DNA from: Rebecca billardiae RCC1528
Lineage: Eukaryota > Protista > Haptophyta
Direction of reading: 5' to 3'
NCBI GenBank assembly: GCA_965240325.2
Contig: OZ251225.1
Coordinates: 3,348,001 to 3,412,000 of the forward strand
DNA length: 64,000 nucleotides
In this document: positions 1 through 64,000 of the stretch, piece after piece
Layout: each line of letters opens with the position of its first letter
How positions within the stretch are numbered: the stretch's first letter is position 1
Translations under genes and position numbers: made by a program
Notes under the pieces: generated by a model
What the model was told of the DNA's origin: nothing
What the model saw: only the letters and a program-made list of their open reading frames with translations
The model's database searches: none

Positions 1-96
1 GGTCAGCTAGAAGCACAGCGAGAACGAGAACCGCGTCCTCGGCCCCCGGGTCCGGGACGCGGCAAGACCAGTCTCTCACGCGCAGACGATGAAGTT

Positions 97-194
97 GGGG
101 ACGAAAAGGCTTGGCAGCGGGGCGCGTGACCCGAGCTTGTGCCTCGGGGACGAAAAGGCTTGGCAGCGGGGCGCGTGACCCGAGCTTGTGCCTC
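97..194. repeat. 49-bp direct tandem duplication (2 copies)
   Basis: ggggacgaaaaggcttggcagcggggcgcgtgacccgagcttgtgcctc occurs at 97-145 and 146-194. Confidence 0.9.
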
Positions 195-449
195 ACATCC
201 AGCACCGCTCTGCCCCGAGCCCGAGTCGGACGGAGCGTGAGCGCGGTCCGCACGCGACGCCGGTCCGTGCCGTTCGGCCGCAGTGGGCCCCTCCCTCGCC
301 TCTGGCTTCCGGGCGGGCCGCGGCAGCTTGTATTCACTGAATAGCATTTTCGTGAAAAATACCCGGAAAGCTCAGCTTTGAAAGCTGTCATATACTCTGT
401 ATATATTAATGATCGGCTACGCCGATCTTCGGGTAGTGAACAACGACGT

Positions 450-3400
450 TCAGGCGAGTGAGGTGCCCCGGGCACCTCAAGCGCGCGTTCGCGCAAAAGT
501 CCGCACCGCCGATTTTTCACAGTGGGCGGCAATTTCTGGCGCGCTATTTTCTGATTTTCCGCCGTGCGTGGCGCCGCCGCGTCGCGCGCGCTCTCGACGC
601 GCGCGAGCTGCGCGCGCGTGGCGGCGGGTTTGGCCGCGCGGCACTGGGACGGCTGGGTCCGCACGGCCGAGGAGGCCACTCTTGCCGCGGTGGTCGTGGC
701 GCGGGGATGTCTCCGCCGCTCGCAAACCTCCCGCGAGCGCCTCGCGCCGCCTCGCGCCGCCTTCACGCCGTCTCCGCGCGCCAACTGCACGCTCTGGACG
801 CCTCGGCGGCAGAGACGCGCGCGGCGCGGTTGTGTGCCGCGTAGACTGGGCCCATGCGCGTCCGCTGCCGGTGCGCCCCGACCACGCGCGCGCGCATCCC
901 AGACCTCTCGCCTCACGCGTCGCCGCCGAGCACGGCCGTGCACCGCAGTCCGCCGTGGTGCCGCCCGCGCGGCCGAGCGAGCAGGCGGCGCGTTGTGGAG
1001 CGTGTGACGCGCGAGGCGGGAAGGCTTCAGAGCGCCCGAGCCACCGCCGACCGGCGGCGCGCACGCGATTGGCTCGAGCCATGGGCGCCGACGGCGCGCG
1101 CGCGCGCTGAGCCAGCTGAAGACTTGTGCGCCATGGCACGGCAGCCGCCAATCGCGGCGCGCGGGCGTGCTGTGCGGCAGGCGCGCTCGGTGCGGGCGCT
1201 TCGGGGCGTGGCCTCACGAGAACGGAGCCCCTGGAAGCGCGACGCCTGTGAGCTCGCCCCGGCCCGTGTGAGTGTGCGCGCATCTGTCAGCAGCACGGGG
1301 TGGCCGTCATCATGAGCCATGGCCTGGTCACTGCCGCGCTGGGTGTCGAGTGTCGACCAGGCACAAAGAACAAGCGAGCATGCGCACTTTTGAAGTTCTC
1401 GCATGCGTGGTGCGGCGCTGTGCGTGCACGATCATGCTGGTGCATGCGAGACCATTCAGCAGGGCTGTGCGCGTTATTGATCTCCGTACCGGCAGAAGGC
1501 TGCCGGCATCCCGGTGTCCAACGCTGCACCTACGCTGACACCTTGAGACGCTCTTGTCAGCCAGAAACGCGCGCTTCGAGCGCCGCGTGCCCAGGTAGCA
1601 CGACCCACTACTTCCTGGCTTACGTCAGACCATGTCGGATGACCTGAGCAGCAGTTGGCGTCATCGTGCGCGGGGGCGCGCGCAAGCCGGCTCTCACTCT
1701 GCCCAACGTGCGAGGGCGTAAGGCGGGGGCGTGTGCGCACGAATCGAGTGTCAGCAGCAGCGCTCGCTCGCGCTCACCGGCGAGAGACGTCTGCTCGCAA
1801 GTCGTCTGGGTCAGCAGGCTACCAGCCGTGATAGACGTTGCAGCAGATGGGTTGGAAGGCTCCACCGCACGCCGGGCACCAGGAGGGCGTGAGCGACCGC
1901 AACCGCAGCCGCGCCTGCGTCCGCGAGAGGGCTGAGCACCTGGACCTTGCGCGTCGCCCTGTCTGGGCGTTGGACCAGATGTCTGTACCCCGCCCTCAGC
2001 GTCGCGCGCGGGCTCTGAGCCTGCTGGCGTCTCAACGGCCTACTCATCCGCGCTGTTGTCGCCATCATCGAGGGAATCACGACCGTCGGCCAGATCGTCG
2101 AGCTCGAGCGTGGCAGCCCATCGGGCCACCGTCTTCCTCGTCACCCATACCGACCATACCGGCCTCCCGCTCGCCACCCTGAGCTATGCGCCTTCGACAG
2201 AGCTCTCGCGCGCGCACGCCATCACAAAGGCTGGCACCCCACCACCCTTCAGGCCTGCCGGGAACTTGCTGGTGAGCAGTGGGTCTGCGCAGACGCGGCT
2301 GCTCCCGGACCGTGCGCCGTGAGTGAGAGAGCTGCCGTGGCGCGCCCGCCTCGGAGTGAGCAGGCCAGCAACACTGCAGCCATAGCTCTGTGCGCTTCTG
2401 ACACTGGAGGGCTACGACTTCTGACCAGTAGAGTCGCTCTCTCTCTCTACGGAAGCACGTGGCTGGCATCGGACAGACGCTCAGATGAAACGCGTCAGGC
2501 AGCATGCAAGTGCTCGCATGCGTGCGCGCAAGCGCACGCGGGCCCAGGTAGCCCCAGAAGCCATACAACTACGCTTCATGCGGCGCTGTTGCCGTGTGTC
2601 GTGGCGCGCTCAGCGCGGCAGTGACCAGGCCATGGCTCATGATGACGGCCACCCCGTGCTGCTGACAGATGCGCGCACACTCACACGGGCCGGGGCGAGC
2701 TCACAGGCGTCGCGCTTCCAGGGGCTCCGTTCTCGTGAGGCCACGCCCCGAAGCGCCCGCACCGAGCGCGCCTGCCGCACAGCACGCCCGCGCGCCGCGA
2801 TTGGCGGCTGCCGTGCCATGGCGCACAAGTCTTCAGCTGGCTCAGCGCGCGCGCGCGCCGTCGGCGCCCATGGCTCGAGCCAATCGCGTGCGCGCCGCCG
2901 GTCGGCGGTGGCTCGGGCGCTCTGAAGCCTTCCCGCCTCGCGCGTCACACGCTCCACAACGCGCCGCCTGCTCGCTCGGCCGCGCGGGCGGCACCACGGC
3001 GGACTGCGGTGCACGGCCGTGCTCGGCGGCGACGCGTGAGGCGAGAGGTCTGGGATGCGCGCGCGCGTGGTCGGGGCGCACCGGCAGCGGACGCGCATGG
3101 GCCCAGTCTACGCGGCACACAACCGCGCCGCGCGCGTCTCTGCCGCCGAGGCGTCCAGAGCGTGCAGTTGGCGCGCGGAGACGGCGTGAAGGCGGCGCGA
3201 GGCGGCGCGAGGCGCTCGCGGGAGGTTTGCGAGCGGCGGAGACGTCCCCGCGCCACGACCACCGCGGCAAGAGTGGCCTCCTCGGCCGTGCGGACCCAGC
3301 CGTCCCAGTGCCGCGCGGCCAAACCCGCCGCCACGCGCGCGCAGCTCGCGCGCGTCGAGAGCGCGCGCGACGCGGCGGCGCCACGCACGGCGGAAAATCA

Positions 3401-3502
3401 GAAAATAGCGCGCCAGAAATTGCCGCCCACTGTGAAAAATCGGCGGTGCGGACTTTTGCGCGAACGCGCGCTTGAGGTGCCCGGGGCACCTCACTCGCCT
3501 GA
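450..3502. mobile_element. Non-autonomous foldback/long-TIR DNA transposon with 892-bp TIRs
   Basis: 450-1341 is a near-perfect reverse complement of 2611-3502 (mirror ORFs 477-1283 and 2669-3475). ACGT flanks both sides (446-449, 3503-3506), and removing the element restores the family A end motif. No transposase is recognisable in the 1269-bp spacer. Confidence 0.9.
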
Positions 3503-3553
3503 ACGTTGATGGCGCACGGCCCTGGTAGTTGTCGCGTTCTTTACCGCCAATCA

Positions 3554-4641
3554 CTACGATGCGCGCGCCCGGCGCGTCCGGCCGTGCAGGAGGCGCGGGC
3601 GCGAGTAATCGACTCGATCGACGGCCTCGGGGGGCTGGGCCGTGTCGAACTCGACGCGCAGCAGCCGCAGCGCCTCCGCCCGGTGCGCTTCGGGCAGCCC
3701 TGCTGTGGCCGCGCGCAGTCCGCGGAGATCGCGCTCGGCAGCTCGCCCGTCAGCCTCGCACAGCCTCGCGCGCTCGGCAGGATCGGCGCAGCGTCGGACA
3801 AGCTCGCGCAGCTCGTCCTCGGCGTCGGCGGGGAAGAGCGTCGCGAGCAGCTGCGGCTCGAGCCTGTCTACGATGTCCCGCAGCCGCAGCAGCCGCTCCT
3901 TGCACGCCCTCGGCGTCTTCCCCTCGAATGCGGGCCGCACGCGCGCTGCGAGGTGAAGGTCGCGTGCAGCACGTGCGCATACTGCGACTGCAGCAGGCCA
4001 ATGTCCCGCGGCTCGAGCCTGTCTACGATGTCCCGCAGCCGCAGCAGCCGCTCCTTGCACGCCCTCGGCGTCTTCCCCTCGAATGCGGGCCACGCGCGCT
4101 GCGAGGTGAAGGTCGCGTGCAGCACGTGCGCATACTGCGACTGCAGCAGGCCAATGTCCCGCGGCTCGAGCCTGTCTACGATGTCCCGCAGCCGCAGCAG
4201 CCGCTCCTTGCACGCCCTCGGCGTCTTCCTCTCGAATGCGGGCCACGCGCGCTGCGAGGTCGCGCCTGCAGCACGTGCGCCGATCGATACTGCGACTGCA
4301 GCAGGCCAATGACAAAGTGTCCTGCTCGATCGTCCACGACGCGAGTCGTTCTGCGTGTAGAAGCGCAGGACGTGCTGGTCGTGCATGGTGCGCAGCGCGG
4401 TGTGCAAGCGCGCGAACGCGCGCTCGGGCGAGTCCTCCGGCAAGAGCTCGTCCTGCGGCTCGGTGCCCGGCTGCCGCTCTCCCTGCCTGCGCGCCGCCGC
4501 ACGCCGCGCGGACAGACAGACAGCGTCGCCATCACAGCCGGTGGGTAACGAGGCCTCGCGAGTGGCGCCAAGCTGCGCAGCGGCGAGGCCGGTGGGGTCG
4601 ACGTCCATGTCGGTCACGGACGCCACGGTAGTGTCGCTCAT
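3554..4641 (-). pseudogene. Frameshifted unknown ORF in A1 cargo with an internal 51-aa repeat
   Basis: Protein-like reading is split across ORFs 3868-4641 and 3554-4315, with the repeated peptide RAWPAFEGKTPRACKERLLRLRDIVDRLEP. Confidence 0.5.
3853..4311. repeat. About 153-bp tandem repeat, 3 copies
   Basis: Units begin gcggctcgagcctgtctacg at 3853, 4008 and 4161. Confidence 0.9.
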
Positions 4642-5491
4642 GCGCCTGCCCGTGATCAGTCTCAGCTCTGAGGCGCGCGCTCAGGAGGGCTGCGGCCGGG
4701 CCGAGCGCGATCCGTGCGCCTGGACGGTCCGAAGTCTGGCGGCTCATGCAGCCAGCCCAGCAAAGCCCGCTCCGCCATCCGCGTCATGGCGCTCCAGCCT
4801 CTCGCGTGCTGCGCTGCAGCCGTGCTCGGCCGAACGACGCCCGCAGAGCCCGCCGGGCATGCGGCTGAGCAGTGGTAGCCCGAGGCGAGGAACGGCCGCG
4901 TCGTCGCCGGGCGAACTCTGCCGGCTGGGTCGGATGCGGCTGAGCAGTGGTAGCCAGGCGAAGCGTCGTCGCGGGCGAAGCTGCGCTGGGTGATGCAGCT
5001 CGGGTCGGTGGGCAAGTCGCACCCCGCCGTCGGTCGCCTCCACGCCCCAGGCTCGCTCGAGGTCGAGTCACCTGCGCGGCGCGGCAGTCCGATGGCCGTG
5101 TTCACGTACTTCACTTCGTCGGCGCGGGCGTGACGCCGCGGGCCGGGCGTGGCGGGGTGTACACTTTGGGCCGAAGACGCATGGCAGGGCGGGGCGCGCG
5201 GGGTGAGCGAGGCACGAATGAGATGCCGACGGCTGTTGGGACCCGCCGCAGCTGCAGTGCGCGGGCACCTGCGCTGAGTCGCGCGCACCGCGGCACGCAA
5301 AACGAGAGCCTTTCGGCTTTTGAGCAACCTCCGATCGCCCTCGGTCGCTCGCTCGGCGTGTGCCGGCGCCGCCAAATAACGCTTGCGGGTAAGATTCCCT
5401 CATTTGGTCATATCACTCATTCGGCCACGCCCGCACGGGGGCGCATATCTGGTCGAAGCGAACCGCCGTTTTTGTGAGTTTGTACATATTA

Positions 5492-7987
5492 CCGATTTTG
5501 GGCAACTGAAAACATGATTCTGCACTTTTTTGAAAAACGCACTTCAAAAAGTTTCAACTTTTGAAAACCGGATTTAAAACATGTTTTGTTTTGTTTTTGG
5601 AAAAGAAGTTTTGCCAAAACGAAACAAAAACCGAAAACGTTTTTCAAAACCTGTTTTCAAAACGTGTTTTCAAAAAGTGCAAACCTGTTTTCCCTTTTTC
5701 AAAAACGTTTTCACTTTTTGTCTTTTTCCAAAAAGTGACGCTCGAAAACACACGGGAACAGAATGGCGGCCAAATGTTCACTTTAGGGTGCCGCCGCGCG
5801 ACGCGGGCCGGCGGCCTAGTAAGAACCCTGAGCCGGCGCGGACGGGCACTGGCAGGTGCGCAACCACCCAACACATGCTCCAGGCACCGCTCACCAGCCC
5901 CTGCCACTTCGTCTCCTCGTCTATTACTGCCCGCGACACGCGCGAATGTCATCTCAATCGCCCTGGCGTCGCGCGACCGCGCGGCCGCGCGCGCATGCGG
6001 TGCGCAGGCGTCAGATGGCGGAGGTGGTGATGCGGTGCGACGCGCATGGACGATCTCGCGCAGACGCACCTCGCTCGCAGGCCCGCTGCCACTGGATGCG
6101 CCCGGCTGCACCGTCCGTTTGCTGCGCGCAGTCGCAGCCGGCCGTTCTTGTCGACGGTGTTGGTGCGCTTCTTCATGATCTTCATCTTGCCCACGATCAC
6201 CTGCTTGGCGGCCTGCTCGACGCGGCCAGCTCGCGGCATGCTCGTGCCGCGTCTGTTCGAGCTCAGCCCGCCCGCCCGGCACGTGCGGTCGCGGAACGTG
6301 TTGCCGATGATCTTGCCGTCGTGCTCCGACGCTTGTGTGCTCGCGCGGTGCAGCTCGCCGCCGAGTCGCACGATGGCGCGAAGGGCGATGGCGACGACCA
6401 CGTGCGGGTGGCACGCGACCGTGCTCGTCCACCGCTTGAGCTCACGCACATACGCGCACCTGGCGTTGAGCGCAGCAAGCACCATCACCTTCACCTCCGC
6501 GGCGGTCGTCGGACGCCGCCGACGAGTTCGCGCACCGCCACCAACCACAGTCGGCAGAAGTCCTCACACGTGAGCTGCGGCTGCTGCGGTGCCTGAGCAG
6601 CGTTGGCGTAGCCCTCGCACGGCACGTTGGCGTCACGCGCGTGCTGCATCCTCTGCTGCCCGCCGTCACCGGCGTGGCCCTGGCCCTGGCGGTACCTGGC
6701 CGCACGCGGCGCGCACTACGACTCGTCGTGTCCGCCGACTTTGCGTCTGCCGACGGCTCGGTCCACTGATCGTCAGCCCTGGGCTCCGCGGCCGTGCAGC
6801 GTCACTGCTGTCGTGCGACGATCGCATCGATATGACTCACAGCGACTCACGCGTACTTGTGTCGTAGTAGTATGGCAGCGTCATGCACGGCATCAGACGA
6901 CTGATGACGAGGGCTCCTGCCCGAAGCGCACGCGGGCCCGCGGAGGCGGATGAAAGTCGAAAGACATGATCGGCTCGTCCGGACGCGCGCATCATCACGC
7001 TGCTCGTCGCGCCCAGATTCCGCTGCTCGCCATGATGACGAACGAAGCACGGACTCCTGCAGGCCGATGTGCTCAGCGGCGCGCTTACTGCGTCGGCGAC
7101 AGGATCCTCCATCAGCTCCCGCCCCTGGCCCTGTCGCAGCAGGGCACGGCTGAGGGTCACACCCGCTGATGGCCGGGCGAGACCAAGCATCAAGCGCGCA
7201 CGCATGCGCGGTCGCCGCGGCGCACTCGCGCGCACCACCGGAACCTCAACGGTCTTCTTGCGCGTCATGCGGATGACCTGCATTGCCCTGCAGACGGTCG
7301 GCTCGCTGACGCTCAGGCCATACCACAGCGCAAGGCGTGCACACGTTTGCGCCAGCGTGTCTCGCGGGTACATCTTGACGAGTGCTTTCAGCAGGAAGAG
7401 CTGGGGCAGGTCGAAGATCGGCGGGCCAGAGGACGCGACGCCGCCCGACTGCGTGCTCACGATCTGCTGCGTCGCGAGGTACTCCCGCACCCACTTGAAC
7501 ACGGTCGATGAGCGATCTCGTCGTACGTGCACGACGAGTTGCCCGCGCGCAGTCGGAGGGCAGTCCCCACGACGCGCTGCCGAAGAACCACGTCGTAGCT
7601 CCTACCCTGTCGGTACACGCCGTTGTGCGCGTTGACTGCGATCCGCGGCCGTGGCTCGCGCGGCATCTCCTGTCGCCGCCGATTGCCCCGCCGCGCGACG
7701 CGGTGGACAACGGTCTTTCTTTCCTCTCCAAGAAAACTTTTTCAAAACAAAACTTGTTTTGTCAAAACACGTTTTGAAAACCTAAGTTTTGTTTTGTTTT
7801 TTCGAAACACGTTTTGAAAACTTGTTTTTGAAAACGTTTTTCAAAAAACAAAACAAAACAAGTTTTTCGAAAACATTTTTTCAAAAAGATGTTTTGTCCA
7901 AAACATGTTTCAAAAAAGGAAAAAAGTTCAAAAAACAAAACAAAACTTGCAAAAACGAAATGCATGTTTTCAGTTGCCCCAAATCGG
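5492..7987 (-). mobile_element. IS630/Tc1-mariner-superfamily DNA transposon relic
   Basis: TIRs ccgattttgggcaactgaaaacatg / catgttttcagttgccccaaatcgg are flanked by TA on both sides. AT-rich subterminal arrays of aaaac(g/atg/acg)tttt motifs lie at about 5530-5750 and 7730-7960. A transposase HTH fragment is present inside. Confidence 0.85.
7246..7666 (-). pseudogene. IS630/Tc1 transposase N-terminal DNA-binding region, frameshifted, DDE domain not seen
   Basis: VNAHNGVYRQGRSYDVVLRQRVV...YDEIA, frameshift near 7505, then STVFKWVREY...LVKMYPRDTLAQTCARLALWYGLSVSEPTVCRAMQVIRMTRKK, matching the typical VSxxTVxRxLxxxxxTRKK motif. Confidence 0.75.
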
Positions 7988-8737
7988 TAATAATAAGTCC
8001 ATCTCAGAAATGGTACGGCGAAACGGTGCGAAAACGCGTGCCTAGCCGTTTTTGATTAGGCGAAGAACTGGCAGGGTGCATTTCGCGGGTACCAATAGAC
8101 ACACGAGCCGCGACGACGAACGTCGTGCCATAATACTGTTGATACTGAAACGTTGTTTTTTAAGTGTGGTTCTCTTCAGAGGAGAAGGATAATAGGAGAC
8201 GATACTTTACTCCTTGAATTGGAATCAGAAAAACCACAAGTGTATATCAGCAGGAGAATCACGAACGGCCCACCATAATTATCAGAAAGATGCAGACGCC
8301 TTTGTCCTATTCGAGTTCGATTTCTTCTATAACTTACTATCCAAGGATTAAGGAGCAGTACAAACGCAATCATGAGCAGCGATATCGAGTCAAATGCGGA
8401 TTTCACACCGCTAAATCCACCTACAAAACTCCCCCAAATCCTGCGCGCATCCTCTTTTTGATTTTGCGGAGCACGTGCGCCGCCCCCCCCGGCTTTCGCT
8501 CACGCTCAGACCTTTCGGGGGGGCCGTGCGCCATCAAGGGGGGGAATCAAGCGTCGTACGTGAAGTGGTAGAAATTCTCATGCTCATGAGACTTTCAAGT
8601 CCCGGCCATCATTCGTTGATGAGTGAATTGAGGACTCATCAACAAATGCTCATATGCATCAAGCTGTCCCAGAGGCAGAGACGCCGGTGCGGAGAGCGAG
8701 AACGTTCGTCTTCAGGTTGTGTCGTTCATCTCAAATA

Positions 8738-10834
8738 CGAGAAGCGACGGTTCATGACTTCAGATGCCGGCATGATACTTTACTTCAAGCGACATAAAAG
8801 CCGACCGAACCTCTCTTTTCTATGGTTGGCGAGCTGTTTCAGGCTCTTACAATTCAGGCATATTACTAGGACGGAATGCTCGAACACACGGCTGGTCTTT
8901 TGTGGACAGGTTGCACGGAAAAATGACCGCCCGCGACTGACAGATGTTACATTCACAGTGGACGTGACCTGTCCACCCATCTTTCGGTACATCGCGCCCG
9001 TCCCATGGCGGCCGGCGCGTGGCGCGAGTGCTTGGAAACCACGGAGCACACGAATGCCGGTGGTTTCCGACCTTCGCCGCCACGGCCCGCCTCCCCGTTC
9101 GCCCGCAATCGGTACCGCAGTCTGGTGCCCAGTTCCTCTCACTCCCGCGTCGGCAGTGGCGCGAAGCCGAAGCGCATCGGGAAGAAGCACAACTGGGACC
9201 TCCGGGATACAGGTGGTAGATAGAGCCTTCAAGGAGGCTGCCGTCGCGAACGAGCAGGATGTGCCGGTTGTAGTATGCGCGTGCACCCTTGCACGAACGT
9301 GTGCTGGTCTCCTGCTGCACTGCTCATACCGTACGCACGAGCACGCAACCGTGCGCACGCGCTCAGGTGGCTCAGACCACACACGCGAGTGCTTGTGAAG
9401 CTCGCCTCACGAGGCCTTCGTAGAAGAAGGCGGGCAACCGGAGCGCGCTAAGGAAACAGAAGACGATGCTCGCCAAACGCGTCCAGCGCACGAGGGCGAA
9501 GCTTGCTACGGCGCGCGCGGCCTCTGCTGTTGCAGCTCGGGCCGCTGCTCCGGCCGTGCAGGCGTCTGGCGCGGGGTCCTCGGACAAGCAGGCGAACTCT
9601 GGGCAGTCTGCCTTTGCCGCCGGCAAGAAGGATCGGAAGCGCACGCATTTGGTCGAGCGCGTGGCTCGCTCGCGCGCCGTGACGCAGCAAGCAGGCGATC
9701 CTTGACAAGCGCCTCGCTGACGCTCAGCAGGCCGAGGCAACAAGCGCGGCGCTCGACCACGCTGACAGGCACGCCCTGAGTGAGGGGGAAGGCACCTTTC
9801 GAGACAGCACTCAGGCGCTCGACGTTGAGTATCTCATTGATCGCGCGCGTGTGTGATCACGTCAGCAAGACTAAGTCGCGCGAGGTGGAGTAGGTGGTAG
9901 CGCGCCTCTTCGCCGCATCATCCGCAGCTGACTGGCGTGCACCCGCCAGCTCGCTCACGTGGCACGCGGCAGCGGTCGGCTTCCACCCTGTTCGCACAGC
10001 GCGGCGCCGGCTGCACCGCCCGTTCCGCTGGACGCCGGCTCGCTCGTCGTTGACGACTTCTTCTTCAACCCGGTCGCGCGGGCGCGGTGATGGTGCACTC
10101 CGGCAGGCAGATGCGGCGCACTGTCTGATGCTCTATGCGTGCGCGTGCCTTTCCACGACGTCGACTCGGGCTGCTACGCGTGGCATCCAGCTCGAGGCGG
10201 AGGTCGCCAGGGCTCGCCCAAGGTCGAATCTGCCTTGCGTGTGCTGGGTCGCCGAGGTGCGGCCGCAGGGTGCTCGCTGGCTGACTCCTGACGATGACGA
10301 GGAGTTGCGCGCCGTCGCAACTTCTCGCACGTATCGTGCCGACCGCGAGTCGAGTGGATGACGCTCGTGGCGGCTGCTCTTCAAATGACGCGGTCGGGCC
10401 CTTGGCGAGCTTGGGAGGAGGGCTCGGTCTGCTACATGTGCGTCAGTAGTCACGGCCTAAACCGTGCGCAAGACTCATTGAGTCGTACATGGCGCGGCAG
10501 CAACGGCCGCACCCGCGAGGGCCCGTGGGCGGGCAGCCATGCTCCAAAGGGCCGAAATGTAACACCGAGGTCAGTTTCCCGTGCAACCTGTCTGCATGCT
10601 ATTCCGCCCTGCATTCCCCTAAGTGTTACTATCGTTAAAATTAGCATCCACTACAAACGCAATCATTGCGGCAGCGATATCCACTCATACGTACGCAAGG
10701 CCACCCACAAAAATCCCCAAAATCCTGCGCGCATCCTCTTTTTGATTTTGCGGAGCACGTGCGCCCCCCCCCCCCCCCCCCCCGGCTTTCGCTCACGCTC
10801 AGACCTTTCGGGGGGGGGGGGGGGGGTGCGCCAT
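8738..10834 (-). mobile_element. Family A element, copy A2 (hairpin end not found)
   Basis: Terminus ...cctttcg(g)ntgcgccAT at 10834. 8738-8900 plus 10597-10834 are colinear with about 39730-40145 of A5, and partly with the first 320 bp of A3/A4. Confidence 0.75.
8905..10592. mobile_element. Short-TIR non-autonomous DNA transposon nested in A2
   Basis: gacaggttgcacggaaaaatgacc (8905-8928) vs ggtcagtttcccgtgcaacctgtc (10569-10592), 22/24 inverted match. It interrupts a sequence that is continuous in A3, A4 and A5. Confidence 0.8.
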
Positions 10835-11020
10835 AATAATAATAATATTATCGTATTATTGCATTATTCGTCATTGAATTTGAAAGTCGCATCGGCCCGT
10901 ACTCCTAGCTGGTCCTAGGCGCACGCCTCTTTGCTCGAGCGCGCTTTTTGTCAGCAATAACAAGGCGTGCTCGAGCGTGACACGTGAGCGCATAAATTAT
11001 AGCAGCTATCGGATTGACTG

Positions 11021-12851
11021 ATGGCGCACGCCCCCCCCCCCGAAAGGTCTGAGCGTGAGCGAAAGCCGGGGGGGGGGGGCGGCGCACGTGCTCCGCAAAA
11101 TCAAAAAGAGGATGCGCGCAGGATTTTGGGGATTTTTCGGTAGGTGGCCACCGCGTATGAGTGGATATCGCTGCCGCAATGATTGCGTTTGTAGTAGATG
11201 CTAATTTTAACGATAGTAACACTTAGGGGAATGCAGGGCGGAATAGCACATAACACCAGCCGTGTGTTAGAACATTCCGTCATAGTAAGATGCCTGAATT
11301 GTAAGAGCCTGAAACAGCTCGCCAACCATAGAAACGATAGGTTGGGTCGTCAGCTTTGATTCACGCGCTTCTGAAAAACAGCGTTTTAGATTAGACGCAT
11401 CCCTCTTCTCTTAAGAGAACTGCGCTTCAAAAACACCGTTTCAACGAAAGACGATCGCCCGCCATTCAACTGAAACGAGATTCTGCATAAAGCGAACCAA
11501 AGATGTTATTGCGCGGGTAGTCCGAACCGACGTTCCCGCGCGCTCTCATATCATACGGCTATCGAGCTACTGACTTGCTCATGCGGGTGGGATTCGACAT
11601 CTCTATCTGCGAGGATTAACAGCTCTCTGAAAACGAGTGTGTCCTGGACAACTTGAAAGGGCAGCGATCGGCTTTGATTCTGCCTATTGTAGGGAAAGTT
11701 TTATGGTACGAGTTAACGAACCGTCACTTCTGATGGGCTCTCTGGTCGCGAACAGTCGCCAACTGCCGAGCGGAAGCGCCCGAAGCGGAGGCGTCGGGGG
11801 CGGCGGCTGAAGGGAGCGAGGGCGGTGGTGGCGGCACCGAGGACGAGGGAGGCGCGCCGAACGGCATGTCCGTCCTCACCCTCGCCATCGGCGGCCGCCC
11901 GCGCGTCAACGCCGCCGGCTCTCAGCCGACGACAACGCCCGCGAGTGCCGCCCACGGCGCGCGGCGGGCGCGTCACGGCAGGCGGCGGGGGCGGCGACTG
12001 CAGGGAGCGAGGGCGATGGTGGCGGCGCAGTCGAGGGAGGTGCGCCATCCGGACAGCGCGGCGGCGCGGCGCGCGGCCGAGCGCGGGAGCCTGGGCGGCG
12101 GCGGGCGCGCGGCGGGGCATGTGCTCAGTGCTGCCCGAGAGGCTGGCGCACTCGCCCAGCGCCGCCGCGCACACCGCCGCCGACCTCGCGCGCACGACCT
12201 CCGTCAACTCCTCCGTCAGCGGCGGAGAGCGCGTCGCCTCGCCGCCCACGCTGCCGCCCAGCCGGTTCGTCATCCGAGCGCTCGCCGGGCGCGCGCGGCG
12301 TGACGCGCCGGGCCGCGGTCGCCGCCTACTAAGTGGTGGGACCGCCGCTGGGGGGCGGGGCGGGCGGAGGAGATGGCGGTGGCGAAGGAGGACGCGGTGG
12401 TGGACGTGGACGTCACGCTGTCCGGGCTGCACTGGCTCATCCACCTCCTCTCTGCACTCGACCCACCGCCGTCACCGACGGCGCAGCAGCTGGCGGCGGC
12501 GCGACGGATGCATTCCCGGATGGTGGCGGGCGCGGCCTCGGCCGAGGCGGGCGCGCGCCGCGCGCGCCGCTGCGGCGGCGTGGAGCGGCGGGAGCTGAGC
12601 GGCGCGCTGCTGCACACGCAGTCACGCTGCGCACGTGCTGCAGACGCTGTACGAGCGCGCCACCGCCGACGCCGTCGCGCCGCCGCTGCCCCCGCCGCAC
12701 CGGCACCGTCCGACCGTCCGACCGTGTCGTCACAAGCCGCGGCTGCTGCTCACATTCACAAGCTCACTAGCTGCGTGATGGTGACTAGCCACTAGGGCCG
12801 TGCGCCCTCAACTTCGTTGTTCACTACCCGAAGATCGGCGTAGCCGATCAT
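11021..12851 (+). mobile_element. Family A element, copy A3
   Basis: Starts ATggcgcacg(c)ngaaaggtctgagcgtgagcgaaagcc(g)n and ends gggccgtgcgccctcaacttcgttgttcactacccgaagatcggcgtagccgatcAT. Confidence 0.9.
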
Positions 12852-14718
12852 GGCGCACGGCCCCCCCGAAAGGTCTGAGCGTGAGCGAAAGCCGGGGGGG
12901 GCGGCGCACGTGCTCCGCAAAATCAAAAAGAGGATGCGCGCAGGATTTTGGGGATTTTTCGGTAGGTGGCCACCGCGTATGAGTGGATATCGCTGCCGCA
13001 ATGATTGCGTTTGTACTGCCCCTTAATTTTAACGATAGTAACACTTAGGGGAATGCAGGGTGGAATAGCACATAACACCAGCCGTGTGTTAGAACATTCC
13101 GTCATAGTAAGATGCCTGAATTGTAAGAGCCTGAAACAGCTCGCCAACCATAGAAACGATAGGTTGGGTCGTCATCTTTGATTCACGCGCTTCTGAAAAA
13201 CAGCGTTTTAGATTAGACGCATCCCTCTTCTCTTAAGAGAACTGGTGGGCCGTTCGTGATGGTGGGCCGTTCGTGATTCTCCTGCTGATATACACTTTTG
13301 GTTTGCTGTTTCCAATTCAAAGAGTAAAGTATCGTCTCCTATTATCCTTCTCCTCTGAAGAGAACCACACTTCAAAAACAACGTTTCAGTATCAACGTAT
13401 TACAATGCGGGTGGGATTCGACATCTCTATCTGCGAGGATTAATTAACAGCTCTCTGAAAACGAGTGTGTCCTGGACAACTTGAAAGGGCAGCGATCGGC
13501 TTTGATTCTGCCTCTTGTAGTAAAGTTTTATGGTACGAGTTAACGAACCGTCACTTCTGGTATCTCTGGTCGCGAACAGTCACGATCCAACCGCCGCCCG
13601 CACGTCGGCGCGAGTCCCGGTGCGATGCGGCGGCCTTTGTAGCGGCCAGGCGGAGGCGTCGGGGGCGGCGGCTGAAGGGAGCGAGGGCGGTGGTGGCGGC
13701 ACGGACGAGGGAGGCGCGCCGAACGGCATGTCCGTCCTCACCCTCGCCAGCGGCGGCCGCCCGCGCGTCACCGCCGCCGGCTCTCAGCCGACGCCGCCGC
13801 CCGCGAGTGCCGCCTGAATGAACGGCGCGCGGCGAGCGCGTCACGGCAGGCGGCGGGGGCGGCGACTGCAGGGAGCGAGGGCGATGGTGGCGGCGCAGTC
13901 GAGGGAGGTGCGCCATCCGGACAGCGCGGCGGCGCGGCGCGCGGCCGAGCGCGGGAGCCTGGGCGGCGGCGGGCGCGCGGCGGGGCATGTGCCATGTGGC
14001 GCATGTGCTGCCCGAGAGGCTGGCGCACTCGCCCAGCGCCGCCGCGCACACCGCCGCCGACCTCGCGCGCACGACCTCCGTCAACTCCTCCGTCAGCGGC
14101 GGAGAGCGCGTCGCCTCGCCGCCCACGCTGCCGCCCAGCCGGTTCGTCATCCGAGCGCTCGCCGGGCGCCCGCGGCGTCACGGCGGCGTGCGCCGGGCCG
14201 CGGTCGCCGCCTACTAAGTGGTGGGACCGCCGCTGGGGGGCGGGGCGGGCGGAGGAGATGGCGGTGGCGAAGGAGGACGCGGTGGTGGACGTGGACGTCA
14301 CGCAGTCCGAGCTGCACTGGCTCATCCACCTCCTCTCTGCACTCGACCCGCCGCCGTCACCGACGGCGCAGCAGCTGGCGGCGGCGATGGTGGCGGGCGC
14401 GGCCGCGGCCGAGGCGGGCGCGCGCCGCGCGCGCCGCTGCGGCGGCGTGGAGCGGCGGGAGCTGAGCGGCGCGCTGCTGCACACGCAGTCACGCTGCGCA
14501 CGTGCTGCAGACGCTGTACGAGCGCGCCACCGCCGACGCCGTCGCGCCGCCGCTGCCCCCGCCGCACCGGCACCGTCCGACCGTCCGACCGTGTCGTCAC
14601 AAGCCGCGGCTGCTGCTCACATTCACAAGCTCACTAGCTGCGTGATGGTGACTAGCCACTAGGGCCGTGCGCCCTCAACTTCGTTGTTCACTACCCGAAG
14701 ATCGGCGTAGCCGATCAT
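12850..14718 (+). mobile_element. Family A element, copy A4, head-to-tail with A3
   Basis: Same two ends as A3 and a diverged duplicate of its body. The junction ...gccgatcATggcgcac... shares one AT. Confidence 0.9.
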
Positions 14719-14719
14719 G

Positions 14720-14738
14720 TATATATATATATATATAT
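14720..14738. repeat. (TA)n microsatellite between A4 and B1 ends
   Basis: tatatatatatatatatat. Confidence 0.85.
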
Positions 14739-14741
14739 CTA

Positions 14742-16918
14742 ATGACCGCGTTCCGCGGTCCTTTTCCGTAGAACCAACGCAGTTGGGGGCCCGCGGCGCA
14801 GTGGTTGAGAATGAGACCGTGACGTCGTCAATCCGCACGGTCTGGCGTCTGCCTGGCAGTCAGACAGGCAGCCGCACCGTCTCGGAGAGTGAGTGAGAGT
14901 CAGACCCGTCCGTCGGACTCGCGGCGCGTGAATGGGCGCGCCGACGGCCAAGGGTGGCCGGCACGGGACACCAGCGGACGGGCCGCGCGGGGAAGCGGGG
15001 CGGCGCGCGCGCAGGGCGAGAGGCGCGGACGGGCCGCGCGGGGAAGCGGGGCGGCGCGCGTGCAGGGCGAGAGGCGCCGCGCGGCGCGGGCCGGCGCGTG
15101 CGCGCGCGCGCGCGCACCTGCTTGAGGTGCTCGCGCTGCGCCATGCGCTCGACGAAGGGCCGCTGGTCGCTCAGCCGGCGCGCCTCGGGCCGGCATAGCG
15201 AGAGCGCGCGCCACTGCTGCCCGCCCACGCTGCGCAGCCACGCGCAGACCGAGCTCCGCTCGGGGTGGGACGAAGCGAGTGGCGTGTCGCGCCCGCCGCC
15301 AGGCGCACGCGTGCCCTGCTCCGCACCGCGCCGCCGTGCTCGCCCGCCGCCTGCTCCGCCGCGTCGGCCTCGAGGATGGCGGCGGCCAGCGGCAGGCTGA
15401 GTGGCGCGCGCTCGCCCACCGTAGCTTCGAGGGCCGTCCACACCTGCTCGAGCTGCTGCAGGGCGTGGACAAGGGCAGCGCGCGCGCCCAGCGCATCCGT
15501 GCCGCGTGACGCAGCGCGTCGAGCTCGGCGTCTCGCTTCGCCAGCTCGGCGCCCAGCGCCTCTGCGCGCACGCGTCGAGCTCGGCGTCGCGCTTTGCCAG
15601 CTCGGCGCCCAGCGCCTTCACGCGCACGTGCTCGTGTATCTGCGCGCGCACGGCCTGCGCGCCGCCGCCCATCTGCGCGCGCAGACTCGGACTCGTCGCG
15701 GCTGGCTGCTAGGGAGTGCTAGGGTGCGCGCCGCGTAGTCGATGGCCAAGGCCTGCAGCCAGCGCGCCTGCACCGAGAAAAGAAGGCGCGGCACGCGCGC
15801 TATAACCCAGTCCACGCAGACACGCGAGCGCGTGCTCGAGCGGCGCGCCGGGGGCGACCGTCCACGTCGGCCGCGCGGGAGCCGCAGGTACTCTCGCGTG
15901 CCTGCGCGACGCAGCGCGCACGCACAGCGAAACGGGCGCGGGGTAGAATTCAGGAGAGCGCCGCCGCCCGCGCACCACCCCACCGAGAGTGCGCACATGC
16001 GCACGCCACGACATGGCACGACATGGCGCACGATTGACGCAACGCCCGACAGACAGAAGCCTTCATCGACAATCCGCGCGCGCCCGCAAACGCGGCCGCG
16101 CGCGCGGGCGGGCGCGCGGGCGTGCGTGCGCCACCCGCGCGGGAGGCGCCCGCGGCCGCGCGGGCGGCGCGCGCGCGGCGCGCGCTCCGCGCGGTCGTCC
16201 ACACCGATGGCGGTCGATCGAGGGCTCGCCCCGTTTGGCGGTCGATTTTGATCGAGGGCTCGCCCCGTTTTTGGAGCGAGCGCGTGCCGCGCGCCCCCTG
16301 GCTCCCAACTGGGTATGATAATACCCACAATTACCCAAAATGACCTTATGCCCCCAACACCGTTATCATAGCGAGCCAATGGCAATGTACTGATATGATA
16401 GACTGAACGATAGTACCCACAATTACCCAATCAAGAGGCGATACAGCCCTTGCCTTGCTCGCTATGATATGATAGACTGAACGATAGTACCCACAATTAC
16501 CCAATCAAGAGGCGATACAGCCCTTGCCTTGCTGAATGTCTCGCACTATTGGAGTTGGTTGGACTCGGCTATAATGTTGATCAACTGTCGTTCTAGTGAT
16601 GGCATCTTGCGGCGGCGAGGCCATATTATTTTACTATGGTCACACTACATTAAGGAGAGTCTACCCACAATTACCCTGCCTCGCACACTTGGGCGTGGGT
16701 TTCGTTGATTCCTCTGTTCACTATTCAAGACGGCGGACGCGCCCTTTTTCGACGCTAATGCACCTGTAAGGGAGTCTCAAAATCGAAACTCGGTCTCCTC
16801 CAGCCCTAAAAAATCGCCCCCCGTCCCTTTTTTCTTGATCAAAGATCTTTTTGAAACGTGGTTCGGGCCCGCTGGTGCGGGCTCCACGCTGCGCGCTCCG
16901 CCCTGCACCGCGGGCCAT
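14742..16918 (-). mobile_element. Family B asymmetric-end element, copy B1
   Basis: Hairpin end ATgaccgcgttccgcggtccttttccgtagaaccaacgcagttgggggcccgcggcgc at 14742; opposite end ...ccctgcaccgcgggccAT at 16918. Confidence 0.85.
16391..16533. repeat. About 74-bp tandem duplication inside B1
   Basis: tgatatgatagactgaacgatagtacccacaattacccaatcaagaggcgatacagcccttgccttgct twice; the core tacccacaattaccc also occurs near 16322 and 16662. Confidence 0.85.
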
Positions 16919-16962
16919 AATAAAACATATTTAATTCGCGACGATCATCATGCATATCTATA

Positions 16963-19352
16963 ATGGCCCGCGGTGCAGGGCGGAGCGCGTAGCGTGCAGC
17001 CCTCGCCGAGGGCCCTCACTACGTTGTCAAAAAGATCTTTTGATCAAAGAAAGGGGGACGGGGGGCGATTTTAAGGGCGGCTGTCGGAGGGTGAGTTTTC
17101 GCTTTTTCGAGGGGTACATTGGCCCATTGCTCTGCATTAGCAAGACGCATTGACGAAATAAGCGCGCCCGCCAATTCGCCATATGTCGATGGACGGACGT
17201 GGGATCAGATACCCGGGGGTGAAACAAGTGAGTATTCCTGTCTTTCGTGTATGCTGGAGTACGAGTTTGCCGAGTGACGTTTGATTGTTTCGAGTCAAAA
17301 ACTTGTTATAATAAGGATCCCAGCAAAACCGTTAATTGGAGCTACGGGAGCTACGACCTAATGGAGATCGCCGTAAACGCTATTATCTCGTTTGGTTTTG
17401 ATTCTTGCCGAAGCAGAGATAACCGTGATCACTATCTATCTCCAATCGATCTTACGCGAAGGATCCCAGCAAAACCGTTAATTGGAGCTACGGGAGCTAC
17501 GACCGCTAATGGAGATCGCCGTAAACGCGCGCTACTGTATTATCTCGTGTAGTTCTGATTATTGCCAAAACAAAGATAACCGTAATCGCTATCTATCTCC
17601 ATTCGATCTTAATTTATGGGGGTACTCGATCAGGCTATTTGATTTTGAAGCGGTTGCTCAGGACTGGTGCTCGCACCGCAGATGGCGCGACGTGCCGCGT
17701 GGGCGGCGGAGGCGGCCGCCGCCGACGCCTCGCCCGGCGGCGGCGCGTGGCGTGGCACGCGGGTTCAGGCCAGGTGCCGCAGTGCATCCAGGACCGCCGC
17801 CGCGTCAGGACGGCGAGCGCACGGGCCGCGCCCGCCGCCGGGGCGTGCGGCCGCCAGTCAAACTCGGCGCGAACCGCGGCAGTGAAGATGATCAACACAG
17901 CGAAGAAGCAGGTGGTGATCGAGGCGCTGGGCCTAGTGGGCCTGAACATGATGCTGCGCATCTTCTTGGGCCTGCCCGACGCGCACCCCACGCAGACGTC
18001 GCTTCTGGGCGAGTGGCACTCGCGACCCGTGACTGTTCCCGGTCGACTCGCTCGCACTTCGCAGGCCGTGCTCACTCAAGCTGGTCTTCGTCTACTGTCC
18101 TCCGCGTCGCGACGATGGGCTCGACGGAGCCGCACAACCTGCAGCTGCTGCAAGATTCATTCACGCACCCTGCGCGTGCGCTGCCCCGAGACTCCGCGCC
18201 GCCGCCACCGCGCTGCGCGCCGCTCGCTGCCGCGGCGCGCAGGCCCGCTCCAGTCCGTGCCCGGCGGGCTCGCCGCGGAGCCGAGCGCGATGACGACCTC
18301 GACGTGTCAGTGGTCAGAGTCTGAGACGACTGACAAGTGACAGTCCCCGCCGCGCGCTGCGCGCGGCGCGCCGCGCGCTGCCGCGGCGCGCAGGCCCGCT
18401 CCAGTCCGACGCCGAGTGCCCGGGCCGGGGGCTCGCCGCGGAGCCGAGCGCGATCGGGCGACCTCGACGTGCATGTCTTGGTGTGCGGTGGCTCCGTTTT
18501 ATTGATTTCTCCGACGTTTACTGGCGCCCGCTCTCAGTGCCCGCTGTCCGGATCGGTCAATCATACTCTAACTAGCTCGGTTCTAGGCCGCGCCGCCGCA
18601 GCGCCTCGAGGCTCGATTGGCTGAAATTCAGCTCTAGTCTGCCAGACCCACTGTCGGCATAAACGGAAACGGCACGGGCAGCTGTGAAAGTTCTACGACG
18701 CGGTCAATCCGAATCACTAGCTTAGCAACGGGCGCAGACGACTCACAACGATTGCCGGGTGTCAGGAGCCTGGTATTATTAGTGTTACTCGAGGGACTGG
18801 TCGCAACCGCCTCCGGGGCTGCGGCCGTCACCCCGCTGGCGCCGGGCGGCCCCCGGGGTCGCGGCGGACTAGCCGCGCAGCCATTCCGGTCCGGGGCGTG
18901 CGGCCCCGGGCTGCCATCGGCATCGGCATCGGCATCGGGCATCGCCATCGGCCCCCGGGCCGAGTTGCCGAGGCAAGCCGACGTGCCGCTGCGAGCCCGG
19001 GAGCCTTGACTCTTGAGGCTTGACGTGGCATGGCCCATGCGGCAGTAGTTAAATCGCCGGACTGGCCCGGTATCGCCATCGGCGATCCACGGAGTCCTCG
19101 CTCGGCCCCGGGGCCGCAGCCCGGGCCCGGTAAGTGGGCGGCAACTGAGTCGTGAGTAGTGGCACTGCTCACAGGCGAACTGTTGGTTGGCACCGACGGT
19201 CAGACTAATAATAATCTTAGATGACAGACAGCGTCGTATGACGATACAATAAATACATACTCTTAGTAGTAGCAGCCGACAGAGACTAGAGAGTCGGCAC
19301 CGCGGGCCCCTAACTACGTTGGTTCTACGAAAGGACCGCGGAACGCGGTCAT
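16963..19352 (+). mobile_element. Family B element, copy B2
   Basis: Starts ATggcccgcggtgcagggcggagcgcg and ends gcaccgcgggcccctaactacgttggttctacgaaaggaccgcggaacgcggtcAT followed by (AT)n. The first about 150 bp are homologous to B1. Confidence 0.85.
17313..17611. repeat. About 147-bp diverged tandem duplication inside B2
   Basis: aaggatcccagcaaaaccgttaattggagctacgggagctacgacc...ctatctatctcca..cgatctta occurs twice (17313, 17459). Confidence 0.85.
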
Positions 19353-19921
19353 ATATATATATAGATTATTTGACGACGCGTATGGTACATGCAAAGGGCA
19401 GGCGTCAGGCTGCATAGAATGCGTCCGCGCCTTCCGACCAGGTCAGGCAGTGCGCCACCCGCAGCCCTGCCCCCCTACGGGAGCACCGCCTCGGCCTGGG
19501 GCGCGCGCCGCGCGCGGCGGCGACGGCAGATGCCGCCGTGGCCGAGCGCCTTCCGGAGCACTTGGATTAGGGTGAGGGGTCGTAGTCGATGTCGGCGCCC
19601 GCCGACCTAGCGGCGAGCAGCTGCGGGAGACGACAGCCGCGGCTGTCGCCCCGAGGCGCCCGCGTGGGCGCCTGGATGAGGATGAGGTCGTCGTACCGCG
19701 TCAGACGTACGCGTCGCCGCGCGCCGCCGCCGGCCTGGCGACGCGCAGCTGCACAAGACTGAAGAGGGGCTTGGAGAGTGAGCACGCCGCCTAGTGCGCT
19801 CTGGACGATGAAGCGGATGAGGTTCTAGTCGACGTCGCAGCCCAACCCGCCGGCTGGCTGCTGTAGATGCTGCGCTTGATGCTGGGGAACCTGGCCCCCG
19901 GGCTCGATACACATGTACACA

Positions 19922-20575
19922 TTATGTCAAATCGATGGCATCGCCGCGGATGAGCGCCGCCTGGTACTCCATCGCGGCGTCGGACCATGTTGATTCGCCG
20001 TTCCGCTGCGGCCGGCTCCTGCGCTTTCCGCGAGCGCGCTTCGCCGCCCGGCGTTGCTCAAGCTCGGCGGTCGAGTTCGAGCGCTTGAGCTGCGGCGTAC
20101 TGTCGCGAGCAGGGGCCTTGCCGCCGCGCGGCGTGCCGCTGCCGGCGGGGTTCGCCGACGTGGAGGCGGGAGCCGCGGGCGTGCCGAGAGCGCTGGGGCC
20201 TGCTGCGTTTGACGAGCCGAGCGCTGCCCCGCTCGCCCGCTGCGACGCCGCCTGGTCCTCGAGGGACTTCTTCAGCACCTTCGAGAGAACCTCGTCCCAC
20301 TGCTCGACGTCGTCATTCGCTTCCGGCGTCGTGGCGTGCGTCGAGGCCTCGAGCGCGTGGGCGAGCATCCAGTCCTCCTCGACCTGCGCGGTGCGGGCTT
20401 CCTCCAATGCGGCCGCGCGGCCGGTGCGAGCGCTCGGGTCCGGCTGCGAGAGCGCGAAATGCTGCGCGTCATCCTCCGCGTCGTCGTCGAGCTCGTCGGA
20501 CGGTGAAGCCGAGCGTGCGGCGGCCGCGGCCGTGGCCGGCGCGCCGGCGGCCGCCGCAGCCGGCCCCGGCGCGCT

Positions 20576-20628
<53 letters not shown>

Positions 20629-23600
20629 TGGCGGCCGGTTGCGCGCCGGTCGTCGCAGTGCCGGGCGCTGCCTGGCCGCCCGAGGGCGCGCGCACCGCAT
20701 CAAGCACCGACTCGTTCACGAAGTACACGAGCTTCCTGCCGACCTTCTCCTTCATCACGAGCGCGCCGCGCGGCGGGCGCGACACGCAGAGCGCGGCCAG
20801 CTTGGACCGCACGTCGGCGGCGTTCATCTCGCTCGCCTTCACCTCGCCCTCGTGGCAGAAGCTGTCGTAGTGGCGCGGGTTGGCGCCGATCTCCTCGCTC
20901 ACATCGGCGGCACTCATCGCGTAGTCCTCGCTGAATGCCAAACCGTCGATCAGCACCTGCAGCACTGCGCGGAGCGCGCTCATGCCGCCCTCCTGCAGCT
21001 TGGCATCCTCCGCCTCCGCGCCCACCGCCTCGCCCGGCAGCGGCGGGCGCGTGTTGAGCTGCTGAGCGTCGAGGCCGAGCTTCTTCTGCCCGATGGGGCG
21101 GTCGACGGGCAGGTACTGGTTCGCCGCGCCGCGCGTGAGCGCGCTGGCCAGGTCGGTGTGGTGCAGATCCATCTGCCGCTTGATCTCCTCGAGGAACGTG
21201 GGGTACTGCTTGACCAGGTCGAAGGTGCGGCCGGTGGTGAGCAGCTCGACGTGATCAAAGCCGTTTGCGCGCAGCTGCGAGTGCTGCTCGCCGTTCGCGC
21301 GGCCCGCGGCCTGCACGAGGCGGCACATGCTGATGCTCTCGCCGTGCAGCAGCACGAAGTGCGATGGCACGCGCCGCTTCGAGCGGTACGAGATCCCGCG
21401 CACGAGCTGCGAGAAGCCGAAGACGAAGATCGGCCGCTTCGGGTACAGCCGGTCGATCTCGTCGAGAATCAAGCTGAAGATGCGCTTCCGCCCTTCGAAG
21501 ACGTGGAACTTGCGGTCGGAGGGGCGGTCGCCGCGCGGCTCGTCGGTGCGCCAGCAGATCACGCTGCCCGAGACGACGATGGCGATGGCGCGCGGCACCT
21601 TGCACAGCAGCCGTTGCGACTTGGTGAAGATGTTCCCCCTGGCCGTCACCGCCGAGCTCGTCGCGTCCAGAACGAGCGCGCGCTCGTGCGACGCGGCGCC
21701 GTGATAGAAATCGAGCACGGTGGGGCTGATAAAGTCGTTGGCCGGCTTGAGCTCGCCGGGCTGGAGGAAGCACGGCGCGCCGGTCGCGTCGATCGGCGGC
21801 TTGAAGCGGTCGGTGCCGACGTACTCCTCCGACGCGTCGGTGTACACGATGTCGGCACCCTCGATCTTGTCCGCGGCGCCCGTCTCCTTGTAGATCATGT
21901 AGATCGCGAGCAGCGTCGCCGTCACCTCGAGCTGCAGGATCGGGCCGAGCTCGCGGAGCTCCTCGAGCTTGCGCTCGAGCTGGATGGCCTGGCTGAACTG
22001 CCCCTCGCGGTGTGCTGCGGCGGTGCGGTAGAAGTCGTCTGCCTCGTCGAGCACCAGCGCGAACTGCAGCTTGCGCGCGGGCTGGCTGCCGCGCATCACT
22101 GCGAGGCGCGGGTCGATCGACTGGCGCTCTGCAGAGCGGATGAGCTCGATCGCCCTCTCGATCGCCGCCGGCGAGTGGTTGATGACGAGGCAGCCGCCTC
22201 TGACCAGAGTGTCGAGCACCCACTGGCGATGCCTGCCCTGCTTGAATGGGTGCTTGATCACGAACGTCTTCGCGCTGCGCGTGCCCATGTGCTCCGCCAG
22301 CTGCGGCAGCGAGCCCGGCACACGCTCGTACCGGAACTCCACCTCCGAGCCCGGCCTGACGGCCGGCTCGGGGTAGGGCACGTCGACGCCGTCGAGCAGC
22401 TCAAAGAATTTGGAGAAGAGGTCGTCGCGCCCGCTCGTGCCCGTGGTGATCACCACCGTCGCCACGCCCATCATGCGGCACAGCACGACCGTGCACACCT
22501 TGAGCGGCGTCTTGCGCGACTGGCACTTGCCGCCGCCCAGCATGCGCCGCCACGGCTCGTCGAAGTACTCGCGGTCGGAGCGGTCGAGGTGGGCCAGGCC
22601 GCTGGCGATGTTGTCATGGACGCGTCGCAGGAACGGCACGAGCTCGAAGCGCAGCGACTGGCGCAGCGGCTCGATGCTCATGATCAGCTCGAACGCGTCG
22701 CACACGACTTCGGGCGTGTCGGACCAGAACGACGGCTCGCGCTGCTCGCGCACGGGCATCGCGCCCGTGGCGGGCTGGTGGTCGCTGCGGTCGTCGGCGT
22801 CGGCGTCGGCGCCACCCTCCGCGTCGTTGTCGTCGTCGTCATCGAGGTCCTCGATCTCGTCTTCGCCCGCGTTGGGAGGGCTGGCGGGCTCCGACGGCGG
22901 CCGCCCCCCGCCGTCGCTCGCCCCGCCAAGCCGGTCACCGAAGTGCGATCTCAGCAGCGCGCCGATCGTGTTGAGGATTGCGACCGCCGCCCGGCCGTTG
23001 CCGCGCATCTCCTCCGCCTGCCTGCGCAGCTCCGGCACGAGGTTCGTGCGCAGGCTGCTGCTGAGCGGGGTGGCGGCAACGATCGCGTCCGCGGCCGCGT
23101 CCAGCAGTGCCTTCAGCTCGGCCTTGCTCAGCGGCACGCGGCTTTGCGCCTTCTCGCGCAGCCGCACCAGCGCGGGCAGAGCGCACAGCGCCGAGAGCAG
23201 GTCCGGGCTGGCACTCGGCGCGCCCGTCGCGCCGTCCGACGCGAGCGCGGCGGAATCGACGTGCGCGGCCGCGCGGACGAGGAACCGCGCAAGCTCGCCG
23301 CCGTGGCGGTCCGGTTTGTCCACGTGCTGCGCCGGATCGCGCCGGATCAAGTCGACGAGCATGTCGAGGATGGCAGGCTCAACCCCGCTCGCCTCACGGA
23401 AGCGCTCGAGAACCTCCGCCTCGCTCGGCTCCGCGCTCGGCCCCGGCGGCGGCAGCGCGGGCCCGCTCGGCTCAGCGCTCGGCCTCGGCGGCAGCGCAGC
23501 CGCGGCCGCGGCCGTAGCGGTACGCGCACTCGAGCTCGCAGCAGCGCGCTGGCTCGCGGCTTCGTCCGAGGGCGCGTTGGCTGGCTCCAGCTCGGGCAGG

Positions 23601-23731
23601 TTGAAGTTCGACGGGCTCATGGGCGATGACCGAGTTGCTTGCGTCGGCGGAGAGGTGCGAGGCGCGAGCGAGGTGGGGCGAGTGCCGACTGGACCGGAGC
23701 TGCGTGTTGCCGCTGTGTCCTCAATGGACAA
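19922..23731 (-). CDS. Superfamily-2 helicase/ATPase-like protein of the Z1-domain-associated type (1269 aa, intronless)
   Basis: Motifs GKCQSRKT (cf. GxVQSGKT), LVLDEADD, VTAT, YVGTDRF, IFVFGFSQLVRGIS and LVQAAGR in the expected order; low-complexity ends including an (AD)n run. Confidence 0.75.
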
Positions 23732-24586
23732 GGCGTGCGTCCTCGAGTCCGGTTTTCGTCAATCTACTTAGGAAATCGCTCGAATCTAGTTTGAAGAGCG
23801 GCTTCCGCGCCAATCTGGCCAATCAGCAACAGGCTTTATAGGGTTTCAACGCAGGACGTGTCGAGGGATGCCGTGTCCTTCGTAGTCCGGCTTTGCACCG
23901 ATTGGCTGGCTGGTCCGCAAGTCCCCAGATACCCTCATATTAGTCATGAATCTGAAACAAGTTCAAGTTCGTGGTGGGCTGGTCGCCCACGCCGCGGCAA
24001 CCACGTTCATCGCGGCCGAAAAGGGTGAGGGCAGGCGGGACGGGACCAGCTGCTGACAGCAGCTGACACGGCCATCTGCCATCCTGATATGCGTCTTCGC
24101 ACTCGACTGGGGCACCGCAGGTCCGTTTCGCGGTGCAGGCGGCGGCTCGTGGCTCCGTGCCACCAACTTGGACTGCTTTCTACGATCGGCGAGCGGCGCC
24201 CGTGCCGCCGCCAATCGCAAGACCTGCGCTGGCATGCATGATGTGTCCTTCTCAGAAAGCCTGTCGAGGTGTCGCTAGGCGGGTAGTACTTGTCGTCATT
24301 CAGAGCTCACGGACTGCCTCAGACTGCGTCGACTCATTGGACTGTCTGATTATGAATCCGGCGTCAGACGTCCGCGGTGTGACCGACCCGGGCGAGTCTA
24401 CTAGGCCCGGTGGCCGGTGCCCGTAAGTGCGGCTACGACCAGCGACGACGGCACTATCGTGAGACAGCCTCCGGTGGCTATGGGGGCGGCGTCCCAGATC
24501 ACGACTGCAGTACGTAGGGCAGTATGATGGGTATCGGACCATTCGGATCACACTGCTGATGATGCGAGGTCGGACCCTGGTGGCTG

Positions 24587-26842
24587 CTATGACGACACTC
24601 TCGTGGCCTGCTGCAGCGACACCCAGTCACGGCAGGCAGAGAGCAGCGCGTCAGCCAGCGCGTCGTCCTCGTACTGCCACGAGCATACGAGCGCATCGGC
24701 CTCCCAGCGCGCGCTGAATGAGCGCGCGCGCACCTCGGGCACGCCTCCCTGCGTCTCGAGGCGCACGTCGGCGTGCGGCACCGTGCGCGCGAGGTGTGCC
24801 CGCAGCGCGCGCGCGCTCGCGTCGTCGTCCTCGCGATGCGGTGCCGCTGCCTGCGCCCTGTGCGGGACACCACCGGGCCCGGCGTACGCTGGACCCGTGG
24901 GCGCACGCGGCGGCAGGTCGAGCGCGACCCTGAGCACGAGCTGGTGTTCGCCAATCCCGAGCTGAGCAGCGGCGTCAGCGACGGGGAGCAACAGCGCGCG
25001 CGCGCGCACGGTGGGGGCCGCACCAGCGCCGCCGCCTCCCGCCGCCGCGGCCGCGTGCGTGGAAGAAGAGTGCGGCAGTGCGGAGGGCTGTTGCCTGCGC
25101 TGCAGCAGCAGCACGCCCTCGACGCACGGCGCGTGCGCGTCCGGGCTCCTTCTCGGGCGCTTGCTCGCGTGCGACGGCACCATCGTGCCGCGTTCATCGC
25201 GGCCATCGCCCGCCGCCCCAGGCAGCGCCCCGGCCGCGCCCGGGGCCGTCAGCGCCGCAGCCCCGGCCGCGCCGCCCCCGCGGCAGCCCGTGGCGACGGC
25301 GCATGGCGTGGCGGGGGGCAGCACGGCCGAGAGCGAGGGCAGGCGGTGGTCTGGCGCGAGGCCGAGCGCGCTGCGCAGGAGCGCGGGGTGCACGTCCACC
25401 TCCACGTCGCGGCTCGCCGCCACCGTCACCTCCGTCCCGTTCGCCGGGCAGTAGCACGGAATGCCGAGCTCGCTCGCGACGCGCGCGCGCAGCGTCTGCA
25501 TCGTGCACCGGTCTCCGTGCACGAGGAGGGCGTTGCGCGGCTCGAGCTGGCGGAGCATGGTGAAGATGCCCTTGGCGTCGGCGTGCGCGGAGAAGGACGC
25601 CTGCCGCACCTCGCACCGCACCTCGAGCACCGTCGAGCCGCCGTCGAGATTGAGGCTGCGCCCGCCCTTGGCCAGCAGCCGGTGGCCGACCGTGCCGGGC
25701 ACGCAGTACGAGGGCAGGACGACCAGGTTGCGCGCGTCGCCCGCCCACAGGCGGAAGGTCTCGAGCGCGACGCCCGAGTCGAGCATGCCGGGCGTGGCGA
25801 ACAGCACGCACGGCCCTGGCTGCGCCGCGCGCGCGCGGTCCCACGGCTCGATGCGTCGGAAGGCGAAGGGGTTGGTCGCGCCGCCGTCCGCGCCGCCGTC
25901 CGCGCCGCCGTCCGCGCCGCTGCCGACGCCGGCCGGCCACGCCGCGCTGTCGCCCTGCAGCGCCGAGCGCACGCTCTCCGAGCCCCAGCGCGCGTACAGC
26001 TGGTAGTACAGGCTCGCGCGCTGCACCATCCCCGCCGAGAAGCAGATCGGCACCGTCAGCTGCATCCGCTCCCAGTACGCCTCGAGCAGGATCATCAGCT
26101 CCTGCGCGCGGCCGAGGGCAAACACAGGCAGCAGCACCTTGCCGCCGCGCCGCACGGCCGCGTGCACGAGCTCGAGGAACTGGCGCTCGCGCGCGAGCTT
26201 GGTGTCGCGCAGCGTGGAGCCGTACGTCGACTCTGAGATCACCAGGTCGGGGCGCAGCCCCACCGGCACGCGCGCCGCGCCGAGGTGCCGGTCCGCCGTC
26301 ATGTTGAAGTCGCCGGTGTAGAACACGCACGCCGAGCCGACGCGCGCGCTGAACATCGCGGCGCCGAGCACGTGCCCGGCGTAGTGCGCGGTGAGCGTGA
26401 GCTCGTCATCGACGCGCACCGTCTGGAGCAGGTCGACACTCACCACCTTGCGCATGCACGCGTCGATGTCCGCCGCGGTGTAGATGCCGCTCAGCCCCTT
26501 GCGCTCGACCATGATCTTGCGGTAGTCGTGCAGCAGGATCGGCGCGATCGCGCGGGTCGGGTGGGTCATGTACACGGGGCCGTCGTACCCGCAGATCTCC
26601 GTGAGCTGCGGGAGCGCGCCGCAGTGGTCCAGGTGGAAGTGGCTGATCACCACGCAGTCGAGCGTGTCGGTGAAGCGGTCGGCGCGCGAAATGTACCGGA
26701 AGTCGGGGAAGCGCCGCTCGTCGCTGTACCCGAGGTGCATGCCGCAGTCGAAGAGCACACGCTTGCCACAGAAGGTCACCAGGATGCAGCTCCGGCCAAC
26801 GTCCTGACCCGCGCCGAGGACCACCACCTGTATGCTCGCCAT
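24587..26842 (-). CDS. INTS11: Integrator subunit 11 / CPSF73-like beta-CASP endonuclease
   Basis: LGAGQDVGRSCI...DCGMHLGYSDERRFPDF, ISHFHLDHCGALP, AGHVLGAAMF, YTGDFNMTADRHLG, ESTYG, FALGRAQEL, SFSAHAD, LLVHG. Confidence 0.92.
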   Translation of the reverse strand: MASIQVVVLGAGQDVGRSCILVTFCGKRVLFDCGMHLGYSDERRFPDFRYISRADRFTDTLDCVVISHFHLDHCGALPQLTEICGYDGPVYMTHPTRAIAPILLHDYRKIMVERKGLSGIYTAADIDACMRKVVSVDLLQTVRVDDELTLTAHYAGHVLGAAMFSARVGSACVFYTGDFNMTADRHLGAARVPVGLRPDLVISESTYGSTLRDTKLARERQFLELVHAAVRRGGKVLLPVFALGRAQELMILLEAYWERMQLTVPICFSAGMVQRASLYYQLYARWGSESVRSALQGDSAAWPAGVGSGADGGADGGADGGATNPFAFRRIEPWDRARAAQPGPCVLFATPGMLDSGVALETFRLWAGDARNLVVLPSYCVPGTVGHRLLAKGGRSLNLDGGSTVLEVRCEVRQASFSAHADAKGIFTMLRQLEPRNALLVHGDRCTMQTLRARVASELGIPCYCPANGTEVTVAASRDVEVDVHPALLRSALGLAPDHRLPSLSAVLPPATPCAVATGCRGGGAAGAAALTAPGAAGALPGAAGDGRDERGTMVPSHASKRPRRSPDAHAPCVEGVLLLQRRQQPSALPHSSSTHAAAAAGGGGAGAAPTVRARALLLPVADAAAQLGIGEHQLVLRVALDLPPRAPTGPAYAGPGGVPHRAQAAAPHREDDDASARALRAHLARTVPHADVRLETQGGVPEVRARSFSARWEADALVCSWQYEDDALADALLSACRDWVSLQQATRVSS

Positions 26843-27320
26843 GCCACGCCCCTCTCACAGTCTCACCGCCGTGCAAGCCTCGCCGGGCAGTGCCGCCATC
26901 GTGCTTCGTGACTACCCGAGTGACAGTGTGACACCGTGTCGACAATCGGCTGCGGCCTGCGGGCTGCGGCCTGCGGGAGGCGCATTTCATTTGGCGGATA
27001 TTCGGCAAGCTGCTTTGGTAAAACGATCCGATCGCCGATGGTGAATCCCGCCCCGGCGCCCGATGACGTGAACTACAACGTTACCACACCGTAGTATAGT
27101 TGACCAGACGTGGCCAGGAATCGATTCCAGATACTGTTAGCCTAACCTATCCATCGCGGTTGCACCCTTGCCGGCGTCAGCGCAGAAGGGTCTGCCAGCA
27201 GATCATGTGTGTCACACGCGCGCCGCCGACTCCATCCTGCCATGGCCGCCTGCCCTAAACTGTGGCGACTGCCCGCGGGCCGCGCCCGGCGCGGGACGCA
27301 GTGGGGGCTGCCAGGCTTGC

Positions 27321-27813
27321 TCACTTCAGCTTGGAGATGATATCCTTCAGCTTGTCCCCGTTCGCGCCGCTGAACTGCTCGACCTTTGACGAGTTCTTGT
27401 AGAACTGGAAGGTGGGCATCGCCTGAATGCCGCACGCCTCTGCGGTCTCGGAGTTCTCGTCCTGTGGGGCGATCGCGCGCAGGCATTGGGCGGTGAGCCC
27501 ACACGAGTTCGAGGGGTGGGGGTAGCAATCCGCGCGCATTCGATCGTGACGTACCACGTCCACCTTGATGACGACGATGGAGCTGTCTTCCGCGGCGATA
27601 GCCTCAACCACTGGCGAGATCATCTTGCACGGGCCGCACCACCCTGCGGTGAAGTCGACGACCACCAGCTTGTCACCGGCGTCCTTGAGGACTTGGTCCT
27701 GCGCGAGCCGGACGGGGCAGCCTCAGCGCGCCGTCAGGGGGGAAACACACGACGCGCACGTACGCGCGCCGTGCGCGCACAAACTCAGCCTTTGTCTTCA
27801 CGAACTGCACCAT
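27321..27813 (-). CDS. TRX: Thioredoxin, 3 exons (27813-27781, 27698-27555, 27461-27321; 105 aa)
   Basis: WCGPC active site and AMPTFQF; GT-AG introns give an uninterrupted MVQFVKTKAEF-DQVLKDAGDKLVVVDF...KVDV-DENSETA frame. Confidence 0.93.
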
Positions 27814-27988
27814 GGTCACGCGTGGGACTGTGAGAGAGCGAAGTGCGCGCCCGGTGAGTGCCGGCGGCGGCGGGGCCGCACTGAGGCCGCTGCCCGCCGC
27901 GAGAAAAGCTGAGAGCGGCCTGGTCCGGGACTCGCTTAGGATTGTAAAGGGTCCGGACCCCTTGGTCCACCTCGTCGGCCGAGCAGCA

Positions 27989-28849
27989 ATGTCGCAGGGC
28001 GCCGACGTGGCCTCGAGCTACGTGCTCGGGGTCATCCCGCGCCAATGCATGGACCGGATGTTTGTCGGGGGCAACCTGCTGCACCCCGCGGGCTTCGACG
28101 CCCTCTTTGATGTGCCCTGCCTCAAGCTCATCGCATCCAAGGTGATCGGGTACACCATGTTTGTCGCGTCAGCCGGCGTGAAGGTTCCGCAGATCGCGCG
28201 ATTTGTCTCGTCGGGCTCGGTCAGCGGAATATCGTCGGCGTACGTGCACCTAGAGCTCACGTCGACGATATTCTCGTGCTGCTACAACACGCTCATGGGG
28301 TACCCGATCTCGACGTGGGGCGAGATGCTCAACATCTGCGTGCAAAACGGCGTCATCTTGGTCATCTACTACCACTTCACGGGCGGCCTGGGGCTGAAGG
28401 CGGCCGTGGGCGTCGGCTTCCATGTTGTCACGGCGTATTGCCTGCTCCATGACATGCTCCCTGACCTGCAGCTGCCGCACGTGGCCTGTGAGCCCGTGCT
28501 TGCTTCGCTGCCATCGGCGTGTGACGTCCTTCCGGGCAGGCAGCTCATGGCTGTCATGCCGACGCTGATCACGCTCGGGAGCCGCGTGCCGCAGATCGCG
28601 CTCAACTTCACGCAGGGGCACACGGGGCAGCTCTCCATCGCCACGTCCGCCCTGTTCTTCCTCGGGAACATCGCGCGCCTCTTCACCACGCTCACCGAGG
28701 TGAACGACCCCGTGCTGCTCGCCGGCGTGCTCGTCGGGCTGCTGCTGAACGGCACGCTCGTGTTCCAGCTCGTCGTCTTCCGTGCGGCGACAGCGCGCTA
28801 CATGCTGGAGAGTCAGGAGAGGCGCTCGAGGAAGACGAAGGCGCCCTGA
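27989..28849 (+). CDS. MPDU1: Mannose-P-dolichol utilisation defect 1 (PQ-loop) protein
   Basis: CLKLIASKVIGY...VKVPQI and GYPISTWGE; second PQ loop SRVPQIALNFTQGHTGQLS and ARLFTTLTEVND; likely start ATG at 27989. Confidence 0.88.
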   Translation: MSQGADVASSYVLGVIPRQCMDRMFVGGNLLHPAGFDALFDVPCLKLIASKVIGYTMFVASAGVKVPQIARFVSSGSVSGISSAYVHLELTSTIFSCCYNTLMGYPISTWGEMLNICVQNGVILVIYYHFTGGLGLKAAVGVGFHVVTAYCLLHDMLPDLQLPHVACEPVLASLPSACDVLPGRQLMAVMPTLITLGSRVPQIALNFTQGHTGQLSIATSALFFLGNIARLFTTLTEVNDPVLLAGVLVGLLLNGTLVFQLVVFRAATARYMLESQERRSRKTKAP

Positions 28850-30850
28850 GGCGTCGCAGCTCCACTGGCCTCACGGGGTCTTCTCGCACCGCGCTACTCC
28901 ATGGCCTCGTCGCACGGCAACCGCCTGAGCCCGCCAGCCCGCCACTGGCCTACGTCTGGCCTGTCTCGGCGGCGCTTTAATGTCACAGTGTTAACTACTG
29001 TACCTCACTGTTAAATGCTGGCATCATGCTGTCCGTCTGAAGCTCGGAGGCAGGACGAAAGTCTATACCAGGAAGTCGAGCGTCGTCGCGTTTGCGGATG
29101 GTGCCGATGATGGCACCGCGCCGCCAATCCCGTGAGCCGCAGCGCGCCGGTCTAACCGACGGCAGTGCTGTAACTATAGCTGCTGACTAGCTGTTAGTAG
29201 TGCTGACGACTAACTACTAACTAGTCAGTCGCGGACACGGCACAGACCGCGAGTCCGAGACTGTGCAGGTGGGTTGACCCGCTGTGACCAGGCGACCTGC
29301 GCGGGTCTGCGCCTGTCTCGGCGTCACTACAGTACTCGGGCTCGCGGACTCAGGTTACTAGTGACTCAGACTGTTCTAAGCTAGTCAGAAGGCTCAGAAG
29401 AGTAAAGTATACCGCCGGGATGATCGATAAGTTAGATTAGTAGCTAGGAGCTGCGGTCTGCCTGCCGTGCACCGCGGTACGCGCGGTGGCGCGCGGTATA
29501 CAGCGTATACGGCGCGGCCCGTAGGTACTAACTAGGTAGTAGGTAGCGCCGGTAGGCCGTACGAACTCGAACTTGGACCGCGTCTACAGAGAGGCTGCTT
29601 ATATGTCGGTAATCAAGACGACTGATGAGTAGAGCTAATAACTAATTGACTTTAGAACCCGACGCGGTCTCCACCGTCTAACCGTCCGCACCGAGTCCAT
29701 GGCCGTGTACGTGCGGATGATGCATGCGCTTTTTTAAAACAATTAAGCCATATTCGATCATCGATTCATCGTACTGATGAGTTATATCGAGTCATCAATT
29801 TCTTGAAATGAATCATTGCATTATTTCAATGTCGATAAAGCGCCGCCCGCATAAGGGCTTTATCGACATGCGGGCGCAACATCTACAAGTCATCATCGGA
29901 CGGCGCGGCTGGTCTCGCAGTGCCCAACGCGCTCACATCCTCCCTCTTCGGCGTCTCTCACACTATCAGACATTACTCATCATCAATACTTCGACAGACG
30001 AATCAGGACAGATGCGTCCTTCACAGTTCACTCCTCACCTCATCATGCATGCTGTGTAGATTTGACTTCAAAACCTAGCGTGAATCGGTCTGCCTCGGTC
30101 TCGGCGTCTCGAGCAGCTGAGCCACATCTTCTACGAGTCAAGGGAAGGCGGCCCTCAGTGACGACCGTAGCCGTAACGATGAAGTTGTGAGTCAGAGTGG
30201 CGGTTGTCTCGAGTTCAGAATAACCAATAGTATATATATATATGTGTAGGTATGTATGTATATATATATATTGTCGGCGCGCAACGCTGGTGATTTGAAA
30301 ACGACGAATAATTTGCTGACATCCGCTACAGGATCCTTCCGCCAGGTATCCTTCCTCGGACCAATTCTACTTTCTAGCTTACTGTATGATTCAACGACAC
30401 AGGTAGGACGGCGCAGGTCTCCTGATTCGTCGGCGGCATTGCCCGATCGTCGAAAAGTCTGCGTTTGGTGAATGGTGGCAGAGCACAGCCTGCGGGCCGA
30501 GCTCGAGAGGAGTATGTTGAGCCTGAGAGTCGTGGCCTGGTACAAGACCACTCGACCACGAGCACTCTTACGGTCGTCAACAGAGGATTATCAGGACGAT
30601 ATTCCATGGCTTATCCGCTGATTCTGTTGACGAATATTATATTTTGCGATTATTTATATTAGACCAGCACGCCTGACGGCGCCGCCAGTCAGCCAGTGAC
30701 TCTGACTCAGTGACTAAACTATATAGCTCGTCAGAGATGATAACACTAGCAGCTCAGCCGATTACCGTCTACCGATCGTCACTATAATTATCGTCATCAG
30801 TACGGCGGCCAGGCCGCGCCGCGTCAGCTGCTCGATCTGCTCTAGCTCTC

Positions 30851-30968
<118 letters not shown>

Positions 30969-31089
30969 ACTGAGTCTACATACTGCTGCCACTGCTGGCT
31001 ATTGAGGATTGGCTTTGAACCTGCGTGGCTGATATGCTACGACGTACTGCTACTATGACACTCAGTGCATGACACTAGTTCCGCTGAAG

Positions 31090-32475
31090 CTAGCGGCTCT
31101 CGTCGCGGACAAGGCAGGCGGCTCTCGTCTTGACAGAGCATCGGATCTCCGGATCACGCGCACAGGTTGAGCAAGATGAGGCAGTCGATTGCACAGCCTG
31201 CCGCACCGCGTTGTACCAGAAGGTGTAAGTAGTCGTGCGCTTCCCGCCGCTGCTGCCGCCGCTGGTGCTGACTCTGTTCGCGCTGCTCTTCTTGTCGTTG
31301 AAGATGCTGCTGCTGCTTTTGGCAGCGGCAGCGGCATTGTCAGCGGCGGTGCCAGCCAGCAGCGCGATCGTGTCGACGGAGCAGAACCGCTGGCGGCGGC
31401 TGGGTTCGTCGAAGCTGCGCGCAAACTCGCTCGCGTTATGCCAGTCTGGCAGGAGCGCCGCCTCGGCGCGCATCGACCTGTGGCGAAGCCTTTGCACCTC
31501 CTTGGAGGAGAGGCACTCGCTCGGGAGACGCGCCAAGTTGGCGGGCCCTACGCTGCCCAGGCGGGCTGCCACAGCCCCCGCGGGCACCGCCGTGATGTTG
31601 AGCCCCTCCAGGTCGCCACGTCCAACCACGAACATGAGCACGTCCAGCGCCCGCAGGTCTTGGGAAGGGTTTGCGTGGCGTGCTGACTGTCGATGCGCGC
31701 GCGCATGTGCACACGCTTGCGATGCCTGCATGTAGGCACACACCAGCTGCTCCGTGATGTCGGCTGAACCGACGTCATGCATGTTGAGCACGCGCACGGC
31801 GTCGCCACCAAAGCGAGACGCATACCACTCCGCGACCGGCGCCGTCCAGCTGCTGTTGATAGTCATCTCAGCCGTGTCACTTCGCAGCCAATCGACAAGC
31901 CGGACATACAATGGAGCCTCTGCGGCGAGGCTGCGGTGTGCGCGCCTCCAGTTCATCCTGTGCATCTCGTTGTGCCAGCTGACGAGCCACTCGTACAGCC
32001 GGCGATACACCACGATGATGTGCACGCGTCCAAACGGCTGTAGCACCGCGTCAAGAGCCCCGGCATTTGACGCTCGCCGTGGATCCGCGAGGAGTGAGAG
32101 AGCTTCGGACGAGAAGAAAACGCATTGGTGCGCCCAGGCCGCACGCGAGACCTGCTGTGTGAAGTGCGGGATGGTAGCATTTGCCGGAACCAGCGGGCTA
32201 CGCGCTATGGCAAGCCCTAGTTGCTGGTGCTCGTGGGCTGTGCCGTGGAAAATCACTCCGGGGACAGCCCTGGGGACGATGTAGCCGTCCCTGTTGAGGA
32301 TTCGGATCAGTCTGGAGGCGGGTGCCACCAGCCTCTCTTGGATTGTGCTAGACGCCGCCTTGTAAGGCCCGACGTGCAGGTACGCATCGCCGGAGCATGT
32401 AATTCGTGGAGCGAGAGCAGCGCGGGCACACAATACAGCGTGGGCACACAATACAGCAAGCATCACTGCCGCCAT
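31090..32475 (-). CDS. Secreted/membrane-anchored sulfotransferase-fold (P-loop) protein
   Basis: Hydrophobic N-terminus; YLHVGPYKAASSTIQ (5'-PSB-like HxGxxKxxxxxIQ), FSSEAL, IIVVYRRLYEWLVSWHNE (3'-PB-like). Confidence 0.7.
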   Translation of the reverse strand: MAAVMLAVLCAHAVLCARAALAPRITCSGDAYLHVGPYKAASSTIQERLVAPASRLIRILNRDGYIVPRAVPGVIFHGTAHEHQQLGLAIARSPLVPANATIPHFTQQVSRAAWAHQCVFFSSEALSLLADPRRASNAGALDAVLQPFGRVHIIVVYRRLYEWLVSWHNEMHRMNWRRAHRSLAAEAPLYVRLVDWLRSDTAEMTINSSWTAPVAEWYASRFGGDAVRVLNMHDVGSADITEQLVCAYMQASQACAHARAHRQSARHANPSQDLRALDVLMFVVGRGDLEGLNITAVPAGAVAARLGSVGPANLARLPSECLSSKEVQRLRHRSMRAEAALLPDWHNASEFARSFDEPSRRQRFCSVDTIALLAGTAADNAAAAAKSSSSIFNDKKSSANRVSTSGGSSGGKRTTTYTFWYNAVRQAVQSTASSCSTCARDPEIRCSVKTRAACLVRDESR

Positions 32476-32574
32476 GGCGCCATCGTGCCGATCGTCACAT
32501 CATTGGACATTGAACATCATGAACAGCAGCATCAAAGAAGAGTAGACCGGCCGGTCCGGGAGCCAGCGCTCAGG

Positions 32575-33686
32575 CAAGGGTAGTAAGGGTGAGCAACTCC
32601 GCTGGCGACAGCCGCGAAGGTCGGCAGCCCTCTGTTTGCCGCGAGCGGAGCGGAGCGAGTGCTATCAGCGGCGGAGGGCGCTGAGGCCGCGCACGGCGTG
32701 AGGCGCGGCGTCGGCCGAGTCGGTCCGCGGAGGATGCGCGGTGCTCGGCCCGCTGCGCAGCGGCAGTGCGCCTCACTTTGCCCCGAGCGCCGTCCTCCGC
32801 GTCGCCTCCTTCCCGCCTTGGAGCAGCACGCATGTGCGCGCCGCCACCTTGAAGGCGGCACGGGCTTGCTCAGACGACCGCGCGCGCGTGGCGCGCGACT
32901 TGGTCGGCTGCGCGCGCGCGCCGCCGCGGTGCAAGGTAGCGCCGCCGCATGCGCGCGCCGTGCCAGCGCGAGAGCGTGTGCGCGGACCTGAGTGCGACCT
33001 CACACACATGTCGAATGCTGCTTGGCATCCGACTTGCGGACTGACGGGAAGCTGGAAAAGACAGCGGCGTGAGTGTTGGTACCATCGATGCGGAGCCTTA
33101 GCGTCCACTTGCATTCGTGCTGAGAAGGAATAGACAAGACTAGGCCTTCGTCCTGGGTATCCAATGTCACTCAACACCTCGCTGATCGACCCGACGAGTG
33201 CCAGCGTGAGGCACAGCAAATCATTCGTGAGAGCAAGCAGACAAGCGAGCACTACGCTCATGAGATGGCCGTGAGCAAAGGCTCGCGCGGGCACGGCGCG
33301 CGCATGCGGCGGCGCTACCTTGCACCGCGGCGGCGCGCGCGCGCAGCCGACCAAGTCGCGCGCCACGCGCGCGCGGTCGTCTGAGCAAGCCCGTGCCGCC
33401 TTCAAGGTGGCGGCGCGCACATGCGTGCTGCTCCAAGGCGGGAAGGAGGCGACGCGGAGGACGGCGCTCGGGGCAAAGTGAGGCGCACTGCCGCTGCGCA
33501 GCGGGCCGAGCGCCGCGCATCCTCCGCGGACCGACTCGGCCGACGCCGCGCCTCACGCCGTGCGCGGCCTCAGCGCCCTCCGCCGCTGATAGCACTCGCT
33601 CCGCTCCGCTCGCGGCAAACAGAGGGCTGCCGACCTTCGCGGCTGTCGCCAGCGGAGTTGCTCACCCTTACGTATTACTACCCTTG
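32575..33686. mobile_element. Non-autonomous long-TIR element (P-element-like termini, 7-bp TSD)
   Basis: About 400-bp TIRs 32575-32972 / 33282-33686 with termini CAAGGG...CCCTTG; direct repeat gctcagg at 32568-32574 and 33687-33693. Confidence 0.88.
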
Positions 33687-33753
33687 GCTCAGGAACTGCC
33701 GCTGCTTCCGACCACAAGCGAGTTGTTCGTTCCGGCAGCAGGAAGACGCTGCC

Positions 33754-35880
33754 ATGCAGGTCGACAACGACTCTACGTCGTCGTCCACTCGCGCTGCGCG
33801 ACGAAGGCGCACCGCTCGACGCTGGCGCCACGCACTGTGCGCGCTGGCAGTGGGCGTGCGTATCTGCGCAGCTGCGCCCGTCCCCGTGGGCCGAGGCCAG
33901 CCGCCGTCGGCACAGACGAGCATTCTGTACGTGGTCGCGCACGATCTGCGCGTGGACGTGCGCGGCGAGCACTTCAGCACCCTCGCGGCGCGCGGCACGG
34001 TCTTCGACCTGGCGTTCGCGCAGGCGCCAGTCTGCGCGCCGAGCCGTGCCTCGTTCACGTCGGGACGCCGCCCGTCGGTTTCTGGCGCGCTCACCTTCAC
34101 GGCAAACGAGCCAACGTCGATGCGCAACTCAAGCACTTGGTCGATGCTCCCGCTGAGGTTCCGCGAGGCGGGCTTCCGCACGGCGAGCGTGGGCCCCACG
34201 TCGGCGTCGGTGAACGGTGCGTGGTGCCCCGACTGCTGGTCCGACGGCACGTCCGTGGACCGCGGGAAAAACAAGAGCATGCCCAATTTCGACGGCCACA
34301 TCGCGTCCAACGGCGCCGCGCTGCTGATGCGCTGGGCGGAGGTCGGTGCCGAGCCCTTCTTCCTGATGGTGGGGTTTTCGGGCTCGCACTCGCCGGTCCG
34401 CCCGAGCGAGGAGTGCTTGCTCGCGACACGAGAGCTGCTCGAGCGCGAGCGCCGCGCGCCCCTCGTGCCCTCGCTCATGCCGCCGGGCGCTGTCTCGCCG
34501 CTCCAGATGGGTGACACCTCTTTCACGGCGAAGAACCTCCCCCGCTTCCCGCCTGGCGAGCGCGCTGCGATGGTGCGGACTCGGGGCGGGTTCGTGCTGC
34601 CGAAGCACACCCTGCTGGAGGCGGGCGCGCGGGCTGGGTTCTCGAAGCACGCGCTGGAGGACATCGCGCTCGTCCGGCGCGCGTACGTGGGCTCCTTCTG
34701 TGACCTCGACCGCGCGATCGGGCTGCTGGTGCGCACGCTCGACAGCACCGGGCTGGCGAACCGCACCGCCGTCGTCTTCCACGCCGACCACGGGCTAGCG
34801 CTGGGCGAGTACGGCACGTTCACAAAGACGAAGCTCCTCGACGTGGACACGCGCGTGCCGCTCGTGATCGCGCCGCCATTCAGCCCGCCGCACACCAGGC
34901 CGGATCCGTGGGCGCGCGCGCGTGTGCAGGCGCGCGCAGTCGTGCAGCTGCTCGACGTGGCGCCGACGCTGTGCGCGCTCGCCGGCATCGCGTGCGCTGG
35001 CCGCGCCTCGGAGCCGGCGCTGGACGGGGTGTCGCTCGTGCCGCTTCTGCGGAGCAAAGCGCCCGATGCCTTGCGCGCTCCCGACCAGCAGACGGCGGGC
35101 GGGTGCGGGCCGTGGAGCGTCGCGCTCAGCACGCAAGTGCGCTGCCTCGAACCCGGCGCGTGGATGGCAAGCGTGTGCATGAAGGCGCCGCTCAGCGCCG
35201 TGAGCGCGATGGGGACGAGCGTGCGGCTCGCATCGTGGCGATACACAATGTGGTCGTCGTGGTCGGCGAAACACGCTGTGCCCATCGCCGTGCTCAGCAC
35301 CAACGCCAGCGCGCTGCCCACCGCCTCTGACTTGTGGTGGCACGAGGAGCTGTACGCCCTGCGCGCCGCACGGCACGAGCTGGCTGGTATCGCGCGGCCG
35401 TGGCAGCCGTGGGGCACGTGGGGACTTGTGGACCTCGCGACCGAGTCGGCCGAGCCATCGATGGTGGCGCAGCAGCCAGCCTTGGTGCTCGCGCTCCGCT
35501 CGCTCGCTGTCCGCTCGTGGGCTCGGCCAGACCTGCCGATGCACAGGCTGGTGGCAGACGCGTGTGCAGGCGAGCTCGGCCTGGCGCTGCGTGCACTCGA
35601 GGCAGGCCAGGGGCCTCCTGCCCCGACCGAGACCGGCGCGCAGCCACGCGCAGCAAATGATACCGGTCCGCGCGCACCTCCTGTCGGAATCCCTGCAGTG
35701 CGGAAGACATGGCTGGAAGGCCGGCCACGTCCGCAACGTGCGAACGGTACTACTGTACCATCACGTGCCTCAGCAGCCACCGCGTCCGGGGCCGGGGGGC
35801 TAGGCTCTGGTGCTCGACTCACGACTGGTGGCATCAGCATGCAAGTGATGCATGCGGCTGATGCACTCCGAAGAGTTTAG
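33754..35880 (+). CDS. Formylglycine-dependent sulfatase (iduronate-2-sulfatase-like)
   Basis: AFAQAPVCAPSRASFTSGR (CxPxR), VFHADHG, TRVPL, LLDVAPTL, LDGVSL; a hydrophobic segment follows ATG 33754, and the upstream ORF extension lies in the MITE. Confidence 0.85.
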   Translation: MQVDNDSTSSSTRAARRRRTARRWRHALCALAVGVRICAAAPVPVGRGQPPSAQTSILYVVAHDLRVDVRGEHFSTLAARGTVFDLAFAQAPVCAPSRASFTSGRRPSVSGALTFTANEPTSMRNSSTWSMLPLRFREAGFRTASVGPTSASVNGAWCPDCWSDGTSVDRGKNKSMPNFDGHIASNGAALLMRWAEVGAEPFFLMVGFSGSHSPVRPSEECLLATRELLERERRAPLVPSLMPPGAVSPLQMGDTSFTAKNLPRFPPGERAAMVRTRGGFVLPKHTLLEAGARAGFSKHALEDIALVRRAYVGSFCDLDRAIGLLVRTLDSTGLANRTAVVFHADHGLALGEYGTFTKTKLLDVDTRVPLVIAPPFSPPHTRPDPWARARVQARAVVQLLDVAPTLCALAGIACAGRASEPALDGVSLVPLLRSKAPDALRAPDQQTAGGCGPWSVALSTQVRCLEPGAWMASVCMKAPLSAVSAMGTSVRLASWRYTMWSSWSAKHAVPIAVLSTNASALPTASDLWWHEELYALRAARHELAGIARPWQPWGTWGLVDLATESAEPSMVAQQPALVLALRSLAVRSWARPDLPMHRLVADACAGELGLALRALEAGQGPPAPTETGAQPRAANDTGPRAPPVGIPAVRKTWLEGRPRPQRANGTTVPSRASAATASGAGGLGSGARLTTGGISMQVMHAADALRRV

Positions 35881-37105
35881 TTAGTGACTAGCTAGTGGCA
35901 TTACTATGATCGGCTACGCCGATCTTCGGGTAGTAAACAACGAAGTTGAGGGCGCACGGCCCTAGCTAGTTCCGCGCGTGGCTGCGTGCGCCAGCTGCGC
36001 GCACCCGCTGCGCCCGCGTTGAGCCCGTGCGAGCGCCGCGCCTCGAGCCTCACACGCAGCGGCTCGACACCGAGCCGCATGGCAGTGTCGCTCGTGCGCC
36101 TCGGCCCGTGATCAGTCTCAGCTCTGAGGCGCGCGCTCAGGAGGGCTGCGGCCGGGCCGAGCGCGATCTGCGCAGACGGTACAGCCCCGAGCCCGTGGCG
36201 GCTCATGGCAGCCCGAGCCCAATTCCCGCAAAGCCCGGCGCCTCCGCCATCCGCGTCACAGTCGGGGCGCTCCAGGCTCCACGGCCTCTTACTTACGCGT
36301 GCTGCGCTGCAGCCGTGCTCGGCCGAACGACGCCCGCCGAGCCCGCCGAGCACGCGGCTGATGAGCAGTGGTAGCCAGGCGAAGCCGTCGTCGCGGGCAA
36401 AGCTGCGCTGGGTGATGCGGCTTGACGGCCCACAGGCGGCTCACCCGGCTCGTCAGCCGTCTGACGCGTAGCGCGTCGACAAATGGCTGCTGACGGCGTA
36501 AAATCGGCCTGAGCGGCGGATGAAACGGCTGAAAGGCGAGACCACGACGCCACCCAACTGGCGCACGCGCGTGCGGCCGGCGGTGCGGCGCAGCTCGGTC
36601 ACTGCCACCGCTCCCGCGGGCTGCTCACGCCGAGCGCTGTGTTGGCAGCTGCAAGCTGATCGTGCGCTCGCCGCTCCCAGACGAGATCGGTCGAGATCGT
36701 GGGAGCAGACGAGCGGACCATCGCGCAGCAAGATGCAGCGAGCACGCAGACACTCGCGCTGCCCTCTCCTCGTGCGCCTGCGCCAGCCACAGTCTCGAAC
36801 ACCAGCAGAACGGAGCTTGCACCGAAAAGGCTGCGCGACGGGCGCGCACGCGCGTGGACGCGGGTCGGCAGGGCGGGGCGCGCGGGGTGAGCGAGGCACG
36901 AATGCGATGCCGACGGCCGTTGGGACCCGCCGCAGCTGCGCGCACCTGCGCGAGCTGCCTCGGTTCAGCACTCTCAACTCCTTCCTGCTCACCACTGCCT
37001 GCCCGCGCGACCATGGTACATCATCAAGGGAGATATTATCATTATGATACTGCAATCTTAAATCTCGCCTGCCTGAGCTGTGTGCGTCTCTTATTCTTAG
37101 TAATA

Positions 37106-39698
37106 CCCGTACGCCCCCTGTGGTTCCATGTGGTTCCAGGCACTTTGCGGCCTCGCCGCGGACGCTGCGGAGGGCCGGAGGCGAGATGCGCGGCGGTGCA
37201 CATCGTGCCCCCGAGCGGACCGCCTAGCCCCAGCCGGGCGTCGCTCGACTCGTCCATCGCGGCGAGTGAGAGCCGTCGCGCGAGGGGCGGGTCGAGGGGG
37301 GGGCGCCTGGTACATTGACGCCATCGTTTTGGACCGATTCTTTTTTTTTTCGGGCGGTGCTCCCGGTGAAAAAGCAAGCAGGGGAGAATTCCGTCGGAGC
37401 CGTTTTATTTTGGGGCTTTTTACGCGTTTTGTCCCTGTATTGTTTGCGTGCTGCTGCTGCTCACTGTCATGAATGCGTCGGCGATCAGACCGTCACTCAC
37501 CGCAGCGTGTAACAGTGGCGGTGGCGGAGCAGCGGACGATGCCGCATTGGCGGGCGGCTGCCACGCGCACGAAGCGGCCGGTGACTACTCCTGATGCAGC
37601 GCACTGACACGCGTTGCACTGATATTGATGCGACCGGTCGTCGATCACCCGGGCGGACGACCGTCTTGCCGTCCTGCTTCTCCTGATGAGACAGCAGTCG
37701 CGCGCAGCCGCGATCGCGCCGCGGGAGACAGGTGGCGTTGTCAAAACAACGCCTCGCCTCGCCGGTGGTCGCACGCCGCGCGCGCGCGCGCGCCGCACCT
37801 CGACCACCTTCTGCGTCGCCCGCCAGTTCGTCGCCGCCACCACCGTCGACAGAATGGGCAACGTGAGTATGAAGCGGAGCAGCGCAACGCCGAGAGCGCC
37901 GACTCCGTCCAGCGCCACGCCCACGAGCTTGCCCCGGCGCGTGACGAAGCCGTGTCCGGCTAGGTGCGCGCACAGCTCGCGGCTCGGCCATGGGGCCGCC
38001 TCGCTCGCGTGCCAGCCCCCGTCCTCGCGCTGTCACGCCCCCTTCTTCTTCACCGCTGCAATCTTGTCCTGCCGCCTCAGATCGTGCGCGCGGAGAGCCG
38101 CTGGCTGCACGGGCTCGCCACTCGCAGCGCCGACGCGCTGCAGCTCGTCCTGCATCTCACCCATGTCGAGCTCGACCCAGGCACCTGTCACTGGCTCGTG
38201 CCCGCGCTGCGCCGAGGTTGCCAGGCTCCGCCGCGCCCAGAGCATCACGCCGGTGGGCGCTCGCTGCGCTGCCACCTGCTGCCCTGCCGCAGCGGCGGCG
38301 GCCGCCGCCGTCGGCTGCGCGCTCGGCTCGGCTCGTCAAGCCAGCCGCACCGACCTTGCCCTTGTGCAGGGTAGCAGCGACTGCGGGCCCGTGCATGACA
38401 AGCGCCGTTGCGTCGGCCCAATCTGACACATCACCGCCTGCCTCGCAGCGGCTCTGAGTCTCGAACGTGACCATGGATCTCGGGCTCATCACCGGCTTGC
38501 CCTTGGTCCACTCCTGCCAGTCCTCCTCCTTGAAGCGACGGGCCATCGCCGCGGGGTCAGCGCACATCTGCACCCTCGCTGGCAGCAGCCGCTCTGCGGC
38601 GGCCAGCTCGAGCGCGAGAAGGCGGAAGTCGTACGAGTCGCCGCCGTGCGCACACAGAATGCCATCATGCAAACCTGGTGTCCGTGATGATCTCCTTCAT
38701 CCAATCCAGCAGACCGTCCACCTCCGATGCGAAGTCGGGCTTGGTCGCCACGGCCTCGGCCGTGAGCGCATGCCACTCCGGGTCAGGTGCCATGGACACT
38801 CCCGCCGTGTTGAACTTGCCCGCCCACGCACCCACCTTGATCGGCTCCAGCTCGGCCTCAGCATCTTCATCTGGCCCCGGAAGTGTGTTGATGCTGGCGA
38901 CGATATGGAGCTCGACCAGCCGATGCCTGGCTGCACCGGCGCTCCCGCACGCGCCGTGGTGCCGATCGCGCGGAGAGAGAAGTACACACACTCCTGCTTC
39001 GCGTCCGGCTTCACCGTCCCGCCCTCGCGCGACACAGGGACGCGCGCCGGCTCGGCCGCGAGTGCTGCTCGGCCGCGAGTGCTGCAGCCGGCAGAGTCAG
39101 GCCACCATCGGCGTCCTCCTCTGCGTCCTCGGCAACGACCACAGGCTCGGCAGCGTCGACGAACATGTGCTCGCCACTATCTGGCGCATCGCCCTGAGCG
39201 CGCGCCATGTTCGCCTCCTCGACGCCGCATGTTCGTCATGCGAGCTGCAAGGCGGAGCGACGGGATCATCATGATGCTCGTCCGCATCCATGTAGCCGGA
39301 CACGTACGTGTTCTCCGCCTCGGGCTCCCCGGAACGATCGAGCACGTCGGACTCGTCGTCGTCAATCCCGCCGCCGCCAGCCGATGACGGACTCAGCTAA
39401 CCCGCCGCCGCGTGACCGCCGCCACCCAGCCATTGACCGACACGTGCGAACAAGGTGCGCCATGATGCTCGTTCCCGCCCTCCGCCCGAAAAAGGACCAA
39501 CGATTTCCACGGAGCCTACGGGTAAAATGTTAACCAAGTGTGCACGTTAATAATAGTAAACTGTACTTTACTTCGCGGGCCACCCGGCACCCAGTGCCCA
39601 CTTGGGTATTTTGAGCGCCTTCCGGCTTTAAAAGATATTTCCCGTTTTATGTATGAATCAAGGGTAATCAAGGGGCTTTTGACAAGGGGCTTAACGAG
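37106..39698 (-). mobile_element. Possible decayed piggyBac-like insert nested in A5
   Basis: Weak inverted ends cccgtacgccccctgt vs acaaggggcttaacgag followed by TTAA; peptide LRFILTLPILSTVVAATNWRATQK resembles the piggyBac N-terminal IVxxTNxYA segment; Cys-rich remnant YQCNAC. Confidence 0.4.
38380..39035 (-). pseudogene. Frameshifted DEDDh (DnaQ/epsilon-like) 3'-5' exonuclease domain
   Basis: VYFSLRAIGTT / RLVELHIVA...WHALTAEAVATKPDFASEVDGLLDWM / ILCAHGGDSYDFRLLALEL...DPAAMAR...ADATAL across three frames. Confidence 0.7.
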
Positions 39699-40551
39699 TT
39701 AACGGCCTTAACCTGATGATATCCGCCACTGAGAAGCGACGGTTCATGAATCATGACTTCAGATGCCGGCATAATAATTCTTTACTTCAAGCGACATATA
39801 AAATCTGACTCAACCTCTCTTTTCTATTGTTGGCGAGCTGTTTCAGGCTCTTACAATTCAAGCATCTTACTATGACGGAATGTTCGAACACACGGCTGGT
39901 GTTATGTGCTATTCCACCCGGCATTCCCCTAAGTGTTACTATCGTTAAAATTAGCATCCACTACAAACGCAATCATTGGCAGCGAAATCCACTCATACGG
40001 ACGCTCACACCTAACCGTAAGGCCACCCACAAAAATCCCCAAAATCCTGCGCGCATCCTCTTTTTGATTTTGCGGAGCACGTGCGCCGCCCCCCCCCGGC
40101 TTTCGCTCACGCTCAGACCTTTCGGGGGGGGGGGGCGTGCGCCATCATCAGCATCGGCATGAGTCGCGCTAGTTCTTGCTATACAGAGTACAGTAGTATG
40201 AGTCGCGCTAGTTCTTGCTACAGTAGTTGGCATCGTGGCTCACTCATCAGTCTCATGCCGACAGATGCGTCACTCACTCACACCGTATAGCTATACATAG
40301 TACATTTACGTTATGCTGCTGCTACGACGACTACTATATATGCGCTAGCCGAGTAGCATCATCATCAGCAGTGTCTGGTGATCATGACTCGACGACTGAG
40401 TCGATCTGAGTTATTAGCTAGGACCGACGTCTACTCACGTCATCAGACGATTCACTGACGGACTACCGACTAGCTCAGGCTAGGCAGTACTCGCCCGAAC
40501 CGTGAGAGACACTACAGTATTAGCCTGTGGCCCGCAGTGACGATGGATCAC

Positions 40552-42009
40552 TCACGATGGGCTGCAAGTGCTGTGGATCCGCGCGGGCAGGTCCCTAATC
40601 CTGCCAAGCAGCCGATCCTCCTCGCTCGCGACCGACGAGCCTTCGTCGTTCAGGGCCTCGAGCTCATGGCTCGTGACGTGCTCGATGTCGGGGAGCACGG
40701 GCGCGGGCTGATGGCCGCTCTCGTCCCCGAAGAGCACGCGGTCGCCCTCGGCGCAGACGGCATATAAGCCGGCGCTTGCCACGCACACGGCGCTGAGGAT
40801 GGCAAAGAAGGTGGCCCACGCGTCGCGGTCGTGGGGTCTGCCCTGCAGCACCGCGCCCCCAATCTCGGTGGCGAGGGTGCCCCCAAGCGTCCCCGCGGTG
40901 TTCGAGAAGGAGAGCAGCACGCCCGCGAAGCGCGGCCCGATGTCCATGTGATTGACGCTGAAGCCGCCGCGCGAGAAGGCGCACGCGCACAGCGACAGCG
41001 CGATGCAGGCGAACGCGCTCGGCGCAGACGCGGCTCTGGCGAGCAGCAGCAGCGGCGGCGTCGCCGCGAGGAGCCCGGAGACGGTGAGCGTCTTGCGCGC
41101 GAGGCGCGCGCCGTACCGCCGCGCGAGCTCGTCGCTCAGCCGCCCCGCCACGACGCACAGCGCGTACATGAGCACCCACGGCCCGGCCTTCACCGCCACG
41201 CCCACCTTGTCGAGGTCGACGCGCAGCGCGTGGCTCACAAACGTGGGCACCCAGCTCATCAGCGCAAAGTACACGATGTGGAAGGCGAGCGAGGAGAGCA
41301 TGATGGCGATCACGGCGGGCGAGAGCGCCATCGCGCGCCACGGCACGTCGCTGAACCCCGAAGGCGGCTTCGACGGCTGCGTCACCGTCGGCGGCCGGCA
41401 GAAGCGCGCGCGCGCACAGAGCGACCAGCCCAGGCCCAGGCTGGCGGAGACGACCAGCTGGGCGCGCGCGCCGAACGCGCGCGTGAGGCGCGGCGTGAAG
41501 ACCATGGCGAGCGCGGCGCCGAGGTAGATGCACGAGACAACCAGCGAGACCGTGTACGCGCGCGTCCGCTGCTCCGTCTGCTCGACCAGCTGCGTGTGCA
41601 GCGCCGGGAAGAGCACGCCCTGCGAGATGCCGATGCCGACGCGGCACACCACGAGCAGCCAGAAGCGCTTGGGGTCGAAGGGCGACAGATAGGAGAGGAG
41701 CGCCCACGAGCACGTCGCTACGACGAGCACGGGCATCCCGCCGTACCGCCGCGCCAGCGCGCCACCGAGGAGCTGCGTCGAGAGGTAGCCCCAGAAGAAC
41801 ACGCCGAGCACGCGCCCCTTCTGGTTCTGCGAGTAGCCGTAGTGGTCGGCGGCAGCGGTGAAGGCAATGGCAAAGCCGGTGCGCTCAAAGTAGCAGATGG
41901 TTGTCGCTGCCGCGAGCAGGATGTTCGCGCGGTTGCGCAACCTCGCGATGCTGCTCGTGGGACCTGCGCCTTGCGGCGAGCTCAGTCGAGGCGACGCCGC
42001 CATCTGCAT
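40552..42009 (-). CDS. MFS transporter, anion:cation symporter (SLC17/ACS) family
   Basis: ICYFERT, KGRVLGVFFWGYLSTQLLGG, RVGIGISQGVLFPALH, VPWR, LMSWVPTF, GFSVNHMDIGPRFAGVL...NTAGT; start inferred at 42009 or 42003. Confidence 0.88.
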   Translation of the reverse strand: MQMAASPRLSSPQGAGPTSSIARLRNRANILLAAATTICYFERTGFAIAFTAAADHYGYSQNQKGRVLGVFFWGYLSTQLLGGALARRYGGMPVLVVATCSWALLSYLSPFDPKRFWLLVVCRVGIGISQGVLFPALHTQLVEQTEQRTRAYTVSLVVSCIYLGAALAMVFTPRLTRAFGARAQLVVSASLGLGWSLCARARFCRPPTVTQPSKPPSGFSDVPWRAMALSPAVIAIMLSSLAFHIVYFALMSWVPTFVSHALRVDLDKVGVAVKAGPWVLMYALCVVAGRLSDELARRYGARLARKTLTVSGLLAATPPLLLLARAASAPSAFACIALSLCACAFSRGGFSVNHMDIGPRFAGVLLSFSNTAGTLGGTLATEIGGAVLQGRPHDRDAWATFFAILSAVCVASAGLYAVCAEGDRVLFGDESGHQPAPVLPDIEHVTSHELEALNDEGSSVASEEDRLLGRIRDLPARIHSTCSPS

Positions 42010-42118
42010 CTGATGCCGCGATCGATGCTTGCGTGCGCATCGGCAGTGCGATGGCTGATTTCCCGCCGTCCGGGAAGCACTCCGGGTGACGCAGTCGTTC
42101 GTAGACAAATGCGTGCGC

Positions 42119-43645
42119 ATGATGGCGTCAACTCCGACAGTTCGTGGCGCGGGATCGCTCATCTTTGCGCTCCTGGCGTGCGCGCATGCCCCGAGCGCGG
42201 CTCTCTTGACTGACACGGTGAGCTACAACATCACGCGAGCCACTGCCGACGAGCTCCTCCACTGCGCGCCACCGGCGCTGCTCGTCGTGAACGCGGCGTG
42301 GTCAGCGGTCGAGTGCAGGGGCAGCACGAGGTACGAGCTGTGGCTCCGCCCGCCCATCAACGCGATCAACGGGGCGGTCGCGCACGCGAGTCGGCGACAT
42401 CACGCCGCCTTCTATCGCGGCTTCATGCCCTGGCGTGGCCTCGCGCTGGTCTCCTCGGGCGTGCTCGTCGACTTCCTCGGGATGGCCGTTCCGTTCGAGC
42501 TCTACTGCAACCGCGCGTACCTGTGGCAGGTGGAGGCGCACGCGCTGCGCGTGCGGCAGTGCAACGTGTACATGGCCCTGCAGGCCACGCTCCGCGCCGA
42601 GACGCGCGCCCGCGCCGGCGCCGTGCCCGTCGTCCCGCTCATCCTCCAGACCGCGTGGCCGGTCGTTTCAGAGGAGTACTTTGAGTACGCCGATGTGCTC
42701 GATGCGGTGGCCGACTACGTCGAGGCGTTCGGCGCGGCGCACGGGCGGGGCGAGAAGGTGCGCCCGCTGACGGTGATCGAGCTCGGGTGCGGGTACGGCC
42801 ACTGGGCCTTCTCCGCGCACGCCGCGCTCAAGCAGCGCATGGGCGCGGCGCCGCACCGCTACCTGCTGGTGGACGTGCTGCCGCGAATGCGCATGCACGT
42901 CGACACGAACGCGGTGCTCAACGGCGTGCAGCCCGACAACTACGCGTTCCACGCGGGGTACGTGAGCTCGAGCGGCAGCTCGGAGGAGATGCAGAAGCGC
43001 ATGCGCATGCAGATGTACAAGATGCGGCGCAAGTACATGCGCGGCTGGCGCGCGGGCGACGGCGTGAATGCCTCCCTGGGCGGCTCGGAGGCGGAGCAGC
43101 AGGCCGCGCCCGTGGCCGCACGGCGCCGGGGCCGTGTGCTCCGTGGCGCGGCGCCAGCGGTGCGCGCGCGGCCTGGCCCTCGCGCGGCGGCGTCCAAGCT
43201 TGCTGCCGTCGAGCGCGCCGCCAGCATCACCTTCACCGAGCTGCTGAGGCGGTACCGCGTGCCGCAGTGCATCGACCTCCTGGACATCGACGTGCAGGGC
43301 GGGGAGTATCCGGTCTCGCCGCACCCGAACGGCACGCTCACGCCGGACGGCCCGCCGGGGCTGTTCGCGGACGAGGCCTTCTTGCGGGTGCTGCGAGAGC
43401 GGGTGGTGCGCGTGCACGTCGGGATGCACGCCGCGGGCGAGGGCGCGCTCGAGGCAGATGCGCACATGGCGGAGCTGCTCGAGCGCACTGGCTTCCGCGT
43501 CGGCTGGCGCTACCATGCGGACAGGGAGCCGGAGAAGCGCACGGCCACGGAGTACGGCACTGTCAAATTCGGCGACGGGATCCTCTCGGGAATCAACACA
43601 CAGATCCCCGCCGCGTGTGCCCGTGCGGGGGCGGCAAGTAGCTAG
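42119..43645 (+). CDS. Secreted FkbM-like SAM-dependent methyltransferase
   Basis: Signal-like N-terminus; VIELGCGYGHW (motif I); IDLLDIDVQGGE (FkbM IDxLKIDVEGxE-like); VHVGMH. Confidence 0.7.
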   Translation: MMASTPTVRGAGSLIFALLACAHAPSAALLTDTVSYNITRATADELLHCAPPALLVVNAAWSAVECRGSTRYELWLRPPINAINGAVAHASRRHHAAFYRGFMPWRGLALVSSGVLVDFLGMAVPFELYCNRAYLWQVEAHALRVRQCNVYMALQATLRAETRARAGAVPVVPLILQTAWPVVSEEYFEYADVLDAVADYVEAFGAAHGRGEKVRPLTVIELGCGYGHWAFSAHAALKQRMGAAPHRYLLVDVLPRMRMHVDTNAVLNGVQPDNYAFHAGYVSSSGSSEEMQKRMRMQMYKMRRKYMRGWRAGDGVNASLGGSEAEQQAAPVAARRRGRVLRGAAPAVRARPGPRAAASKLAAVERAASITFTELLRRYRVPQCIDLLDIDVQGGEYPVSPHPNGTLTPDGPPGLFADEAFLRVLRERVVRVHVGMHAAGEGALEADAHMAELLERTGFRVGWRYHADREPEKRTATEYGTVKFGDGILSGINTQIPAACARAGAASS

Positions 43646-43925
43646 CCGGTAGCCCCGACCATGCTGCCACTTGCCAGGCACGGAGCCCGCCGCGACTGCA
43701 GCAGTCGTCTGCATTCAGCAGCCCGAATATTAATAACGAATCGATCACCTATACGTACGGCTGTCACGCCTCACGGGAGCAGCCTAGCAAGCTCAGGACC
43801 AGGTCAGAGAGCTGCCGGTTCACTGATTCGTCTCCATCCGCGGCCGCGTCCGGATTCTGGCAACCGGACGGCCCGAGAAATTCGCCGACCAACGCCCGCA
43901 GATCGGCCCGAAATCCCGCGTGGCG

Positions 43926-45860
43926 ATGCTCCCGACCGAGGTGGACGTGCTTGTCGTCGGCGGCGGTCCCGTGGGCCTCGCAGCTGCCATCAATCTTGCG
44001 CGCCGCGGTGTCGACGTCCTCGTCATTGACGTGCTCGAGGAGCCCGACAACCTCACCAAGGCGAGCGGCCTCCAGCGCCGCACGCTTGAGCTCCTGCCAG
44101 CCAACGTCGGCGCTGCGATCCGTCGCGATGCTGTCGGCGTCAAGGGTATGCGCATGCAGCAGCCACGAGGCGGCGGCGCGCTGCATGCCCTCCTCGAGAT
44201 GAGCCCTAGCGACGGTGCTCCCTTCGTCTACGGCCAGGAGCAGTGGCGCACAGAGGCCATGCTGCGCGCCGAGCTCTTTTCGGTCGCAAGCTCTGGGCCT
44301 GACGTCCTGCGGCGCGGTGTGAGCCTCGAGAGCCTTGACCAGGACGAGGACGCCGTGCGCGCGCGCGTTCACCACGGCAAGACTGGCGTCTCATGCGTCA
44401 TCACAGCCAAGTACCTCTTGGGCGCCGACGGTGCGCGATCCACCGTGCGGCGCGCGCTGCAGATCCCGTTCTCGGGTGAGACGTGGTCCGACCATTCGTT
44501 CGTGGCGCTGCACAGCACGTTTCCGGGGCTCTCCGCCGCGTTTGGGGAGGAGCGCGCGGGCGCTGTGCTCTCCACCGGCGAGGGCCTCGCCGCCGGCATC
44601 GTCTTCGCCATCCCGCTCCCGCCCGCGCCCGGCCAGCCCGGAGGCGAGCGCCACTCGCACCTGGTGGTGGCCGACCTGTCGAGGGCGCAGGTGGAGGCCG
44701 AGTGGGGCGCAGCCGACGAGGGGGTGGCGCGGCCGTTCGGCGCGGCGCGCGGCGCGGTGCGCCCTCGCGCGCCTACCGCGGCGGCCATGGCCCGCCTGAT
44801 GAAGGCTCGGGGCGTCGACGTCACCCCTGTGGACGCAGAGCCCATCTGGGCCACGGCCTTTGGCGTCAACTTCCGCTTGGCCGATCGATTCCGCGTCGGC
44901 CGCGTCCTGCTGTGCGGCGACGCTGCGCACTGCCACCCGCCGATCGGCGGGCAGGGCATGAACATGGGCATCCACGACGCCGTCAACGCCGCGTGGAAGC
45001 TCGCCGCGGCCCTCGAGACCCCCGACACCCCGCCGGGGCGGCGCGCCGCCGAGGCCCTCCTCTGCTCATACGAGATCGAGCGGCGGGGCCTGGACGGCGC
45101 GCTCGTGGCAGCCATCCGGCGCGCGACAGTGGGCGCGTGCACGCGCAACGCCGTGGTCAGGGCGCTGCGCGGTCTCGCTCAGCGCGCCATGCAGCGCCTT
45201 TCTCGCCTCCAGGCCGCCGCCCTCGAGAACGCCGCCATGCTGAGCCACCACTACCGCGCATCGCCACTCTCACGCGAGGCGCTGGGGAGATTGGCAGCCG
45301 CGCACCGCTGGCTCGGAGCGGGCGGCCGCCTCCGCGCCGGTGACCGGCTGCCGCCCGCCCCGCTCTGGCCGGCGACCCCCCTGCGAGGCGATGCTGACAG
45401 CCCAACGCCCGGCGAGTCGCCTTACCCGTACGCGGGGGAGTGGCTTGTCGTGCTGTGCGATGGCGCGGCCGGCCAGGTGCCTGAGTGGGCACAGGTGCTG
45501 TCCGCCCTCGCTCCGGCCGCCAAGAGCCTGCGCCTCACGGTGGCGCGCGTGCCGCGCAGCGCGCAAGAGTCCAACGCCATGCTCGGCGCATCGGCGCCCC
45601 GCCTCGTGCTTTCCCGCCCTGATGGCTACGTCGGCCTCATCGCCGAGCCGCCCACCGCCGTTGCACCCCTCAGCTACCTTGAGGCTGTCACCGGACGCGA
45701 CCTCGGCGGCTCCGCGCTGGGAGTAGCCCCATCCCGTGCCTCCGGCCAAGCAGGCGACGGCATCGCCCCTCGTCACGCGTGGGCTGCGACACTGTCGGTC
45801 GCTGGCACGCTAATTGTGGCTGCTGCCGTCGTGCGCATGTTGGCGTCGCCGTCCTCTTGA
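43926..45860 (+). CDS. FAD-dependent monooxygenase (PheA/TfdB aromatic hydroxylase family) with C-terminal TM anchor
   Basis: VLVVGGGPVGL, YLLGADGARSTVR, RVLLCGDAAHCHPPIGGQGMNMGIHDAVN, SYEIER, RPDGYVG. Confidence 0.92.
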   Translation: MLPTEVDVLVVGGGPVGLAAAINLARRGVDVLVIDVLEEPDNLTKASGLQRRTLELLPANVGAAIRRDAVGVKGMRMQQPRGGGALHALLEMSPSDGAPFVYGQEQWRTEAMLRAELFSVASSGPDVLRRGVSLESLDQDEDAVRARVHHGKTGVSCVITAKYLLGADGARSTVRRALQIPFSGETWSDHSFVALHSTFPGLSAAFGEERAGAVLSTGEGLAAGIVFAIPLPPAPGQPGGERHSHLVVADLSRAQVEAEWGAADEGVARPFGAARGAVRPRAPTAAAMARLMKARGVDVTPVDAEPIWATAFGVNFRLADRFRVGRVLLCGDAAHCHPPIGGQGMNMGIHDAVNAAWKLAAALETPDTPPGRRAAEALLCSYEIERRGLDGALVAAIRRATVGACTRNAVVRALRGLAQRAMQRLSRLQAAALENAAMLSHHYRASPLSREALGRLAAAHRWLGAGGRLRAGDRLPPAPLWPATPLRGDADSPTPGESPYPYAGEWLVVLCDGAAGQVPEWAQVLSALAPAAKSLRLTVARVPRSAQESNAMLGASAPRLVLSRPDGYVGLIAEPPTAVAPLSYLEAVTGRDLGGSALGVAPSRASGQAGDGIAPRHAWAATLSVAGTLIVAAAVVRMLASPSS

Positions 45861-46688
45861 ACCCACCCCCCTGCTCAGCGACGACGCAACTGATATCGCG
45901 CACATCCGTTATTCAGACCGTTGGCACCGCCAGACTCTGAGACTGCCGCCCTCGGCCTCGGCCTCGGGCTCGGAGCGTCACGCGGTCCGATGGCAACGTG
46001 ACAATGTCTCCGCGCCTGCACTCCATGACCGTCTAATCCCGCGTCTCTGGCCGAGTCGGCCCGGAGAATCCGCAATGATGTCCAGTGCGCGCATGAGTCC
46101 GCGCGGCCAACCTGTGGTCCGACGACAATACTCGACGCTCGACGATCTCGTCGTCGGTCCGCCCTCGGACACTGTACGAATACTAAGCAGCTAGCAGTAG
46201 ACAGAGTCGTAGCTTCTTGTGTAGCCGACGCAGTAGTAGCAGTGAATCGTGCTGATGATGCTGCGCGCTGTCTCATAGACATAGTCTATTATATTTTGAG
46301 AGTACTCGGGCTCGGCCGACTCAGCGTGAGCGTCCGTCCGGCCGAAAGCCAATGAAAGATCGCGATGAGTTACGCGGGCCCGGGGTCCACGCGCCCGCAG
46401 TGCATCAGCATGACGCGCAGCCGCAGTCTGAGTCGCAGTCGGCACCGACTACCGTCTGTACCGAGGGCGAGGGCCGAGTACCGAGCGCGGGCTCATCGGT
46501 GGCGGCCTTATACCGTTGATTTGGCGTCGCATCATCATCGCGATGATGGCACTCGCGTCTGCTCTTGACACGCACCATGCAGCACGTGCGCACATGGAAC
46601 ACCTCGCGCGGGTGCTCAAAGCGAAGGCCGCGCGCATAGACCGCTGCCGGGCTCTAGCCCTGCTCGCCAGGATCAGCTCAGCTCCCAC

Positions 46689-47441
46689 TCAATCATCAGT
46701 GCGCACGAAGTGCAGCATGAAGTTGTTGGCAGGCATGTCGCACCGGTCTGCGAAGGCGAGATGGTGGCCTCTCGCCTCCTCGGTGAGGGCTTCGATGTCG
46801 CGAATCCCCCACTCTGCGTTGCGCGCACGCAGCGACTGGTCGAAGGCCTCGTTCGACTCTGTCGTGCATTTCCCATCCACCTTGAACGGCCCGTAGATGC
46901 AGAGCGAGCTGCCGGGGGCGAGGGCGCGGCCGGCGGCGGCGATGATGCCGCACGTGACGCTCCAGGGCGCGATGTGGCACACGTTCGAGCAGTACAAAAG
47001 GCGATACTGCCCTTCAAGGGCGCGCACGCCTGCGGGCCAATCCTCCCACGGCAGCGCGGCATCGATGGCCACAGCCGGCAGCACATTCGGGAATCGCTCG
47101 CTGCCGTGGGCATTGATGACGTGCAGGGCACGCAAGGTCTCGTCGCCTGGGCTGTCGGCTGGAGGCAGCTGCTCATCGTCATGAGCGGCGTCGAGGATCT
47201 TCTCCGATGGCTGCCACTTCAACGCCGGGAAGGCGTCGGCGAAGAACTCGATGTGCGCACCTGTCCCCGACCCGATCTCAAGCGCCGGCCCGGTCTGCGT
47301 GCCGACGCCAAGCGTGCGTAGCGCGTGGACGATCGGGCCCCGATTCCGGAGTGCGGCGGGGTGATGGACGCTCGCGCTCGTGGCGGGCGCGCCAAGCATG
47401 ACTTGCAGCACAGCTGAGACTCGCAGCCAGATGCGGCGCAT
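46689..47441 (-). CDS. METTL26: DUF938 family methyltransferase (METTL26-like)
   Basis: PAALRNRGPI, LEIGSGTGAH, WQPSE, NVCHIAPW, YGPFKVDG...SNEAFDQSLRARNAEWGIRD, MPANN; start inferred. Confidence 0.9.
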   Translation of the reverse strand: MRRIWLRVSAVLQVMLGAPATSASVHHPAALRNRGPIVHALRTLGVGTQTGPALEIGSGTGAHIEFFADAFPALKWQPSEKILDAAHDDEQLPPADSPGDETLRALHVINAHGSERFPNVLPAVAIDAALPWEDWPAGVRALEGQYRLLYCSNVCHIAPWSVTCGIIAAAGRALAPGSSLCIYGPFKVDGKCTTESNEAFDQSLRARNAEWGIRDIEALTEEARGHHLAFADRCDMPANNFMLHFVRTDD

Positions 47442-47544
47442 GCTTGCCTCAGTCGCGCGAACCCGCCATCGTGCGCACGCGAGCCACTTGTCGAGTCGTC
47501 GCCGCCACGCGGCCACAGCCGCCCTCATCGACCCGGCGGTCGCG

Positions 47545-49054
47545 ATGGACATCACGCCGGTGGTGCTCGCTGGCGGCCATGGCGAGCGCATGCTCCCGCT
47601 GACGAAGGACGTGGCAAAGGCGCTCCTCCCCGTGGCAAACAGGCCTCTGATCTCCCTCCCGCTCGGACACCTCGAGCGCTGCGGATTCCAGACCGCCATC
47701 GTCGTCACTGTCGAGTCGATCGCCAACCAGCTGAAGGCGTTCCTCGCAGAGCAGCACACGGGGGCGCTCAAAGTGGACCTCGTGACCGTCCCCGACGAGT
47801 CTGACACGGCAGAGGCCCTTCTTGCCGCGAAGGGCAAGGTGCGCGGCGACGTGCTCGTCCTCTGCGCCGACCTCGTGACCGACGTGCCCCTGCAGCGGCT
47901 CGCGGATCTGCACCACGTGCGCGACTCCGCGGTGACCGTGCTCTTGAAAGAGAAGGCCCCGCCGCGCGAGGGGAAGGCGCCCCCGTGGCAGGACGCGATC
48001 GTGCTCGACGCCTCGAAGGAGCAAATCCTGTACATGGCCGCAGCCACCGACTGCGAGGGCTCCGTCGACTTGCGAGCGTCGCTGCTGCGCGAGCACGGAC
48101 ACGCGCGCATCTTCACCTCGCTCACGGACGTGCACTGCTACATCTTCGCGCGCTGGGTGTTCGAGCTGCTCGAGTCGCGCTCGCAGCTCTCGAACATCCG
48201 GTTCGAGCTGCTCCCCTTCCTGCTGCGCCACCAGTACATCCGCTCGGAGCACCCGCTGCCAGAGGTGCGGCGTCTCGCGCGGGCGCGCGGGTGCCACGCG
48301 CGGTGCCACCCACGCATGTTTTTGTGTGCCACGCGCGCGATGCGACCGCGACGAGCCGAGGGACGTGGGAGGGCGAGCGCGTGGCGACAATTGCGCGCGG
48401 CGGGCGCCCCGTGCGCGCGCGCTCGCCCCAAACCCGCGCTCACGCGCATGACACCGCGCGCCCGCGCCCGCGTGCCGTGCCCCGCGCCCTGCGCCCGTTG
48501 CGGCTGCTGCCTCGCCCCAGGCATCGCGCGCGCAATCGAGTGCGGGGGGTGCCGGCGCGGACTCGGCAGACGCGGCGGCGCTGCTGCACTGCGCGTGCCT
48601 CATCGAGCCCGCTGCGGGGGGGCTGTGCGTGCGCGCCAACACGCTCACCTCCTACCTCGAGGTCAATCTCGAGGTCGCGCGCGGAGCGATCAAGCAGCCT
48701 GGGGCTGTGCCGCCGAGCAAGGGCGAGGTGGGCGGGAGGAGCGGGTTCGGCGCGGAGTGCGTGCGTGGGGAGGGGGTCGAGCTCGGGCAGCAGACCGTCG
48801 TGAAGCGCTCGGTGATCGGCGACCACTGCCGCATCGGCGCCAACGTGAAGCTCGCCAACTGCGTGGTGATGGACCACGTGCAGCTCGGCGACAGGGTGAA
48901 CGCGACCAACTGCATCATCTGCAGCAACGCAGAGGTGCGCCAGGGCGCGACGCTCAAAGACTGCCGCGTCGGCGCGGCCTTCACCGTCGAGGAGGGCGTC
49001 AACGAGAAGAACCAGGTGCTCTGCAAGCACGAGATCATGGACGAGGGGGAGTAG
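47545..49054 (+). CDS. EIF2B3: Translation initiation factor eIF2B gamma, 2 exons (47545-48264, 48521-49054; about 417 aa)
   Basis: VVLAGGHGERMLPL...KALLPVANRPLI, LTDVHCYIF; a GT-AG intron joins to CVRANTLTSYLEVN and a left-handed beta-helix KRSVIGDHCRIG. Confidence 0.88.
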
Positions 49055-49766
49055 CGCGCGTGTGATGCCCCACCGCGGAATCGGGTGGACGCTGCCCAAT
49101 CGACAGTCGGGTCAGCAATGCTGTCCGAAGGCCGGGGAGCCCACAGTCTGTGATGCTGCGCACCACTGATTGGCACCCTGTGCTGCTGCATGGCCTGTGC
49201 GCACACTGGACACGTACGCATGACCCCGGGGCGCTGACGACGACCGCGTCGGCGTCGACCGCGGACCGGTCTGCTGAGCCGGGACGTGCTCCGGGTGCCC
49301 GAGTGTTAGTTGCTAGATGACCTGGCACCGTATAAAAGCTATATAATAACTACAGCAGTAGATAGCTGCTAGTAGTAGTAGTACACGGAATTTCGTCGGA
49401 AATACTATATATACGGCGGTAATATACCGATTATACGGACACGGTCCGTGACGTCAACGCCAACGGTCTGTAGTAGCTCTCCAAGAATCAGAATAACGGC
49501 ACGCAATATACCGAGACTCGCCTTGTGCCCTTGTGCCTTGTGGGGCCCCTCGAGTCTCGACCGAGATTATCCCGATCGGAACAAGCGCACTGCTCACTAC
49601 TACTCAGTATCGAAGCGCAGCTCGTCATCATATCAGCCAGCACGTCAGCTGAGTTCCTGAGCGCATCAGCAGTAGCAGATGAGTCTCATAGCAGATTTGC
49701 TGCTGTGCGTACGTATATTATTCATTCGATCGGGCACTAGATAAGCAAGCTGATGCCCGACGAAAA

Positions 49767-52469
49767 TCAGTGTGAGTGCGTGGGCATCTCGCTAAAGCGG
49801 CGGACGGTGCCCTCCATGGCGTCACGGTCTGCTCTGAGCTCGTCGAGCACTGGGCGCGTGTGCTGTGCCACCACGTCGGGCCACATGCGGTTGAGCTCCT
49901 GCAGCTTCCCGTTGATCGCGAGCGCGTGTTCGAGCACGCCGCCGACGAACTCGGCGGCCACCTTGCGCGTCGCCTGGCTGCTCGCCGAGTGCGACGGGCG
50001 CGTGGTCGCGGCGCTGGCCGCTCGACTGCTGGGCGAGTGCGCGCGCGGGGCCGGCTTGGCGAGGCGGTTGAGCGCGGCGAAGCGCGTGAGCGCCTCCTCG
50101 CGCTCGCGGCCGTCCACCTCGACGCCGTTCAGCTCGCGCAGCTCCGGCAGCTGCGAGACGAGCACGCCGCGCACGAACGGCTGCGCGCGCAGCCCGTCGA
50201 GCGCGGCGCGCGGCGTCGGGCTCAGCGCGCCCTCCGGCGACGTGGCGCTGAGCCCCGCCACCTCGGTGATGGTGAGCGAGAGTATGGTGCCCGGCAGCGT
50301 GCGCGCGAGCTCGTACGCCTGCGCGAGGCTGCTCACGTCGCATGCCTCGAGCGAGAGCGCCGAGAGCGCCGGCAGCCCGGCGAGGAAGGGCAGCCAGCGG
50401 CGCGTCGCGTGCCGCGGGGACATGTACGCGAGGCTGGCTGAGGTGCAGCTCTCCACGCCGCCCAGGGGCTGCGGCAGGGGGGCGCCGGCGAGGTCGGGCA
50501 CGGGGTGGTGGCCGTACACTCGGAGCCGCCGCCCCTGCACCTCCGCCCAGCTCGTCGGGCCCGGGTCCTCGCCCTGCTCCGGGCCGTCCGACGTAGCCGC
50601 CGCGCCGCCGCCCGCCTTGCGCTCGCCGTCGTGCGACGCCGTCGCCGCCGGATCGGCCGGCGCCGCGTGGTGCTGCCGCCGGGCGGCGTACGCGCGCTTC
50701 GCGCCGGAGATGGCGAGCGCGCGCTCTTCTACGAAGGTGGGCTTCGAAGCCGCCCCCGCCGCCGCCGCGCCGGGCCTCAGCGCCGGCGGGAAGGACGACG
50801 ACGACGCTGGCGACGAGTGCGCGGGCGGCGCGGGCGCTCCCACGGGCGCCGCGCTGGCGCTAGCGCAGCCGATGGCGCCCACCACCGCGGCGCTGGCGGA
50901 CGAGGAGGGCGTGGGCGGGTCTCGCGGGGGCGTGGAGATGCTGGCACTCGCGCTCACCGCGCTCACGCCCAGCGCGCAACCCGCCGCGTGCTGCCGCGCC
51001 GCGCCGGCCGCGCCGCCCCCGCGCCGAGACAGCTCAGCCTCGCGCGGAGGGGTCGCGCCCAGAGCCTCGGCGGCGCCCTGCTGCCGATCGAGGTCGGTGA
51101 CCTTCTTGAGGTCGAGGTAGCGCAGCGAGGGGAGCGCATGCACGACGAGCGGTCGGTACGCGGGCAGCGAGCACAGCGGGTTCCCGTCGAGCGCGAGCTC
51201 GCTCAGCTGCGGCAGCTCGAGCAGCCGACCGAGCGCCTCCGCTGAGCCCAGCTGATTATTGGAGAGGAACACGCGCTGCAGCCCGCGCAGCTCGCCCGCC
51301 TCGTCGGCGGTGGTGAGCGCGTTGCGCCGCAGGTTGAGCTCGGCGAGCGCCTGCAGCCCCTTCACGTTCTCCACCGCCTCGATCTGGTTCCCCGCCAGGT
51401 TGAGCACGCGCAGCTCGCGCAGCTGCTCGAGCCGCTGGATGCGGCGCAGCCGGTTGCAGTGCAGGTCGAGCACGTCGAGCCGGGGCAGGCCCTCGAGGCC
51501 CTCGATCTTCTCGATGTCGTTCTTGCCGAGCATGAGCACGCGCAGCGTGGGCACCGCGTCCAGCCCGCCGATCCGCGTGATCTGGTTGTTGTACAGGTCG
51601 AGGAAGATCAGGTTGGGCAGGTTGTGCAAGTTGGCGATCAGCTCGATCGAGTTGTTCTGGTAGTTGAGCAGCCGCAGCCGGTCCTCGCCCTCGAGGATGG
51701 GGCACGCGCGCAGCCCGCGCCGGTCGAGGTTGAGCCGCTCGGGGTTCACCATGCGCTCCGCCTTCGAGCGGTACAGCACGGACTGGCCCGCCGAGTAGGG
51801 CGTCTCGAGGAGCATGACCGCGTCGTCCGGCGCGCTCGCGGCCGCGGTTCCGATGATACCGGCGCTGCCGCCGCTGGGCAGCAGCGGCGGGCGCTGCGGG
51901 CGGGACGGCGCCGTGTGCACGCGCGTGACGTCCGCCTCTGAGCTCCGGCGCACGCCGGCCGAAGCCAGTCGGCGCGGCTGCATGCCCCGCGCCACCGCGG
52001 GCGCCACGCCGCCCGGTCCGTCGAGCGTGGACTGGCCCTGCACGACCGCGTGCATCCGGCCGGCGGTGCGTGGCGCGGCCGCCGACACGGGGCGATCGCG
52101 CGGTCCGGGGGCTATCGTGTGCACGCCCGCGACCGGCCGCGCCGCGCCGCCGATGCGCTCGAGAAGCGCGAGCGTGCGCGGGTCGGGCCCGCGCAGGTCG
52201 CGCTGCATGCTGTTAGAGCGCAGCGGGTGATGCTCTCCGCCGTCACGCCGTGTGAAGGATGAAAGCGCCGCGCAGCAGGACTGTGGCGGCTGGCGCCGGA
52301 CTGTTCCGGTCACCAGCTGGGCAGGGGCGCAGGGCGGTGGCTGCCTCCGCGCCGGCCGAGGCGCCACAGCGCCGACCTCGTGGCGGGGAGCGATGTTCAG
52401 CGCGGCACAGGCGCACGCGCGTCGCCTCGCGCTCGACGACCTGCCACCCGAGGTGCTCGACCGCATCAT
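49767..52469 (-). CDS. LRRC49: Leucine-rich repeat protein 49-like (cilium/centriole, tubulin polyglutamylase-associated)
   Basis: YRSKAERMVNPERLNLDRRGLRACPILEGEDRLRLLNYQNN followed by SDS22-like LRRs and LRRcap-like motifs; start uncertain (52469 or 52208). Confidence 0.8.
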   Translation of the reverse strand: MMRSSTSGGRSSSARRRACACAALNIAPRHEVGAVAPRPARRQPPPCAPAQLVTGTVRRQPPQSCCAALSSFTRRDGGEHHPLRSNSMQRDLRGPDPRTLALLERIGGAARPVAGVHTIAPGPRDRPVSAAAPRTAGRMHAVVQGQSTLDGPGGVAPAVARGMQPRRLASAGVRRSSEADVTRVHTAPSRPQRPPLLPSGGSAGIIGTAAASAPDDAVMLLETPYSAGQSVLYRSKAERMVNPERLNLDRRGLRACPILEGEDRLRLLNYQNNSIELIANLHNLPNLIFLDLYNNQITRIGGLDAVPTLRVLMLGKNDIEKIEGLEGLPRLDVLDLHCNRLRRIQRLEQLRELRVLNLAGNQIEAVENVKGLQALAELNLRRNALTTADEAGELRGLQRVFLSNNQLGSAEALGRLLELPQLSELALDGNPLCSLPAYRPLVVHALPSLRYLDLKKVTDLDRQQGAAEALGATPPREAELSRRGGGAAGAARQHAAGCALGVSAVSASASISTPPRDPPTPSSSASAAVVGAIGCASASAAPVGAPAPPAHSSPASSSSFPPALRPGAAAAGAASKPTFVEERALAISGAKRAYAARRQHHAAPADPAATASHDGERKAGGGAAATSDGPEQGEDPGPTSWAEVQGRRLRVYGHHPVPDLAGAPLPQPLGGVESCTSASLAYMSPRHATRRWLPFLAGLPALSALSLEACDVSSLAQAYELARTLPGTILSLTITEVAGLSATSPEGALSPTPRAALDGLRAQPFVRGVLVSQLPELRELNGVEVDGREREEALTRFAALNRLAKPAPRAHSPSSRAASAATTRPSHSASSQATRKVAAEFVGGVLEHALAINGKLQELNRMWPDVVAQHTRPVLDELRADRDAMEGTVRRFSEMPTHSH

Positions 52470-53505
52470 CTCGCCCGTGCCGCCGCGCGACCTGAGCTTG
52501 TCCGTTCGTGCGGTTTCAGAATGATGGTGGCCATGGCGCGGGCGACTGACTCGGTCAGATCTCAATCGGATCCGGTCTGCCCGGCCATCGTGCATGCCAT
52601 GAGCGCACTGATCAGCGCATGAATGGGGACGTCGCCAGACGAGAGAATCCGTCATATATATACCTTATAGTGCCTCGAGTGCGGCAGTGCGCGTGCGAGA
52701 AGATAACATCAAGCCAGCCAGTGTGGTGGCGCGTGCAGCCTTCGGGCCGATGTAATCCCGCGTCGCCACTTGCTCGGTCTGATTCTGACGCGGAGGTCGG
52801 CGGTGCGCATACACGGGCGCATGCTGCCGATGCAGCAGAATGGCATCGTCGTATGCAGCTCCACCTGGCTATGACATCCACCCCATCGAACAGCGCCAGG
52901 CGCGCCATCCCGCGCGAGTAATCGCATGATGCATGCGTGGGTACTCAGTCAGTACGGCACGCCGCTGAATCCGGGGGCCGGGACTGTCGAGTTGGGACGT
53001 CGTACGGCCTGCGCGTGAGCAGGCAGAAGATACACTCTGCGCACTACAAGAGCCCCCAGCTTCCCCACCGCGGGAGAGCGGCCGCGCAGCTGTCTGCTGG
53101 ATTTCCCTGTGCTGGCTCCTCCTCCTTCGTGGACAGCTGCTTGGACGGCGGAGGTGAGGACCAGGTGAGGAGGTGTCCAGCTGCAAACGGGCGTGGGTTT
53201 CGTCCTTCTGATCATGCGGTCGCACGAACCGGTACCTTGACGACTACTAGGCTTGGGCAAATCAAAGGGTAGCGTTGAGCGAACTGGGTATGTTGCACTC
53301 ACTTCGCCCAACACTTTCCGACTGAACATTCTCGGCGACGAAGGTACAATGGCCAATCAGAGCGCGCGCTCTGTCATTCGCGGTTCGTCGTGACGAGTCC
53401 CCCGTCGCCGATAGGCCGATTTCAGGCGGAGAGCCGGAGCCAACTTCCCGCTTTCCGTCCATCAACCGCGCGAACACACACGGCAGCAACAACAACACAC
53501 GACTC

Positions 53506-54261
53506 ATGACGATCAGCGACCAGCTCCCAACCAGCCCGGGCGGCACGACGAGGATGCAGGCGCACCCACACCACGAGGCGCACGCGACGCACACGGGCAA
53601 GCACGAGTTCCACAAGCAGACCAGCCTGGAGGACGTCCTCGGCGAGGACCGCGAGAAGCGCAGGTCGGTCAGCGAGCTCGTCGGCGAGGAGTTCCGCCAA
53701 CCGTTCACGCTCCACGTGCGCGCCTGCACTCGCGCTCATGCCGCGCGCGCGTCTCGGCGCCACTCTCTCCCCCGTGCTTGCTCGTTTGGCCCCTCCCCGC
53801 CCGCGTTGTCTCACGCACACGCTCCCCGCTCCTCGCCCGCGCGGCGCGCGTGCACACCGCAGGAGCGGGATGAGGTCGACACATCGGCGAAAGCGGTGAC
53901 GGCGAAGGACGTCGCGCAGGCGGGCCGGGCGCAGGTGGCACACGACCACCACATGGCGCAGCGTGAGGCGTCCAAGGGCTTCCTGCACGCGAGCCCGGCG
54001 GGCGTGGCCCCCCTGAACGCGCACATTGCGCAGTACGCCGAGGCGAGCACCGTCGGCGCGGGCGGGCACGCGACGCAGAAATTCCCGGCTCAGCACGACA
54101 AGGTGGAGAAGGCGGCGGCGGCGCAGGGCGGTGCTGCAAGGCGGGTGCGCTCGGCCTCGCTCGAGGCGGCGGAGATCGCCAAGCACATGGAGATGGACCA
54201 GCTGCGCGAGGCCCAGAAGAACTACGCGCTGCACGCCGAGATCGAGGCGGCGAAGCGCTAG
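53506..54261 (+). CDS. Small hydrophilic His-rich protein of unknown function, probable intron 53716-53862
   Basis: Coding-like codon usage either side of an in-frame 147-nt gtgcgc...cgcag segment; CCAAT at about 53353 upstream. Confidence 0.65.
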   Translation: MTISDQLPTSPGGTTRMQAHPHHEAHATHTGKHEFHKQTSLEDVLGEDREKRRSVSELVGEEFRQPFTLHVRACTRAHAARASRRHSLPRACSFGPSPPALSHAHAPRSSPARRACTPQERDEVDTSAKAVTAKDVAQAGRAQVAHDHHMAQREASKGFLHASPAGVAPLNAHIAQYAEASTVGAGGHATQKFPAQHDKVEKAAAAQGGAARRVRSASLEAAEIAKHMEMDQLREAQKNYALHAEIEAAKR

Positions 54262-55151
54262 CGTCGGCCGGCGGGCTCGGCTACGACCAAGCGCGCGTCT
54301 CACGCTTTGTGAGTGTGACCATTGTTTGCGTCGACGATGCGCGCATCACTCTCCCTGCCCCTCTGCATCACTCGAACTCTTAATCAAGCGCACGCGGCAC
54401 GCCCGTGGGCTTTGCGCCCGCCCGCGGCGTTCCAAGTTAGAGCACCTTCCCCACCGTATTGTGATGGTGACGATCGAGTTGCGATCCGACTCCGAGCAGC
54501 AGAAGATGGGTCTCAGCTCAACCATGAGAACCCACATATGAGCACACGTAGTACGATACATTATTGTCGCTCGTCTTAAAATAAATGCATCACAGTCACA
54601 GTGTAGTATAGTCTAGCAAGTTGAAGTAGCCATCACTCATTGACTGACTCATCAGTGCCGCCACGCCAGTGTCAGTGAGTAGTGACGCCGGTCAACTACC
54701 GTAACTGCCAACCAATACTAGTCATCGCCCGAGCCGAGGCCCCGACTCCCGAGGCCGACGGGCACGGATCGGACGGCCGGACGTCGTCCGACGGATGACG
54801 GAGAACGACGATGACGAGTCCGCCTCTGCTTAGACTAGCTGCTAGCCTCTGTCGTGCTGTCGTCAGCCGGCTCCGGCTGGCCGCGCTGACCGCGGGCCGC
54901 TGCGTCCGCGGCACTGGCCGCAGCTTTGGCGCCTCGGGAGTCGGGCACCGGCGGGGGCAGTCTGGCGAACGACGATGAGGCACATTCTGCTAAGTGGGGC
55001 TGAAATGCTGATCGGCCGCGCGGGCCCCGAGTGGCCGTTATGACGCGGGCCCGCGCATGACGACCGCCTCACGACTCCGTGTCAATTGCACAGCCCGACC
55101 GTGTCGGTCTGACCGTGTCGACGCTGATGCGACCACGCCGACTGTCACTGA

Positions 55152-58100
55152 TCAATCACAGCGGGCGCCGTCGCCCGGTGGCGTCGCTGCCCCAGGCGGC
55201 GGCGAAGCGCCCGTCGGCGGCGGGCGGCGGAGGCGGGCCATGCTGCGCTGCGATCGGCCCCACGAGAGCGCGCGCAGGAGCGGCGCGCCCGGAGGCGGTT
55301 GCGACGTGCCCGCCGCGCGGCGCGTGGAGGGCGATGACTGCCTGTCGCCGCGCGCGGCGGCGGCAGACGCCGGCCGCGCGGGCGTCGCGGCGCGCGCCGC
55401 CGCGGCCGCGCGCGCTCGCGTCGCGGCGAGGTGCTCGAGCGGCACGCCCTCACCGTCCCCATGCAGCTGCACCGCCAGCGCGTCCAGGAGAGCGGCGAGG
55501 GCGGCGGGCTCGGCCGGCGGCGGGGCGGCGGCGCGCTCTGCGCGAGCGGCGGCGTCGGGCGTGCCGCCGACGCCGTCGGCGCCGCTGCTCGGGTGGCGCG
55601 GCGGCGGCGGCAGCAGCCCGACCTCCGCGGCGACCGCCCACGCCTCGGCGAGCTGCGCGCTCCACAGCGCGCGCAGCACGCGCCCCAGGTGCGCACCCGC
55701 CGCGCCGTCCGTGCCGCCGAGCGCGCCGACGAGCTCGGTGAGGGCGTCGCACACATACAGGGCGAGCGCGCTCGCTGCGGCCGCTGCGTCCTCGTCCACG
55801 GCCGAGTGCGGCGCGGCGGCGGCGGCCCCGCCGACAGCCGGCGAGCCTGTCTCGTCCAGCCGCGCCGCGGCGGCGCGCGCGAGCGCGTGGCGCGTGAGCG
55901 CTGCCGCGGGCAGTAGCAGCATGGCGCGCGCACTCTCGACAGCGGCGGCGGAGGCGTGGGCGAGGGCGGCCTGCGCTGGCGCGACGTGCTCGGCGCTCGC
56001 GCGCGCCCAGTGCTCCGCGCCCAGCGCGCTCGTCGCGGGGCCCGAGCCTCCGCCCTCGGCGCGCGCGGCGGCGGCGGCGGCAGCGGCGGCGCTGTGCGCC
56101 GCGCCCAACGTGAGCGACTCCCGAAGCGAGCTCAGCCGTCGGATGGAGGCGGCCGCGCTCAGCTCCGCGCTGCCGGCGTCGGCCGGCGGCGGGCTGGCGG
56201 GGTGGCAGCCGGGCGCGCCGTGCTCCGCCGCGCCGCCGACCCCGCCGCCCATCCGCGCCTCGGCGAACGCGTCGATGGCGACGGCCGTCTGCTCGAGCGA
56301 GCTGAGCACCACAGCAGCGCCGCGCAGCGCCGGCGCCTGCGCGCGCGCGCACTCGGCGGCCCACGCGCACAGCTGCTGCAGCGGCGCTGCGGCCGCGTTG
56401 CGGGAGACGACGGCGTCGGCGGCGGAGAGCAGGGAGGCCGGCGGCTGCGGTGTCTGCGCGGCGGGCGGGCTCGCGCCGAGCGCGCCGCCGCCGCCGCCGC
56501 CGCCGTGTGCGGGCGTGCGCGCCGCGCCCCGCCAGGTGGAGGCGGGCGCGCCGCCGCCGCTCGCGTCAGTGCCGGCGCCGCGCGCGCTCGCGCCGCTCGG
56601 CGGCGTGGGCGCGCGCGGCGGCGGGCGCGCGGGCGGAGGCGTGCGGGCGCCGCCCCCGCGCCCCGGCTCGGCCGGCCCGCCGCCCACGCCCAGCGCGCTT
56701 GGCGGCCGCGCGAGCGCCGACCAGCGCGCGCTCGGCAGCCGATTCATCCCCGCGCTCGCCGCCGAGCGCGCCAACGCGCCCACGACTTTCTCGAGCGAGA
56801 CGCCGGCGCTGCCGAGCGCGGCGGCGCGCGAGGTGCCGCGGCGCGCCGCGTCGGCGAGCGCGCGCGCGCACTCGATGCGCGCGCTCGTGACGAGCTGCGC
56901 GCAGCGCGCCCTCGCGCCCTCCGCGAGCGCGCCGAGCGCGCGCGCCATGCAGCCAAACACCCTTAGCACATGCTCCGGCCCAAGCAACGCTGGCGGCAGC
57001 CGCAGCAGCGCGTCAAGCACCTCCTGCAAAGAGGTGCACACGTCCACGCAGCACGCGGCGAGCGCGGTGCCGCTCACCGCGGGCTCCCACCCCGAGCCGC
57101 CCGCCGGCGCCGCGGACGCGCCCGCCGCGCCCGACGCCGCGCGCGCCCAGCCCTCCAGCCTCTGCCCCGCCTGCTCCAGCCACGCCGTCACGTGCGGCGC
57201 CACCCAGGGGCGGCTCTCGGCGGCGAGCGGGGCGGGGGCGCGCGCCGCCGCGCCGCCGCGCCGCGCGCGCGTGGAGCGGCCGAGGGCGTGCATCTCGGCG
57301 ACGCGCACGTCGAGCTCGCCCACCGCGGCGCACAGGCTGCCCAGACCCGCGAGGCCCGGCACCGCCTCCACCGCCGCCGCCGCACCGCCGCCGGCGCGCG
57401 GTGCGTGCGCGAGCGCCTCTTGAGGGTGGGCGGGCTGCCCGCCTCCGTCGAGCTCAAGCAAGCCCCAGAGCAGGTGCGCACGCAGCGCGCGCGCGACCGC
57501 CGCGCGCTGCGCCTCGACCATCGCGCACGCGAGCTCGGCCGCGGCGCGGCGCATGTGCGGCGGCCGCGCGTGCCGCGCCGTGACCGCGCCGCGCATCGCG
57601 CCGAATGCTGCCGACGCGGCGGCCAGAGCAACAACCTGCCTGGCGGTGGGGACGGCGGCTGACTGCGCGCGCTCGCACGCGTGCGCGGCGAGGCGTCGCC
57701 AGTGCGCCTCGAAGGCGGCGAGCGCGCGCCGAGCCGCCTGCCGCCCCTCGAGGTCGGCCGCCGTCGGCGCCGAGGCGCCGCCCGCGCCGCCGCCACCCGC
57801 GGCCGCGCCCGCCGCGCTCGGCGGTGGCGGCGGCGGAAGCGGCGGCAGCGGCAGCCTCGAGCGCGAGGCCTCGGGCTGACTCGGCGCGTGCGCGAGGCCG
57901 CTCGCGCCCCCGCCACCAGCCACCCCGCCCACCGCTTGACGCTCGCCCTCCTCCCCCTCCCCCTCCTCCTCCTCCTCCTCCTCCTCCTCCGCCTCCTCCT
58001 CCTCCTCCTCGAGGTCGAGGCCGCTCCCCTTGAGGTCCAAGTCTCGCGCGCCGCCGCGGGGCAGGGCGGGGCTGGCCGACGCCGCCGCGGCCGCCTCCGC

Positions 58101-59519
58101 CTCGGCGGCCGCCTCGGCGGCGGCCTCTGCACGCACGCGCGCGCAGAGCGTCAGCAGCAGCTCGAGGGCCGCGCCATCAGGCCCGCCCCTCGGGCTGCTC
58201 CCCTTCGGCCCGCGCTGCGCCGCGCCCTCCCTCGGCGGCGGGCTCAGCCACAGCTCCGCAACCGCGTGCAGCGCGTGGCATAGCAGCACGCTGCGCTCGC
58301 GAGCGGCGGCCTCAGGGCGGAGCCCCGCACCGCCGTTGGGCGGGACGGCGTGCCCGTCCGCGCGGTGCGGCGCGGCGGGAGGCCCGGCCACGCCCGCGGC
58401 GTGAGCGGCCGGCGCCGGCTCCGCCCGCGCGAGCAGCAGCTCCATGTGCGCGCACGGCAGTGCCGCGCCCCACGCGCGCGCGCATGCGTCTTCGCACAGC
58501 GCGCGCAGCTGCACTGCGTCAGCATGGCTGCCGGGGAGGCCGTGGCTGGCGGCGAGGCTGTGCGCGAGCCGGCGCGTCGCCGCGAGGAGGAGCGCGCGCC
58601 GTCGCGACGAAGCCGGCTCAGACGCCGTGCACACGCGCACCGCCTCGAGCAGCGCGCGGCAGGCGCCGTCCACGTGTGCGGCCGCGCGCTCGGCACCGCT
58701 CGGCCCGTGAGCGCCGCCGTGCGCCGCGCCGACCTTGAGCTGCGCGTACTCGCTCACGCTGACGCCGAGCAGCTCCCACCAGTGCAGCGCCTCGAGCTCG
58801 TCGCACAGCGTCTGCGGGTGCAGCTCGGCATGCCACGCCCCGTCCACCGCCGCCGCAGCCGCCCCGTCGGCTGGTCGCTCGGCGCCGAGGGCGGCCGGCT
58901 CCGCGCGCGGCCGCACGGCCACGCTCATCAGCTCGTGGGCGAGGGGCGAGGAGATGGGCGGCGGCCGCGGGGCCGGTGGCGCCGTGTCACCAGCGCGCGT
59001 GCTCGACGCACCGGGCTGCGCTCTGCCCGCCTCGTCCTCGCCCAGGCAGTGCCAGAGAGCCAGCCGCACAGCGCCGCTCACGTGCGAGCGCTCCGAGCGC
59101 TTGCCGAGCACGAGCCGCATGTCGTGGACGACGCGCCGCTCGAGGCGGTCGAGGCGCAGGTCGGCGCGGCCGAGGAAGCAGCCCGTATCCGCCTCGCCCG
59201 CGCTCGTCGCGCCGAAGAGCTCGACGCGCACGGCGCCGTCGGCCGGCGCGCGCGGCAGCCGCAGCGTGCACGGCACGCGAGGCCCGATGAGCGTCAGGTC
59301 GCCGCCAGAGAGCGCGACGACCGTGGGCGAGTCGGGCGTGCGCCCGTGCTTCAGGATCAAGTCATAGCACTCGACGACGCGAACCTGCGCCAGCGTTCCC
59401 GCGGCACGGAGCCGCCACGGCGGCCTCCGCGCCGAACGACTTGCCTCCGGGCGACGGCCGCCGCGTTCTCCTGCGGTGTCAGCCTGCTGATTCCCCGCGG
59501 CGGCGGTTCCTGATGGCAC
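55152..59519 (-). CDS. Munc13/Unc13-like protein (C2 + MUN/MHD1-MHD2); 5' end uncertain
   Basis: C2: VRVVECYDL...CFLGRADL...LGKRSERSHVSGAVRL; MHD1-like PHVTAWLE...LEGWARAA...WEP...VDVCTSL; MHD2-like LHGDGEGVPLEHL. Confidence 0.7.
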   Translation of the reverse strand: MPSGTAAAGNQQADTAGERGGRRPEASRSARRPPWRLRAAGTLAQVRVVECYDLILKHGRTPDSPTVVALSGGDLTLIGPRVPCTLRLPRAPADGAVRVELFGATSAGEADTGCFLGRADLRLDRLERRVVHDMRLVLGKRSERSHVSGAVRLALWHCLGEDEAGRAQPGASSTRAGDTAPPAPRPPPISSPLAHELMSVAVRPRAEPAALGAERPADGAAAAAVDGAWHAELHPQTLCDELEALHWWELLGVSVSEYAQLKVGAAHGGAHGPSGAERAAAHVDGACRALLEAVRVCTASEPASSRRRALLLAATRRLAHSLAASHGLPGSHADAVQLRALCEDACARAWGAALPCAHMELLLARAEPAPAAHAAGVAGPPAAPHRADGHAVPPNGGAGLRPEAAARERSVLLCHALHAVAELWLSPPPREGAAQRGPKGSSPRGGPDGAALELLLTLCARVRAEAAAEAAAEAEAAAAASASPALPRGGARDLDLKGSGLDLEEEEEEAEEEEEEEEEGEGEEGERQAVGGVAGGGGASGLAHAPSQPEASRSRLPLPPLPPPPPPSAAGAAAGGGGAGGASAPTAADLEGRQAARRALAAFEAHWRRLAAHACERAQSAAVPTARQVVALAAASAAFGAMRGAVTARHARPPHMRRAAAELACAMVEAQRAAVARALRAHLLWGLLELDGGGQPAHPQEALAHAPRAGGGAAAAVEAVPGLAGLGSLCAAVGELDVRVAEMHALGRSTRARRGGAAARAPAPLAAESRPWVAPHVTAWLEQAGQRLEGWARAASGAAGASAAPAGGSGWEPAVSGTALAACCVDVCTSLQEVLDALLRLPPALLGPEHVLRVFGCMARALGALAEGARARCAQLVTSARIECARALADAARRGTSRAAALGSAGVSLEKVVGALARSAASAGMNRLPSARWSALARPPSALGVGGGPAEPGRGGGARTPPPARPPPRAPTPPSGASARGAGTDASGGGAPASTWRGAARTPAHGGGGGGGALGASPPAAQTPQPPASLLSAADAVVSRNAAAAPLQQLCAWAAECARAQAPALRGAAVVLSSLEQTAVAIDAFAEARMGGGVGGAAEHGAPGCHPASPPPADAGSAELSAAASIRRLSSLRESLTLGAAHSAAAAAAAAARAEGGGSGPATSALGAEHWARASAEHVAPAQAALAHASAAAVESARAMLLLPAAALTRHALARAAAARLDETGSPAVGGAAAAAPHSAVDEDAAAAASALALYVCDALTELVGALGGTDGAAGAHLGRVLRALWSAQLAEAWAVAAEVGLLPPPPRHPSSGADGVGGTPDAAARAERAAAPPPAEPAALAALLDALAVQLHGDGEGVPLEHLAATRARAAAAARAATPARPASAAAARGDRQSSPSTRRAAGTSQPPPGAPLLRALSWGRSQRSMARLRRPPPTGASPPPGAATPPGDGARCD

Positions 59520-59527
59520 GAAAATAC

Positions 59528-61783
59528 CCCCTTACGTATTTACAGACGGTCTCTGCTGGAGACCGTCTCTGGGGAGCCCGGCCCAGAGACGGTCTCTGGC
59601 CGCCGGCCGCCAAAGACGGTCTCTGCTGGAGACCATTTTCTCGGTGGCGCCACTGGCGCGAGCGCTCCCAGGGCTGTGCCGCCGCGGGGCTGCTGGCTCC
59701 GTTCGCCGCCAAGCGCCATGCCGGCCGGCCCCGCCCTGGAACGGCGCTGGCACACGAGACCGCGTACAGTACTGCGCGCCGTGGATGCACTACGCAGCAG
59801 CTACGCTGTGCAGCGACTCGCGCGCTCCAACTTGTGGTGCCACGCGCTTGCGCGCTCGCGCGAACGCGTGTGTTCGAACGCACCTGTGCATGCTCACACG
59901 CGAGAGGTCTGACTTGATGCTGACGAGCGTGGTGGCTCATGGCTCGCAAGAGGAGCCACATGCCACACTCTTTCTCCCCGCCCCCGAGCCCTCTCTCGCG
60001 TGTGACAAGTACGCGCGCGCATGTTCTGAGCGCCGCAGCGCAACATGGCGCGCTCACTCACACTTCGCGCGCACCATCTCCTGCCGCAGACGACCAGCCC
60101 GTGCGCGTCGCGCGCCTTGCCCAAAAGGTGTGCGAGCAGCTGACCCGAGCAGATCGATCGCCGGGTGCGCCGAGCAGTCTGCGCCCACGCCGCTGACCGG
60201 CGTGGGCGATGCAGGTTGGCGGATCACCTTACTGTGCGCTGGCCTCGGCGCAGCAGCCAAGTTTCCCGCGCGGCAGCCCTGGAGGTGCTTGGGGGCGCGC
60301 GCTCGGCCGTGGAGGCGCCCGCGCAGGCAAAGTGTATAGCAGAGCAGCCGCGAGAGAGCGCGCAGCGCCCTTCCATGTCAAGCGCCTCGCTCATAGGCAC
60401 GTTCAGCACGTCTCGGGGCAGTGCGCGCCACGCGACGCTGCCGCCCGCCTGCCGCGGAGCGCAAGTGCCGCAAGTGCCAGGCGCGGGCAACGGTCAGTGG
60501 GACACTGTGTTTTTGTCTTGAATCGTGTTGGCCAGGCAAGTGGTCGTGAGATGTTGTCACCATGTGATCCTTTAAAGGCGCATACCGCTTTCGGCACTTC
60601 GCACCGTCGCGCTCGCGCTGTCGGCCCCGCCGTGACGGTGATCGTCATACTCATAGTGGCTCAGTAGTGGACAGTGCCAGGCAAGAAATAAGCAGGCTAT
60701 GTGGGACGGGATCAAACTCCTGCTCGACGGTGCGAGGTCATACACTGAGCGTAGGTTAGATCGCAAATTCTCTCGCCGGCTCGTCCGACCCGTACCGACG
60801 ACGGAGTGCATCACGGATGGCTGACCGTTGCCCGCGCCTGGCACTTGCGGCACTTGCGCTCCGTGGCAGCGTCGCGTCACGGGCGCGCACTGCCCCGAGA
60901 CGTGCTGAACGTGCCTATGAGCGAGGCGCTTGACATGGAAGGGCGCTGCGCGCTCTCTCGCGGCTGCTCTGCTATACACTTTGCCTGCGCGGGCGCCTCC
61001 ACGGCCGAGCGCGCGCCCCCAAGCACCTCCAGGGCTGCCGCGCGGGAAACTTGGCTGCTGCGCCGAGGCCAGCGCACAGTAAGGTGATCCGCCAACCTGC
61101 ATCGCCCACGCCGGTCAGCGGCGTGGGCGCAGACTGCTCGGCGCACCCGGCGATCGATCTGCTCGGGTCAGCTGCTCGCACACCTTTTGGGCAAGGCGCG
61201 CGACGCGCACGGGCTGGTCGTCTGCGGCAGGAGATGGTGCGCGCGAAGTGTGAGTGAGCGCGCCATGTTGCGCTGCGGCGCTCAGAACATGCGCGCGCGT
61301 ACTTGTCACACGCGAGAGAGGGCTCGGGGGCGGGGAGAAAGAGTGTGGCATGTGGCTCCTCTTGCGAGCCATGAGCCACCACGCTCGTCAGCATCAAGTC
61401 AGACCTCTCGCGTGCGAGCATGCACAGGTGCGTTCGAACACACGCGTTCGCGCGAGCGCGCAAGCGCGTGGCACCACAAGTTGGAGCGCGCGAGTCGCTG
61501 CACAGCGTAGCTGCTGCGTAGTGCATCCACGGCGCGCAGTACTGTACGCGGTCTCGTGTGCCAGCGCCGTTCCAGGGCGGGGCCGGCCGGCATGGCGCTT
61601 GGCGGCGAACGGAGCCAGCAGCCCCGCGGCGGCACAGCCCCGGGAGCGCTCGCGCCAGTGGCGCCACCGAGAAAATGGTCTCCAGCAGAGACCGTCTTTG
61701 GCGGCCGGCGGCCAGAGACCGTCTCTGGGCCGGGCTCCCCAGAGACGGTCTCCAGCAGAGACCGTCTGTAAATACGTAAGGGG
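59528..61783. mobile_element. Non-autonomous foldback/MULE-like element (about 965-bp TIRs, 9-bp TSD)
   Basis: TIRs 59528-60497 / 60821-61783; TSD cgaaaatac at 59519-59527 and 61784-61792; subterminal repeats of agacggtctctg. Confidence 0.92.
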
Positions 61784-61868
61784 CGAAAATACTGATGATC
61801 AGACTCTGTGCATCCGCAGCAGCACGGCGGCTGCGCACTCGTCAAGGGGTCATGCATGGTGAGGTCCC

Positions 61869-64000
61869 CTACAATGCTCCACGGTGCGTCAACGCCTCGG
61901 CTGTCCGTTGGCTCAGAGAGTGGAGGGCTGGAGTCGCGTGCTGAGATGCGAGCCGTCTCATCCCGGCCGCGCCGGCGACGTGCGCGCGCTGCTGCTCGAT
62001 CGCGTCGACGACGCGCGAGCGGTCGATGATGTTGGCGAAGCGAAAGGTGCGCTTGTCGTGGGTGACGACGGTGATGCCCGTGTCGAGCAGTCCGGCGTAC
62101 CGGTACCCGCCCACCTGCGCGATGTGCGTCAGGTCGATCAGCAGCAGCCGGCGCGTGAGCGCGCACGAGTGGCTGTCGCACTCGCCCGCCGTGTTCAGCG
62201 CGGACGCGCACGCGCTCGTGAAGCACAGGCTGTGCGGCGAGAGCGTCAGCCAGCCGCGCACGCCGCTGTCGCCCTCGGCCTCGCATGACACGCGCAGCAG
62301 CTCGTCCGCCGCCGACGAGCCCAGCCGCGCCGCCGGCGACACGTAGCCGGCGAGCCACGAGAGCGTGCGCGACGCAGTGCCGACGAGCTGCGCCGTGCTC
62401 GGCAGCTGCGAGCCCCAGAGCTGCCCGACCGCACGCCGCAGCGCCGTCGCCGTCGTGCCGTCGGCCGCGGCGGCGAGCGCGTCGCGCGCGAGGGGCGGCT
62501 CGGCGGCGGAGGCGCCCTCGCCCGCGCCGCCCTCCGCCGCCGGCTGCGGATGCTTCGCCGTCACCTGCATCACGATCTGCACGGCCGAGTGCACGGTCAC
62601 GAGCGCATACCCGTCGCGGCCCATCAGCAGCTGGGCGCTCAGCACGTCGCCGACGAGCATCAGCGTGGACGGGAGGTGGCCGACGCGGGCCTGCATCACG
62701 ACGTACGCCATCACCGGCACCAGGTCGTCCGCGCCGAGCGGCGAGCCCACGATCGCGCTCGCCTGGCGGCACGCCTCCTCGCACGCCTCCGCCAGCAGGG
62801 CCATCAGCTCGCGCACGTCGCGCGCGGTCGGCAGCCGGCGCAGCAGCGCGAGCGCGCGCCTGAACGCGTCGGCCGGTGCGCCCGCGAGCGCGGGGAGCAG
62901 GCCGAGGTCTGCCGCCGAGGCGGTGCGCAGCGCGTGCACGTGCGACGAGTACGCCGCGTCCATGTCCGCGAGGCACGTGCGGTAGATGTCGAGCAGCACG
63001 GCGAAGCACGCGCGGCACAGAACTGACTCGCACGCGACGCGCACGGCGTCAGCGTCGGCGCGCGCGGCCGTGCCCTCGGCCGCAGCGCGAGCGGCGGGGA
63101 GGAGGCCAAAGTGCGCGACGGCGGTCTCGAGCGCCATGGCGCCCAGCCGCACGTACTGCCCCGCCATGATGCTCGCGTCGCGCGTCGCCTGGTCCGTCGC
63201 CAGCCACGTGCGCCACGTGTCGTCCAGCTCCTCCGCCAGCCGCTGCACGAACAAGGCGAGCGGCGCGCACGGCTGCAGCGAGAGCTGGCGCTGCAGGCGC
63301 GCGTCCGCGGCGTCGAGCGGCGAGGCGCCGTCCGGGGCCGCGCCGCGTCTCGAGCCCGGCGGCGTGACGCCGTGCGCGAGCGCGCCGTCCCCGCCGCCCC
63401 GCCCACCCGCCGCGCCAGACTCCATGCACGCCCAGACGTCGACGACGGCCGCGGCCGCCGCGCCCACCGGATCGAGCGAGCTCGCGGCGCCCGCCGCCCC
63501 GGCGCGGCACCAGAACACCTCGCCGTCGACGACGGCGAGGGCGACGCCGGGCAGCCCCGGCGCGCACGCGAGCTGCGGCGCGCACAGCTGCGCGCGCACC
63601 GGCGCCGCAGACCAGCGGGACGACCACGCCAGCCTGCTCGTCCACGCGCTCGCGCCGCCGTCCGCACGCCGCCCGGCGGCGCCCTCGTCTGCGCTCGCAC
63701 TCGCGCGCACGCTCGCGCGCGCCGTCTTGCCGTCGACGCTCACGACAACGCGCACGACGGCGGGCTCTGCGGGCGGTGGGCGCCGAGGCACGCTCTCGAG
63801 CCGGACGCACGCCGCGGGCCTCGACGGCTCGAGCACGTCGCGCACCTCGATCGCCGCGCCGCCATCGACACACGCAAGCACGCTGGGAAAGCTGAGCGCG
63901 ACGGCGAGCGGCGCGCTCGACCAGCTGATGCGGCCGTGCGTGACGAACGCGCTCGCGTGCGTGCTCGACTCGACGTCGAGGAGCAGGCGCACGCACTCGG
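61869..64000 (-). CDS. VPS9-domain (Rab5 GEF) protein with C-terminal GRAM/PH-like and N-terminal CNH-like segments; 5'-truncated by window
   Basis: LGADDLVPVMAYVV...GRDGYALVTVHSAV (VPS9); SCE...RGWLTLSPHSLCF...GITVVTHDKRTFRFANIIDR (GRAM); ISWSSAPLAVALSFPSVL...IEVRDV (CNH-like). Confidence 0.8.
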   Translation of the reverse strand, partial: ECVRLLLDVESSTHASAFVTHGRISWSSAPLAVALSFPSVLACVDGGAAIEVRDVLEPSRPAACVRLESVPRRPPPAEPAVVRVVVSVDGKTARASVRASASADEGAAGRRADGGASAWTSRLAWSSRWSAAPVRAQLCAPQLACAPGLPGVALAVVDGEVFWCRAGAAGAASSLDPVGAAAAAVVDVWACMESGAAGGRGGGDGALAHGVTPPGSRRGAAPDGASPLDAADARLQRQLSLQPCAPLALFVQRLAEELDDTWRTWLATDQATRDASIMAGQYVRLGAMALETAVAHFGLLPAARAAAEGTAARADADAVRVACESVLCRACFAVLLDIYRTCLADMDAAYSSHVHALRTASAADLGLLPALAGAPADAFRRALALLRRLPTARDVRELMALLAEACEEACRQASAIVGSPLGADDLVPVMAYVVMQARVGHLPSTLMLVGDVLSAQLLMGRDGYALVTVHSAVQIVMQVTAKHPQPAAEGGAGEGASAAEPPLARDALAAAADGTTATALRRAVGQLWGSQLPSTAQLVGTASRTLSWLAGYVSPAARLGSSAADELLRVSCEAEGDSGVRGWLTLSPHSLCFTSACASALNTAGECDSHSCALTRRLLLIDLTHIAQVGGYRYAGLLDTGITVVTHDKRTFRFANIIDRSRVVDAIEQQRAHVAGAAGMRRLASQHATPALHSLSQRTAEALTHRGAL

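Follow-up and report, generated by a model that had tools for sequence, protein, structure and literature searches.

The window, the whole 64-kb stretch of DNA analyzed, contains six elements with both ends present (A1, A3, A4, A5, B1 and B2) and a seventh, A2′, represented by its head only. The sequence-only reading had counted seven elements of one architecture, which holds for these six and, within the window, for the head of A2′. The elements fall into two sequence families, A and B, and six of the seven copies are clustered within 19 kb.

A1 (409–8534, minus strand) carries two nested transposons, which leave ∼2.6 kb of sequence belonging to the element itself. Its tail was matched at 409–466 by a covariance model (47.5 bits), its head (8347–8534, minus strand) is 84% identical to the A4 head by BLAST, and BLAST also shows interior blocks in common with A5. 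The terminal part of the tail (409–450, minus strand) consists of AT, a 7-bp/3-nt hairpin and the first half of a CAAC..GTTG mini-hairpin, and matches the A3 tail with 96% identity (BLAST). The 3′ asymmetric inverted repeat of A1 lies at 3511–3522 on the minus strand, with the plus strand reading GGCGCACGGCCC, and is separated from the terminal hairpin by a 3-kb foldback transposon (∼451–3501, no strand assigned). This transposon, with arms of ∼900 bp that are 99.9–100% complementary and with ACGTT on both flanks, is not part of the Helitron-like element. ATGGCGCACGGCCC at 3509–3522, formerly taken for a head, proves to be the 3′ repeat of the A1 tail, cut off by the foldback insertion. The second nested transposon (5487–7992, no strand assigned) is a degraded Tc1/mariner-IS630-like element with 30-nt terminal inverted repeats (TIRs) that are 97% complementary and TA on both sides. 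It carries an HTH remnant on its minus strand (HTH_32, E=0.045), and relatives of ORF 6840–7601(−) contain DDE_3 and HTH_Tnp_IS630 domains.

A2′ (8739–10834, minus strand) is a family A head in two pieces, 10597–10834 and 8739–8904, split by a 1.7-kb TIR element (8905–10596). No A2′ tail was found within the 64-kb window; if A1 is nested inside A2′, the tail would fall to the left of position 1. A3 (11021–12851) and A4 (12850–14718), both on the plus strand and both complete by end sequences, BLAST and covariance-model tail match, are arranged head-to-tail and have a single AT (12850–12851) in common. These two copies are only ∼92% identical and differ by a swapped block, yet their last 300 bp are identical. 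The heads of the neighbours A2′ and A3 are 98–99% identical in inverted orientation. Family B is represented by two complete copies, B1 (14742–16918, minus strand), identified by repeat, terminal hairpin and covariance-model tail match, and B2 (16963–19352, plus strand), identified by these features and its fold; they lie head-to-head with 44 bp between them. A5 (35906–40145, minus strand), a complete family A copy, is found 16 kb away between unrelated genes for a sulfatase and an MFS transporter, bounded sharply by the very AT...AT seen in the other copies. Similarity between copies ends at the element ends, and the ends are conserved while the interiors differ.

The interiors are non-coding, heterogeneous and unrelated between copies, and contain internal tandem repeats. 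None of the ORFs in the elements has a Pfam match, in agreement with the earlier view of these elements as non-autonomous. No Rep, RepHel, helicase, recombinase or other transposase able to act on the A/B ends was detected in the window (203 stop-to-stop ORFs; 10 longest ORFs), and scans of viral and metagenome collections returned no match to the element ends.

At the head of every element, AT is followed by a 12-nt repeat involved in a 5′ hairpin. The repeat, GGCGCACGGCCC in family A and GGCCCGCGGTGC in family B, was found at the element ends to which it had been assigned. Its exact form, described for all ends, is present at most of them; the A3 and A5 heads match at 11/12 positions and the A2′ head at 10/12, and the B1 tail has one mismatch. 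Left ends read (AT)GGCGC or (AT)GGCCC. The 5′ repeat starts 0–2 nt from the end and pairs with bases 30–50 nt downstream, forming a hairpin in all seven heads with predicted fold energies of –20 to –33 kcal/mol. The GC-richness of the sequence keeps the corresponding z-scores modest (–1.5 to –3.9). By BLAST, seven heads were detected in the window, with 80–96% identity over 180–400 nt beside unrelated interiors.

The tails share an order of parts: the reverse complement of the 12-nt repeat, a CAAC-N3-GTTG mini-hairpin, a 7-bp/3-nt hairpin and AT. The 3′ repeat stands upstream of the stem-loops, with 42–44 nt between it and the terminal AT (44–46 nt from the end) in all six complete copies. The terminal hairpins read GATCGGC-nnn-GCCGATC in A and GACCGCG-nnn-CGCGGTC in B (six ends in total), and motifs, spacing and hairpins are located where they had been described. 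In B2, the CAAC stem reads TAAC, which leaves a T-G wobble. Both families end in TCAT (...GATCAT and ...GGTCAT). A tail covariance model, proposed by the sequence-only reading, was built from five tails and used to scan the 64 kb; exactly six tails were recovered (47–85 bits), and the next match scored 16 bits. Over 46–60 nt, the tails are 93–100% identical by BLAST, again beside unrelated interiors. Such identity of heads and tails around unrelated interiors indicates that the similarity of the ends is not due to chance.

Comparison of the two families shows that the pairings co-vary. Four of the 12 repeat positions differ between A and B, all compensated in the tails, and 3 of the 7 terminal-hairpin pairs are changed on both sides, with 100% of cells paired; this covariation spans two lineages only, A and B. 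Head and tail belong to the same family in each of the six complete copies, and the joined ends of A3, A4, A5, B1 and B2 are all predicted to fold into the same three-way junction with a repeat stem. The earlier proposal that pairings are kept despite sequence change, and that structure is under selection, is supported. The data also support the view, drawn from sequence, of A and B as mobile but non-autonomous elements with ends that are under selection for structure and resemble substrates of a single-strand (HUH, rolling-circle) transposase.

Upstream of all seven heads we found the motif TNAT (TGAT, TTAT, TGAT, TCAT, TGAT, TTAT and TAAT). Given the local base composition, the chance of T at –4 in all six independent flanks is ∼1e-3. 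The AT at the boundary is part of this motif before every head, and the 3′ flanking base varies. In Fusarium, the Helitron2 elements FoHeli1 and FoHeli2 insert directly after TNAT (PMC5148889), just as A and B appear to do. The usual T^T rule of HLE2 elements is not obviously followed here; to read the site as T^T, the last T of TCAT would have to be host sequence. Exact boundaries are placed to ±2 nt, and the lack of a target duplication is putative.

Helitron2/HLE2 elements are defined by a 12-nt asymmetric inverted repeat, used in a 5′ hairpin, and by a 3′ repeat followed by a stem-loop, with compensatory changes between related families (PMC3627910, PMC11417382, PMC4067079). In HINEs, the subTIRs lie 2–4 nt from the 5′ end and 38–60 bp from the 3′ end (PMC4067079), and the terminal hairpin is reported at 8–35 bp from the end; in FoHeli1/2, the 12-bp repeat is 38–51 bp from the 3′ end, and both ends carry hairpins (PMC5148889). 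Insertion of Helitron2/HLE2 elements is orientation-specific and occurs without target duplication, typically at T^T, or at TNAT^ in Fusarium and Chaetomium. Autonomous copies encode an HLE2-clade RepHel (Y2 HUH Rep plus Pif1-like helicase).

Helitron2/HLE2 repeats are short (8–16 nt), with the 5′ copy 0–4 nt and the 3′ copy some tens of nucleotides from the respective end, and the 12-nt repeats of all six complete copies fall within these limits. Stem-loops stand between 3′ repeat and terminus (the 7-bp/3-nt hairpin plus CAAC-N3-GTTG), and the 5′ hairpin formed by the 5′ repeat, a feature of Helitron2/DINE-1, is present in 7/7 heads. The closest known counterparts are the Fusarium oxysporum elements FoHeli1 and FoHeli2 (PMC5148889) and Chlamydomonas Helitron2 (PMC3627910), which likewise have 12-nt asymmetric terminal inverted repeats; here the 5′ copy at the terminus forms a hairpin and the 3′ copy, ∼45 nt from the end (38–51 in FoHeli), is followed by stem-loops, as in those elements. 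Compensatory changes between related families and the tandem or joined-end configuration are likewise Helitron2-like. Further traits typical of non-autonomous Helitron-like elements are head and tail from one family in each complete copy, the A3/A4 tandem, unrelated interiors with internal tandem repeats and the lack of coding capacity. Unlike FoHeli/Helitron2, the elements end in TCAT rather than ATTTT and carry two 3′ hairpins (CAAC-N3-GTTG and the 7-bp stem), of which the second stops just 2 nt short of the end; the host, too, differs, being a GC-rich haptophyte-like alga. The likeness is one of architecture, and A and B are known here from non-coding copies alone. HINE/DINE-1 elements (PMC4067079) are similar in their non-coding, heterogeneous interiors, some with internal tandem repeats, and in subTIR placement, the short inverted repeat beside the 5′ subTIR and the 3′ stem-loop. 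HINEs differ in inserting at TT with boundary T runs, whereas the motif here is TNAT/TCAT in TA-rich DNA, and in their hairpin position (8–35 bp versus 2 nt from the end). With Helitron1/HLE1, A and B have in common a 3′ hairpin, tandem arrays, no obvious target duplication and boundaries that allow insertion to be placed between A and T. Unlike Helitron1/HLE1, they have inverted repeats and a 5′ hairpin, and their ends lack the 5′-TC, the 3′-CTRR and the hairpin ∼11 nt from the 3′ end.

Families A and B are probably two related families of non-autonomous Helitron2/HLE2-type rolling-circle transposons (HINE or DINE-1-like). The sequence-only reading was to be given up if the ends matched an already classified family; as to architecture, the level of this comparison, they do. 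On this comparative basis, the elements would be passenger copies, non-coding and presumably dependent on RepHel, of a kind of transposon already known, and not a new class.

The sequence-only reading had suggested a possibly undescribed group with ends that fit no Helitron rule. This claim was not supported, as each feature lies within the published Helitron2/HLE2 definition and the TNAT target is that of FoHeli1/2. An undescribed group of HUH transposons, with Helitron2-like DNA structures and another enzyme (a helicase-less, Replitron-like Y1 Rep or an IS200/IS605-type TnpA), is unlikely; since every structural feature and the TNAT target have precedent in RepHel-encoding Helitron2, a new group is unnecessary. 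It would accord with the finding that none of the window ORFs links a RepHel to the A/B ends. IS200/IS605 elements are bacterial, encode a Y1 TnpA, have subterminal hairpins and insert without duplication on the 3′ side of a tetranucleotide similar to the sequence where their own right end is cleaved; their ends do not pair by repeats. A and B follow the same logic, with subterminal hairpins, no apparent duplication and a TNAT target mimicked by their own 3′ TCAT, but their ends pair by inverted repeats, unlike those of this prokaryotic family. Replitrons, eukaryotic HUH-type elements reported from algae, with putative proteins from two haptophytes, are described as bearing direct repeats at their termini (6 bp long in Replitron-1) and a single palindrome at the right end (PMC10288648). 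The right-end palindrome, orientation-specific insertion after a short motif and, by analogy, copy-and-paste movement would be points of resemblance (PMC10288648), and the short AT at both ends loosely recalls the terminal direct repeats. In contrast to Replitrons, asymmetric inverted repeats and a 5′ hairpin dominate the ends of A and B, where the only direct repeat is the 2-nt AT. It is quite unlikely that A and B are mobilized by a non-RepHel HUH enzyme, such as a helicase-less Rep, with Helitron2-like ends having arisen or been kept in a separate undescribed haptophyte group.

Readings without an HUH nuclease fare worse. Cryptons are marked by a tyrosine recombinase gene, the lack of inverted repeats and short direct repeats that arise through crossover. 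If crossover took place at AT, this dinucleotide would be left at both junctions, as seen here, and the single AT at the A3/A4 junction would also fit; moreover, the tail-head junction, a 12-nt inverted repeat around a spacer, superficially resembles a recombination site. A Crypton-like origin is nonetheless very improbable: the window contains no recombinase ORF or domain, inverted repeats are present, and a 2-bp crossover would not cover the conserved T at –4. The 45-nt spacer with two conserved hairpins and the 5′ hairpin duplicating the 3′ repeat are features of single-strand recognition that are not known from Cryptons. Cut-and-paste movement with a 2-bp AT target duplication, driven by the HTH/DDE-like remnant in A1, merits still less credence. 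ORF 6840–7601(−), with its IS630/Tc1-type HTH and DDE_3-bearing relatives, belongs to the separate nested element at 5487–7992, which is absent from A3, A4, A5, B1 and B2. Tc1/mariner and other DDE elements have TIRs at both extreme ends, a target duplication of fixed length and a DDE transposase. In A and B, neither extreme end is an inverted copy of the other (GGCGCAC... versus ...GCCGATC), and the repeats are asymmetric by 45 nt. Finally, the copies might be no transposons at all but products of local duplication, segmental or inverted, of a single AT-rich region. The clustering within 19 kb fits this, and the nearly identical inverted heads of A2′ and A3 could reflect local duplication or gene conversion. 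We consider this extremely improbable in view of A5, sharply bounded between unrelated genes, the similarity that stops at conserved ends around differing interiors, and the same structure kept by two sequence families.

Under the Helitron2/HLE2 assignment, a RepHel (Y2 HUH nuclease fused to a Pif1-like helicase) from an autonomous copy elsewhere in the genome would act on the A/B ends. It would nick one strand after T-N-A-T at the left boundary, where TNAT is host sequence, and unwind 5′ to 3′; with the 3′ hairpins exposed, it would make a second nick behind the TCAT that belongs to the element itself. Pairing of the two 12-nt repeats in the freed single strand would close a three-way junction, placing the two ends next to each other and leaving the AT of TCAT unpaired where they join. 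The circle would then be inserted 3′ of another TNAT, with a preference for AT-rich islands, which are rare in the ∼68% GC genome. Because TCAT is itself a TNAT, a new copy could land directly behind an old one, which would explain the A3–A4 tandem.

For annotation, 409–19352 (a 19-kb block) and 35906–40145 should be masked as transposon rather than searched for genes. The A/B pair represents a clean natural experiment, in that the changed repeat positions and hairpin pairs are all compensated; it lends support to the published proposal of pairing between the 5′ and 3′ repeats during transposition. The common TNAT/TCAT motif suggests that the nick-site rule of fungal Helitron2 is older and wider than the textbook T^T rule. 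Our literature search found no report of a haptophyte Helitron. If the classification holds, A and B may be the first Helitron2-type families to be curated from a haptophyte of pavlovophyte-like kind; transposons of this lineage have barely been described.

Seven related AT-bounded elements, five of family A and two of family B, are present in the window, where BLAST recovered seven heads (5′ ends) and a covariance model of the tail (3′ end) recovered six tails, with no other match above 17 bits. With the element strand defined as reading from head to tail, A3 (11021-12851), A4 (12850-14718) and B2 (16963-19352) lie on the plus strand and are complete, as are B1 (14742-16918) and A5 (35906-40145) on the minus strand. 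A1 (409-8534, minus strand) has both ends and two transposons nested within it. The remaining element, A2′ (minus strand), is a head alone (10597-10834 plus 8739-8904); its tail is not found within the window, and would fall to the left of position 1 if A1 is nested in A2′.

Each head consists of AT followed by a 12-nt repeat (GGCGCACGGCCC in family A, GGCCCGCGGTGC in family B). Folding places this repeat in a 5′ hairpin in 7/7 heads, paired with bases 30-50 nt downstream. Tails carry, in order, the reverse complement of the repeat, CAAC-N3-GTTG 1-2 nt further on, a hairpin with a 7-bp stem and 3-nt loop, and AT, with the repeat 42-44 nt from the AT. These motifs, the basis on which the sequence-only reading had grouped the elements, were borne out at the positions it gave. 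In family A, the arms of the 5′ hairpin contain C and G runs (8505-8520, 10770-10825, 11031-11082, 12860-12901 and 40084-40134) that co-vary in length; these runs are C7/G8 in A1 and A4 and reach C17/G20 in A2′. Slippage constrained by pairing may account for this. A weak tail-like module, scoring 16 bits with the tail model, lies in the B2 head (17003-17047). It comprises, in order, a distal hairpin arm similar to the 3′ repeat, CACTACGTTG and a small hairpin; the 5′ end may partly mimic the 3′ end.

The tails of the two families can be aligned, and comparison of A with B shows that three of the seven pairs of the terminal hairpin have changed on both sides, with 100% of cells still paired. 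As a control, we slid the pairing partner by 1-3 columns, and pairing was lost. Similarly, the 12-nt repeat differs between A and B at 4/12 positions, and the complementary changes are present in the tails. Head and tail belong to the same family in all six complete copies. When tail and head are joined in silico, at the A3/A4 junction or element by element, the repeats of both families form a 12-bp stem that closes a three-way junction, leaving the AT unpaired between the terminal hairpin and this stem. These data are suggestive of selection on end structure rather than statistically strong, because only two independent lineages are represented.

The sequence preceding the heads is not merely AT but TNAT, in 7/7 cases (TGAT, TTAT, TGAT, TCAT, TGAT, TTAT and TAAT), and the tails of both families terminate in TCAT. 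Given the local base composition, the probability of finding T at position -4 by chance in 6/6 independent flanks is ∼1e-3. The base directly 3′ of the tail is variable. Flanks are (TA)n or otherwise AT-rich, and such DNA is rare in the genome. The element boundary can be drawn either as G...TCAT or as T...TCA, split between A and T. A4 starts directly after the TCAT of A3. The two are ∼92% identical overall and identical over the last 300 bp, with one 200-bp block swapped, and the version of this block in A4 is shared with A1. A second insertion, after the TNAT-like end of A3, fits this arrangement better than a recent duplication.

Comparable DNA-level features have been described for elements of the Helitron2 type. 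In Helitron2, one repeat copy lies 0-2 bp from the 5′ end, within a 5′ hairpin, the subterminal 3′ copy is directly upstream of a hairpin, and related families show compensatory changes (PMC3627910). Canonical HLE2 elements, as defined in HELIANO, have inverted repeats of 12-16 nt and a stem-loop past the right repeat (PMC11417382); the subterminal inverted repeats of HINE/DINE-1 elements lie 2-4 nt and 38-60 bp from the 5′ and 3′ ends, respectively (PMC4067079); and in FoHeli1/2, which insert after TNAT, both ends form hairpins and a 12-bp repeat is located 38-51 bp from the 3′ end (PMC5148889). The A and B elements match these descriptions on every listed point, and, judged by architecture, they are probably of the Helitron2/HLE2 type. 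The feature singled out by the sequence-only reading is real, while its proposal of a possibly undescribed group overreaches, the elements being of a known kind. The A and B elements lack the TC...CTRR termini of Helitron1, and also the direct terminal repeats of 6-bp type found in Replitrons (PMC10288648). Pfam identified no Rep, helicase, recombinase or transposase in 203 ORFs of the window, taken with minimum lengths of 90 or 170 aa. It is quite unlikely that an HUH enzyme other than RepHel, the Helitron transposase in which a Y2 HUH nuclease is fused to a Pif1-like helicase, is responsible for the A and B elements. Viral and metagenome contigs contained no match to exact patterns of the family A ends, head or tail, and viral contigs none to a degenerate pattern covering the tails of both families; the 21.6-kb syntenic locus of Pavlovales sp. 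CCMP2436 contains no tail-like site.

The interiors of B1 and B2 are unrelated; A1 and A5 have part of their interior sequence in common, and A3 and A4 share theirs. Element interiors include tandem repeats and show neither a gene-like GC3 signal nor a Pfam match. The most coding-like ORF of A1 (3871-4680, minus strand) has no homologue and so gives no evidence of gene capture.

Other mobile elements are nested within the A elements. A foldback transposon at 451-3501, with arms of ∼900 bp (99.9-100% complementary), a 1.27-kb center and ACGTT flanks, has inserted precisely into the loop region of the CAAC..GTTG mini-hairpin of A1; its ORFs have no Pfam match. The ATGGCGCACGGCCC at 3509-3522, previously read as a head, is the 3′ repeat of A1, parted by this transposon from the terminal hairpin (409-450), and we rejected it as a head in favor of an interrupted A1 tail. 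A1 also contains a degraded Tc1/mariner-IS630-like element (5487-7992) with TIRs of 30 nt, a flanking TA at either end and subterminal arrays of TTTTCAAAAC-like repeats. The ORF at 6840-7601 (minus strand) within it encodes an HTH remnant, relatives of which carry DDE_3; as part of this nested element, it was rejected as a transposase of the A and B elements. A 1.7-kb element with TIRs GACAGGTTGCACGG... (8905-10596) sits within the head region of A2′, and the uninterrupted sequence in A3 and A5 provides a paralogous empty site.

The window is eukaryotic, ∼68% GC, with long, intron-poor genes encoding Integrator-11/CPSF73-like, sulfatase, MFS transporter, FAD monooxygenase, LRR, VPS9 and PQ-loop proteins. 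Among named relatives, the Integrator-11 ORF is closest to that from Pavlovales sp. CCMP2436 (72% identity), which makes a pavlovophyte-like haptophyte the probable source. Look-ups of window proteins gave no exact match in the protein collection. No tRNAs or Rfam families were found in the window. A long (CT)n microsatellite (30822-30977) lies within an intergenic stretch of lower GC (57-59%). An inverted repeat at 32583-33671 (390-nt arms, 99% complementary, 309 nt apart), the third long one, extends across the position annotated as the sulfatase ORF start (33421), and thus the true start may lie downstream of the repeat. Two very long minus-strand ORFs (19922-23731, 1269 aa; 55152-59519, 1455 aa) are 70-82% GC, lack any Pfam domain and are accompanied by long ORFs on the opposite strand; they are either genuine genes or artefacts of GC-richness. 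Adjoining the 1455-aa ORF is a second foldback element (59528-61783), unrelated to that at 451-3501. Its 902-bp arms are 100% complementary, and on its flanks is a perfect direct repeat of 9 bp, CGAAAATAC, a Mutator-like duplication length.

By analogy with the biochemistry of Helitron and IS200/IS605, the A and B elements would be mobilized by RepHel encoded elsewhere in the genome. The enzyme would cut after TNAT at the left boundary and unwind the strand, making a second nick after the element's TCAT when the 3′ hairpins become exposed. Pairing of the two 12-nt repeats would bring the ends together, and the resulting single-stranded circle would be inserted behind another TNAT.
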